From the NCBI GenBank assembly GCA_016180755.1, contig JACPAO010000024.1, positions 1 through 36,961 on the forward strand: a stretch of DNA of 36,961 nucleotides. Direction: 5' to 3'. The notes beneath the pieces are model-generated. The model did no database searches. It had not been told where the DNA came from and worked only from the letters and a program-made list of their open reading frames with translations. Position numbers and translations under genes: made by a program. This document shows positions 1 through 36,961 of this stretch, one piece after another (the first letter of the stretch is position 1; the number at the start of each line of letters is the position of its first letter). Source of the stretch: Methanobacteriota archaeon. GTDB taxonomy: Archaea; Thermoplasmatota; E2; JACPAO01.

Positions 1-697
1 CGCCGAAGATCAGGTTCGACGTGGACGAGTCCTGCTTCGTCACGCCATTGACGCGCGACCGGATCCGCAGGCGGTGCGGGTCCGCCACTTCGTCCCGCGT
101 CACGAGGTAGGGCCCAAGGGGGCAGAACGTGTCGAGCGTCTTTGCGCGCACGAATTGGCCGTCGCTCTTCTGGAGGTTCCTCGCGGTCACGTCGTTCGCG
201 GCGACGTACCCCGCCACGTGGGCGAAGGCCTCGTCGCGCGCGACGTTGCGCGCGCGGCGCCCGATGACGACAGCAAGCTCCGCCTCCCAGTCGACCATCG
301 ACGTGAGGGAAGGGTTCCAGGTGATCTCGTCGCCGGGCCCCACGATCGCGTTCGCGTACTTCGCAAAGAGGATGGGGCTCGTGGGGGGTTCGAGGCCCTG
401 CTCGCGGCAGTGGTCGGCGTAGTTGAGGCCGATGCCGCAGATCTTGGAGGGCGCAACGAGCGGGCTCCGCCACCGGGGCGCGTCGGTCGCGACGGGTGCG
501 CCGCGCGCGAGGCGCTCGACCGTCCTGAGGCCGGCGTCCCCGAGGCGAAGGACCTCTTCCACGCCTTGGGCGCGGGCGATGACGGTCCCAGCCTCCGTCT
601 TGTCGTTCGACGCCGTCGAGGCGACGTCGACGTAGCCGCCCGGGGCCGCGACCGCAAGCCGGCGTCGGCCGTCCTTCTCCACGATGCCGATCCTCAT
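1..697 (-). CDS. Fumarylacetoacetate hydrolase (FAH) family protein; C-terminus cut by the window edge
   Basis: Absent from the ORF track because it runs off the window. The reverse-strand ATG at 695-697 reads MRIGIVEKDGRRRLAVAAPGGYVDV. The frame stays open to position 2 through ..KICGIGLNYADHCREQGLEPPTSPILFAK.. and ..LGPYLVTRDEVADPHRLRIRSRVNGVTKQDSSTSNLIFG, which are typical FAH-fold core motifs. Confidence 0.8.
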   Translation of the reverse strand, partial: MRIGIVEKDGRRRLAVAAPGGYVDVASTASNDKTEAGTVIARAQGVEEVLRLGDAGLRTVERLARGAPVATDAPRWRSPLVAPSKICGIGLNYADHCREQGLEPPTSPILFAKYANAIVGPGDEITWNPSLTSMVDWEAELAVVIGRRARNVARDEAFAHVAGYVAANDVTARNLQKSDGQFVRAKTLDTFCPLGPYLVTRDEVADPHRLRIRSRVNGVTKQDSSTSNLIFG

Positions 698-734
698 GCC
701 GTCGGCTGCGACGGCCTCGCTTCATTTGAAGGTT

Positions 735-1253
735 TCAGTCGCTTCGGACGATGGCCTCGGCGGTGTTGTGGACGCGGATCCGTTCCCGCGCGAGGTCGAA
801 CATGGGGACGGGGTCGCGGATCCCGCGCATGCGCATCGCGCCCGCCCCGTACGCCATCACGTCGAGCTCCGCGTAGCCGAGCAGACGCGAGAAGAAGCCG
901 CGACGAAGCGTGAGGAGCGTGACCTTCTCGTACGGGAGGACCTTGAGGTCGGTGGAGAAGAACTCGGTGCGGGAGTAGATGCGGTTGGGCGTGAGGACGT
1001 AGTCGGTGAACTGGACCTGGACCCACGCGAGGAAGATCCGAGGCCCGAGGTAGACGAGTTCGAGGGTCACGGCGCCGAGTCCGAAGGTGGGGGGCCCCCA
1101 CGGCGGTCCCTCATCGACGAACTCGATCCCCACCCGTGTCATCGCGGCCGAGACCGCGAGCGTCACGCCGACGACGGCGAGGGCCTGGACGACCTCGCCG
1201 ACGAGGAGGCGGGGGGAAGGTCGTACGGTTCGGAGCGGGACCTCGCCGTCCAC
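735..1253 (-). CDS. PH-domain (bPH_2 / YdbS-like) membrane protein, paralogue 1 of 3
   Basis: 172-aa ORF. Two hydrophobic helices are followed by YVLTPNRIYSRTEFFSTDLKVLPYEKVTLLTLRRGFFSRLLGYAELDV, the bacterial-type PH-domain pattern (Y.lT..r......l.......ip...I..v......lG.g.l). Confidence 0.75.
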   Translation of the reverse strand: MDGEVPLRTVRPSPRLLVGEVVQALAVVGVTLAVSAAMTRVGIEFVDEGPPWGPPTFGLGAVTLELVYLGPRIFLAWVQVQFTDYVLTPNRIYSRTEFFSTDLKVLPYEKVTLLTLRRGFFSRLLGYAELDVMAYGAGAMRMRGIRDPVPMFDLARERIRVHNTAEAIVRSD

Positions 1254-1278
1254 GAGCGCGCTCTGGCCGAGCGCGAGG

Positions 1279-1995
1279 TCACGAAGCTCGGGCGCGGCCA
1301 GCCTTCCTCACCTCCGCCTTGTGCCTCGACGCGCAGTGGGGGCAGGGGACGCTTGTGCCGAGTTCGGCCTTGGGCCGTCGGTAGCTTCGGCGCGTGTTCG
1401 GGCACACGAGGGTCATGAGGGCCTTGTCGGGGACGAACCGCGGCAGGCGACGCGGCGGGGGCGCCTCGCGCGGACCCGTCCCGATGGCGCGCTCGCGGGC
1501 CGCCTCGATGAGTTGCTTGAGCGCGAACGCGTCCCGGACGCCTTCCATCTGGACGGGAGCCGTGTTGCTGCCGGCCGTGTTGACAAGGAGGGAGGAGTAA
1601 CCGAAGATGCGGCCGATCACGTCCTGCTTGACGCTGATGTCGGTGATCTTCTCGAACGTCGTCTGGATGACGGTCTGGCCGATGAGGCCGGTCCGCGTGT
1701 ACACGCCCTGGTCTGTGAGGATGTACTGCGTCCGTCGCAGGCGCATGACGTTGAGGCCGACGAGGATGGCGGCGATCACGACGAAGAGCGGAAGGATCGC
1801 GAGGACGGGGGCGCCGGCGTCGGAGGCCGCCCCGAGCGAGAAGAGACTGAAGAAGAGGAACCCGACGATGAGGCCGAACGTCTGCCGGACGAGGACGGCG
1901 AGCGTCGGACGGCCGCGCCAGAGGAGCCGTTCGCCTTTCCGTACGTACTCGGGTACGGCCGCCGAGTCGGGGACGAAGGTGGGCACCTCGGTCAC
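1279..1995 (-). CDS. PH-domain (bPH_2) membrane protein with a degenerate C-terminal zinc-ribbon-like tail, paralogue 2
   Basis: The GTG at 1993-1995 overlaps the stop of the upstream gene (GTGA). The upstream part of the 275-aa track ORF is Arg/Pro-rich and overlaps that gene, so I trimmed it. Motifs: GERLLWRGRP, two TM helices, and QYILTDQGVYTRTGLIGQTVIQTTFEKITDISVKQDVIGRIFGYSSLLVNTAG. The tail is CPN-x19-CPHC. Confidence 0.7.
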   Translation of the reverse strand: MTEVPTFVPDSAAVPEYVRKGERLLWRGRPTLAVLVRQTFGLIVGFLFFSLFSLGAASDAGAPVLAILPLFVVIAAILVGLNVMRLRRTQYILTDQGVYTRTGLIGQTVIQTTFEKITDISVKQDVIGRIFGYSSLLVNTAGSNTAPVQMEGVRDAFALKQLIEAARERAIGTGPREAPPPRRLPRFVPDKALMTLVCPNTRRSYRRPKAELGTSVPCPHCASRHKAEVRKAGRARAS

Positions 1996-2666
1996 GCGGG
2001 CGCCTCCTCGAAGAGCATTCCTCTCTCGTGGCATCGGGGGCACTCGACGTCGATGGGCCGACGGGGCGGGACCGGGAGCACGGCGCCGCAGTTGGGGCAT
2101 TCGCATTCGGTGGAGACGTGCGGCGAGGCCGGCTCGGACCTCGACCGGCCGCTTTCGCGAAGGAGCCGGGCGATGAAGTCATGCCGCGCGTTCTGGATGA
2201 TACCGCGGATCGTGTACGGGTCCCGAAGCCCGGGCAGGTACACGCCGCCGCCCGCCGTGCGGACGGCAAGCCCGGAGTAGCCGAAGATCCGCCCTACGAG
2301 CGTGGTGCGAACATGGAGGTCGGTCACCCGGTCAAGGGCGGCCGCGTCGACATGGAGGAGCAGGTTGCCGCGACGGGCGTACACGGCCTCGTCCGTGACG
2401 ACGTATTCGGACGTCGCCACCCTGCGCCAAACGTAGACGAGGCTCGCGACGAGGTGGAGGGCGGCTCCGGCCGCGATGAAAAGGAGCCAGAGCCCGGGGG
2501 CGGGGGGCCCGCCGAAGACGACGAAGGCCGTCAGTCCGCCCCACACGATCGCCGCGAGGACGAGCGTCGCGAGCATGTGCTCGAACCCCCACGCCCGCGC
2601 CATCCGGGCTTCGACGAGCATGCGCTCGGACCGGAGGAGGAAGAAACGGCGGGGGTAGGAGGCCAA
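1992..2666 (-). CDS. PH-domain (bPH_2) membrane protein with a C-terminal CxxC-x15-CxxC zinc ribbon, paralogue 3
   Basis: 224-aa ORF starting at TTG 2664-2666. Two TM helices are followed by EYVVTDEAVYARRGNLLLHVDAAALDRVTDLHVRTTLVGRIFGYSGLAVRTAG. The tail is ECECPNCGAVLPVPPRRPIDVECPRC. A TATA-like box lies 28 nt upstream. Confidence 0.7.
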   Translation of the reverse strand: MASYPRRFFLLRSERMLVEARMARAWGFEHMLATLVLAAIVWGGLTAFVVFGGPPAPGLWLLFIAAGAALHLVASLVYVWRRVATSEYVVTDEAVYARRGNLLLHVDAAALDRVTDLHVRTTLVGRIFGYSGLAVRTAGGGVYLPGLRDPYTIRGIIQNARHDFIARLLRESGRSRSEPASPHVSTECECPNCGAVLPVPPRRPIDVECPRCHERGMLFEEAPA

Positions 2667-2687
2667 CGCGGCGCGCAGGGGCTCGGC

Positions 2688-2698
2688 GGATTAAAGCC
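2688..2698 (-). promoter_or_regulatory. TATA-like box (minus strand GGCTTTAATCC) upstream of the PH-domain gene trio
   Basis: An isolated AT-rich box in GC-rich DNA, about 28 nt upstream of the TTG start at 2666. The spacing matches the other putative leaderless promoters in this window. Confidence 0.4.
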
Positions 2699-2703
2699 TG
2701 GGG

Positions 2704-3684
2704 TTACGCTCGCCTCGGGCCGCCGGCGCGCGCCTCAAGGAGCGCGCGCTTGGTGAACACGCGCGCCATCCGTTTGCGGTAGCTGGGGCTCAGGTTGGTG
2801 TTCTTCACGGGCCGCACCTGCGTCTCGACGGCGGCCGCGGCCTCGTCGATGGCGGCATCCGTGAGTTTCTTGCCCCGCAGGCCGGACCCGATGTCCCTCA
2901 GAAGCTTGGGGGCGCACTCCAGGGCGTTCGCGACAATCTGCAGGTCCTCGACGGTCTCGCCCTTCATCTTCAGGGCGACCGCGATTCCCAGTTCGGGGAA
3001 ATCCCAGGATTCCCGCTGGCGAAGCTTCTGGTAGCTTGCGCGGTACTGGGACGCCGTTGGGGGCAGGTGGACGAACGTGAGGAGTTCGTCGGGCCGCTTC
3101 GCGTGCCGGTCGATGCCGTCGTTCTTGTAGAACTCGACGGCCGGGACCCGCCGGGTCCCCGAGGGACCGGCGAGCTCGAACGTCGCGCCGAGCGCGATGA
3201 GTGGACCCGGGAGGTCGGCGCTGAAGGTCGCGTAGCACTTGGTCTCCTGCGGGACCACGTGGCAGGCCGTGCCGCCGGCCTTGAGGCAGAAGTCGATGCT
3301 CTCGCGCCAGACGTAGGACTGGTTGAAGAAGAAGCACCGGTTCTCGAGCATTAGGTTCCCGCCGAGGGTCCCTGAGTTGCGGATGAGGGGGCTTGCGATG
3401 AGGCCGGCCGTCTGGGCGACGACCGGGACCTCTTGCCACAGCGCCCCGTCCATGTTCATCTGCTTGAGTGTGGCGAGCGCCCCGATCTTGGTCGGCGAGA
3501 TCGCGCGAAGCTCGTCGACCTTGTGGAGGCCGATGACATGGGGGCGCGTGTTGAGCTGCCATTTGTAGTTGGGCAGGAGGTCCGTGCCGCCCGCGAGGAA
3601 GTCGCTTTCCGGGTGCAGTTGGCGGAGCGCGACGGCCTCCGCGACCGTCGTCGGCTCGTGGAGCTGGAACGGCGGAAGGAGCAT
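2704..3684 (-). CDS. Molybdenum-hydroxylase FAD-binding (medium) subunit with a four-Cys insertion, CoxM/XdhB/HcrB family
   Basis: Only the last 326 aa of the 703-aa track ORF are coherent: MLLPPFQLHEPTTVAEAVAL..FLAGGTDLLPNYK..IRNSGTLGGNL. The insertion is C117-x15-C133-x7-C141-x8-C150 (NRCFFFNQSYVWRESIDFCLKAGGTACHVVPQETKC). The ATG at 3682-3684 is 2 nt after the large-subunit stop. Confidence 0.85.
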   Translation of the reverse strand: MLLPPFQLHEPTTVAEAVALRQLHPESDFLAGGTDLLPNYKWQLNTRPHVIGLHKVDELRAISPTKIGALATLKQMNMDGALWQEVPVVAQTAGLIASPLIRNSGTLGGNLMLENRCFFFNQSYVWRESIDFCLKAGGTACHVVPQETKCYATFSADLPGPLIALGATFELAGPSGTRRVPAVEFYKNDGIDRHAKRPDELLTFVHLPPTASQYRASYQKLRQRESWDFPELGIAVALKMKGETVEDLQIVANALECAPKLLRDIGSGLRGKKLTDAAIDEAAAAVETQVRPVKNTNLSPSYRKRMARVFTKRALLEARAGGPRRA

Positions 3685-3686
3685 GC

Positions 3687-6169
3687 TCACGGTCGGCGCA
3701 CCCCGCGCTTCACGGCGACGGCGGCCGCTTTCCCGAGCGGCGTCGGTTTCTTCCAGCCGCCCTGGAGTCGCATCTGGTCGTGGAGGCGGTCGGGCGTGAT
3801 CGGCAGCTCGTGCATCCGGACGCCGACCGCGTCGTGGATCGCGTTCACGACGGCCGGAAGGATGGGAAGGAGCGGGCCCTCGCCGGCCTCCTTCGCGCCG
3901 AAGGGGCCCTCCGCGTCGTTCGACTCGACGAGGAACGTCTCGACGTCGGGCATCTCGATGCTCGTGGGAATCTTGTAGTCGAGGAGGTTCGGGTTGCGGA
4001 GATTGGGGCCGCGGTACTCGAGGCTCTCCGAGTACACCTGGCCGAGGCCCATGTGGATGCTGCCCTCGATCTGGCCCTCGACGGAGAGCCGGTTGAGGAC
4101 CTTCCCGCAGTCGTGGGCCGCCCAGACCTTGGTGCAGCGCCACTGGGCCGTGTCGAGGTCGACGTCGACCTCCGCCACGTAGGCGTTCATGGAGTAGGCC
4201 GGCGCGAGGCCGGCCGTCGCGCCCTTGAAGTCGCCGCCCATCTTCGTGGAGTTGAACGAACCCCGCGCCACCAGGGCGCCCTTGTGGTCCATCGCCTTCC
4301 GGACGGCGTCCGTGAACGACACGCGCCGGGACGGGTTCGACGCGTCGAAGACCATCTCGTCCTGGAACAGGAACAGCTCGGGCTGCCCGCCCACGACGGC
4401 CGCGGCCGCCTGCTGGAGCTCGCGCCGCACCTCCTCCGCGGCCTTGCGCGCGGCGTTTCCCATCATGAACGTCACGCGGCTCGAGTAGGAGCCGAGGTCG
4501 ATGGGGGCGGTGTCGGTGTTCTGGCTGTACACGCGGATCCGGTCGAGGCGGATCCCGAGGACCTCGGCGACGACCATCGCGGCGACCGTGTCGCTGCCTT
4601 GGCCGATCTCGGCGGCCCCCGTGTGCACGGTCACGCCGGCGTCCATGTCGATCTTGAGGTGGACCGTGGACTGCGGCATCCCCGGGACGTCCCAGTGGAT
4701 GGGTAGGTTGCTGCCGCTGATGTAGAAGCCGCAGCCGAGCCCGAGCCCCTTGCCGAGGGGCATCTTGCGCCACCGTTCGTCCCAACGGCTCGCGGTGCGG
4801 ACCTTGTCGAGGCATTCCGGGAGGCCGTTGCTCGTGATCCGGAAATCGTTGATCGTGTGGCTGTAGGGGGGCATCATGTTCTGGAGGCGCACCGCGAACG
4901 GGTCGAGGCCGAGCTCCTCGCAGGCCTCGTCGATGAGCACCTCGAGGCTGCAGCGCGAGTTCACGGCGCCGTGCCCGCGCATGGCCCCCGAGGGGACGCG
5001 GTTCGTGTAGACGCGGCGGCCCGGTACCGGAAGTTCGGGACCTTGTAGGGGCCCATGCTGAGGACGCCGTTGTAGTAGGTGCTGATGATGCCGAAGCTCG
5101 CGAACGCGCCGCCGTCTATCACGGCCTCGATCTCGAGCGCCTTGATGTTGCCCTGCCGGTCCATCGCGAGGGCGAACTCGTTCTCCGTCGGGTGGCGGCC
5201 GCGGCCCGAGTAGAACGAGTGCTCCCGGTCGAAGAGGAGCTTCACGGGCCGCCGCGTGCGCATGGCGAGGAGGGCGGTCGCCATCTCGAACGGGAACGGG
5301 TCGGACTTTCCGCCGAAGCCTCCGCCCACCTGGGGCCGGATGACCTGGATCCGGTGCATGGGGAGGCCCGTGACCTCGGCGAGGGCCCGGTGCACGTAGT
5401 GCGGTACCTGCGTCGCGCTCCAGACGACGAGCCGTCCGGCGGCCGTATAGTGGGCTATGACGCAGTGCGGTTCGGTGAAGGCGTGGGTGACGCCTTGGAA
5501 CTTCCACTTGCGGCGGACGGAATAGTCGGCTGCGCGGAACGCCTCGTCGGGGCGGCCGAACTCCTGGTCGACGTGCTTCTGCACGTTCGATTGGTCGATG
5601 CCGATGTCGGGGTGGATCTTCTCGGGGACGGGCTTGAGGCCTTCGCTCGGCTTGAGGTACGAGGGGAGGTCCTCGTACGTGACCTTGAGGAGCCTCACCG
5701 CCTCCTTCGCCGTCCACTCGTCCTCGGCGGCGACGATCGCCACGTAGTCGCCGATGAAGCGCACCTTCTCGAGCGCGAGGGGCTCCTCGTCCTTCGTGAG
5801 GGGAAGCACGCCGAACTTGCGCGTGGGGTCGAGCTCGAGGCCGGTGAGCACGTCCACGACGCCCGCGAGGTTACGCGCATCGGTCGCATCGATCGCCTTG
5901 ATCCGCGCATGGGGTCGCGTCGAGTGGAGCATCTTCGCGACGAGCATGTTGGGGAGCTGGATGTCGTCCGTGTAGACGGCCTGGCCGCTCACCTTCGAGG
6001 GGCCGTCGATGAGCGGCACACGTTTCCCGAGCAGCTTGAAACCCTCGGCGGGCCGGTGCGGATGCTCACCCGCGGGCAAGGGCTCGCGGTACGGCCGCCA
6101 CTTCGCCTCGGGGTCGACGTCCGGGACGACGACCGCCTTCCGCTTGTCGGGGATGGGCTCGAGCGTCAT
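3687..6169 (-). pseudogene. Molybdopterin-binding large subunit of a xanthine-dehydrogenase-family enzyme (aldehyde oxidoreductase / 4-hydroxybenzoyl-CoA reductase-like), split by a frameshift near 5015-5030
   Basis: The N-terminal part lies in the frame of ORF 4961..6286 (MTLEPIPDKRK..QVGGGFGGKSDPF..GPYKVPNFRY). The C-terminal part lies in the frame of ORF 3687..5717 (GRRVYTNRVPSGAMRGHGAVNS..AKEAGEGPLLPILPAVVNAIHDAVG). Homology jumps frames within TACCGGGCCGCCGCGTC. The start ATG overlaps the small-subunit stop (ATGA). Confidence 0.8.
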
Positions 6170-6687
6170 TTCGCCCGCCTCGCGGGGGCGGCGATCGGCG
6201 GCGTCGGCCGGGCGGGCTCGGGGGCGAGCTCCTTCGCGGCGACCTTCACGGCGTCGATGATCTTGATGTATCCCGTGCAGCGGCACAGGTTTCCGCTGAT
6301 GGCTTCCCGGATCTCCTTGTCGTCCGGGTCGGGGTTCCGGTCAAGGAGCGCCTTCGTCGTCATGATGAAGCCGGGCGTGCAGAAGCCGCACTGGCTACCG
6401 CCGATCTCACTGAAGGCCGCCTGGATTGGATGGAGCCGATTGGGTGTCCCGAGAGCCTCCACCGTCGTAATCTCCTTCCCTGCGGCTTGCGCCGCGAGCG
6501 TGAGGCAGCTCAGGCGGTTCTCGCCGTCGATCAAGACCGTGCAGCAGCCGCAGGTCCCCATGTCGCAGCCGCGCTTCGTTCCGGTGAGGCGGCAGGATTC
6601 CCGGAGGACGTCGAGGAGGATGGCGTTGTCCGGCGCCGCGACTTCACGGGCGACGCCGTTCACCGTGAGCTTGAGGATCTTGTTCAT
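6166..6687 (-). CDS. [2Fe-2S]-binding small subunit of the molybdenum hydroxylase (CoxS/XdhC-gamma/HcrC family)
   Basis: 173 aa with both cluster motifs, GCDMGTCGCCTV and CGFCTPGFIMT..LCRCTGY. It has ATGA overlaps with both neighbouring genes. Confidence 0.9.
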   Translation of the reverse strand: MNKILKLTVNGVAREVAAPDNAILLDVLRESCRLTGTKRGCDMGTCGCCTVLIDGENRLSCLTLAAQAAGKEITTVEALGTPNRLHPIQAAFSEIGGSQCGFCTPGFIMTTKALLDRNPDPDDKEIREAISGNLCRCTGYIKIIDAVKVAAKELAPEPARPTPPIAAPARRAK

Positions 6688-7487
6688 CGCGCGGTCGCCT
6701 CCGGCAGCCGCTCCGTGGGGCGCTTGAGGGTCCCGACGATCTCGGCGGCGACGGCCACCGCGATCTCCTCGGGCGACTCGGCCCCGACCGGTGCGCCGAT
6801 CGGGCAGACGATCCGGTCAATGTGCCGGTCCGGGATCCCACGCTTCCTCAGTTCGCTCTCGATGTGGTGGCGTTTGGCGGCGCTGCCGATCGCGCCGACG
6901 AACCCCGGGAACCGGGGAAGGAGCGCGGCGAGGATCTCGACGTCGAGCTCCCAGCTGTGGCCGAGGAGGTAGGCGTGGCTGTAGTCCGAGAGGTCGGCCT
7001 CCTTCGCCCAAGCGGCCGGCGGGGCCGCGACGGCCGCCACCGCGTTCGGGAACCGTTCGCGGTTCGCGTACTCCGCGCGCGCGTCGACGAGCGTCACGTC
7101 CCAGTCGAGCGTCGGAGCGATGTCGGAGAGCGCCTTGCCGCAGTGTCCTCCGCCGAAGAGGAGCAGGTGGGGCAGGGGACGGTGGACGAGGACCGAGACG
7201 TCGACGCTGCCGCCGCAGATGGAGTTGAGGCCGCCGGGTTTCCACTTCGCGAGGTCGAAGTGCCGGACGCCGCCCTGGCCCGACCGGAGCGCTTCGAGGG
7301 CCGCCGCCTTGACCTTGTCCTCGAGGCCCGCCCCGCCGACCGTGCCGCGCGCCGTCCCGTCCTCGGTGACGACCATCGTGGATCCGAGCTTGCCTGGGAC
7401 ACTTCCCTCGGTCTCCACGACCGTGCAGACGGCAAAGGGCCGCCGCCGCTCGGTCAGGTGGAGCATCTCACGCAAGAGGCCGCGCAT
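6684..7487 (-). CDS. XdhC/CoxI-family molybdenum-cofactor insertion chaperone
   Basis: MRGLLREMLHLTERRRPFAVCTVVETEGSVPGKLGSTMVVTEDGTARGTVGGAGLE.. followed by a Rossmann-like LLLFGGGHCGKAL. The start is uncertain: ATG 7487 overlaps the upstream gene by 20 nt, and ATG 7466 is the alternative. Confidence 0.8.
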   Translation of the reverse strand: MRGLLREMLHLTERRRPFAVCTVVETEGSVPGKLGSTMVVTEDGTARGTVGGAGLEDKVKAAALEALRSGQGGVRHFDLAKWKPGGLNSICGGSVDVSVLVHRPLPHLLLFGGGHCGKALSDIAPTLDWDVTLVDARAEYANRERFPNAVAAVAAPPAAWAKEADLSDYSHAYLLGHSWELDVEILAALLPRFPGFVGAIGSAAKRHHIESELRKRGIPDRHIDRIVCPIGAPVGAESPEEIAVAVAAEIVGTLKRPTERLPEATAR

Positions 7488-8064
7488 GTCGAGACCCCCG
7501 CAGAAAGGTTTCGAGCTTCTTGAGGTCGTCGGGCGTGTCAACGTTGAGCAAGACGCCTGGATCGTCGACGGGGACCTCGACGACGCGCCCCGGTCGCGCG
7601 TGGAGGACGTCGTGCAGCGGCTGGTCGTCCTCGAGCCGCAGGACCTCGTTGCGAAGCGGGCCCGCGAACGCCGTCGGGTGCCCGCGGCGGCCCTGGAACG
7701 TTGGGACGCGGATCCCCCCGACCTGCGCCACGAGCGCCTCGAGGGCCGCGTCCGAAACGCACGGATGGTCGATGGGCCACACGAGGAACGCCGACGCGTC
7801 GGGCAGCGCCCGGAGGCCGACCTTCACGCTTCCCGTCCGGCCCCGCTGCCACTCTGCGTTCACGACCACGCGGGCCGGCGCGGGGGCCGCCGGACGGATG
7901 GCCTCGGCGTGCGCGCCCACGACGACCGCGATCTCGTGGACCCCGAGCGACGCAAGCTGGCGGCAGGCCCGGGCGATGGCCGGTTCGGTGCCCACCTTCA
8001 CGAGGGCCTTGGGGGACCCCATCCGCGTCGAGGCACCCGCCGCCAGGAGAATGGCGCCGTACAT
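7468..8064 (-). CDS. MobA/MocA-like molybdenum-cofactor nucleotidyltransferase
   Basis: MYGAILLAAGASTRMGSPKAL.. is the NTP_transf_3 signature (LAAGxSxRMG..K). It is the first gene of the Mo-hydroxylase operon. The track start at 8067 is a TTG one codon upstream of this ATG. Confidence 0.8.
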   Translation of the reverse strand: MYGAILLAAGASTRMGSPKALVKVGTEPAIARACRQLASLGVHEIAVVVGAHAEAIRPAAPAPARVVVNAEWQRGRTGSVKVGLRALPDASAFLVWPIDHPCVSDAALEALVAQVGGIRVPTFQGRRGHPTAFAGPLRNEVLRLEDDQPLHDVLHARPGRVVEVPVDDPGVLLNVDTPDDLKKLETFLRGSRHARPLA

Positions 8065-8087
8065 CAACGCGTTCCAACCCGACCGGG

Positions 8088-8097
8088 GGTTATTAGC
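8088..8097 (-). promoter_or_regulatory. TATA-like box (minus strand GCTAATAACC) for the Mo-hydroxylase operon
   Basis: AT-rich box about 29 nt upstream of ATG 8064, in the divergent intergenic region 8065-8150. Confidence 0.4.
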
Positions 8098-8118
8098 TTC
8101 CCCCCGTCCCCAAGGGAG

Positions 8119-8127
8119 GGTTTAACC
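8119..8127 (+). promoter_or_regulatory. TATA-like box (GGTTTAACC) for the SRPBCC gene
   Basis: AT-rich box about 30 nt upstream of ATG 8151. Confidence 0.4.
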
Positions 8128-8150
8128 GTCGCCGCCCAACTTCTTGGAAC

Positions 8151-8606
8151 ATGGTCCGAATCGTGGCCTCGGCCGAGGTGCCGGTTCCGCCCGAACGTGC
8201 GAGCGAGCTCATCCTGAACCCTCGCGTCATGGAGCAGTGGCTCATCGGCGCGAAGGGCATGAAGGCCGACAAGTCGTGGCCGTTCTTCAACACGTCCTTG
8301 AGCTGGGAGACAGGCCAAGGCGCGGAGTTCTGCGAGGCCCGGGTCCTGGACAACCACCTCCCCGAGTTCCTCAAGGTCGACGTCACGACGCCGACGCACA
8401 GCCGCGTCGTCACGCACAAGTTCACAGCGCTCCCAAACGGCCGGACCCTGTACGAGCGGGTCGTCGAGGCGGAGTTCTCGGGGTTCCAGAAGCTCTTCGG
8501 GGCGGGACGGCTGAAGAGCCAGATCGAAAAAGAGGTCCGGCGGGCGGCGAGCCTCGTGAAGGAGGCCCCCGCCGCGGCGAAGAAGACAACCATGAAGCCT
8601 GCCTAG
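8151..8606 (+). CDS. SRPBCC-superfamily protein (CoxG / polyketide-cyclase-like fold)
   Basis: 151-aa ORF. The N-terminus IVASAEVPVPPERASELILNPRVMEQWL resembles the opening of SRPBCC/CoxG proteins. It is divergent from the Mo-hydroxylase operon. The fold assignment is by eye only. Confidence 0.5.
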   Translation: MVRIVASAEVPVPPERASELILNPRVMEQWLIGAKGMKADKSWPFFNTSLSWETGQGAEFCEARVLDNHLPEFLKVDVTTPTHSRVVTHKFTALPNGRTLYERVVEAEFSGFQKLFGAGRLKSQIEKEVRRAASLVKEAPAAAKKTTMKPA

Positions 8607-8644
8607 AGAAAGTTTCTTGAGACGGCCCGTTTTGGGCCCGAACC

Positions 8645-9130
8645 GTGACCCCCGGCACCCTGCGGCCCGCCCACAGCGAATTCGGGACCGTCGATCCCCC
8701 CCCTGCCCTCTCGCGCCAAACGGTGGAATTGTTGCGGCGCCGACTGCTCGACGGCAAGCTTTCCCTTTTCGAGAAGTACCGCGCCATCTTCGGCCTTCGA
8801 AACCTCAACACGCCCGAGTCGGCCGTCGCCCTCGGCGAGGCCATGCTCGTCGATGCGAGCGCGGTCCTCCGCCATGAGTGCGCGTACGTCCTGGGGCAGA
8901 TGCAGCAACCGGCCTCGTTGCCCTACCTGGAGAAAGGCCTCCGCTTCGACGGGCATGTGATGGTCCGCCACGAGTGCGCCGAGGCCCTGGGGGCGCTTGG
9001 CGGGGAGAAAGCCGAGGCCCTTCTGCGGCAGGCGCTCGAAGAGGACGCGGCCGTCGAGGTCCGCGAAAGCTGCGAGCTCGCCTTGCAGCACCTTGACTAC
9101 CTGCGGGATTCTGGGCGCCTCGACCTGTAG
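8645..9130 (+). CDS. Half-length deoxyhypusine hydroxylase (DOHH)-like HEAT-repeat protein with two His-Glu motifs
   Basis: 161 aa with a GTG start. LFEKYRAIFGLRN..SAVLRHECAYVLGQMQ..VMVRHECAEALGALG..VEVRESCELAL matches one half of eukaryotic DOHH motif for motif (LFERYRAMFALRN..SALFRHEVGYVLGQLQ..MVRHECAEALGAI..VRESCEVAL). The HE pairs are at H77/E78 and H109/E110. Confidence 0.75.
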   Translation: MTPGTLRPAHSEFGTVDPPPALSRQTVELLRRRLLDGKLSLFEKYRAIFGLRNLNTPESAVALGEAMLVDASAVLRHECAYVLGQMQQPASLPYLEKGLRFDGHVMVRHECAEALGALGGEKAEALLRQALEEDAAVEVRESCELALQHLDYLRDSGRLDL

Positions 9131-9332
9131 GTGTCGGGGCCGGCGGCACTAGGTGGAGATGATCTCTCGCTCGAGGTCGCAAAGGGCACGCTCGATGGCG
9201 GCGAGTTCGGCCTCGATCTTGGCAGGGGCCATGCAAGGCGCACCGGTCGCCGCCCTCTTTTCTTACCCTCATGAGGGGAGACAGGCCCTCTCCCCCCGGG
9301 GGGGCTGCGGCCGCTTCGGACCTTGGGCCAGG

Positions 9333-11600
9333 CTAGGGGAGCGGTCGTGACGAGCGGCTGGTTCGTTGGTGCTGGCGGGCCGCGTCGCGCTCGAACCAAG
9401 TGTCGATAAGGTCCTGGATCTGGCCTTTTTGGCTTTTCGAAACCGTCGGGAGGGCCTTGAGGGCACCCAGGAAATGCGAGCGTTCGAGCTGGGTCACGAG
9501 CCCATCGTCGAGGATGGCCCTCAATCGCTTCACCATGCCGTGGGGCAAGAACTCGAAGTGCTCGTCCACGATGCGCAGCCGGACGGTTCGATGGAGTTCG
9601 TCGACGCGGCGCTCCAACACCTGCGCCTGGCTGTCGGCGAGCCGGTGGCTGAAGAGGTGCTGTCGAGCGCGCTGCCGGTATTCCTCGAGCACGGATTCGC
9701 AGGCTTCCGGGTCGGCTTCGGTCCGTTCGTACGCGTCGTCGATGGCACGTATCTCCCGCTGGAATCGCGCGTTTCGGATCAGGATGAGCGTCACCAGAAG
9801 CCCCACGACGAAGAACGTCTTGTCCTGGTTCTCGGGCAAGAGGGCTTTCGACAGGAATGACAACGAGGGGTCGATAGTACCAGCATAGATCTGAAGGCTG
9901 GTCGTCGATTCCTGCCCGGCCGGGTTCCTGGCCCAGGCCCGGACCGTGAACGTGACCGGCGCCTCGTACTGGTGCGTGAAAACGTCGCCGGGTGCCCAAT
10001 CGGCCCCCGTGCCGTCTCCCCAGTCAATCCGGAAATCGGTCGCAGGCCCGAAGGCCCCCGGCCTAGTGTCCGAGAACGCCAGCCAGAACGGCTCGCCGGG
10101 CCGCGGGTACAGCGTCGAGGCCCGCGTCTGGATTCCGATCGAGGCCGCGCTGCGCCCCAGGATGGTGAGCCGGCCGCGGGCATCGACCGCGGCTAGCATT
10201 TCGTCGGACACACTGAATTGTACTTGGCGAGGGAAGGCGTGGCTCCATCGCTCGCGTCCCGTTCGTGGGTCGATGCAGTGGAGGATGCCGGGCGACTCAC
10301 GGTCCTGGCGTTGGCGGCTCGACTGAACGAACACGCACGTGCCCGTGGCGACGGTGGGGCCCTCCACGAGTTCGAACCCTGCCGGCAACTCGAAGGCCCA
10401 GCCTTGGGTGAGCTCGAAGTCGAATTCGAGGATTCCCCTACGGTTGGGGACGTAGAGGCGGTCCCCCCACAGGGCGATGGTGGTGTCGACGTCGCCTTCG
10501 AGGTTCGGCCCAGGCCGGGAGTCCGTTGCCTTGCTGGAAGGAGGGTCGGAAAGGTTGTAGCGGATGAGGGAATCGAACTTCGCGAACGCCCAATGGCTGG
10601 CACCGGTCGCATGCGGGGGCCGATTGGGCGCATTGGCGCCGACCGCCCCCGGTCCCGTCTGCGAGACCGTGCCCGTCGTCGCAAGCTGCCATCGCAATCC
10701 CTCGAAGGCGCCACGGGTCGCGTTGAGGAACCAGACCTCGCTCACAACCGCCCCGCCACGGTTGTCCTCGCGCTCCAGGGCGTCCCCGTCCGTGACGTAG
10801 TCGACGAGCGTCAGTGTATTCCCAACCAGAGCGAGTCCTGACAGTTCCACGAAGAACCCGCTTTTTCGGGGCGCATAGCTGAACCCCTGCCAGGTCACGG
10901 GATTGTTTCCGGCAGGTCGAACCGCGGTCTCGCTGTCACGGACCCAGGTCCAGAGGACCGAACGCGTGCGCGTATCGAAGGCGCGGACGAAAACTGCGTC
11001 GGCCTGGCCGAAGGATGCGCGGTCGCGGCACGCGATCACGAGCACGTGGCCTTGGAGCAGGGGCGAGACGCATCGGTCAGTATCAAAACCTGGCAGGGGG
11101 GTTGTCTGGTCGACTGCGGGGTTCAACGAAGTCGAAAGCCGGCCGTCAAAACGGTGGGCCGTCAGGTTGAAGACCTCGATGTAGGAGCCCGTGTACACGT
11201 ACAGGTTCTCGCCGTCGGAGACCAGCTCCGACGAGCTTGCCGCGATGCTGAAGAGCGTCTCCTGAGTCCCCGACGAAGCGTTGACGCGTCGGACCGTGAC
11301 GTTGTACGTCGGCGAGGGGAACGCGCGAAGGTGCACGTTGGCCATGTAGATCTGGTCGCCCAGGATCAGCGGCGGATCCATGCGGCCGGCGCGACCTGAT
11401 GCCGACGACGTGAAATTCTGGAGCTGGATGGAAAACGCCACTTCGTCGACACGCGGCCCGGGGCCGTCCGCGGCCCCCGTCCGGGCTGGATTGACGCCGC
11501 TTTGACCCCAATCGGCGGCCGCGGAGGGAGCTCCAACGCTCGTCCCCAGAACGAGCAGGAAAAGGGCCCATTCCATACCGTGCCGCGCCACGAACGCCAC
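9333..11600 (-). CDS. Secreted PQQ-like beta-propeller plus PKD-domain protein with one TM helix and a ~150-aa cytoplasmic helical tail
   Basis: 755 aa. Signal peptide MAFVARHGMEWALFLLVLGTSVGAPSAAA. Propeller-type repeats include DTRTRSVLWTW and IDPRTGRERWSHAF. PKD motif DFRIDWGDGTGADWAPGDVFTHQYEAPVTFTVRAWARN. TM helix TFFVVGLLVTLILI. The tail is charged and helical. The GTG start at 11600 has a TATA-like box 28 nt upstream. Confidence 0.7.
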   Translation of the reverse strand: MAFVARHGMEWALFLLVLGTSVGAPSAAADWGQSGVNPARTGAADGPGPRVDEVAFSIQLQNFTSSASGRAGRMDPPLILGDQIYMANVHLRAFPSPTYNVTVRRVNASSGTQETLFSIAASSSELVSDGENLYVYTGSYIEVFNLTAHRFDGRLSTSLNPAVDQTTPLPGFDTDRCVSPLLQGHVLVIACRDRASFGQADAVFVRAFDTRTRSVLWTWVRDSETAVRPAGNNPVTWQGFSYAPRKSGFFVELSGLALVGNTLTLVDYVTDGDALEREDNRGGAVVSEVWFLNATRGAFEGLRWQLATTGTVSQTGPGAVGANAPNRPPHATGASHWAFAKFDSLIRYNLSDPPSSKATDSRPGPNLEGDVDTTIALWGDRLYVPNRRGILEFDFELTQGWAFELPAGFELVEGPTVATGTCVFVQSSRQRQDRESPGILHCIDPRTGRERWSHAFPRQVQFSVSDEMLAAVDARGRLTILGRSAASIGIQTRASTLYPRPGEPFWLAFSDTRPGAFGPATDFRIDWGDGTGADWAPGDVFTHQYEAPVTFTVRAWARNPAGQESTTSLQIYAGTIDPSLSFLSKALLPENQDKTFFVVGLLVTLILIRNARFQREIRAIDDAYERTEADPEACESVLEEYRQRARQHLFSHRLADSQAQVLERRVDELHRTVRLRIVDEHFEFLPHGMVKRLRAILDDGLVTQLERSHFLGALKALPTVSKSQKGQIQDLIDTWFERDAARQHQRTSRSSRPLP

Positions 11601-11620
11601 CCGTCGGGCGCTCTGTTTAC

Positions 11621-11630
11621 CGGTATTTTG
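11621..11630 (-). promoter_or_regulatory. TATA-like box (minus strand CAAAATACCG) for the PQQ/PKD gene
   Basis: AT-rich box about 28 nt upstream of GTG 11600. Confidence 0.4.
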
Positions 11631-11822
11631 AGTTTTGCTTAGCGGGGCCGACGGGTCTGCCAGCGGGCGACGCCAGCGCGAGTGAGGGGTGTTCGGGTCT
11701 TAACCGTAGATGTCTGTTCGATCGGTCGCATACCGCTTCGACGCGTCCTTTGCACGAACGCAACCACCGAAGGCAGGGGCCCGCCCCGCAAGACTACCCC
11801 TACATTTACTGGAATATCAAAA

Positions 11823-11833
11823 TTTCTATAAAC
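11823..11833 (+). promoter_or_regulatory. TATA box (TTTCTATAAAC, preceded by the A-rich BRE-like ATCAAAA) for the Fic gene
   Basis: This is the strongest TATA-like element in the window. It lies about 29 nt upstream of GTG 11855. Confidence 0.5.
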
Positions 11834-11854
11834 TTGTAGGGGTAATACAATGGC

Positions 11855-12742
11855 GTGGTCACGGTCGCGCGAAAGCGGATAGGAACGCGCGACTACTATT
11901 ATCTCCAGCATACGATTCGCCGTGGGGCGAAGGTTAGCAAGAAGGAGGTCTACCTTGGCCCACGCCTGCCTCGCGACGTGGAGGCTCGAAAGCGACAGCT
12001 TCAGCTCGATTTGTTCCGCGAGCAATGGCTTCCCCGACTGGATCGGATCCGGAAGGAGGTTCGGCACGAGTCAAAGGGGATCCCAAGCAGCCTAGCCGCG
12101 AAGCGCCTGCAAGACTTCGCCGTTCGATTCACCTACGACACACAGCGGATTGAAGGATCGACCCTCTCGCTTAGGGAAACCGCAGACCTCCTCGACCGTG
12201 GAATCACACCCGCCAACAAACCGGTCCAAGACGTGCGGGAGGCGGAGGCTCATGAGGCGCTTTTCCACGAGGTCCTCCGCTACACCAAGGATCTCAACCG
12301 GCAGATTGTCCTGAAGTGGCACCGATCCTTGTTCCTTTCGACCCGGCCAGACATCGCGGGCCAGTTTCGGCGGCATGGAGTCCGCATTTCCGGAAGCCGG
12401 TTTGTCCCCCCGTTACCCGTCGAGGTGGAGCCTCTCATGCGAGACTTCTTTGCGTGGTACCATCGAGCAAGAGACGCAATGCATCCCGTCGAACGGGCGG
12501 CGCTCGTCCACTTGAAGGTCGTGACCGTCCACCCGTTCGGCGACGGAAACGGTCGTGTTTCGAGGCTTCTCATGAACTTGGTCCTCAAGCAAGCCAGGTT
12601 CCCGTTGCTCAACATTCCCTACGAGAACCGCGCGTCCTACTACCGCGCACTAGAGCGGAGTCAGACACGGAGGGACGACCTCCCATTTCTTCGCTGGTTT
12701 TTCCGCCAGTACGCCAAGAATCACCGACACCTGCTCGGATAA
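11855..12742 (+). CDS. Fic-family protein (AMPylase/adenylyltransferase fold)
   Basis: 295 aa with the canonical Fic motif HPFGDGNGRVSRLLMN (HPFx[D/E]GNGR). Confidence 0.85.
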   Translation: MVTVARKRIGTRDYYYLQHTIRRGAKVSKKEVYLGPRLPRDVEARKRQLQLDLFREQWLPRLDRIRKEVRHESKGIPSSLAAKRLQDFAVRFTYDTQRIEGSTLSLRETADLLDRGITPANKPVQDVREAEAHEALFHEVLRYTKDLNRQIVLKWHRSLFLSTRPDIAGQFRRHGVRISGSRFVPPLPVEVEPLMRDFFAWYHRARDAMHPVERAALVHLKVVTVHPFGDGNGRVSRLLMNLVLKQARFPLLNIPYENRASYYRALERSQTRRDDLPFLRWFFRQYAKNHRHLLG

Positions 12743-12790
12743 TCACGTGCGTGGGTTCCTTCTCGCCGCCCAGGCCCGCTGGCCCCCGCC

Positions 12791-13480
12791 CTAGGTGAAG
12801 TACATGCTGAGGATCTTCTTCTCGGCGGCCTTCATGCGGTTGTGGGCGGCCGCCTTGCTGATGCCGAAGATCTCGGCGAGCGTGTCGAGGCTGCACTTTC
12901 GGGGGGTGTCGTAGAGGCCGAGCGCCAGGGCCATCTTGACGATCTCGGCCTGTTTCGGCGTGAGCTTCTCCTCGTAGTCACCGATGGGGTGCTCCTCGGG
13001 CTTGTACTCGCCGAAGTGGAGGAGCCGCAGCCGTATGCCGAGGCCCTTCAGGAATTCCGTGGCCTCCCGCACGAGGGCCCCGATGTCGACGTCGACGAGC
13101 GTGATGACGCCGATCGTCATCCAGCCGTCCTTGATGACGGTCGGGCGGAGAATCATGTCGGAGCCGATCCGTCGCAGGCCCTCCTCGTACGGGCCTTTGA
13201 GGATGGCCTTCTTCTCCTCGTTGAGCGTGATCATGACGCTGCAGGCGCGTTCGTCACGCCGGAGGATCCGGACCTCGTCGTAGTATTCGGGGAGGACGAA
13301 GAGCAGCTTGTCGTACTGGGCGGGCGTGCCAAGGATGGTGAGGATCTGCTTGATCGGGAAGTGGTCCTGGTCGAAGTTGATGTGGTTGAAGATGAGCCGC
13401 GTACCCGGGTTGTCCCGCGTGAACTGGACGATGGGCAGCCCCGGGATCTCGACCTGGAAGACGATCTCCGTCATCACCAT
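12791..13480 (-). CDS. Bat-type HTH_10 transcriptional regulator
   Basis: 229 aa. The C-terminus LTPKQAEIVKMALALGLYDTPRKCSLDTLAEIFGISKAAAHNRMKAAEKKIL is the archaeal bacterio-opsin-activator-type HTH. It is divergent from the surface-protein array. Confidence 0.8.
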   Translation of the reverse strand: MVMTEIVFQVEIPGLPIVQFTRDNPGTRLIFNHINFDQDHFPIKQILTILGTPAQYDKLLFVLPEYYDEVRILRRDERACSVMITLNEEKKAILKGPYEEGLRRIGSDMILRPTVIKDGWMTIGVITLVDVDIGALVREATEFLKGLGIRLRLLHFGEYKPEEHPIGDYEEKLTPKQAEIVKMALALGLYDTPRKCSLDTLAEIFGISKAAAHNRMKAAEKKILSMYFT

Positions 13481-13505
13481 TCGGTTTCCCGCGTGAATAT
13501 GTCAA

Positions 13506-13517
13506 GTATTATTTAAC
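13506..13517 (-). promoter_or_regulatory. TATA-like box (minus strand GTTAAATAATAC) for the HTH_10 regulator gene
   Basis: AT-rich box about 30 nt upstream of ATG 13480. Confidence 0.4.
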
Positions 13518-13537
13518 GAAAAGCCGGCTCGGACCCT

Positions 13538-13566
13538 AACAGGTCAAGACCTGGACAGGACCTGTT
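13538..13566. promoter_or_regulatory. Nested inverted repeat; candidate operator between the regulator and the first surface-protein gene
   Basis: The sequence is AACAGGTCAAGACCTGGACAGGACCTGTT. CAGGTCAAGACCTG (13540-13553) is a perfect 14-nt palindrome. AACAGGTC (13538-13545) pairs with GACCTGTT (13559-13566). Confidence 0.35.
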
Positions 13567-13630
13567 CACTGAAACCGGGCACGGCCTCCCGGCGACTGCC
13601 ACCGGGCCGGTGACACAAGTTAACCAATGT

Positions 13631-13640
13631 GGTTATATGG
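13631..13640 (+). promoter_or_regulatory. TATA-like box (GGTTATATGG) for surface-protein paralogue 1
   Basis: About 31 nt upstream of ATG 13664. Confidence 0.45.
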
Positions 13641-13663
13641 GTCAAGGCCGGCTCGTGCGAACA

Positions 13664-15838
13664 ATGCCTTCCCGCGCCGCCCCAGTGGCCGCCACGTTGC
13701 TTCTTCTGGCGCTGGCCGGCAGCCTCCCCCCGGCGTCCGCCCAGGAACCGGGCGTCGTGCACAAGGAGGACGCGAAGAACGACGTCACCTTCAGCGCCCA
13801 GCAGGTGAATTCTCCGAACCTCCCCGACAACGAGGTCACGTCCTACGTCGACATCCACACCCTCACGGTCACCGATGTCGACGAGGAGACGCTTGAGGTC
13901 CGCCTCAAGACGGGGACCCCGTTCGTCGTCATGAATGGCCAGAAGCTGCAGACGTACGGGATCGAGGAGGTCTACCACCAGGTCTTCTTCTCCATCCCGG
14001 GGGCCGGCGGTCAGCCGGTCCAGGCCCAGGTCAACGTCCGCTCGATCCACGTCCACGTCGAGAACAACACGCCCAGCAAAGGCTTCCTCGTCGTCTACGC
14101 CAGCCTCTGCTTCCCAAGTTCCCTCCAGCAATACCAGTATTCGTGCGAGTACGGAGGCAACCAGCTTCCCGTCTCCGCCGACGGCGGCGTACTTGTCGCG
14201 CGGATCCCGAAGGAAAAACTGACCCAGGTGGGGCAGGAGGGCGAGCGCACCCGGAACGCCAACCTTCCCGGACGGCTCTTCCCCGGAGACGTCCTCACGG
14301 ACGTCTACGCGCGGGCGTTCCTACGCCCCTTCTTCACGGGCGGGGGTTTCTTGGAGGTCGCACGCTTCATCGACCGCGCCCCCGACTCGGGCGGCCTCCA
14401 AATTACGCTCCGGTTCGGCTCGCCCGCCCCCGACCTCAAGATGAGCGTCCCCCAGGCCGCCGTCATCCTTGGCCAGGAGAACCAGGTGCCCGTCCTGGTC
14501 CAGAACCTTGGCACGCACAAGCGCATCGTGAATCTCACGGTCGACCGCCTTACCGCCGACCAGCCTTGGACGGCCTCCGTCACGCCCTCCGTCACCCTGG
14601 GGGCCGGGAAATCCGCGAACGTCACGCTACGCGTCACGCCCCCGCCGGCCGGAACGAGCGACCGCCTCACGGCCGTCCTCAAGCTCCGCGCAACCATCCT
14701 CACGGAGCCCGGCACGATCGCCATCGCGCGCCTCGGCCTCGTCGCCGCGCCTCCGCTCGACCGCGACCACAGCACCTATTTCGTCGTCGGCCGCCAATGG
14801 AACTCGTTCTTCGGGCTTCCGTTTCCCTTCCTCGCGTGGGGCGAGGGAGGCCTTACCCGCAGCGAGACCGACGCCCGCTTCGCGACCGCCACGTCGTTCG
14901 CCATGAGCCCGTCCTTCGGCACGAGCTCGGGGGTCACCTCGTTCGCGTTCCAGTCTTCGCTCCGGTCCGACCCCATCCCCAACGCCGCGGTCATCCGGCC
15001 CGGCGAACCCGCCCAGGCCGTCGTGGACATCGAGGCGCCTTACCCGGCCGCGGCGACCCTCGCCATCACCGGACAGTTCGGGCCCCAGCTCCTCTTCCAG
15101 ACGCAGAAGACGATCACCCTCGCGGCCGGCTCCAACAAGATTCCCTTCGACGTGCCGATCCTCCCGAGCGTGCAGCGCCTTGACCCGTCGAACGGCACGC
15201 TGCGCGTCGACATCCGCCTCTCGGTTCAGGGCGCCGACGGCGCGCCCTACCTCACCTCGTACTTCGGCGTCAACGGCCCGAAGATCGTCCCGAAGACGAC
15301 GTTCGTCCGGTTGCCCGTCGACCGCGAGGTCCCGGCTGTGCAGGCCGCGACCGCGAAGGTCGCCCTCTCCCCGGCGGAGGAACTCGACGGGTTCGTCAAC
15401 CCGGGGCGCGTCCAGGTCGTCGAGCTCGACGTTCGCAACGAGGAACCCCGCGAGATGACCTTGCAGCTCGAGGCCCTCAACGTCACCGAGGGCTGGGACG
15501 TCGCGGTGAAGCCTGGTGCCCGGCTCCGGCTTGCGAGCCAGGACGCCGTCCACGTGGGCGTCCTCATCAAGGCCCCGGCGGACGCGAAGGAAGGAGACGC
15601 CCTCAAGTTCCGGCTCGTCGTGCGAGACGTCGTCAACGATACGCTCGTCGCCGGCCAGTGGATCCGCTCCATCGTCACCCGCGGCGTCGAGATCGAGAAC
15701 GAGACGTTCGAGGTCGCGCAGGACGACGCGAAGAAGCTCGACGTCCCCTCCGGGAAATCCCCCGGTCTGGGGCTCCTTGCCGCCTTGGCGGCGACCGCGG
15801 CCGCGGGGCTCCTGGGAAGGCGGCGTCGTGCCGCGTGA
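13664..15838 (+). CDS. Secreted cell-surface protein, paralogue 1 of 4 (uncharacterised family, PGF-CTERM-like C-terminal anchor)
   Basis: 724 aa from ATG 13664. Signal peptide MPSRAAPVAATLLLLALAGSLPPASAQ. Family motifs: YVDIHTLTVTDVDEETLEVRLK, RFIDRAPDSGG, KRIVNLTVD, TLGAGKSANVTLRVTPP, PPLDRDHSTYFV, IPNAAVIRPGEP, FVNPGRVQVVELDVRNEE, APADAKEGD, TRGVEIENETF. The C-terminus is SPGLGLLAALAATAAAGLLGRRRRAA. Confidence 0.85.
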   Translation: MPSRAAPVAATLLLLALAGSLPPASAQEPGVVHKEDAKNDVTFSAQQVNSPNLPDNEVTSYVDIHTLTVTDVDEETLEVRLKTGTPFVVMNGQKLQTYGIEEVYHQVFFSIPGAGGQPVQAQVNVRSIHVHVENNTPSKGFLVVYASLCFPSSLQQYQYSCEYGGNQLPVSADGGVLVARIPKEKLTQVGQEGERTRNANLPGRLFPGDVLTDVYARAFLRPFFTGGGFLEVARFIDRAPDSGGLQITLRFGSPAPDLKMSVPQAAVILGQENQVPVLVQNLGTHKRIVNLTVDRLTADQPWTASVTPSVTLGAGKSANVTLRVTPPPAGTSDRLTAVLKLRATILTEPGTIAIARLGLVAAPPLDRDHSTYFVVGRQWNSFFGLPFPFLAWGEGGLTRSETDARFATATSFAMSPSFGTSSGVTSFAFQSSLRSDPIPNAAVIRPGEPAQAVVDIEAPYPAAATLAITGQFGPQLLFQTQKTITLAAGSNKIPFDVPILPSVQRLDPSNGTLRVDIRLSVQGADGAPYLTSYFGVNGPKIVPKTTFVRLPVDREVPAVQAATAKVALSPAEELDGFVNPGRVQVVELDVRNEEPREMTLQLEALNVTEGWDVAVKPGARLRLASQDAVHVGVLIKAPADAKEGDALKFRLVVRDVVNDTLVAGQWIRSIVTRGVEIENETFEVAQDDAKKLDVPSGKSPGLGLLAALAATAAAGLLGRRRRAA

Positions 15839-15856
15839 GGGACGTCCTCCTCAACC

Positions 15857-15864
15857 CTTAAGAG
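15857..15864 (+). promoter_or_regulatory. Weak TATA-like box (CTTAAGAG) for paralogue 2
   Basis: About 27 nt upstream of GTG 15885, in the 46-nt spacer. Confidence 0.3.
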
Positions 15865-15884
15865 CCGAAGCCCCCACGGGGCGC

Positions 15885-18032
15885 GTGGTCCTCCTGCGGT
15901 CCCTCTGCTTCGCCGTCGTAGCCCTGCTCCTCGTTCCCGCCGTGGCGGCGCAGGACAAGAAATGGGAGAAGGAGGACGGGCCCGGCGACATGGTCCTCAC
16001 GGTCGGGGGACAAGTGACGCCCGTCCCAGCCCCGCCGATTCGGCACGTGAACTACGGCGACCTCACCCACCTCACGATCGACGACCCGCACGAGGGCTAC
16101 ATCGAGTTCCGCCTCCGGAACCAGGCCGGTTACGTCGCGTCGCCCGGAACCTTGGGCGGCGTCGAGGAGATCATTCAGCATATCCTCTTCCAGCCTCCCA
16201 ACGCGCAGGGCTGGGCGGGGCTTGCCGTCTACAGTTCCGTTCCCGGGACCTCCCCGGCCTCCAACCCGGTGACCTCGCGGGTGAACTTCTGCACCGACAC
16301 GGATCCCGCGCGGCTAAGCTGCTTCGGCGAATCCACGCTGCCCTTCTCCGTCGAGGAGAAGGAGCTTGTCATCAAACTCCCGAAGAAGGCCCTCACCGCG
16401 GACGGCGCCCCGAAGGGCGGCCGCGCCGCGATCGTGTTCCCCGCGGCCCTTTTCGCCGGCGACCAGCTCACCCGCGTCCACGTGCGTTCGTATTCGACCG
16501 TCCCCATCGTCCTGTTCGGGAGTGGCACGGCGAGCGGCGGCCGTACGGTGACGTTCTTCGACCGTCTTCCGAACGATGGCGACGGTCCCGCGTACGTCCT
16601 CAAGCACGGCGCGAGCCCGCCCGACCTCGAGGTGAGGGTGCTCCGCGCCGGCCTCGTCGCCGGTGAGGAGACGCTTGTGCCGATCAGCATCGCGAACAAG
16701 GCCCCGAGCAAGCGCCTCCTAAACCTGACCGCGGAGGTCCTCTCGGGTGGCGAGGGATGGAAGTACGGCCTCACCCCGGCCCTCACGCTTGGATCGGGAA
16801 AGTCGGCGAACGCAACGCTCCGCATCACGGCGCCTCGCGGCGGCACCGGCGACGCGAACCGCGCCACCTTCCGCATCGCGGCCGCCATCATGAACGAGCC
16901 GGGGAGACGGAGCCTTGTGGAGGCGAGCTTCGTCGCGGGCCCGGCGCTCGACGCGGGCCGCAGCACGTTCTACCTCCATCGCGGTCAGACGGAGACGGTG
17001 CTCGCGCCGACCGCGTACGGCGAGAGCGACGCGTTCCTGAGCCGCTACGAGACGGACCCGGAGGCTCGGGACGACGCTGGGATCCACGCGGGAAAGCGCG
17101 TGGGCTCGGGGGTGTCCGGTTTCCGGTTCCCGTTCGACTTTTTCGACGGAGGAAGCCTCCGGGACGCGATCCCGAACGCGGCGAGCCTGCGGAAAGCCGA
17201 GCCCATCAAGGGCCACTTCGAGTTCGACGTGCCGATCGACCTCCAGGGACGCGCGACGTTCACGCTCACCGCGGGCGACGGAAAGGTCCTTCTCGCCTCC
17301 GGCCAGAAGGACATCGCGTTCAAGGCCGGCAAAAACGTCGTCGACATCGACGCTGCGATCGCCGGCCCCTTCGAGCGCCTCGGGCCGAGCGACCTCCTTT
17401 CCGGCGACGTCCTCCTCGCCAGCGACCCGCTCGTGGGCTTCGCCGGATATTTCGTGAGCTTCGCGGACGACTTCTACATGCTCCCCAAAACGTCGCACTT
17501 CACGATCCCCGTCGACCGCGAGGCCGAGGTCATCATACGGCCGGACCTGCCGCGCGTGAGCCTCGCCGCCGCGGAAGACACCGAAGCGTTCGTGAACCCC
17601 GGCCGCAAGACCGTGTTCGAGGTCGACCTCCTCAACGACGACACAAAAGCCCAGAACCTGGTCCTCTTGGTCGACAACAAGACCCTCGAGTGGGACGTAC
17701 AGATCCTGCCCGGAACCGACCTGCGACTTCGGGCGAACGAATCCGCCCGCCTCGGGATCATCGTCCATGCACCCGCGGATGCCAAGGAGGGCACGAAGCT
17801 CCAACTCTCGATCGCCGCGCGACTGCGCGAGACCAACGAACTTCTGTCGCTACTCCGGCTCTCCGCCCTCGCGACGAGCGGCGTCGAGATCGACAACGAG
17901 ACCTTCGAGGTCGCCGCGGAGGACGCAAGGAAGCTGGCCACCCCGGACGGACGCTCCCCGTTCCCCATGTTCGTCGCCGTTGGGGCCGTCCTCGCCGTGG
18001 CCGCCCTCCTGCGGCGCCGGTTGTTCAGTTAG
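15885..18032 (+). CDS. Secreted cell-surface protein, paralogue 2 of 4
   Basis: 715 aa from GTG 15885. The upstream part of the 838-aa track ORF overlaps paralogue 1 and is Arg/Ser-rich. Signal peptide (M)VLLRSLCFAVVALLLVPAVAAQ. It has the same motif series: YGDLTHLTIDDPHEGYIEFRLR, FFDRLPNDGDGPAYVL, KRLLNLTAE, TLGSGKSANATLRITAP, IPNAASLRKAEP, FVNPGRKTVFEVDLLNDD, APADAKEGT, TSGVEIDNETF. The C-terminus is SPFPMFVAVGAVLAVAALLRRRLFS. Confidence 0.8.
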   Translation: MVLLRSLCFAVVALLLVPAVAAQDKKWEKEDGPGDMVLTVGGQVTPVPAPPIRHVNYGDLTHLTIDDPHEGYIEFRLRNQAGYVASPGTLGGVEEIIQHILFQPPNAQGWAGLAVYSSVPGTSPASNPVTSRVNFCTDTDPARLSCFGESTLPFSVEEKELVIKLPKKALTADGAPKGGRAAIVFPAALFAGDQLTRVHVRSYSTVPIVLFGSGTASGGRTVTFFDRLPNDGDGPAYVLKHGASPPDLEVRVLRAGLVAGEETLVPISIANKAPSKRLLNLTAEVLSGGEGWKYGLTPALTLGSGKSANATLRITAPRGGTGDANRATFRIAAAIMNEPGRRSLVEASFVAGPALDAGRSTFYLHRGQTETVLAPTAYGESDAFLSRYETDPEARDDAGIHAGKRVGSGVSGFRFPFDFFDGGSLRDAIPNAASLRKAEPIKGHFEFDVPIDLQGRATFTLTAGDGKVLLASGQKDIAFKAGKNVVDIDAAIAGPFERLGPSDLLSGDVLLASDPLVGFAGYFVSFADDFYMLPKTSHFTIPVDREAEVIIRPDLPRVSLAAAEDTEAFVNPGRKTVFEVDLLNDDTKAQNLVLLVDNKTLEWDVQILPGTDLRLRANESARLGIIVHAPADAKEGTKLQLSIAARLRETNELLSLLRLSALATSGVEIDNETFEVAAEDARKLATPDGRSPFPMFVAVGAVLAVAALLRRRLFS

Positions 18033-18044
18033 CCTCACCAAACG

Positions 18045-18055
18045 GCTTATATTGG
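18045..18055 (+). promoter_or_regulatory. TATA-like box (GCTTATATTGG) for paralogue 3
   Basis: About 30 nt upstream of ATG 18077, in the 44-nt spacer. Confidence 0.45.
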
Positions 18056-18076
18056 TTCCCTCCCGCTTGGCGCTTG

Positions 18077-20233
18077 ATGCGGGCCGCCGTCCCCCTCGCC
18101 ATCCTCCTGTTGGGGCTCCTTGCGCCGGCCTCGAGCGCCCAGAACCCGCCGGCCTCTGGCGGTTGGACGCAGAGCGACAACCCCAACGACCTGTCCCTCG
18201 GTGCCTTCGGCCAGAACCTGGGACCCGCGCCGAGCCAGTGGCACTTCTCGTACCTCGACATCACAGGCCTGGCCATCGAGGACCCCGACGAGATGAACCT
18301 CGTGTTCCGCCTGAAGGTCGCCGGCGGCTTCCGGCCGGGGCCCGTCGCCGGATCCGTCCCCGGGGAATACATCCTCCACACGATCCAGTTCAAGGTCCCG
18401 GGATCCGCCGCGTACGGGGTCGTCCAGGCCATCTCCGACGGCCGCATCGACGCGCCCATGCCGACGGCGCCCACGTGGGTGGTCTTCTGCACGATGGTCA
18501 CCCTCCGGAACCGCTGCGAGAACCCGTTTGGCGGGCCGCCATCCCTCCTCGAGTTCACGATCGAGGAGGGCGTGCTGGTCATGCCGGTGCCCAAGGGCCT
18601 CATGACCCGCGACGGCGCCCACGACCGCAACCCCGCGAAGCAGCAGTTGCCCGTCGAGATCGACGCCGGCGCGGTTCTCGAGAACATCGTGGTCTCCGCC
18701 GAGGGCTCCTACTTCCTCAACCAGGTCGGTTTCGGCGTCCTCAACGGTCGGCCCGTCAGCGTCTCCGACCGGATGCCCGACGCCTCGCCGGCGCCGCCCT
18801 ACGTGCTCGCCAACGGGGCCGCCGTCCAGGACCTCGTCATGAAGGTGGATGCGCGCGGCGCCATCCTGGGCCAGGAGAGCGCCCTGCCGGTGCTGCTCTT
18901 CAACAAGGCGGCGAGCAAGCGCCTCGTGAACCTCACGGTGCGGCACACGAACCCCGACGACGCCGGCGCCTGGCGGGTCTCCATCACGCCCACGATCACG
19001 ATCGGGAGCCAACAGTACGTGAACGCGTCGCTTCGCGTCTTCCCCCCAGCGGCCGCAAATCCCAGCAAGCCCGGCAAGATCCTTATCACCGCCTCCATCC
19101 TCAACGAGGGCCGCCGCGCCATGTACGAGGCCAAGCTTCTGCCCACGCCGCCCTTGGACCGGGCCCACGCGACGTACTTCGTCCACGGCACACGCAACCA
19201 ATGGGGAAACGCGATCTGCCTTCCGGCGTGCCCCAACTACTTTGCCTACCTCAACCGGGTGGAGGAAGACAAGTCATCCGCCGACCCGCAAGGGATCCGC
19301 ATGCAGCGCGGCGGGTTCGTGAGCGAAACCCGTTTCTCCACAAGCGTCGCGACGCGAGGGTTCTTCGGGATCTACGACACGATTCCCAACGCGGCCCGCC
19401 TCAATCCCGGCGCGCCCATCAAGCTCCACCTCGAAGTCGAGGCGCCCGCGGCGTTCGCGGCGACCGCCAAGGTCCAGCTCACGACGGACGCGGGCCTCCT
19501 TGGAATCAAGGAGGGGCCGGTGACGTTCAAGCAGGGCGCCAACGGGTTCGACTTCGACCTCAAGGTCCTCAACGAGACCCTCGACGCGTCCGACGGAGGG
19601 GTAGCCCTCTACATCGAGGTGCGCGCGACCGGCGCCGACGCCCTCCTCGCGGGCGCCTCGCCTTTCGAGAGCCTCGTCCTCCTCCCGAAGGCCTCCAAGA
19701 TCCAGCTCGACCTCGAGCGAATCGTGGAGGAGCTTCCCCCGCTCGATGCGCCGAAGGCCATCCTGGCGGCCGCCGAGGACCGCGAGACGTTCGCCAACCC
19801 GGGAAGGACGACCGTATTCGAGATCGACCTGCGCAACGAAGACCAGGGTCCGCTGCGGGTCGAGCTCAAGGTCGAGGGCGAGTCGGCGCCGTGGCCGGTG
19901 ACCATCAAGCCCGGGGTCAGGTTCCAGCTCAAGGCCGGCGAGGCGGTCCGCCTCGGGGTGGCCGTGACGGTCGCCGACGCCGCCAAGGAGGGGGACCGGC
20001 TTTCGTTCCGCCTGATCGCCTTCGTCCCGGACAAGCAGGTCGTCGCGTCGGGGGTCCACCTCACGACGATCGCGACGCGCGGCATCGACATCGAGAACGA
20101 GACGTTCGTGTCGGCGGCCGAGGACGCCAAGAAGCTCGACGAGCCGGCGAAGTCGACGCCCGGCCTCCCGTTCGGCCTCGTCGGCGCCGTCCTCGCGGTG
20201 GGCGCGACCTTCGTACGGCGGCGGCGCGCCTAA
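18077..20233 (+). CDS. Secreted cell-surface protein, paralogue 3 of 4
   Basis: 718 aa from ATG 18077. The 1158-aa track ORF is an open-frame extension across paralogue 2. Signal peptide MRAAVPLAILLLGLLAPASSAQ. Motifs: YLDITGLAIEDPDEMNLVFRLK, DRMPDASPAPPYVL, KRLVNLTVR, PPLDRAHATYFVHG, IPNAARLNPGAP, FANPGRTTVFEIDLRNED, ADAAKEGD, TRGIDIENETF. The C-terminus is STPGLPFGLVGAVLAVGATFVRRRRA. Confidence 0.85.
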   Translation: MRAAVPLAILLLGLLAPASSAQNPPASGGWTQSDNPNDLSLGAFGQNLGPAPSQWHFSYLDITGLAIEDPDEMNLVFRLKVAGGFRPGPVAGSVPGEYILHTIQFKVPGSAAYGVVQAISDGRIDAPMPTAPTWVVFCTMVTLRNRCENPFGGPPSLLEFTIEEGVLVMPVPKGLMTRDGAHDRNPAKQQLPVEIDAGAVLENIVVSAEGSYFLNQVGFGVLNGRPVSVSDRMPDASPAPPYVLANGAAVQDLVMKVDARGAILGQESALPVLLFNKAASKRLVNLTVRHTNPDDAGAWRVSITPTITIGSQQYVNASLRVFPPAAANPSKPGKILITASILNEGRRAMYEAKLLPTPPLDRAHATYFVHGTRNQWGNAICLPACPNYFAYLNRVEEDKSSADPQGIRMQRGGFVSETRFSTSVATRGFFGIYDTIPNAARLNPGAPIKLHLEVEAPAAFAATAKVQLTTDAGLLGIKEGPVTFKQGANGFDFDLKVLNETLDASDGGVALYIEVRATGADALLAGASPFESLVLLPKASKIQLDLERIVEELPPLDAPKAILAAAEDRETFANPGRTTVFEIDLRNEDQGPLRVELKVEGESAPWPVTIKPGVRFQLKAGEAVRLGVAVTVADAAKEGDRLSFRLIAFVPDKQVVASGVHLTTIATRGIDIENETFVSAAEDAKKLDEPAKSTPGLPFGLVGAVLAVGATFVRRRRA

Positions 20234-20251
20234 CATTCGCCCACCGATACG

Positions 20252-20259
20252 TCTAAATC
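20252..20259 (+). promoter_or_regulatory. Weak TATA-like box (TCTAAATC) for paralogue 4
   Basis: About 29 nt upstream of GTG 20282. Confidence 0.3.
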
Positions 20260-20281
20260 CTCCGGGCACGCCCGGCGCGTC

Positions 20282-22441
20282 GTGGCGCGGGTGACCACGT
20301 TCGGCCTGGCGTTGGTTCTTGCGTCCGTCGCCTTGCCGGCCGGCGCGCAAGGCCCGCCCGAACCTTGGTCGCTCACCGACGCGCCCGACGACGTCGTCGT
20401 CGAGGCCGGCCCGGGACAGACGCCGCCCGTGGCCCGCGCCTGGTTCACGCCGTACGTCGACGTGACCTCGCTCGTCGTCGAGGACCCGGACGAGGAGTCC
20501 CTCGTGTTCAAGCTCCGGACTAGTGCAGGCTTCGCCCCGGCGGCGGCCGTCTCTCACCGGCCCGTGTTCCCGGTGGAGCACGAGATCCAGTTCTCGGCGC
20601 CGGGAGGCAATGCCGCTCTGTCCATACTCGTCGAGTCCATGGGCCGCCAGGACCAGACGCCCCTCGACCCGTTGTACGTCGTCCGCGCGAAGCTTTGCGG
20701 TGGAACGCGGCCCACGACCGGGTTGGGTGTGGGGGCCGAGACCATCTGCAACTGGCGCAGCCGGGTCGACTACCGCGTCGAGGACGGGGCCCTCGTCATC
20801 CTCCTCCCCAAGTTGGAGCTCACGAACCGCGCCGCGGAGAAGGACCAGGTCACGCAGCTCCTGCCGCCGGCCTTGGAGCCCGGGATGAGCCTGCAAGGGA
20901 TCCGCGTGCGCGCCTCGGCCAACGTCGAGGCCGTCGCGGGCGGAACGCTCGTCGGCGCGCGGTTCGTCGACCGGGCGCCCAACGCGGGCGCCGCTCCGCC
21001 CTACGTGCTGCGCCGCGGTTCCACCGTCGCGGACCTCTCCATCCACTTCGACCGCCGAGGCGTCATCGCCGGCGAAGAGAACGTCCTCCTGGTCCGCGTC
21101 GACAACACGGCCCCCCACAAGAGACTCGTCGCGTTCTCCGCGGAGGTCGAGACGACCGTCGGGGACGGCACCTGGACGGCGGAGATCACGCCCAAGGCGA
21201 CCATCCCGGCGGGCAAGACCGCCAACCTGACCCTTCGCCTGCGGACCCCGACTTCCGGCCTCAGTGGCATGTCCGCGGGGGAAATCCGCGTCGTGGGCCG
21301 CATCCTTACCGAAGGCGGCCTCGTCGCCGCGACGAGCTGGTCCTTCACCGCCAGCCCGCCGCTTGGGGACTCCCACAACCGGTACTTCGTGCACGGCTTC
21401 GGCGTCCAGCAGGCGGGACCCCAGGGCATTCCGCTGCCCGGAGGCCTGTTCGGATACGCTTCGGCGGCGCTCTCCAGGCACGAGTCGTGGCCTGGCGCAA
21501 AGGACGACGAGGCCCTGCCGCTCCAGCAGCCGGCCCTGAGCGGGAACTTCATGGCCGGCCTGTACGCCGCAGGCGCCGACCACATCCCGAACGCCGCACG
21601 GTTCCGGGCGGGCGAGCCGATCACCGGCACGCTCGTGCTTGACGCCCCGACCTCCTTCGACGGCTCCCTGCGGATCCTCCTGTTCTATCGGGCCAACCAG
21701 CCGTTTGCCGACAAGGCCTCCCCCGTCTCGATCCGGGAGGGACGGCACGCGTACACGTTCTCCCTGCCGCCGCTGCCGGACGCCGCGGGACTGACTCCGT
21801 CGGACGACCGCGTCGGGCTCTTCCTGCAGGTCTCCAAGTCCGGGCTCGGCGCGGACCACGTGACGGTCCTCAACCGGCTCGACCCCCTGGCGCTCGTCCC
21901 CCGCGGGTCGTTCTTCGACCTGCCGCTCGTCCGCGCCGTTCCGCGCTCCGCCAGCGGCGACCTGCCGGCCGTCTTCCTCGGCCCGACCGAGGACCTCGAG
22001 GCGTTCATCAACCCGGGCCGGCGACAAGTCATCGAGTTCGACGTGCGCAACGAGGACCCGCAGTCGCAGATCGTCACGCTCTCTGCCGAAAACGTGACGA
22101 ACGATTGGACGGTGACGGTCGCCCCCGGAACCGAGTTCGCCTTGGGGTCGAACGAGTCGGTCCGCGTCGGCTTCCTCGTCGACGCTCCCGCGGACGCGAA
22201 GGAAGGCGAGGAGTTGGTGTTCCTTGCGACGGCGCGCTCGAGCTCCGACCGACGGATCCTTTCCAACTACGCCGTCCGCCTCGTCGCGACACGCGGCGTG
22301 GACATCGAAAACGAGACGTTCGAGGCCGACGAGGACGCCGCCAACAAGCTCGCGACCAACCGGTCCACCCCCGGAGTCGGCGCTGTGGCGATTCTTTGCG
22401 TGGTATCGGGCGCCTTCACGCTGTGCCGGCGCCGCGCGTAG
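20282..22441 (+). CDS. Secreted cell-surface protein, paralogue 4 of 4
   Basis: 719 aa. Signal peptide (M)ARVTTFGLALVLASVALPAGAQ. Motifs: YVDVTSLVVEDPDEESLVFKLR, RFVDRAPNAGAAPPYVL, KRLVAFSAE, PAGKTANLTLRLRTP, PPLGDSHNRYFVHG, IPNAARFRAGEP, FINPGRRQVIEFDVRNED, APADAKEGE, TRGVDIENETF. The C-terminus is STPGVGAVAILCVVSGAFTLCRRRA. Confidence 0.85.
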   Translation: MARVTTFGLALVLASVALPAGAQGPPEPWSLTDAPDDVVVEAGPGQTPPVARAWFTPYVDVTSLVVEDPDEESLVFKLRTSAGFAPAAAVSHRPVFPVEHEIQFSAPGGNAALSILVESMGRQDQTPLDPLYVVRAKLCGGTRPTTGLGVGAETICNWRSRVDYRVEDGALVILLPKLELTNRAAEKDQVTQLLPPALEPGMSLQGIRVRASANVEAVAGGTLVGARFVDRAPNAGAAPPYVLRRGSTVADLSIHFDRRGVIAGEENVLLVRVDNTAPHKRLVAFSAEVETTVGDGTWTAEITPKATIPAGKTANLTLRLRTPTSGLSGMSAGEIRVVGRILTEGGLVAATSWSFTASPPLGDSHNRYFVHGFGVQQAGPQGIPLPGGLFGYASAALSRHESWPGAKDDEALPLQQPALSGNFMAGLYAAGADHIPNAARFRAGEPITGTLVLDAPTSFDGSLRILLFYRANQPFADKASPVSIREGRHAYTFSLPPLPDAAGLTPSDDRVGLFLQVSKSGLGADHVTVLNRLDPLALVPRGSFFDLPLVRAVPRSASGDLPAVFLGPTEDLEAFINPGRRQVIEFDVRNEDPQSQIVTLSAENVTNDWTVTVAPGTEFALGSNESVRVGFLVDAPADAKEGEELVFLATARSSSDRRILSNYAVRLVATRGVDIENETFEADEDAANKLATNRSTPGVGAVAILCVVSGAFTLCRRRA

Positions 22442-22958
22442 CCGGGCCGGCCGCCCGTAGGACCTCCTCGGCGAAGGGCCGGAGCCCGCGAGCCTCGGCC
22501 GCCGACAGCAGCGCCGGTCCGTCGAGTCGGCCGCGGTGGGCCCGGGCAAGGAGTTCCGCGCGCCATTTCCATGCCCGGTCCTGCCGTGAGGCGGCCAGGA
22601 GGTCGACGAGGGTCTCGACAAGGCCCGAAACATGGACCGTCCGGCCGGCAACGATGTAGGGGACGCCCCGGGCTTGGTGCGGGTGAAGTTCGACCGCGAG
22701 GCCTCGGCCGCGGTGGACGAGGGCCGTCCCGGCTTCGTTGAAGCCCCACTCCTTGAGGACCCCCGCGGCGCGGGCCCGGTCGGTCGAAACCTCCATGCGC
22801 GGGTGCGGATCGACGCCGCACGTGTAGAATTCGTACGCCGATGCACCGACGAGGACGACCGGGCCGGCGACCGCCTCGCGAAGGAGCGCTGCGAGCACGA
22901 TCCGCTGCTCGGGCGGCGCCCGTGCGGCAAGGGGCTCAAGCGGGTCGCTGGTCGTCAT
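22416..22958 (-). CDS. Hypothetical protein, possibly nucleotidyltransferase-fold (MNT/AbiEii-like architecture); partner of the upstream RHH protein
   Basis: 180-aa ORF whose ATG lies 23 nt inside the end of the RHH gene. The layout VVLVGASAYEFY..MEVSTD..GF....VELHP...VAGRTVHVSGLVETLVDLL resembles small NTase-fold toxins or antitoxin partners, but the catalytic acidic motif is not clean. The 3' end overlaps paralogue 4 convergently by 26 nt. Confidence 0.55.
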   Translation of the reverse strand: MTTSDPLEPLAARAPPEQRIVLAALLREAVAGPVVLVGASAYEFYTCGVDPHPRMEVSTDRARAAGVLKEWGFNEAGTALVHRGRGLAVELHPHQARGVPYIVAGRTVHVSGLVETLVDLLAASRQDRAWKWRAELLARAHRGRLDGPALLSAAEARGLRPFAEEVLRAAGPATRGAGTA

Positions 22959-23202
22959 CCTGGCTCCGCAGCTCCCCGGTGGCCGTCCGCTCGTCCCACA
23001 GCCGCCGCGCGGCTCCGCCGAGAAGCGCTACGTCCGGGCCCCCTTTGTCGCGCTCCGCCTGGATACGGGCGGCGACGAGCCAATGCTCGCGAAGGAGGAC
23101 CTCCAGGAGAGGGCTCAGGTCCTCTTCGCGCGCGCTCGCAAGCCCGCGCAGCGCGCCTTCCAACTCGCCGGACACCGAAATGGAGAGCTTTCTTACTACC
23201 AT
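22936..23202 (-). CDS. Ribbon-helix-helix (CopG/RHH) DNA-binding protein, antitoxin-like
   Basis: 88 aa. The N-terminus MVVRKLSISVSGELEGALRGLA matches the RHH beta-strand/helix pattern (K.isisLp.el.e.L). A TATA-like GCATTAATCC lies about 22-25 nt upstream on the minus strand. Confidence 0.6.
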   Translation of the reverse strand: MVVRKLSISVSGELEGALRGLASAREEDLSPLLEVLLREHWLVAARIQAERDKGGPDVALLGGAARRLWDERTATGELRSQDDDQRPA

Positions 23203-23309
23203 GATACGACTATGGTAGGATTAATGCATGGAAAAGGGCTCCGGATTGCGCCCGAGGCGATCCACAGAAACTCTTTTAACCGGCACTTCCTCCTTCGATT
23301 CTGCGAAAA

Positions 23310-24566
23310 ATGAGCGGCTACACTATTTCTCAGAAGATTCTTGCCAGGAATTCTTCGAAATCCTCAGTCATGCCTGGCGAAATCGTAGAGGCGACCGTGG
23401 ACCTTGCGATGAGCCACGACAACGCGCTCCTCGTTTCCAAGAAATTCAAGGAGATCGGCGTCCCGCAGATCTGGAACGCGGACAAGGTCGTCATCCCCTT
23501 CGACCATCGGACGCCCGCGCCGACGATCGAGGTCGCCAACGGCCACGCGCAAGTGCGGTCGTTCATCCGGCAGGTCGGAATCAAGAACTTCTACGACGTC
23601 GGGGTGGGGATCTGCCACCAGGTCCTCCCGGAGAAGGGCCACATCAAGCCCGGCATGCTTGTGGTCGGCACCGACAGCCACACGACCACGTACGGCGCCT
23701 TCGGCGCGTTCGCCACCGGGATCGGCGCGACCGAGATGGCCGGCGTCTGGGCGACGGGTCGGTTGTGGTTCCGCGTGCCCGAGACGTTCCGCTTCGAGAT
23801 CCAAGGGCCTCTGCCGCGCCAGGTCTACGCCAAAGACCTCATCCTTCACGTCATCGGCCAACAGACGCTCGACGGATGCGACTACCGCGCCGTCGAGTTC
23901 TACGGCAGCGCCATCGACGGGCTCACGGCGGACTCGCGCATGACCATCGCGAACCTCTCGATGGAGATGGGCGCCAAGGTCGGGCTCCTGCCGGTCGACC
24001 AGCACGCGCTTGACTATCTGTCGCTCCACGCCAGGGGGCCGTTTGAGCCCGTCGTCGCCGACGAGGACGCCCCGTACGAGAAGGAGTTCCACCTCGATGC
24101 GCGCGACATGGAGCCGCAGGTCGCCTGCCCCCACAGCGTCGACAACGTGAAACCCATCACGGACGTCGAGGGCGTACCCATCGACCAGATCTTCATCGGC
24201 ACATGCACCAACGGCCGGTACGAGGACTTCAAGGCCGCCGCGGATATCCTGCGCGGGGAAAAGATCGCAAGCCGAACCCGCATGCTCATGATCCCGGCGT
24301 CTCGTGACGTCTTCCTCGAATGCCTGCAGAAAGGCATCGTCACGGACCTCACCGAGGCGGGCGTCACCGTCGAGAGCCCCGGCTGCGGTCCCTGCCTCGG
24401 CGCGCACCAGGGCGTCCTCGGCGACGGAGAGAAATGCTTCTCGACGACGAACCGCAACTTCCGCGGACGCATGGGCCACATCAACAGCGAGGTCTACCTC
24501 GGAAGCCCCGCCGCCGCCGCCTCGACCGCGCTCTACGGCGAGATCACCGATCCCCGGAGGGTCTAG
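23310..24566 (+). CDS. leuC: 3-isopropylmalate dehydratase / homoaconitase large subunit (archaeal short aconitase-family type)
   Basis: 418 aa. Motifs: DLAMSHDN, GICHQVLPEKG, VVGTDSHTTTYGAFGAFATGIG, SMEMGAK, GTCTNGR, GCGPCLG and NRNFRGRMG. The last three carry the Fe-S cluster Cys ligands. The sequence alone cannot separate IPM from homoaconitase specificity. Confidence 0.85.
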   Translation: MSGYTISQKILARNSSKSSVMPGEIVEATVDLAMSHDNALLVSKKFKEIGVPQIWNADKVVIPFDHRTPAPTIEVANGHAQVRSFIRQVGIKNFYDVGVGICHQVLPEKGHIKPGMLVVGTDSHTTTYGAFGAFATGIGATEMAGVWATGRLWFRVPETFRFEIQGPLPRQVYAKDLILHVIGQQTLDGCDYRAVEFYGSAIDGLTADSRMTIANLSMEMGAKVGLLPVDQHALDYLSLHARGPFEPVVADEDAPYEKEFHLDARDMEPQVACPHSVDNVKPITDVEGVPIDQIFIGTCTNGRYEDFKAAADILRGEKIASRTRMLMIPASRDVFLECLQKGIVTDLTEAGVTVESPGCGPCLGAHQGVLGDGEKCFSTTNRNFRGRMGHINSEVYLGSPAAAASTALYGEITDPRRV

Positions 24567-24567
24567 C

Positions 24568-25059
24568 GTGTCGCGCGCATGGACGTACGGGGACAACGTC
24601 AACACGGACGTGCTCTACCCGGGCCGCCACCTCGCGAACATCGACCCCAAGTACCAGGCGGCCCACGCCCTCGAGGACCTCGACCCGGGTTTTGCGAAGA
24701 CCGTCCAGGCGGGCGACGTCGTCGTCGGGGGCAAGTTCTTCGGCTGCGGATCGAGCCGCGAACAGGCCGTCACGTGCCTCAAGTACGCCGGCGTGCCCTT
24801 CGTGATCGCCGCGAGCTTCGCACGCATCTACTACCGCAACGCCATCAACAACGGCCTCCCGCCCCTCGTGAGCCCCGAGGCGAGCGCCAAGATCCAGTCC
24901 GGGGACGACGTGACCGTCGACCTCGAAGCCGGGCTCATCCGAAACCGCACCCGCAACGAGACGTACCGGTTCGAAGCCTTCCCTGAATTCCTCCAGCGGC
25001 TTCTTGCCGCAGGCGGCCTCATCCCGTATCTGCGGCAACAGGTCCTTGTGAAGCAATGA
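24568..25059 (+). CDS. leuD: 3-isopropylmalate dehydratase / homoaconitase small subunit
   Basis: 163 aa from GTG 24568, 1 nt after the leuC stop. Motifs: GDNVNTDVLYPG, GKFFGCGSSREQAV, LKYAGVPFVIAASFARIYYRNAINNGL. The upstream part of the 251-aa track ORF overlaps leuC. Confidence 0.85.
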   Translation: MSRAWTYGDNVNTDVLYPGRHLANIDPKYQAAHALEDLDPGFAKTVQAGDVVVGGKFFGCGSSREQAVTCLKYAGVPFVIAASFARIYYRNAINNGLPPLVSPEASAKIQSGDDVTVDLEAGLIRNRTRNETYRFEAFPEFLQRLLAAGGLIPYLRQQVLVKQ

Positions 25060-26210
25060 CGCGGGTCGCATTCCTGCCCGGCGACGGCATCGGGCGCGAG
25101 GTCCTTCCGGCGGCTCGCAGGGTCCTCGAGGCGGCAGGATTCAAGCCAGAATGGGTCGAACTTCCCGTCGGCTGGGACGAGTGGCGACGCAGCGGCGACG
25201 CCTTGCCCGCGACGACACTCGCAGCGATGCGGAAGACCGACGCCGCGTTCTTCGGCGCCATCACCTCGAAGGGCCCGGCCGAGGCGGAACGAGAACTCGA
25301 CCCGAGCCTTCGCGGCAAGGGGATCCGCTACGCCAGCCCCATCCTTCGCCTCCGCAAGGCGTTCGACCTGGCGACCAACATCCGACCCACCCAGACCTTC
25401 GAAGGGAACCCGAACAACATCCGCGGCGCCATCGACATGGTCATCTTCCGCGAGAACACGGAGGACGTTTACGCCGAAGTCGAGGCGCACCCCACGCCCT
25501 CCGAGCTCATCGAAGCGTGGCGGAAGGCGGGCGCGCGAAGCGAAGACCTGCCTGCGGCCGGCGCCGACACGGCGATGACCGCGCGCGTGATCACGCGACG
25601 CCGCACCGAGTCCATTGTCCGTGCGGCCTTCGACTACGCCGCCAAGAACAACCGGCGGCGCGTCACGCTCCTCGAGAAGGCGAACGTCATGCGAAAGACC
25701 GGGGGCCTCGTGCAGGAAATCTTCCGCAAGGTGGCCACGGAACATCCCCGGCTCGAGACCGAAGAACTGCAGATCGACGCTGCCTGCGCCCTCTGCGTCC
25801 GCGACCCCCGCCGCTTCGACGTCGTCGTGGCCACGAACCTCTTCGGCGACATCTTCAGCGACCTAGCGGCCGAAATCGCCGGCGGTCTAGGCCTCGCGCC
25901 ATCGGCAAACATCGGCGCCAAGTACGCCCTCTTCGAGCCCGTCCATGGGTCGGCGCCCGACATCGCGGGGAAGGGCGTCGCGAATCCGGTGGCCGCCATC
26001 CTCACGGGGGCGCTGCTTGCGCGCCACCTGGGTGACCCTGGCGTCGCGCATCGCGTCGAAGCAGCCGTGGCGGCGTGGTTCAAAACGGGGCCCCTGACGG
26101 CGGACCTGGGCGGGGGCGCCAGCACGGATGACGTGACCGAGAAGATCGCAACGAGCCTTGGCCGGCGGGCAAACACGGCTACCAATGTCGTGAAAAATCG
26201 CCGTGGCTGA
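25056..26210 (+). CDS. Isopropylmalate / homoisocitrate / isocitrate dehydrogenase family protein
   Basis: 384 aa with an ATGA overlap onto the small dehydratase subunit. Motifs: LPGDGIGREV, LRLRKAFDLATNIRP, VIFRENTEDVY, NLFGDIFSDLAAEIAGGLGLAPSANIG, EPVHGSAPDIAGKG.ANP. It is longer than a typical archaeal IPMDH because of internal insertions. Confidence 0.85.
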   Translation: MTRVAFLPGDGIGREVLPAARRVLEAAGFKPEWVELPVGWDEWRRSGDALPATTLAAMRKTDAAFFGAITSKGPAEAERELDPSLRGKGIRYASPILRLRKAFDLATNIRPTQTFEGNPNNIRGAIDMVIFRENTEDVYAEVEAHPTPSELIEAWRKAGARSEDLPAAGADTAMTARVITRRRTESIVRAAFDYAAKNNRRRVTLLEKANVMRKTGGLVQEIFRKVATEHPRLETEELQIDAACALCVRDPRRFDVVVATNLFGDIFSDLAAEIAGGLGLAPSANIGAKYALFEPVHGSAPDIAGKGVANPVAAILTGALLARHLGDPGVAHRVEAAVAAWFKTGPLTADLGGGASTDDVTEKIATSLGRRANTATNVVKNRRG

Positions 26211-26252
26211 ACGGGCGCCGTGGCTTCGCACCTCAAAATACTCGGGCGCCGA

Positions 26253-26405
26253 ATGCTTGTGTGGTTCGTGGCGCTTGCAAGCGGAGTGCAAACGTTGACG
26301 CAGACGGCGGAATCGCTCTATTTCGGGCACTATGTCGTTGGGTCCTGCTGGTTCGCTGCCACGATACTGCTCATCGTCTTGGCCGTGAACATCGAAAAGC
26401 GTTAA
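26253..26405 (+). CDS. Small two-TM membrane protein, cassette copy A, gene 1
   Basis: 50 aa from ATG 26253 (the track starts at GTG 26220). MLVWFVALASGVQTLTQTAESLYFGHYVVGSCWFAATILLIVLAVNIEKR aligns without gaps to the protein at 34889-35059, with 20 of 50 identities counted by hand. Confidence 0.6.
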   Translation: MLVWFVALASGVQTLTQTAESLYFGHYVVGSCWFAATILLIVLAVNIEKR

Positions 26406-26420
26406 GGCGTTCGTGGAGGA

Positions 26421-26537
26421 ATGAATATTCGGCCCATGTACCCGTTCAACGACCATCCAGCGCTCGTTGTCATGAGACTCATCGGTTTTTCGTTCATTGT
26501 GATCGGGGCGCTTGCCTTCGCCATTGCCCTCACTTAG
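26421..26537 (+). CDS. Small one-TM membrane protein, cassette copy A, gene 2
   Basis: 38 aa, below the ORF-track cutoff. ATG 26421 is directly preceded by GGAGGA. MNIRPMYPFNDHPALVVMRLIGFSFIVIGALAFAIALT shares the YPFxxHPALVxxRL motif with the ORF at 35069-35185. Confidence 0.5.
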   Translation: MNIRPMYPFNDHPALVVMRLIGFSFIVIGALAFAIALT

Positions 26538-26649
26538 CGGCCTCCAGGCCGCGCTGACACGTTTGAGTCCCGGCGACCCCGTCCATGACACAACCTGGAC
26601 GGCCCGTTACGGCAACGCTTATGACGCACCGGGGGTGCTCGTTCGACCC

Positions 26650-28089
26650 GTGAAGAAGCTCCACGTCGCCCTACTCCTCAGTGTGCTCCTTCTGTCCGCT
26701 GGCTGCATCGACGTCAGTGACGGGAACGGCTCCACCAAGAAGGTCGCCGGCGGCAAAGCCGGCGAGAAGCCGCCCGGCGTGCCCTCGCCGATCACAAAGG
26801 TGACGGCCCTCGCTGAGAAGGTCCTCGTGAGCCCCGCCGGCCACCGCATGGCCGAATTCATGGTCGCACGGAACCCCCTCGACGCGAACCATCTGATCCT
26901 CGCGGCCCACGACTACGACCATCTCGGCACGGGCACGATGTCCTGTGTCCTCTACGTCTCCAAGGACGGGGGGGCAAGCTGGAAGCAGAGCAACCCCATC
27001 CCCGGCCTCAACCGGCCGCATCTCCAGTTCGACGGTTGGGTGAGCTTCGACGCGAAGGGCGTCGCCCATTTCGTCTGCCTCGACTACGACCGGTTCAACC
27101 CGGCCCCCCAGACCTGGGCCTACTACTCCAACAGCGCGGACGGCGGCCTGACGTGGGCGCCCGCGACAGTCGTGCAGCCCATGGGCGGCTGCGACAAGAC
27201 GAGCCTCCATGCGGCGCGCGACGGGCGCGTCTACCTCGTGTGCTCGAGCCGGATCGCCCGCACGGACGACGGTGGCAAGACCTGGTTGCCAACCGTGCCG
27301 GCCGACGGCGGCGGCGCCAACGGCTTCGTGGAAGACGACATGGGCACGCTCTACGTGATGACGCGCGGCGGCGTCAGCCGCAGCTTCGACCGCGGCGACA
27401 CCTGGAAGCGCGTGCCGGTCGGCCCCTTCCGGGTCCCCACCGGCTACGACGACACGACCCGGTGGGTGCGGCAAGAACCGTGGACCACGCTCCCGAGCCT
27501 TGCGATCAGCCCCGTCACCCAGCACGTCTTCGTGGCGCAGCAGAGCTGGACGACCGCCAAGAACGCGTTCGAGGCCACCGTCTACGCGAGCGACAACGGC
27601 GGCAACAACTACACCGCCGCGAGCGTCCCCCAATTCAAGTCCGCAACCTGCGACGGCTGCAGCGTCACCAAGCCGAGCGTCCACGTGGACGACGCGGGTC
27701 GGGTCGGCCTCCTCGTCCAACTCGTAAACGACGGTGGCCACGTGAAGGAGGTCATGTTCACCGCGAGCTCCGACGAAGGGAAGACCTGGGTGGAGCCCGT
27801 CGTGCTGTCGAAGACCGCACCGCCCAACGGCTGGGCGAACCCGCGCACCTTCACGCCCAACGTCGCCGGCGCGGCGACCCTCGCGACGCACGTGGCGAGC
27901 AACCCCACCGACGCCCCGAACGTCGCGGTCGGTGTCGCTCTGACCACCGCCGTGCAGGAACTCCAGATGCGCTGGAACGGCGAATACTGGGGCGTCAGCA
28001 GCTCGCCCAACGGCTTCGTCGTGCCCTGGATCGACCACTCGAGCAACGGCGTGCCGCAGGTCTTCTCGCGGCTCGTCGCGGCGGAGTGA
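26650..28089 (+). CDS. Lipobox-bearing BNR/Asp-box repeat (sialidase-like beta-propeller) protein
   Basis: The start is GTG 26650 or GTG 26635. Signal (M)KKLHVALLLSVLLLSAGC. Asp-box repeats: SKDGGASW, SADGGLTW, TDDGGKTW, SFDRGDTW, SDNGGNNY, SSDEGKTW. Confidence 0.8.
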   Translation: MKKLHVALLLSVLLLSAGCIDVSDGNGSTKKVAGGKAGEKPPGVPSPITKVTALAEKVLVSPAGHRMAEFMVARNPLDANHLILAAHDYDHLGTGTMSCVLYVSKDGGASWKQSNPIPGLNRPHLQFDGWVSFDAKGVAHFVCLDYDRFNPAPQTWAYYSNSADGGLTWAPATVVQPMGGCDKTSLHAARDGRVYLVCSSRIARTDDGGKTWLPTVPADGGGANGFVEDDMGTLYVMTRGGVSRSFDRGDTWKRVPVGPFRVPTGYDDTTRWVRQEPWTTLPSLAISPVTQHVFVAQQSWTTAKNAFEATVYASDNGGNNYTAASVPQFKSATCDGCSVTKPSVHVDDAGRVGLLVQLVNDGGHVKEVMFTASSDEGKTWVEPVVLSKTAPPNGWANPRTFTPNVAGAATLATHVASNPTDAPNVAVGVALTTAVQELQMRWNGEYWGVSSSPNGFVVPWIDHSSNGVPQVFSRLVAAE

Positions 28090-28096
28090 TGGCCCC

Positions 28097-29509
28097 GTGT
28101 CCGTTGCCCGCGACGTCCTCATCGCCGCCGCCCTCCTAGGGGGCGTCCTCGCCGGCTGCGTCCAGGCCCCGAGCGGTCCTGCCGGCACGGAGCCGGGACC
28201 GGTGGCGGGCCCCTTCGGAGAGGTCACCGCGCAGCGCCTCGAGGCGCCGACGAGGGACTTCTCCAAGGTCATCAGCCCCGACCACGGCCTGCAGACATCG
28301 GCCGGCCACCACCTTCGCGAACTCCACACCGACAGCTTCGGCATCGAACTCGTCGGTTACACGCCGCTTACCGAACTCATGGGCGGCGAACCGCCCACGG
28401 CCCAGGACACCGGGTACATCGCCATGGACACGTGGCAGAACTACGTGTGCATCGCCAAGTTCGCCGGCACGGGCGGCTTCGTGATCGCCGACATCAAGGA
28501 CCCGGCCAAGCCCAAAGTCGTCTCGAGCGCGCACTCGGGCTTCGTCGACTCCGACTGCCAGTTCACCGACGACGGCGACTACCTCATCCTCGCGACCATC
28601 GCGGGCGCGACGGACGGCGTCCCCGGAGCGCCGCCCCCCGTCGGCGACGCGGCCGCGAAGGGCCTCGAGGTCTACGACGTCAAGGACAAGACGAAACCGC
28701 GCCTCCTGTATCGCGACCAGCAGCGGAGCGAGATCAACTCCTACCACAACGTCTACACCGCCAAGATCAACGGCACGAACTACGTGTTCCAGATGTACGC
28801 CGCGAACGTGTTCGCGATCGACGCGAACGCCAACCAGATGCGTTGGGTGTCCAAGATGCCCCGCGCCCAGCACGACATGTGGGTCGGCCAGCACCCCGTG
28901 ACCGGCGAATGGATCGCCATCACGGGCCACAACCGCGGCATCATGGTCATCAAGGTCGACGACCCGGCGAACCCCGTCGAGTTGGGCAGCTGGCAGGTCC
29001 AGGGCGAGGAGAAGCTCGAGGGCTGGCACCGGCAATGGCCGATCCAGCAGACGGTCGACGGCCGCGCCTACGTCCTCGTGGGCGGCGAGGAGCCCGAGGA
29101 CCTCTCGATCCCGCACGTCGTCGTCGACTTCACGGATCCCGCGAACATGTTCACGGCGGGCCAATGGGACCTTCCAGGGAAGCCCGTGAGCGCGGGCGGC
29201 AAGGCGAACTTCTACACGTTCAGCCCGCACGAGTTCGAGGTCTGGGACGGCTACGCCGTCATGGGCCTGTACCACGCCGGGGTGTGGCTCATCGACATCG
29301 GGACGCCGGAACGCGCCGCGAAGCCCGTGACGCTCGGTTTCTACTACCCCCACGAGACCCCGCAGCTCAAGGGCGGGACGACGAACCATCCGTTCCTGTT
29401 CAACCCCGACGTGTGGGGCGCGTACTTCGACGAGCGCGGCTACATCGTGACCGCCGACTGGGGCTCCGGGCTGTACGTGCTCAAGTTCGGCGCGACCAAG
29501 ACTGTCTAA
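28097..29509 (+). CDS. Lipobox-bearing LVIVD-repeat beta-propeller protein
   Basis: 470 aa with a GTG start 7 nt after the upstream stop. Signal (M)SVARDVLIAAALLGGVLAGC. LVIVD-type repeats: GGFVIADIKDPAKPKVV, GLEVYDVKDKTKPRLL, GIMVIKVDDPANPVELG, GVWLIDIGTPERAAKPV, GLYVLKF. Confidence 0.8.
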   Translation: MSVARDVLIAAALLGGVLAGCVQAPSGPAGTEPGPVAGPFGEVTAQRLEAPTRDFSKVISPDHGLQTSAGHHLRELHTDSFGIELVGYTPLTELMGGEPPTAQDTGYIAMDTWQNYVCIAKFAGTGGFVIADIKDPAKPKVVSSAHSGFVDSDCQFTDDGDYLILATIAGATDGVPGAPPPVGDAAAKGLEVYDVKDKTKPRLLYRDQQRSEINSYHNVYTAKINGTNYVFQMYAANVFAIDANANQMRWVSKMPRAQHDMWVGQHPVTGEWIAITGHNRGIMVIKVDDPANPVELGSWQVQGEEKLEGWHRQWPIQQTVDGRAYVLVGGEEPEDLSIPHVVVDFTDPANMFTAGQWDLPGKPVSAGGKANFYTFSPHEFEVWDGYAVMGLYHAGVWLIDIGTPERAAKPVTLGFYYPHETPQLKGGTTNHPFLFNPDVWGAYFDERGYIVTADWGSGLYVLKFGATKTV

Positions 29510-29524
29510 GTCCGCGCGCGGGCG

Positions 29525-30940
29525 TCAACCGAGGCCGATGAGGCTCCGGAACGCCCACTTCGTCCCCGCGGGGCCGCCGCGCCCGTCCTCCCACACCGCG
29601 AGGACGCCGTCCGGGGTCCGCACGAGGTCGTTGTAGTCGCCCGGGTTGTGAAGCGGGCTGAAACCCGATGAGAGCCGCACGTCCGCGAACGTCACGGCCC
29701 CGTCCGTGGACCGGGCGAGCCGCATCTCGTAAGGCGACCAGCGCTCGAGCTTTCGCCAGGAGGGGTAGAGCACCGAGATGTTCCCGTCGGGCTCCACGAG
29801 AAGCCGCGCCATCGTCTCGTCGCGGCCGTTCCCCTGAGGGATGGTCGGGACTCGCGTGGGCGGCGACCAGGTCGTGGCGTTGTCCGTCGAGACGAGTAAG
29901 TAGAGGTCGCGGTCGCCCAGGCTGAGGTCGTCGTAGAGGACGTAGACGGTCCCGTGGCGCGGTCCTCCGCTCAAGTCGACGCCCGTCCAGGGGCGCGTGA
30001 GGTTGTCGGAGTTCACGGGCGCGTTCGAGGGTCGGGCCAGGGCCGGGCCGATCTTCCGCGGGGCCGTGAAGGTGCCTGCGCCGTCCGACGACGTGACCTG
30101 GTAGAGAGCATTGGAGCGGCTTTCCCACCAGATCGCGTGGAGCTTTCCATCGAGGGTCTCGAACGCCTCCACGCCCACGGCGTAGATGGAATCAAGGTCG
30201 CCGAACGCCTCTTGCGTGAGTGCGACCGGCCTCGACCAGGACCGGCCGCCGTCGCGAGACGTCGTCCAGAACGGGAGCCCGATCGTCGGCGGCACCCCAT
30301 CGTCCCGGCCGACGAGGTCGGCCGCCCACACGACGTGCAGCACGTCGCGTGCGCGCTCCTCCAGGATGTTGGCCTTCCCGTTGTAGTAGACCATGTAGGG
30401 GGCCGGGATCATCTGCGCCCCGTCGACGAAGTTGAACGCGGAGCGGGAGATCACGTGGACGCTCGAGGGCTTCGTCGCGTCGCGGTCGAAGCGCGCCACG
30501 AACTGGGTCACGTCCTGCGCGTTGAGCATGACGCCCAGGTAGAGGAGCGTCCCGTCGCGCGCCTGCAGGAGCACGGGATCCGACGTGAGGCGGGCGCCGA
30601 GGAAAGGGCAGCCCACGTCCGAGGGAGCCGGCGTCGCGGGGTCGCCGCAGAAGGGGTACGTCCGCCACGTGCGGCCGCCGTCGCTGCTCTTTGCGAGGGC
30701 TAGCCATGAGGGGAAGTTGGAGTCCTGCCGCGGGATCACGTAAGCGGCCGTGACCTTGGACGGGTCGTCGCGGTCGGCGACCATGTCGAACTCCCGTCCT
30801 TGGGTCTCGCGGAAGGCGGCCTCATCGGGACCCGGCACGAGGATGGAGGGAACCGTCGCCCCCGCGTCGAGGTCGTTTCCGGGCGAGACGCAGGCGGAGG
30901 CCACGGCAGCAAGCGCGACGGCGAGTAGGCCTCGCCGCAT
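29525..30940 (-). CDS. Lipobox-bearing BNR/Asp-box repeat (sialidase-like) protein, second copy of the fold
   Basis: 471 aa from ATG 30938-30940, which shares one base with the upstream stop (TGATG). Signal MRRGLLAVALAAVASAC. Asp-boxes: SSDGGRTW, SRDGGRSW, SSDGAGTF, STDNATTW, STDGAVTF. The upstream 139 codons of the 610-aa track ORF overlap the preceding gene. Confidence 0.8.
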   Translation of the reverse strand: MRRGLLAVALAAVASACVSPGNDLDAGATVPSILVPGPDEAAFRETQGREFDMVADRDDPSKVTAAYVIPRQDSNFPSWLALAKSSDGGRTWRTYPFCGDPATPAPSDVGCPFLGARLTSDPVLLQARDGTLLYLGVMLNAQDVTQFVARFDRDATKPSSVHVISRSAFNFVDGAQMIPAPYMVYYNGKANILEERARDVLHVVWAADLVGRDDGVPPTIGLPFWTTSRDGGRSWSRPVALTQEAFGDLDSIYAVGVEAFETLDGKLHAIWWESRSNALYQVTSSDGAGTFTAPRKIGPALARPSNAPVNSDNLTRPWTGVDLSGGPRHGTVYVLYDDLSLGDRDLYLLVSTDNATTWSPPTRVPTIPQGNGRDETMARLLVEPDGNISVLYPSWRKLERWSPYEMRLARSTDGAVTFADVRLSSGFSPLHNPGDYNDLVRTPDGVLAVWEDGRGGPAGTKWAFRSLIGLG

Positions 30941-31830
30941 CACGCCGGGGGCCGTCCCTGGTAGTCCGCGGTGCAGGGAAGGATGTAGCAGACGGTGATG
31001 TAGAGGTCGAAGTTCTGCTGGGCGGTGACCGGTACCCGGGCGCTCGTGCCGTCGAAGTGGCCGTCGCCCAAGTCGACCTCGAAGACGGGCACGGTCTTGA
31101 ACGGGAGGTCCGTGCGCCGCATGACGAGCGGAGAGGCGCCCTGCGTCCGCGTCGCGTACGGGTTCGAGCCCACGAACTGGATGCAGTTCATGTAGTTCGT
31201 CGAGTCGTCCTTGTCGCTGCAGAGCCACATCTGCAGTCGCTGCCCGAGCCCGGAGGGACCTGGCTGCCACACCGCCTCGAGCACGACCTCCGAGGCGTTG
31301 CGCTTCGGGTCGATGCTCAGTTGGAACTGGGACTGCTCGTTCGCCTGGTTGCGGCACATGTTGTACGAATAGAAGCCTCCGCCGTTGGCCGGCGTCGAGA
31401 AGCTGCAGTTGATGAACCCCTTCTTCTGCACGAGTTCCGGGATGGGGCGCGCGACGACGATGCGCGTGAGCACGGTCGTCACCTTCACGGATTCATCCGC
31501 GAAGACGACGACCTTCGTCGACGCCGGATGGAAGCCGAAGGCGGACACGTTGACGTGGAAGATCCCCGGCTCGAGTTTCGAGAAGGCGTACGTCCCGTCC
31601 TCCGCGGACGACATCTTTCCCACGTCGGCGCCTGCGGCCGTGTGCAGGCTGACGTTGGCCTTCGCGACCGGGACCTGCTCGTCGTCGACGAGGAGGCCGT
31701 CGATACCGCCCGTTTCCGGCGTGTGCGTCGCCTGAGGCGCGGTCGACTTGGTCGCCGGCTCGGAACCGCTGCAGCCCGCCAAGAGGAGCAGAGTTACAGC
31801 CGCGACCGCGAGCGTGGGAATGCGCGACAT
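30940..31830 (-). CDS. Lipobox-bearing CarboxypepD_reg-domain protein, paralogue a of 3
   Basis: 296 aa from ATG 31830, with GAGGA 7 nt upstream (the track starts at ATG 31854). Signal MSRIPTLAVAAVTLLLLAGC. The regulatory-domain pattern is IDGLLVDDEQVPVAKANVSL..AEDGTYAFSKLEPGIFHVNVSAFGF. A shared C-terminal domain ends in DLYITVCY. Confidence 0.75.
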   Translation of the reverse strand: MSRIPTLAVAAVTLLLLAGCSGSEPATKSTAPQATHTPETGGIDGLLVDDEQVPVAKANVSLHTAAGADVGKMSSAEDGTYAFSKLEPGIFHVNVSAFGFHPASTKVVVFADESVKVTTVLTRIVVARPIPELVQKKGFINCSFSTPANGGGFYSYNMCRNQANEQSQFQLSIDPKRNASEVVLEAVWQPGPSGLGQRLQMWLCSDKDDSTNYMNCIQFVGSNPYATRTQGASPLVMRRTDLPFKTVPVFEVDLGDGHFDGTSARVPVTAQQNFDLYITVCYILPCTADYQGRPPA

Positions 31831-31880
31831 ATGGGAGTCCTCGGCGCCGGCCATGGTCAGAGTACGGGCTTATCTAGGTT

Positions 31881-32930
31881 GTGCGAAGCGTTCCCGGGAA
31901 TGGAATTCCCGAAGGTCGATTTCGGCACGCTTGGAGCAGCCGTGGCACAAACGGAGCTTCCCGCCATTCCTTTATACTCGCCCGGGCACTGCTTCGTTCC
32001 AGCCCGGTCGGTGGGACGATAAGACAGCAACGAACGCTCCTCTGGCTCGCCGCCGTCTCCGGCCTTCTCTCCGGATGCATGGGGGGAGGTAGCCCCGCTT
32101 CCACGTCGAGCCCGACCGCCACGGAAGACCCGTCCGTGACCGGGGCCGTCGAAGGCATCGTGGTCGACGAGGAGACGCTGCCCGTCGAGGGCGCCGCCGT
32201 CGGCCTCCTCGCGGACCCCTCTACGCGCACCGACACCGACGGGGGCGGGCGCTTCCGCCTCGTCCTCGCACCCGGCCTCCACGAGTTGCTTGTCCAGAAG
32301 GACGGGTACAAGCACGGGGCCCTCGAGGTCAACGTCATCGCGGGCGAGATCACGAAGGCCCGCATCATCCTGAAAGCGGCCCCCTTGGCCGTCCCGCGCG
32401 AAGTGCGCTTCCCCTACAACGGATACCTCGGGTTCGACCTCGCCGTCCCCTCGGGGAACCAGTTCGGCCCCGGCCCGGCGGGCGACGTACAACGGTCCGT
32501 CTACTACAACATCGAACAGCCCGACCTCGTTGGCGTCTTCGCGGCCGCGGTCTGGACGGGCAACCTCCCTTCCGTGTCGGACCGGCTCCACCTTCTTATC
32601 TACCTCAACATCGACCGGAGCCAGCAGTGCGACGACGCGGCGCGAACGTACTGCCTGCCCATGGCGACGACCGAGGGCCGGTCCCCCATCGCGAACGGAT
32701 CGAACGACTACCAGGAGAACATGCGCGAACGGGAGAACCTACGCGTGAACGTCCGGTTCCGCATGCGTCCCTGCGTGACCGCGGACGTCGGCACGTCGTG
32801 GGTTAACCCGGCCCGCTGCGCGACGCCGGCCGAGCTCGTGAAGCTCGCGGTGGACCAGCGCGTGTCCGTGTACACCGTCATGTTCTACGGTCAACCGGCG
32901 CCCCCCGGCTTCAGCGCCGTTCCGGCGTAG
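31881..32930 (+). CDS. Lipobox-bearing CarboxypepD_reg-domain protein, paralogue b of 3 (true start uncertain)
   Basis: VEGIVVDEETLPVEGAAVGLLADPSTRTDTDGGGRFRLVLAPGLHELLVQKDGY, and the C-terminus is VSVYTVMFYGQPAPPGFSAVPA. The signal peptide RTLLWLAAVSGLLSGC begins about 50 codons after the only in-frame canonical start, GTG 31881. Confidence 0.7.
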   Translation: MRSVPGNGIPEGRFRHAWSSRGTNGASRHSFILARALLRSSPVGGTIRQQRTLLWLAAVSGLLSGCMGGGSPASTSSPTATEDPSVTGAVEGIVVDEETLPVEGAAVGLLADPSTRTDTDGGGRFRLVLAPGLHELLVQKDGYKHGALEVNVIAGEITKARIILKAAPLAVPREVRFPYNGYLGFDLAVPSGNQFGPGPAGDVQRSVYYNIEQPDLVGVFAAAVWTGNLPSVSDRLHLLIYLNIDRSQQCDDAARTYCLPMATTEGRSPIANGSNDYQENMRERENLRVNVRFRMRPCVTADVGTSWVNPARCATPAELVKLAVDQRVSVYTVMFYGQPAPPGFSAVPA

Positions 32931-32935
32931 CCCCG

Positions 32936-33829
32936 CTAACTGCCGGGCAGGGCCGAGTAGACGCTCAGGTCCTGGGGCGCCTTGTAGTAGAACGTCGAGA
33001 CGTAGATCTCGTAGGCCTCTTGCGCGGTCAGGGCGACGCCGACCGGGCCCGCCTTCGCGGGCAGCTTCTGGACGTCGATCGTGAGGGGGCCCTTCTCTCC
33101 CTTCGCCGGCGTCGAGGCCTCGGCCCCGTATTGGCTGTGGAGCGTTGCGGGCAGCAGGTCGATGCGGGCGGGCGAGTTCGAGGCGAGCCGCGCGTAGACG
33201 CGCGTCCCGGTGGGGGCCGACGGGTCGTCGTACTGGAGCGACACGACGGACTGTTGGGCGGTCGATGCCCCCCCTTTCCACGTGGTCTCCGTGACCACGG
33301 CGGCCCAGTCCTTGGGGAACCCGGCTGCGTGGTGCACGTTCGTGCAGGTGGAGCCGGTGTTGGCCACGCCGACGTCGACGAACGCGCAGTTGATGTTCCC
33401 GCGCACGAGCTTGACCTCGGGGGGAAGGACCTGGCCCACGGCGGGTGCCAGGAAGATCGTCATCGTGTAGGAGTACCCGGCCTTGAGGGGGACGACCTCC
33501 TCGTATTCTCTCCAACCGGCCGCCTTCACGCTGAGGGTGTACGTCTCCGGCGGGACCTCAGGGAACGCGAACTTCCCGTTCCACAGGGTCTTCGTCTCGA
33601 GGCCCATCTCGACCAACCGGACGACCGCCCCATGGATGGGAATGAAGTTGTCGTCGGAGACCACGCCGTCGAGGGCCGCGACGTCCTTGGCCGGGGCCCC
33701 CTTGTCGGGGGCGATGGCGGCGATCCGCCCGTCCCGGCCGGGGCCCGCGCAGCCCGCGAACAAGAGGGCAACGACGACCACGATTCCGGCTAGCGCGCGC
33801 AAAGGAACGGCCTTCTCCGACCCCTCCAA
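32936..33829 (-). CDS. Lipobox-bearing CarboxypepD_reg-domain protein, paralogue c of 3
   Basis: 297 aa starting at TTG 33829 (TTG 33802 is the alternative). Signal LRALAGIVVVVALLFAGC. Domain pattern LDGVVSDDNFIPIHGAVVRLVEMGLETKTLWNGKFAFPEVPPETYTLSVKAAGW. The C-terminus is YEIYVSTFYYKAPQDLSVYSALPGS. Confidence 0.75.
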   Translation of the reverse strand: MEGSEKAVPLRALAGIVVVVALLFAGCAGPGRDGRIAAIAPDKGAPAKDVAALDGVVSDDNFIPIHGAVVRLVEMGLETKTLWNGKFAFPEVPPETYTLSVKAAGWREYEEVVPLKAGYSYTMTIFLAPAVGQVLPPEVKLVRGNINCAFVDVGVANTGSTCTNVHHAAGFPKDWAAVVTETTWKGGASTAQQSVVSLQYDDPSAPTGTRVYARLASNSPARIDLLPATLHSQYGAEASTPAKGEKGPLTIDVQKLPAKAGPVGVALTAQEAYEIYVSTFYYKAPQDLSVYSALPGS

Positions 33830-33900
33830 GCCAGGGTTCTGACTTTAATGGTTTTTGGTCGCGTCCTCCGACCCTCACTACTTAACGGCGCAAACCAGCC

Positions 33901-33908
33901 TTTTTATC
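33901..33908 (+). promoter_or_regulatory. TATA-like box (TTTTTATC) for dacZ
   Basis: AT-rich box about 33 nt upstream of ATG 33936, in the divergent intergenic region 33830-33935. Confidence 0.35.
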
Positions 33909-33935
33909 ATCTCGCCGCCGATTTATCCCTTATTA

Positions 33936-34796
33936 ATGGGCGAGCAACGCGAGGTGGCAAGGACCTTGGACGTCGGCCGGCTTCACGGCCAGTACGCGGC
34001 CACGTTCACCCACATCATCGGGGACAACACGGGGACGCTCCGCTCGCTCGTCACGAGCTCGCCGCGGCCCATCCTCCTCTCGTCGTGGCGGCCCGAAGTG
34101 TACGATGACCTCCTCAAGGTCGAGCCGAGCCTCAAGTTCCATCCCTTGTCCCATGAGGTGGCCCCCGGGCTCAACGCGCTCAACCAGATCCGCGACATCA
34201 TCCTCGGCGCTTACGTCGAGGGCTTCTTCGGGTCCCAGGACCGCATCCTCTGCGTGGCCCGCATCGGCGAGCACTTCGAGACGATCCTCTTCTGCGACAT
34301 GCGGTACGACGAGTCCGTGACCCGGCTCAAGAAGGACCTCGAGGGCCGCGCCGACATCCGCGTCATCGAGACGGTGCTCCAGATCGCCGGCGAGATCGCG
34401 CGCGAGGGCCGCGAGCGCGGCCATGTCGGGGCCATCTTCGTGATTGGGGACACGGAGCGCGTCCTCAAGGCGTCGCGCCAGGTCGTCATCAACCCGTTCC
34501 ACGGCCACCCGCCCGAGGACCGCGACATCCTCGACCCGTCCACGTGGGAGACCGCGAAGGAGTTCAGCCAGATCGACGGGGCCTTTGTCCTTCGAGAGGA
34601 CGGGATCATCGAGGCCGCGGGCCGCTACATCGAGGTGAAGAACCCCGTCCAGCTCCCGTCGGGCCTGGGCGGACGCCACCTCGCCGCTGCGGCCGTGTCG
34701 AAGGAGACGAAGGCGATCGCCATCGCCGTGAGCGAGACGGGTGTCATCCGCATCTTCAAGGACGGCGAGATCCTCATGCGGATCGGGACGTCCTAG
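33936..34796 (+). CDS. dacZ: Diadenylate cyclase (c-di-AMP synthase), archaeal DacZ type
   Basis: 286 aa from ATG 33936; the track ORF starts at 33855 in AT-rich leader sequence. DAC-domain motifs: HVGAIFVIGD, EFSQIDGAFVLREDGIIEAAGRYI, LPSGLGGRHLAAAAVSKETKAIAIAVSETGVIRIFKDG. The N-terminal domain is about 130 aa, as in DacZ. Confidence 0.85.
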   Translation: MGEQREVARTLDVGRLHGQYAATFTHIIGDNTGTLRSLVTSSPRPILLSSWRPEVYDDLLKVEPSLKFHPLSHEVAPGLNALNQIRDIILGAYVEGFFGSQDRILCVARIGEHFETILFCDMRYDESVTRLKKDLEGRADIRVIETVLQIAGEIAREGRERGHVGAIFVIGDTERVLKASRQVVINPFHGHPPEDRDILDPSTWETAKEFSQIDGAFVLREDGIIEAAGRYIEVKNPVQLPSGLGGRHLAAAAVSKETKAIAIAVSETGVIRIFKDGEILMRIGTS

Positions 34797-34888
34797 GCGT
34801 ACGCAAACGCCCTTACCAATGCCTTCATGACGCACCATGCCTCCAAACGGCCGTCGCGGGCCTGAACACGCGTGAAACGGGCCAAGGC

Positions 34889-35059
34889 TTGTTGGTCTGG
34901 CTGGTCGCGCTCGTGGGGTGCCTGGAGTCCCTCGGCCTCGTGGCCGTCTCACTCTATCGGGGGCAACTCTTCGAGGCCGTCGTCTGGACGTTCATTACGA
35001 TCACTATCGGTTTCCTAGCCTCGCAAATCGAAAAGATCAAGCTGTACTTGGAGGCTTGA
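34889..35059 (+). CDS. Small two-TM membrane protein, cassette copy B, gene 1
   Basis: 56 aa from TTG 34889, the first canonical start in this frame after dacZ. (M)LVWLVALVGCLESLGLVAVSLYRGQLFEAVVWTFITITIGFLASQIEKIKLYLEA is paralogous to 26253-26405. Confidence 0.55.
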   Translation: MLVWLVALVGCLESLGLVAVSLYRGQLFEAVVWTFITITIGFLASQIEKIKLYLEA

Positions 35060-35068
35060 ATCGTGTCC

Positions 35069-35185
35069 ATGATCTACCCCTTCACGGGCCATCCCGCCCT
35101 CGTGAAGCTCAGGCTCGCGGCCTTCGCCTGCGTCCTGGCGGAGCTGGTCATGATCGCCTGGGGCCTCGCCACCGGACGTTTCTGA
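35069..35185 (+). CDS. Small one-TM membrane protein, cassette copy B, gene 2
   Basis: 38 aa: MIYPFTGHPALVKLRLAAFACVLAELVMIAWGLATGRF. It shares YPFxxHPALVxxRL, and the same position after gene 1, with 26421-26537. Confidence 0.5.
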   Translation: MIYPFTGHPALVKLRLAAFACVLAELVMIAWGLATGRF

Positions 35186-35235
35186 GCGACGCACGAAAAG
35201 ACCAAGACCCGCACGAGTCGTGCGGCACCGCAACC

Positions 35236-36279
35236 GTGCCATCCCTCGAATCCCTCGGCGCAGCCGTCCCCGGCGAACCCGTCCCTCAGGACGCCGTGAA
35301 GTCGAAGGCCGCGGACGTCCTCTCCGCCGTCTCGCCGGACCTCCTCAAGCACCTCTCGGTCTTCGACTCGACCGGCATCAAGACGCGGCACTTCGTGCGT
35401 CCCCTCGACTGGTACCTCGAGACGCACGGCTGGCGCGAGCGGAGCGAAGTGTTCCGAGAAGAAGGGCTTCGACTCCTGGAGGCTGCGGCCCGCACGGCGC
35501 TCCGGAACGCGCGAAAGGGGCCCGAGGACGTGGACGGCATCGTGTTCGTCTGCACGACGGGCATCTCCACGCCGAGCCTCGACGCGCGCCTTGTCAACAG
35601 GATGCGGCTCAGGCCCGACATCCTCCGCGTGCCCCTCTGGGGTCTCGGCTGCGCCGGGGGCGTCGCCGGTCTTCGCACCGCCGCCGACCTCGCCCGGGCC
35701 CACCCGAAGAAACGCTTCCTTCTCTTATCGCTCGAGCTCTGCAGCCTCGCGTTCCACCTCGGCGACCTGGACCTACGCAGCTTCGTCGCCGCCACCCTGT
35801 TCGGCGACGGCGCCGCGGCCGCCCTCCTGCGCGGCGACGAGACCGAAGGCGCGACGCTCGCGAAGGCCGGCGCCGCGTCAACACACGCATGGCCGGATTC
35901 GGAGGACGTCATGGGCTGGGACGTCATGGACGCCGGCCTCAGCGTCGTCTTCTCCCGCAAGATCCCGGAAATCGTCGAACGCGAGCTCGGCCCCGTCGCC
36001 GAGCGGTTCCTCGGCGCGGCGCGCACGAGACCCGACCGGTACGTGTTCCATCCCGGCGGCACCAAGGTCCTCCAGGCCTACGAGAAGGCCCTCGGCCTCA
36101 ACGGCACGAGCCTCGACTCGGCGAAGACCGTGCTCGCCCGCTACGGCAACATGTCGAGCCCCTCGGTTCTCTTCGCGCTCGAGGAGTCGCTCAAGCGGCC
36201 GCTACGAGACGGCGAGTCCGCGCTCCTTGCCGCCCTCGGCCCCGGGTTCGCCAGCGAACTCATGCTGCTTCAAGGGTGA
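35236..36279 (+). CDS. Type III polyketide synthase (chalcone-synthase superfamily)
   Basis: 347 aa from GTG 35236. The 453-aa track ORF extends upstream over the small genes. The Cys-His-Asn triad contexts are LWGLGCAGGVAGL, YVFHPGGTKVL and RYGNMSSPSVLF. Also present are TTGISTPSLDARL and LGPGFASE. Confidence 0.85.
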   Translation: MPSLESLGAAVPGEPVPQDAVKSKAADVLSAVSPDLLKHLSVFDSTGIKTRHFVRPLDWYLETHGWRERSEVFREEGLRLLEAAARTALRNARKGPEDVDGIVFVCTTGISTPSLDARLVNRMRLRPDILRVPLWGLGCAGGVAGLRTAADLARAHPKKRFLLLSLELCSLAFHLGDLDLRSFVAATLFGDGAAAALLRGDETEGATLAKAGAASTHAWPDSEDVMGWDVMDAGLSVVFSRKIPEIVERELGPVAERFLGAARTRPDRYVFHPGGTKVLQAYEKALGLNGTSLDSAKTVLARYGNMSSPSVLFALEESLKRPLRDGESALLAALGPGFASELMLLQG

Positions 36280-36282
36280 CGC

Positions 36283-36846
36283 TTGGACCTCGAAGGGAGC
36301 CCCGCCGCGGTCCTCCTGTCCACCGTCGCGATCCTCGGCGTCGTGCGCGTCGTGGAACTCGGCATCAACCGCGGGCACGAGCAGCGGCTGCTTGCGCGCG
36401 GCGCCGTCCGGCAGCCCCACGATGGCCTCATGCCCATCGTCGTCGCGCAGATGCTCCTGTTCGCGGGCCTCATCCTCGAGGGGATCGTGTTCCCGCCCGA
36501 GACCCGGCTCACGCCTTCGACGTGGGTCCTTCTTGGCGTTGCGGCCGCCGCGCTCGCGGTTCGCCACTGGTGCATCCGCGTCCTTGGCGACCACTGGACG
36601 ATCCACGTGATGACGGTCCCGGGCGCGAAGCTCATCCTGCGCGGACCCTACCGGTTCCTGCGTCACCCGAACTACCTCGCCGTCGCCGTCGAGGCCATGG
36701 CCCTGACGCTCGCGTTCCAGCTGTGGATCACGACATTCGTCGTGTTCGTGGTGGGCGCACCGGCCCTGTTGTACCGGATCCTTCGAGAGGAAGCCGCCCT
36801 CCGGCCCTTCCGGGCCGGTTCAAACGTTTCACAAGAAGCTTCATGA
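36283..36846 (+). CDS. Isoprenylcysteine carboxyl methyltransferase (ICMT)-family membrane methyltransferase
   Basis: 187 aa with a TTG start 3 nt after the PKS stop. It is multi-TM and carries LRGPYRFLRHPNYLAVAVEAMAL, the RHPxY..E motif of the ICMT/PEMT-like family. Confidence 0.75.
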   Translation: MDLEGSPAAVLLSTVAILGVVRVVELGINRGHEQRLLARGAVRQPHDGLMPIVVAQMLLFAGLILEGIVFPPETRLTPSTWVLLGVAAAALAVRHWCIRVLGDHWTIHVMTVPGAKLILRGPYRFLRHPNYLAVAVEAMALTLAFQLWITTFVVFVVGAPALLYRILREEAALRPFRAGSNVSQEAS

Positions 36847-36885
36847 GGAGAACCGCCGTGCCCGCCGCCAGCGTCGGGTGGAACC

Positions 36886-36961
36886 ATGTTGAAGATCGAC
36901 CTCATCATCGGCGGCGTCATCGGCGCGGCCATCCTTTTCTCGATCCTCGGCGTCGCCACGT
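36886..36961 (+). CDS. N-terminus of a membrane protein, cut by the window edge; function unknown
   Basis: ATG 36886 reads MLKIDLIIGGVIGAAILFSILGVAT. The fragment is hydrophobic and only 25 codons are visible. Confidence 0.3.
   Translation, partial: MLKIDLIIGGVIGAAILFSILGVAT

What the first reader, a model, noticed from the sequence alone, without database searches (positions are those of the whole stretch)
8645..9130. Half-size homologue of deoxyhypusine hydroxylase (DOHH) in an apparently archaeal genome
The 161-aa protein aligns motif for motif with one of the two symmetric halves of eukaryotic DOHH, as I recall that sequence. The shared blocks are LFEKYRAIFGLRN, SAVLRHECAYVLGQMQ, MVRHECAEALGALG and VRESCELAL. 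It carries exactly two His-Glu pairs, H77/E78 and H109/E110, 32 residues apart. In eukaryotic DOHH, four HE pairs, two per half, bind the diiron centre. A homodimer of this half-protein could rebuild the full site. It would also look like the pre-duplication ancestor of the eukaryotic enzyme. To my knowledge DOHH is regarded as essentially eukaryotic. To my knowledge, too, the enzyme that makes hypusine rather than deoxyhypusine in some archaea has not been identified. That would make this a candidate for the missing activity. It could equally be a hydroxylase with a different substrate.
Basis: partly seen in the sequence, partly recalled or inferred. Interest (0 to 1): 0.7.

Follow-up and report, generated by a model that had tools for sequence, protein, structure and literature searches.

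The report
Half-size deoxyhypusine hydroxylase in archaea
An uncultured Thermoplasmatota archaeon, like several hundred relatives including the abundant marine Group II archaea, carries a gene for exactly one half of the eukaryotic enzyme that completes the hypusine modification of translation factor 5A, an enzyme the literature describes as absent from archaea.

Summary
ORF 8645-9130 (+) encodes a 161-aa protein of four HEAT repeats. Its best sequence match (E=1.4e-51) and best fold match (TM 0.79, 45% identity) is human deoxyhypusine hydroxylase (DOHH). It aligns with each half of DOHH separately. It keeps every residue known to bind iron (H77, H109, E110) or the deoxyhypusine side chain (E78, E110, G84). 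The contig is from Thermoplasmatota. About 390 species-level genomes carry a relative, and those listed were nearly all single-copy, half-size genes in MGII/Poseidoniales or other Thermoplasmatota. The only two-domain "prokaryotic" hits look like mis-binned eukaryotic DNA. Papers I could search say archaea have no DOHH.

The most likely reading is a homodimeric diiron hydroxylase that converts deoxyhypusine to hypusine on aIF5A in aerobic archaea. The dimer, the iron and the substrate are inferred, not shown. A self-fusion model resembles full-length DOHH only moderately (TM 0.66).

The archaeal sequences are a mosaic of N-half and C-half states and are closer to each half than the halves are to each other. 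This looks ancestral, but the tree cannot be rooted.

The gene does not visibly explain hypusine in Sulfolobus and other Crenarchaeota. Verdict: a new variant of a known enzyme kind, of high interest.

The parts
8645..9130 (+). Gene for the 161-aa half-size DOHH homologue (GTG start; stop at 9128-9130)
   Evidence: ORF list; GC3 0.85; 4d4z E=1.4e-51; the N-terminus aligns with homologues from the first residues
8608..8619 (+). AT-rich element GAAAGTTTCTTG, 26-37 nt upstream of the start codon. Possible archaeal TATA/BRE promoter for a leaderless transcript (inferred only)
   Evidence: Read directly from the sequence in a 66-70% GC region. In relatives the gene stands alone between oppositely oriented neighbours. 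No sigma-70-like site was found
8645..8719 (+). N-terminal arm (residues 1-25), homologous to the inter-domain linker of eukaryotic DOHH. It contains the conserved V-D-P-x-P motif at 8690-8704
   Evidence: Aligns with human residues 143-167 '...YLSVDPAPP'. D17 and P18 are at least 90% conserved in the family. pLDDT is low (52-78) in the monomer model. Motif coordinates checked
8723..8806 (+). HEAT repeat 1 (helices 27-35 and 41-54)
   Evidence: AF2 model secondary structure
8813..8902 (+). HEAT repeat 2 (helices 57-69 and 73-86). It carries H77-E78 (8873-8878) and G84 (8894-8896), which correspond to human H56/H207, E57/E208 and G63(65)/G214
   Evidence: residue roles from PMC9117371
8909..8998 (+). 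HEAT repeat 3 (helices 89-101 and 105-118). It carries M106-V-R-H109-E110 (8960-8974), which correspond to human H89-E90 and H240-E241
   Evidence: residue roles from PMC9117371 and PMC3306375
9005..9106 (+). HEAT repeat 4 (helices 121-133 and 137-154) with the invariant block E138-V-R-E-S-C143 (9056-9073). 'EV' is the N-half state and 'RES' the C-half state

Best explanation
The gene encodes a genuine, functional member of the DOHH lineage that consists of a single four-HEAT-repeat domain. [quoted passage not shown] Each subunit would give H77, H109 and E110 to one iron, so that the dimer holds an oxygen-activating diiron centre. E78, E110 and G84 of both subunits would line the pocket for the deoxyhypusine side chain. 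The enzyme would hydroxylate deoxyhypusinated aIF5A to hypusinated aIF5A using O2. The conserved N-terminal arm, which is homologous to the eukaryotic linker, probably packs on the partner subunit. Shown here: specific homology, fold, residue conservation, archaeal host, wide single-copy distribution. Inferred: the dimer, iron binding, the substrate and the reaction.
For: DOHH-specific sequence match to both halves and fold match. Full-length eukaryotic DOHHs are the nearest non-archaeal relatives at 42-50% identity. H77, E78, G84, M106, H109 and E110 are invariant in 26 close homologues, and both HE motifs are present in all intact proteins among 155 unique family members, with the human-like 33-residue (or 32-residue) spacing. 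These are exactly the residues shown by mutagenesis and the crystal structure to hold the diiron centre and the deoxyhypusine side chain (PMC9117371; PMC3306375). There is one copy per genome and no tandem or diverged paralogue, so a diiron site requires a homodimer. A head-to-tail self-fusion model matches full-length 4d4z at TMt 0.66 over 306 columns, against 0.45 for one half and 0.3-0.4 for continuous HEAT solenoids. [quoted passage not shown] The hosts I know of are aerobes (MGII), and the window carries an aerobic-type Mo-hydroxylase cluster, which fits an O2-dependent enzyme. The gene is syntenic and vertically inherited in relatives.
Against: There is no experimental evidence for hypusine in any Thermoplasmatota carrying the gene. 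Cultured Thermoplasmales and other Euryarchaeota were reported to contain mainly deoxyhypusine (PMC5178350). No DHS or aIF5A gene is linked to it in any locus. In Poseidoniales it is instead tightly linked to a menaquinone (futalosine-pathway) gene. The dimer model was made without an alignment, has moderate confidence (pLDDT 72), and the predictor may have been trained on 4d4z. Coordinates could not be inspected, so I could not check whether the His/Glu residues converge.
Confidence: 0.6

Rival explanations
1. Same fold and same diiron chemistry, but a different substrate: a small molecule such as a quinone or polyamine intermediate, or another protein, rather than aIF5A.
For: In nearly all Poseidoniales loci the gene lies about 9 nt downstream of, and on the same strand as, a VitK2_biosynth (MqnA/MqnD-like) gene, next to MqnC-like and second Mqn genes. 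The pair stays together where the flanks are inverted. No locus links it to DHS or aIF5A. Euryarchaeota analysed so far have mostly deoxyhypusine (PMC5178350).
Against: The Mqn adjacency is absent from the window and from the soil and other Thermoplasmatota loci, so it is lineage-specific. The residues that bind the deoxyhypusine side chain in human DOHH (E57/E208, E90/E241, G214) are invariant here. To my knowledge, no step of the futalosine pathway needs an O2-dependent hydroxylation. DOHH is known to act on a single substrate (PMC9117371).
Confidence: 0.2
2. Evolutionary rival. The archaeal gene is not a pre-duplication relic. It descends from the C-terminal half (with its linker) of an already duplicated, stem-eukaryotic DOHH, acquired by horizontal transfer and truncated, and then re-adapted to work as a homodimer.
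For: The archaeal profile scores higher on eukaryotic C halves (160-175 bits) than on complete N halves (110-137 bits). In about 1.8 billion representatives, the best stretch of most full-length DOHHs is the C half. The N-terminal VDPAP arm is shared only with the eukaryotic linker and C half. Branch lengths N > C > A fit this topology under a relaxed clock. No Asgard genome appeared among the listed hits.
Against: The archaeal sequences are not nested inside the eukaryotic C-half clade (C monophyletic in 71-79% of bootstraps). They are closer to N halves (41.5%) than C halves are (36.8%). Conserved columns are mosaic (A=N≠C in 3, A=C≠N in 4, N=C≠A in only 1). The gene is present in both MGIIa and MGIIb and in other Thermoplasmatota orders, which implies old residence. 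No eukaryotic donor lineage stands out.
Confidence: 0.3
3. A monomeric enzyme with one iron held by a 2-His-1-carboxylate triad (H77, H109, E110) instead of a diiron dimer.
For: Each half of DOHH supplies exactly 2 His + 1 Glu to one iron (PMC9117371), the ligand set typical of mononuclear non-haem iron oxygenases (my own knowledge). The monomer is predicted to fold stably on its own (pLDDT 91).
Against: No co-substrate site such as a 2-oxoglutarate site is evident. The conserved but poorly ordered N-terminal arm suggests a partner surface. The self-fusion model adopts the DOHH two-domain arrangement. DOHH chemistry depends on the bridged diiron-peroxo species (PMC9117371).
Confidence: 0.07
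4. A non-catalytic HEAT/PBS-lyase-like scaffold protein of the kind common in archaea and cyanobacteria.
For: Pfam and NCBIfam report only generic HEAT_2/HEAT_PBS, with very weak NblB and CpcE hits. NCBI names a homologue 'HEAT repeat domain-containing protein'.
Against: The DOHH match is about 30 orders of magnitude better than any generic HEAT protein. The His-Glu metal motifs are invariant across the family. NblB and CpcE scores are 15-21 bits against cut-offs of 300-330.
Confidence: 0.03

Closest known systems
Eukaryotic deoxyhypusine hydroxylase (human DOHH, PDB 4D4Z; yeast Lia1; Drosophila nero)
   Same: HEAT-repeat fold. 40-46% identity to each half. Identical His-Glu metal motifs with the same spacing. 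The same substrate-contacting Glu and Gly residues. The conserved VDPAP segment ahead of the domain.
   Different: Half the size: four HEAT repeats and two HE motifs in 161 aa, instead of eight repeats and four HE motifs in about 300 aa. It must therefore oligomerise to form a diiron site. It is found in archaea, not eukaryotes. Activity is untested.
Archaeal and bacterial PBS-lyase-type HEAT proteins (MTH187, PDB 1TE4; the alpha-Rep designs derived from that family; E. coli YibA, PDB 1OYZ; CpcE/CpcF; NblB)
   Same: The same repeat type (Pfam HEAT_PBS/HEAT_2) and a similar helical-hairpin geometry.
   Different: Much weaker similarity (E 6e-20 to 0.05 against 1e-51). YibA is described as lacking the DOHH active-site residues (PMC3306375). 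These proteins form continuous solenoids rather than a two-domain clamp (TMt 0.3-0.4 to the self-fusion model).
EpmC (YfcM), the hydroxylase of beta-lysyl-Lys34 of bacterial EF-P
   Same: A functional analogy only: the final hydroxylation of the modified lysine on the bacterial orthologue of a/eIF5A (my own knowledge).
   Different: To my knowledge it has an unrelated fold and sequence. It was not compared here.

Membership tests
Deoxyhypusine hydroxylase (DOHH, EC 1.14.99.29) | Sequence similarity specific to DOHH rather than to generic HEAT repeats | tested here: met
   4d4z E=1.4e-51 against 6e-20 or weaker for the next hits. The nearest non-archaeal relatives are annotated DOHHs at 42-50% identity.
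Deoxyhypusine hydroxylase (DOHH, EC 1.14.99.29) | Eight HEAT repeats in a symmetrical dyad of two four-repeat domains, with four His-Glu motifs in one chain | tested here: not met
   Only four repeats (eight helices) and two His-Glu motifs in 161 aa. All listed archaeal homologues are 150-179 aa.
Deoxyhypusine hydroxylase (DOHH, EC 1.14.99.29) | Iron-anchoring residues (human H56, H89, E90 / H207, H240, E241) | tested here: met
   H77, H109 and E110 align with them and are invariant. Roles are from PMC9117371 and PMC3306375.
Deoxyhypusine hydroxylase (DOHH, EC 1.14.99.29) | Residues that bind the deoxyhypusine side chain (human E57, E90, E208, E241, G63/65, G214) | tested here: met
   E78, E110 and G84 are invariant. 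Roles are from PMC9117371.
Deoxyhypusine hydroxylase (DOHH, EC 1.14.99.29) | Fold of a DOHH domain | tested here: met
   AF2 model with pLDDT 91. Best PDB match is 4d4z, TMq 0.79, 45% identity.
Deoxyhypusine hydroxylase (DOHH, EC 1.14.99.29) | Two domains facing each other to build one diiron site | tested here: inconclusive
   The self-fusion model (no alignment, pLDDT 72) matches full-length 4d4z at TMt 0.66. No multimer predictor was available and no coordinates could be inspected.
Deoxyhypusine hydroxylase (DOHH, EC 1.14.99.29) | Binds two Fe and forms a peroxo-diiron(III) intermediate | not testable with these tools
   Needs protein chemistry and spectroscopy.
Deoxyhypusine hydroxylase (DOHH, EC 1.14.99.29) | Hydroxylates deoxyhypusine on a/eIF5A | not testable with these tools
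   Needs an enzyme assay or proteomics. There is no genomic linkage to DHS or aIF5A.
HEAT_PBS / HEAT_2 repeat superfamily (Pfam PF03130, PF13646) | Score above the Pfam gathering thresholds | tested here: met
   HEAT_2 69.1 bits (cut-off 27.7); HEAT_PBS 53.1 bits (cut-off 20.9).
Phycobilin lyase / NblB family | NCBIfam equivalog score | tested here: not met
   NblB 20.6 bits against 300; CpcE 15.2 bits against 330.

The most novel reading that the evidence does not exclude
The half-size protein is a living representative of the single-domain, homodimeric ancestor from which the eukaryotic two-domain DOHH arose by duplication and fusion. It is active today, so the ocean's most abundant planktonic Euryarchaeota (MGII) and related soil Thermoplasmatota make true hypusine. 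Complete hypusination would then not be a eukaryotic invention: it arose in, or passed through, aerobic archaea outside the Asgard lineage.
Probability: 0.3. Interest if true: 0.85.

Novelty: new variant of a known kind. Interest (0 to 1): 0.72.

Why it matters
Reviews and primary papers state that DOHH is absent from archaea and that the archaeal route from deoxyhypusine to hypusine is unknown. This finding gives a concrete candidate that is easy to clone, at least for Thermoplasmatota, including MGII, one of the most abundant archaeal groups in the surface ocean. The candidate is 161 aa, soluble, and present in hundreds of genomes. If it is active as a homodimer, it would be the minimal form of an unusual class of oxygenase, a diiron site built from HEAT repeats. 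It would also serve as a natural 'half-enzyme' control for how the two halves of human DOHH, a drug target, cooperate. It bears on the origin of the eukaryotic enzyme as well, because it is the kind of single-domain gene that an internal duplication would have started from. It does not by itself solve the older puzzle of hypusine in Sulfolobus and other Crenarchaeota.

Tried and rejected
1. Pfam and NCBIfam gave only generic HEAT families for this protein. Neither returned a DOHH-specific model, so they cannot decide membership.
2. PADLOC gave only a weak generic HEAT hit, so there is no indication of a defence role.
3. Gene-neighbourhood analysis over 17 and then 96 loci found no universally conserved neighbour and no DHS or aIF5A. 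A regex scan for the aIF5A hypusine loop in about 2 Mb of fetched DNA found nothing. Longer relatives' contigs show no DHS or aIF5A within 10 kb.
4. Tree topology cannot settle ancestry. With three clans any unrooted tree is uninformative, and with the full archaeal set the deep nodes are unsupported. The Biopython bootstrap timed out and was replaced by a numpy neighbour-joining routine.
5. Full-length prokaryotic DOHH: the only two candidates (L098 'Putridiphycobacter', L099 Verrucomicrobiaceae MAG) have intron-like interruptions and eukaryote-like neighbours, so I rejected them as mis-assigned eukaryotic DNA.
6. A heterodimer of paralogues was rejected: second copies in a MAG are 84-100% identical or belong to one probably mixed bin.
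7. The LeuB scan for taxonomy was uninformative (best 44% identity, to a Chloroflexi MAG). It was replaced by the LeuC protein search.
9. Park et al. 2006 (PMC1324997) is not held.
10. The exhaustive representative search ranks by summed score, so it lists mostly two-domain DOHHs and giant HEAT proteins and does not give the number of half-size clusters.
11. No tRNA or Rfam element is in the window. The sigma-70 and terminator scans found nothing relevant.

Full report
OBSERVATION. The ORF at 8645-9130 (+) exists, starts with GTG and encodes 161 aa. Its codon-position GC (0.75/0.44/0.85) is typical of a real gene in this 66-70% GC window. So are exactly two His-Glu pairs, H77/E78 and H109/E110, 32 residues apart.

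IS IT DOHH-LIKE OR JUST HEAT-LIKE? Pfam and NCBIfam return only generic HEAT_2/HEAT_PBS hits and negligible NblB/CpcE scores. A direct comparison with all PDB sequences is decisive. Human deoxyhypusine hydroxylase (4d4z) scores E=1.4e-51, and the 161-aa protein aligns end to end with each half separately (N half 80.7 bits, C half 99.4 bits). The next hits, artificial alpha-Rep HEAT proteins, are about 30 orders of magnitude weaker. An AlphaFold2 model built on 26 homologues is confident (pLDDT 91, pTM 0.84) and shows eight helices, which is four HEAT hairpins. Foldseek again ranks 4d4z first (TMq 0.79, 45% identity).

ACTIVE-SITE RESIDUES. In human DOHH the diiron centre is anchored by H56, H89, E90, H207, H240 and E241. 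The deoxyhypusine side chain is bound by E57, E90, E208, E241 and two glycines seven residues after the first His of each half (PMC9117371; PMC3306375). The archaeal protein has H77, E78, G84, H109 and E110 at exactly these positions. They are invariant in 26 close homologues. Both HE motifs occur in every intact sequence among 155 unique family members, with an H-to-H spacing of 33 residues as in human (135 sequences) or 32 residues in the window's subclade (17 sequences).

HOST AND DISTRIBUTION. The window is a whole 36,961-bp contig. All named top hits of its LeuC are Thermoplasmatota. It also encodes archaeal-type IPMI and LEU3 and a DacZ-type cyclase, as well as HTH_10 and DUF7537 proteins. 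A homologue's contig carries tRNA-intron endonuclease, class-I LysRS, PcrB and UbiA.

Scans of one genome per GTDB species found 389-399 confirmed relatives. The 80 best in each of two rankings are almost all Poseidoniales: MGIIa Poseidoniaceae and MGIIb Thalassarchaeaceae, including single-cell genomes. The rest are other Thermoplasmatota from soil, sand and groundwater. A few contigs carry bacterial labels, and at least L008 is syntenic with the archaeal loci, so these look mis-binned. All matches are half-size (150-179 aa).

The only two-domain matches, L098 and L099, have intron-like interruptions and eukaryote-like neighbours. I regard them as eukaryotic DNA in 'bacterial' assemblies. Genomes carry one copy, and the rare second loci are 84-100% identical or come from one probably mixed bin. 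In two closer relatives the gene sits in the same chromosomal order as in the window: Mo-hydroxylase, XdhC, MobA, then half-DOHH, HTH_10, LeuCDB, DAC, PKS-III and ICMT. There it is a stand-alone gene. An AT-rich element 26-37 nt upstream of the GTG could be its archaeal promoter. That is an inference.

LITERATURE. Papers state that no DOHH orthologue has been found in any archaeal genome. They also state that hypusine was detected in Crenarchaeota, while Euryarchaeota, including Thermoplasmales, contain mainly deoxyhypusine (PMC5178350; PMC6105217; PMC3306375). Seven full-text searches found no report of an archaeal or half-size DOHH. Automatic JGI annotation does label some of these proteins 'deoxyhypusine monooxygenase', whereas NCBI calls one a HEAT-repeat protein. 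So the homology is visible to pipelines but, as far as I can tell, has not been discussed.

MECHANISM. Each half of DOHH gives only two His and one Glu to one iron, so a single-copy half-size gene can form a diiron site only as a homodimer. The available predictor takes single chains. This fusion mimics the eukaryotic topology, because the archaeal N-terminus is homologous to the human linker. The model has pLDDT 72 and pTM 0.68. It matches full-length 4d4z over 306 columns at TMt 0.66. One half alone reaches 0.45, and continuous HEAT solenoids such as alpha-Rep or YibA reach 0.3-0.4. This result is compatible with a DOHH-like pairing but is weak evidence: no alignment was used, 4d4z may have been in the predictor's training data, and no coordinates could be inspected. 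The N-terminal 25 residues are conserved (RP..S.FG[TS]VDPAP) but poorly ordered in the monomer model. That fits an arm which packs on the partner subunit.

The substrate, deoxyhypusinated aIF5A, should exist in these organisms, because DHS and aIF5A are reported from all archaeal genomes (PMC5178350, PMC6105217). MGII are, to my knowledge, aerobes, and the window has an aerobic-type Mo-hydroxylase cluster. Both points fit an O2-dependent enzyme. I put 0.6 on 'homodimeric diiron hydroxylase of aIF5A-deoxyhypusine'.

RIVALS. (a) A different substrate. In Poseidoniales the gene is almost always about 9 nt downstream of an MqnA/MqnD-like gene, within a futalosine-pathway cluster, and the pair survives a local inversion. 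This linkage is absent from the window and from other Thermoplasmatota, and the deoxyhypusine-binding residues are conserved, so I give it 0.2. (b) A mononuclear 2-His-1-Glu monomer: 0.07. (c) A non-catalytic HEAT scaffold: effectively excluded.

ANCESTRY. I compared archaeal proteins (A) with eukaryotic N and C halves. Mean identities are A-N 41.5%, A-C 44.1% and N-C 36.8%. Mean tip-to-centre distances are A 0.39, N 0.67 and C 0.58. Among columns conserved in all three groups, 33 are identical, 4 have A=C≠N, 3 have A=N≠C and only 1 has N=C≠A. Examples are LLRHE in A against LLKHE in N and LFRHE in C, and EVRESC in A against EVAETC in N and VVRESC in C. N and C are each monophyletic (79% of bootstraps), and the archaeal sequences are not nested in either. 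With the full archaeal set the deep order is unresolved.

This pattern is what a slowly evolving pre-duplication lineage would show. However, an unrooted tree of three clans cannot separate that from an early, pre-LECA offshoot of the C half. The latter is favoured by the higher C-half scores, the VDPAP arm shared with the linker, and the absence of Asgard hits among those listed. I put about 0.3 on each directional reading and leave the remainder undecided.

LIMITS. Only the best 80 of about 390 genome hits per scan were visible, so absence from Crenarchaeota, Asgard or cultured Thermoplasmatales is not proven. The dimer, the iron, the substrate and the activity are all untested.

VERDICT. 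This is a real and specific finding: a half-size, probably homodimeric archaeal version of an enzyme regarded as exclusively eukaryotic. It is a new variant of a known kind, directly testable, and of high interest. It is not, on present evidence, the answer to hypusine formation in Crenarchaeota.

Noticed in passing
L010 4772-10465 and most Poseidoniales loci (L009, L017, L027-L097); not in the window: In MGII/Poseidoniales the half-DOHH gene lies about 9 nt downstream of a VitK2_biosynth (MqnA/MqnD-like) gene. A second Mqn gene and an MqnC-like radical-SAM gene lie upstream, and primase PriS lies downstream. The Mqn-DOHH pair stays together where the flanks are inverted (L070, L077, L084, L086, L096).
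   Followed up: partly
L098 4001-4945 (OZ245997.1, 'Putridiphycobacter sp.' chromosome 1, 6.9 Mb) and L099 4001-5124 (Verrucomicrobiaceae MAG): Two-domain DOHH genes occur in assemblies labelled bacterial. One has an in-frame intron-like insertion and the other is split into exon-like pieces, and both have eukaryote-looking neighbours. They are probably eukaryotic DNA that was mislabelled or mis-binned, and in the first case possibly a whole chromosome.
   Followed up: partly
window 3687-6286 (-): The large subunit of the Mo-hydroxylase (xanthine/CO-dehydrogenase family) is split between two reading frames. ORF 4961-6286 has Ald_Xan_dh_C plus most of MoCoBD_1, and ORF 3687-5717 has the end of MoCoBD_1 plus MoCoBD_2. 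This implies a frameshift near 5005-5045. Relatives have one 826-aa gene. It could be a pseudogene, an assembly error or recoding.
   Followed up: partly
window 2704-4815 (-): The 703-aa ORF has the FAD-binding and CO_deh_flav_C domains only in its last ~320 residues. Its first ~380 residues have no family hit and overlap the MoCoBD_2 coding frame, so the ORF is probably over-extended at its 5' end.
   Followed up: partly
window 13610-22441 (+), 26512-29509 (+), 29525-33829: There is a large block of genes for very big proteins with Ig-like (Ig_VWA7, FixG_C), BNR/sialidase-like, LVIVD and CarboxypepD_reg domains, presumably surface proteins, plus a PQQ/PKD protein at 9333-11600 (-). This block is inserted relative to the shorter syntenic region of relatives.
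   Followed up: no
window 34918-36846 (+): A type III polyketide synthase (chalcone/stilbene synthase-like) is followed by an ICMT-family methyltransferase. The pair is conserved in a relative's contig, which suggests an alkylresorcinol or alkylpyrone-type lipid pathway in these archaea.
   Followed up: no
window 735-2690 (-): Three consecutive, partly overlapping genes each carry a bacterial PH (bPH_2) domain.
   Followed up: no
window 8151-8606 (+): An SRPBCC/Polyketide_cyc2-like protein (26.9 bits, just under the Pfam cut-off) lies 38 nt upstream of the half-DOHH on the same strand. Relatives have a cupredoxin gene on the opposite strand at this position instead, so the neighbour is not conserved.
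   Followed up: partly
L068 and L080 (MAG SAT2971, two contigs): One MGII MAG holds two half-DOHH genes that are only 60% identical. It is either a mixed bin or a rare case of true paralogues, which could form a heterodimer.
   Followed up: partly

Follow-up and report, generated by a model that had tools for sequence, protein, structure and literature searches.

The window, by which we mean the whole 36,961-nucleotide stretch analysed, encodes four tandem paralogous proteins of about 720 aa (par1 to par4). We interpret these as cell-envelope glycoproteins that most likely form the outer coat, either an S-layer or a non-crystalline layer, of a non-halophilic Thermoplasmatota-like archaeon, and we assign this reading a probability of roughly 0.6. 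The proteins carry the features of the S-layer glycoprotein class: a secretion signal, a predicted multi-beta-sandwich ectodomain, N-glycosylation sequons and a membrane-proximal anchor. They constitute a new family of a well-known kind and overturn no current ideas. To our knowledge, no envelope protein has yet been described for the uncultured Thermoplasmatota-like archaea. A family of uniform ~720-aa length with a PGF-CTERM-like anchor provides a concrete coat candidate for the lineage, and such a coat would be a likely virus receptor. Cultured Thermoplasmatales are described in PMC12448462 as lacking a paracrystalline S-layer, so a true lattice is not to be assumed in this phylum.

The four genes are co-oriented. 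par1 (13664-15838, + strand; 724 aa) and par3 (18077-20233, + strand; 718 aa) start with ATG, par2 (15885-18032, + strand; 715 aa) and par4 (20282-22441, + strand; 719 aa) start with GTG, and the spacers between them are, in order, 46, 44 and 48 nt. These sizes and coordinates agree with a preliminary description of the locus, which had reported four co-oriented ~720-aa tandem genes with short spacers and had proposed that they are paralogous over their full length. Every pair aligned end to end at 33–35% identity, with tblastn E values of 1e-79 to 1e-94 that are far beyond chance, and the four-way alignment contains 105 invariant columns. The nine ordered motifs listed in that description are real conserved blocks, though degenerate in some copies: KRLVAFS replaces KRLVNLT in par4, par3 has TIGSQQYVNASLR and VADAAKEG, and par2 has TSGVEIDNETF.

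A repeat finder detected a periodicity of ~2.2 kb across the array, and the longest DNA segment in common is only 103 nt, at 65–73% identity. Because the copies are only distantly alike in DNA, we consider the duplication to be old and not an assembly artefact, as had been proposed from the lack of long nucleotide repeats. The idea of faulty assembly, or of pseudogenes in decay, has in its favour only the general risk of metagenomic assemblies and is effectively refuted. At 33–35% protein identity, the copies offer no long DNA repeats to cause collapse or false expansion, and we found in the array no long direct or inverted repeats through which cassettes could invert or genes convert one another. 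Each of the four reading frames is open and high in GC3, no copy has lost its signal peptide, tail or conserved blocks, and the same adjacencies occur in independent contigs from other samples.

All four proteins start with a signal peptide, as previously claimed, in which an n-region and a hydrophobic stretch lead to A-x-A and then Q. The Sec pathway would export the products, and cleavage behind A-x-A would make Gln the first residue of the mature protein. In par1, the signal peptide (residues 1-26) is followed by D1 (~28-246), the Ig-like D2 (~247-362), D3 (~363-560), the Ig-like D4 (~561-675), a linker with a NET sequon and finally SPGL, a TM helix and RRRR. The AlphaFold2 model (pLDDT 73) shows several domains, all of beta structure, and a helix at the C-terminus (701-723 in par1). 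Full-length Foldseek searches against the PDB and viral libraries returned only generic multi-Ig matches with TM ≤0.18, which included alpha-2-macroglobulin, complement, ciliary ASH-domain proteins and phage tail proteins. Thioester proteins of the alpha-2-macroglobulin and complement type are >1200 aa long and contain a thioester CGEQ motif and MG, TED and CUB domains. We rejected the matches as a lead on function: the par proteins match at TM 0.11–0.18, are of the wrong size at ~720 aa, have 2–4 Cys and lack CGEQ. Judged from the predicted structure, the likeness is limited to repeated beta-sandwiches.

The preliminary description could not place the N-terminal and central domains in a named family, and neither D1 nor D3 matches a Pfam family. 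D1 also gave no PDB-sequence match or significant fold match, and D3, the central domain, gave no PDB-sequence match. The best fold matches of a D1-only model (pLDDT 69) were weak (2ivf_C, with E 0.025 and TM 0.35, followed by 1i82, 7nwn and 7b04; none at E ≤0.001), and from this model D1 may be CBM9- or DOMON-like. Four Asp and one Lys are invariant in D1 across 36 sequences, and a Cys pair is conserved. Between orthologues, D1 and D3 are the most divergent domains and D2 and D4 the least. The ectodomain would be a string of beta-sandwiches in which the Ig-like D2 and D4 serve as the conserved scaffold, D1 is membrane-distal, and D1 and D3 diverge fastest. The further claim that these secreted, C-terminally anchored proteins have no catalytic motif is supported. 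The par proteins contain 4–7 N-glycosylation sequons each against ~2.4–3.0 expected, which is only ~2-fold enrichment. Three are conserved in position (NLT near 285, N-x-T near 315, and NET just before the anchor), and these are the sites at which N-glycosylation probably takes place. The proteome is not acidic.

The tails of par1 to par4 consist of an (S/T)PG motif, a hydrophobic helix and RRRR. A tripartite tail (P[GAS], 14–26 residues and a basic cluster, the commonest spacing being 17) is present in 98 of 135 full-length representatives of the family. The motifs in par1 to par4 are PGL, PFP, PGL and PGV, not PGF, and TPGF occurs in some distant members. The best NCBIfam match of the par1 tail is PGF_CTERM (TIGR04126), which scores 15.5 bits and is below the cut-off of 24.5; the par2, par3 and par4 tails did not match this model. 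By analogy, we regard the tail as a sorting-signal-like tripartite C-terminus resembling PGF-CTERM, with putative archaeosortase processing (PGF-type tripartite signals, archaeosortase biology and S-layer glycoproteins are described in PMC6098224). Among the scanned ORFs of the 37-kb window and of short related contigs, there was no Pfam match to an exosortase or archaeosortase. The (S/T)PG motif, the ~17-residue hydrophobic helix and the Arg cluster would retain the protein at the membrane, either as a plain TM anchor or, if the PGF-CTERM analogy holds, once an archaeosortase-like enzyme has cleaved it and attached a lipid. The TM anchor that the preliminary description placed at each C-terminus thus stands as a hydrophobic stretch, which is helical in the AlphaFold2 model, but the description missed the PGF-CTERM-like layout that makes the tail more than a plain anchor. 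The par tails would extend the range of C-terminal sorting signals missed by current PGF-CTERM models.

We searched for the family beyond the window. A word-indexed homologue search was swamped by low-complexity candidates and returned only the window's own proteins, P0152, P0005, P0004 and one unrelated protein, so an exhaustive HMM search was needed. This search identified 438 cluster representatives at E ≤1e-3 and 106 at E ≤1e-30, nearly all 700–780 aa long and matched over their full length. Their only name is "hypothetical protein", and they come from MAGs of uncultured Thermoplasmatota or Euryarchaeota. The family thus reaches beyond the window but is confined to uncultured archaea of Thermoplasmatota-like type, a range that the preliminary description had missed.

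A full-length match to a characterized family was the outcome that the preliminary description had set against its own proposal, and none was found in Pfam, NCBIfam or the PDB. Full-length par proteins had no NCBIfam match, the PDB sequence search gave only chance xylanase matches (E 0.37–0.65), and there was no Pfam, NCBIfam or PDB-sequence homology to characterized S-layer families. The Pfam matches of the family are to Ig-like domains only. For the suggestion that two internal segments are NEW3- or CARDB-type modules, the matches are marginal: NPCBM_assoc/NEW3 (PF10633; gathering threshold 24.4 bits) scores just above the threshold in par1 (26.2 bits) but below it in par2 (18.2), par3 (16.8) and par4 (17.9). 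CARDB (PF07705) matches par1 alone (residues 256-339), at 18.3 bits and below its threshold of 22.7, and was found in one of 36 family members. At E ≤0.1, NPCBM_assoc matched 26 of the 36 members, FixG_C (PF11614) 23 and Ig_VWA7 (PF23619) 24. Sandwiches D4 (~575-650) and D2 (~256-339) are of the same broad class as these domains (NPCBM_assoc/NEW3, FixG_C, Ig_VWA7 and CARDB), but the scores are at or below gathering thresholds, and the matches cover less than one third of a par protein and are uninformative on function.

We compared the par proteins to known coat systems. They resemble Haloferax volcanii csg and other PGF-CTERM substrates of archaeosortase A in having a Sec signal, an ectodomain of 700–830 aa built of Ig-like beta-sandwiches, sequons and a tripartite C-terminus (PMC6098224). 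A further shared trait is the strong divergence of S-layer genes between related strains (PMC6098224, PMC5867893), with variation between Haloferax species described in PMC5867893. In contrast to csg, which is encoded by one gene in an acidic proteome, the par genes occur as one to four tandem paralogues in a proteome that is not acidic; the two have no detectable sequence similarity, csg is absent from the top fold matches, and the par tail reads (S/T)PG[LPVF] and falls below the TIGR04126 cut-off. Methanosarcina genomes likewise encode many paralogous surface-layer-related genes, the DUF1608 families, of which one or a few provide the major expressed coat protein (PMC3361143). The par proteins differ in having no DUF1608 match, a uniform length and a strictly tandem arrangement at one conserved locus. 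Among bacteria, sap-eag of Bacillus anthracis, tfsA-tfsB of Tannerella forsythia and the slpA cassettes of Clostridioides difficile are tandem or alternative S-layer genes for which switching or co-assembly has been demonstrated, and their products are anchored by SLH or CWB2 domains. The par array shares with them adjacent paralogous genes, here candidate coat genes with putative promoters of their own, a variable cassette at a conserved position and strong divergence between strains. It belongs to a different domain of life, lacks that type of anchoring, and is unrelated in fold and sequence.

The array lies in a slot between conserved genes. To its left is a divergent gene (12791-13480, - strand) for a 229-aa HTH_10 regulator, which confirms an assignment made earlier (PF04967 at residues 173-224, 62.9 bits against a threshold of 23.1, E 2.5e-17). 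On the other side, a convergent two-gene module (22416-23202, - strand) closes the array; it consists of an 88-aa ORF (22936-23202) overlapping a 180-aa ORF (22416-22958), matches no Pfam family and accompanies the array in both L005 and L008. The right flank (23310-26210, + strand) encodes, by Pfam, the large and small subunits of an aconitase-family enzyme (leuC/leuD-like) and an isopropylmalate/isocitrate dehydrogenase (IPMDH). In related contigs, the HTH_10–leuCD slot is occupied by one copy, by at least three, or by three plus one, compared with four in the window. The adjacency of array and regulator is kept in related genomes; the preliminary description had named as counter-evidence a lack of conserved synteny together with collapse of the copies to one gene on read-level reassembly, and this is not the picture found. 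L001 has a single copy with HTH_10 still adjacent, L004 a par1-like gene and then a par3-like gene, L005 a par3-like gene, a par4-like gene and ORF183, and L008 three copies and a fourth between leuD and IPMDH. Locus searches with narrower alignments retrieved only L001 among genomes, only L002 among metagenomes, and L006 and L007 for the distant clade. In that clade, L006, L007 and L009 have independent two-copy tandems beside infB, with no positional orthology, and in L006 and L009 a conserved lipoprotein gene lies upstream of the first copy, in one operon with it. No par-family copies were detected near leuC in 79 other genomes, so the HTH_10–leuCD slot is specific to the near clade. A tblastn search of plasmids gave no match. 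The window contains no tRNA genes, and hence no sign of tRNA-targeted integration.

Flanks and array differ in their rate of change. In relatives, HTH_10 is 90–96% identical (tblastn; 96% in L004, 91% in L001 and 90% in L008), LeuC 88–96% and LeuD 80–89%, whereas the array proteins are 30–60% identical. Orthologues of par1 have 60% identity in L002 and L003 and 51% in L004; fragments of par3 orthologues have 75% (L005/P0016) and 69% (L004 N-terminus); and the par4 orthologue P0004, located in L005 after the par3-like gene, has 69–70%. par2 has no close orthologue in the relatives sampled, the best of which have ~34% identity. In a distance-method tree, no clade joins the window paralogues, and par1 and par4 each group with orthologues from elsewhere with 100% bootstrap. 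By sequence comparison, the array locus is hypervariable relative to its flanks, which the preliminary description had also missed. Copies would be gained, lost and replaced in the slot by birth and death and would diverge far faster than their neighbours. Such variability is the pattern expected where viruses or predators exert pressure on exposed coat proteins, and it does not fit a fixed multi-subunit machine.

The noncoding sequence points to separate transcription of the copies. Each has its own BRE/TATA-like element 21–25 nt upstream of the start codon, and these elements are kept in orthologous spacers. The genome is GC-rich and the elements were called by their likeness to a consensus; the regular expression used is in part circular, having been built from the very sites it detects. 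The par1 core promoter candidate, CAAGTTAACCAAT-GTGG-TTATAT (13616-13638, + strand), is conserved upstream of the par1 orthologue in L004; only 25 nt separate the end of its TATA-like hexamer from the ATG, and a leaderless mRNA is suggested by this spacing. The candidate elements of the other copies are a TATA-like CTTAAGAG for par2 (15857-15864, + strand), weaker than the other three and ending 20 nt before the GTG; a BRE/TATA-like ACCAAACGGCTTATATT for par3 (18037-18053, + strand), ending 23 nt before the ATG and found as CCTCACCA-N5-CTTATAT upstream of the par3 orthologue in L004; and a BRE/TATA-like ACCGATACGTCTAAAT for par4 (20243-20258, + strand), ending 23 nt before the GTG and found at identical spacing upstream of the par4 orthologue in L005. 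The core motifs are TTATAT in par1 and par3, CTAAAT in par4 and a weak CTTAAGA in par2. Every gene would have a BRE/TATA-type core promoter to itself and would probably give rise to a leaderless mRNA. A three-way alignment of the window, L004 and L001 revealed a conserved intergenic block, TGAATATGTCAAGTATTATTTAACGAAAA (13494-13522, - strand), as a putative HTH_10 promoter; within it, a TATA-like TTAAATAAT on the - strand lies 28-37 nt upstream of the HTH_10 start codon. We treat the promoter-like motif as a general core promoter rather than an array-specific operator, since it is found ahead of an unrelated lipoprotein gene too. The proposal that the array is under one regulator was not supported: every gene has a separate BRE/TATA-like element and the link to HTH_10 is one of adjacency only, lost in the distant clade, where HTH_10 lies ~6 kb from the copies or was not seen.

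Among the readings other than an outer coat, we regard as possible, tentatively, that the par proteins are accessory surface proteins, namely anchored adhesins or glycan or ligand binders that act via a CBM9/DOMON-like head beneath or among another envelope layer. The weak best fold matches of D1 are indeed CBM9 modules and the DOMON-like EbdC and NxrC subunits, its conserved Asp, Lys and Cys residues suggest a metal or ligand site, and many further secreted proteins are encoded in the window (BNR, LVIVD, CarboxypepD_reg and PQQ/PKD); the lack of S-layers in cultured Thermoplasmatales (PMC12448462) points the same way. However, the D1 matches are not significant (E 0.025 and TM 0.35 for a model with pLDDT 69). 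Adhesins usually vary in repeat number, and the uniform length of ~720 aa and constant architecture in more than 100 divergent representatives better fit a coat subunit, as does the finding that all related contigs examined carry one or more copies at a housekeeping locus.

By analogy with the switching of Sap and EA1 in Bacillus anthracis, or with S-layer variation elsewhere among bacteria, the paralogues could instead be alternative coats, made one at a time or by condition and switched by HTH_10, which we consider unlikely. Consistent with this are the individual promoter-like elements of differing quality, the extreme conservation of the divergent HTH_10 gene and of its position in the near clade, and the presence in both the window and L004 of the conserved CAAGTTAACCAAT, with a GTTAAC palindrome, just upstream of the par1 TATA. 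Yet we found no signals of inversion or recombination and no long repeats of the cassette type; HTH_10 also sits beside the single copy in L001 and is distant or not seen in the distant clade; and the motif shared with the lipoprotein gene is that of a general core promoter. A surface-variation system with interchangeable coats, individually regulated promoters and HTH_10 control via the GTTAAC element seems to us equally doubtful. If it existed, the coat could be changed or mixed to escape viruses, the HTH_10–leuCD slot would be a population-level site of cassette exchange, and the family would be a previously unidentified envelope protein, with two new-fold domains, of an uncultured Thermoplasmatota lineage. 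Still less probable is an obligate hetero-oligomeric envelope lattice in which each of the four paralogues has a distinct fixed position. The array does have four intact copies with 105 invariant columns in common, two-copy tandems recur in three distant-clade genomes, and the first copy in L006 and L009 shares an operon with the conserved lipoprotein gene. Against a fixed four-subunit assembly, and thus against the multi-component lattice of the preliminary description, the same slot holds one, at least three, four or 3+1 copies despite flanks that are 88–96% identical, L001 manages with one copy, par2 is without an orthologue in any relative sampled, and the arrays show no positional orthology between genomes. 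With 88–96% identity in the flanks against 30–60% in the array, and with its variable copy number, the locus is a possible strain-level marker and a test case for virus-driven diversification of archaea.

The four tandem surface-protein paralogues, par1 to par4, lie on the forward strand at 13664-15838 (724 aa, ATG start), 15885-18032 (715 aa, GTG), 18077-20233 (718 aa, ATG) and 20282-22441 (719 aa, GTG), as established from the ORF listing and inspection of start codons. The preliminary description of four co-oriented, full-length paralogues was borne out: spacers are 46, 44 and 48 nt, and the products align end to end with 33–35% identity and 105 invariant columns (pairwise tblastn E-values of 1e-79 to 1e-94). 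All four frames have coding-type GC3 (0.86–0.91; G+C of the window ~68%). The motifs listed earlier match true conserved blocks in the four-way alignment, with some copies degenerate, and the divergent HTH_10 regulator gene was confirmed upstream of par1 (12791-13480, reverse strand, 62.9 bits). A repeat finder recovered a ~2.2 kb period in the array. Because the longest DNA stretch common to the copies is only 103 nt (65–73% identity), we consider the copies old rather than the result of recent gene conversion, in agreement with the earlier claim of an old duplication lacking long nucleotide repeats; the same finding rules out assembly error as the source of the array. The four-gene array is a genuine feature.

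Each of the four proteins begins with a Sec-type signal peptide ending in A-x-A and followed by Gln. The AlphaFold2 model of par1 (6-sequence alignment, pLDDT 73, pTM 0.62) shows an all-beta protein with a helix at its C-terminus (701-723). Its strand pattern and the alignment delimit D1 (residues 28-246), an Ig-like D2 (247-362), D3 (363-560) and an Ig-like D4 (561-675), followed by a linker and then the anchor. Of the NEW3/CARDB-type Ig modules proposed previously, the Ig-like character is retained at both segments, but only through marginal Pfam matches: CARDB or Ig_VWA7 in the D2 zone (~256-339) and NPCBM_assoc, FixG_C and Ig_VWA7 in the D4 zone (~575-650). The latter three recur in 23–26 of the 36 family members scanned, and no other Pfam family was recurrent among them. 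Searches of the par proteins against NCBIfam and PDB sequences returned nothing meaningful, and Foldseek comparison of the par1 model to the PDB and a viral library retrieved generic multi-Ig proteins only (TM ≤0.18). D1 modeled alone (pLDDT 69) had no significant fold match, the weak best ones being DOMON/CBM9-like EbdC, CBM9 and NxrC (E 0.025, TM 0.35). The N-terminal and central domains have no assignment to known families, and the ~720-aa family is without prior characterization. Across 36 divergent members, four Asp and one Lys of D1 are invariant, as are P240, N281, R287, P617 and E643; the Cys pair C149/C161 is nearly invariant in this alignment and invariant in a 16-sequence alignment. 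The conserved Asp/Lys/Cys set suggests a metal-binding or structural site, with no recognizable catalytic center. N-glycosylation sequons number 4–7 per protein versus 2.4–3.0 expected, and three are positionally conserved.

All four C-termini run from (S/T)P(G/F)x through a hydrophobic segment to RRR(R), the tripartite layout typical of sortase-, exosortase- and archaeosortase-type signals (PMC6098224). A P[GAS] motif followed by 14–26 residues and a basic cluster (modal spacing 17) was found in 98 of 135 full-length representatives, usually with Ser or Thr before the Pro. When the tails were scanned alone, the best match of par1 was PGF_CTERM at 15.5 bits, below the cut-off of 24.5, and par2, par3 and par4 had no match to it. 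We therefore refer to the tail as PGF-CTERM-like and do not classify it as a member. It is absent from the other secreted proteins of the window, which are lipobox lipoproteins.

Screening 1.84 billion cluster representatives exhaustively with an HMM yielded 438 family proteins at E ≤1e-3, of which 218 reached ≤1e-10 and 106 reached ≤1e-30. Almost all of them are 700–780 aa long and matched over their full length; many distant members align well only from D2 through the anchor. Their sole name is “hypothetical protein”, in Thermoplasmatota or Euryarchaeota MAGs. The closest homologues of LeuC, encoded in the right flank of the array, come from MAGs labeled Thermoplasmatota/Thermoplasmata and from three labeled Halobacteriales, which also carry the family. 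The label “uncultured Halobacteriales archaeon” on family-bearing MAGs is probably wrong or very coarse, because the window-encoded proteins are not acidic (e.g., LeuC pI 5.6; the dehydrogenase IPMDH pI 9.1), making a salt-in haloarchaeon unlikely, and because the next-nearest LeuC sequences are in Thermoplasmatota MAGs.

The slot between HTH_10 and leuCD is conserved and its content is not, since related contigs of the near clade keep the flanks with differing family genes. L001, a GTDB MAG contig with extended synteny to the window (HTH_10 91%, LeuC 88%, LeuD 81%, IPMDH 70% identity), has a single family gene, 31–35% identical to each window copy. In L002 and L003 a gene orthologous to par1 (60%) lies immediately before leuC (95–96%). 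In L004, HTH_10 (96%) is followed by an orthologue of par1 (51%), which a 45-nt spacer separates from the N-terminal part of a par3 orthologue (69%). L005 contains the C-terminal part of a par3 orthologue (75%), then one of par4 (69–70%) and a convergent relative of window ORF 22416-22958. In L008, HTH_10 (90%) is followed by three copies, a pair of small convergent ORFs, leuC (92%) and leuD, and a fourth copy then precedes IPMDH; the L008 copies are only 30–34% identical to those of the window. The fourth copy (P0015, 703 aa, L008 9765-11876) splits the leu cluster. Thus, the synteny raised in the preliminary description holds for the HTH_10 neighbor, kept in L001, L004 and L008 with differing copy content. 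In a neighbor-joining tree, par1 and its orthologues form a clade (bootstrap 100%) that groups with L001-type proteins (75%), par4 pairs with P0004 from a related contig (100%), and no clade unites the window paralogues. No par2 orthologue was found among the relatives sampled. Divergence between orthologue pairs is greatest in D1 and D3 and smallest in D2 and D4.

The distant-clade contigs L006, L007 and L009 have two tandem copies upstream of the aIF5B/IF-2 gene (L006 6297-12103, L009 8835-14400 and L007 1-3749). In L006 and L009 a conserved lipoprotein gene (387–393 aa, 34–36% identical between genomes) lies 2–7 nt upstream of the first copy. L007 and L009 have an HTH_10 gene ~6 kb downstream. 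We found no positional orthology of the tandem copies between these three contigs and no family gene near leuC in 79 other genomes; therefore, tandem duplication is recurrent, with birth-and-death evolution of the family.

A TATA-like hexamer or octamer (TTATAT, CTTAAGAG, CTTATATT and CTAAAT) ends 20–25 nt before the start codon of every window copy, in most cases with an ACCAA-type BRE-like element 4–5 nt further upstream. The orthologous spacers of L004 and L005 contain the same elements at the same spacing, as do the upstream regions of most copies in L001, L006, L007, L008 and L009. On sequence grounds, these signals point to separate, probably leaderless transcripts for each copy. A related promoter-like motif is also found upstream of an unrelated lipoprotein gene. 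Two blocks are conserved between HTH_10 and par1: one bears the TATA-like element of HTH_10, and the other is the CAAGTTAACCAAT-N4-TTATAT element of par1.

The most economical reading is an envelope-glycoprotein coat encoded in a hypervariable surface island. The par copies would be individually transcribed, glycosylated and C-terminally anchored envelope glycoproteins, making up the cell coat or a major part of it. We regard a coat subunit as likelier than an ordinary adhesin because size and architecture are uniform and every related contig has at least one copy. The multi-component lattice suggested in the preliminary description is argued against in the form of a fixed four-subunit assembly of par1 to par4, as copy number varies between genomes and positional orthology is lacking. 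For the favored glycoprotein coat, comparable arrangements are the tandem sap-eag genes of Bacillus anthracis and the hypervariable surface-glycoprotein islands of Haloquadratum populations. The array is likewise comparable to the variable S-layer glycoproteins described for Haloferax species (PMC5867893) and the multiple S-layer paralogues described for Methanosarcina (PMC3361143). Given that cultured Thermoplasmatales are described in PMC12448462 as lacking a paracrystalline S-layer, “S-layer” is to be read here as an S-layer or a non-crystalline glycoprotein coat. The family is new; anchored archaeal surface glycoproteins encoded at variable loci are already a well-known kind.

Convergent with par4 is a two-gene module (22416-23202, reverse strand), in which an 88-aa ORF (22936-23202) and the beginning of a 180-aa ORF (22416-22958) share 23 nt, and the 180-aa ORF in turn shares 26 nt with the 3′ end of par4. 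Neither ORF has a Pfam match, and the layout resembles that of a toxin-antitoxin pair. Related ORFs also occur next to the array in L005 (56%) and L008 (34% and 52%), and L001 has a remnant of the small ORF. Left of HTH_10, the gene content of window 8063-12791 differs from that of L001 3484-5425, which suggests a second variable segment; in the window this segment encodes a HEAT-repeat protein, a Polyketide_cyc2 protein, a 755-aa PQQ/PKD-domain protein (9333-11600, reverse) and a Fic/DOC protein (11855-12742, forward). A ~8 kb block (26011-34130, versus L001 11461-12794) without nucleotide-level match in L001 is a third variable, surface-protein-rich block in the same 37 kb. It encodes BNR-repeat and LVIVD-repeat proteins together with three CarboxypepD_reg-domain proteins, and several of these products have lipobox signal peptides. 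Two long reverse-strand ORFs here (29525-31357 and 30940-31854) overlap by ~400 nt, and mechanical ORF calling probably gave the one with the BNR_2 domain a wrong upstream start. Three neighboring ORFs at 735-2666 (reverse) each contain a bacterial PH (bPH_2) domain. Conserved in L001 are DNA overlapping the gene for a DisA_N/DAC-domain protein, a candidate c-di-AMP synthase (33855-34796, forward), and 35237-36281, just upstream of an ICMT-family methyltransferase gene (36283-36846, forward).
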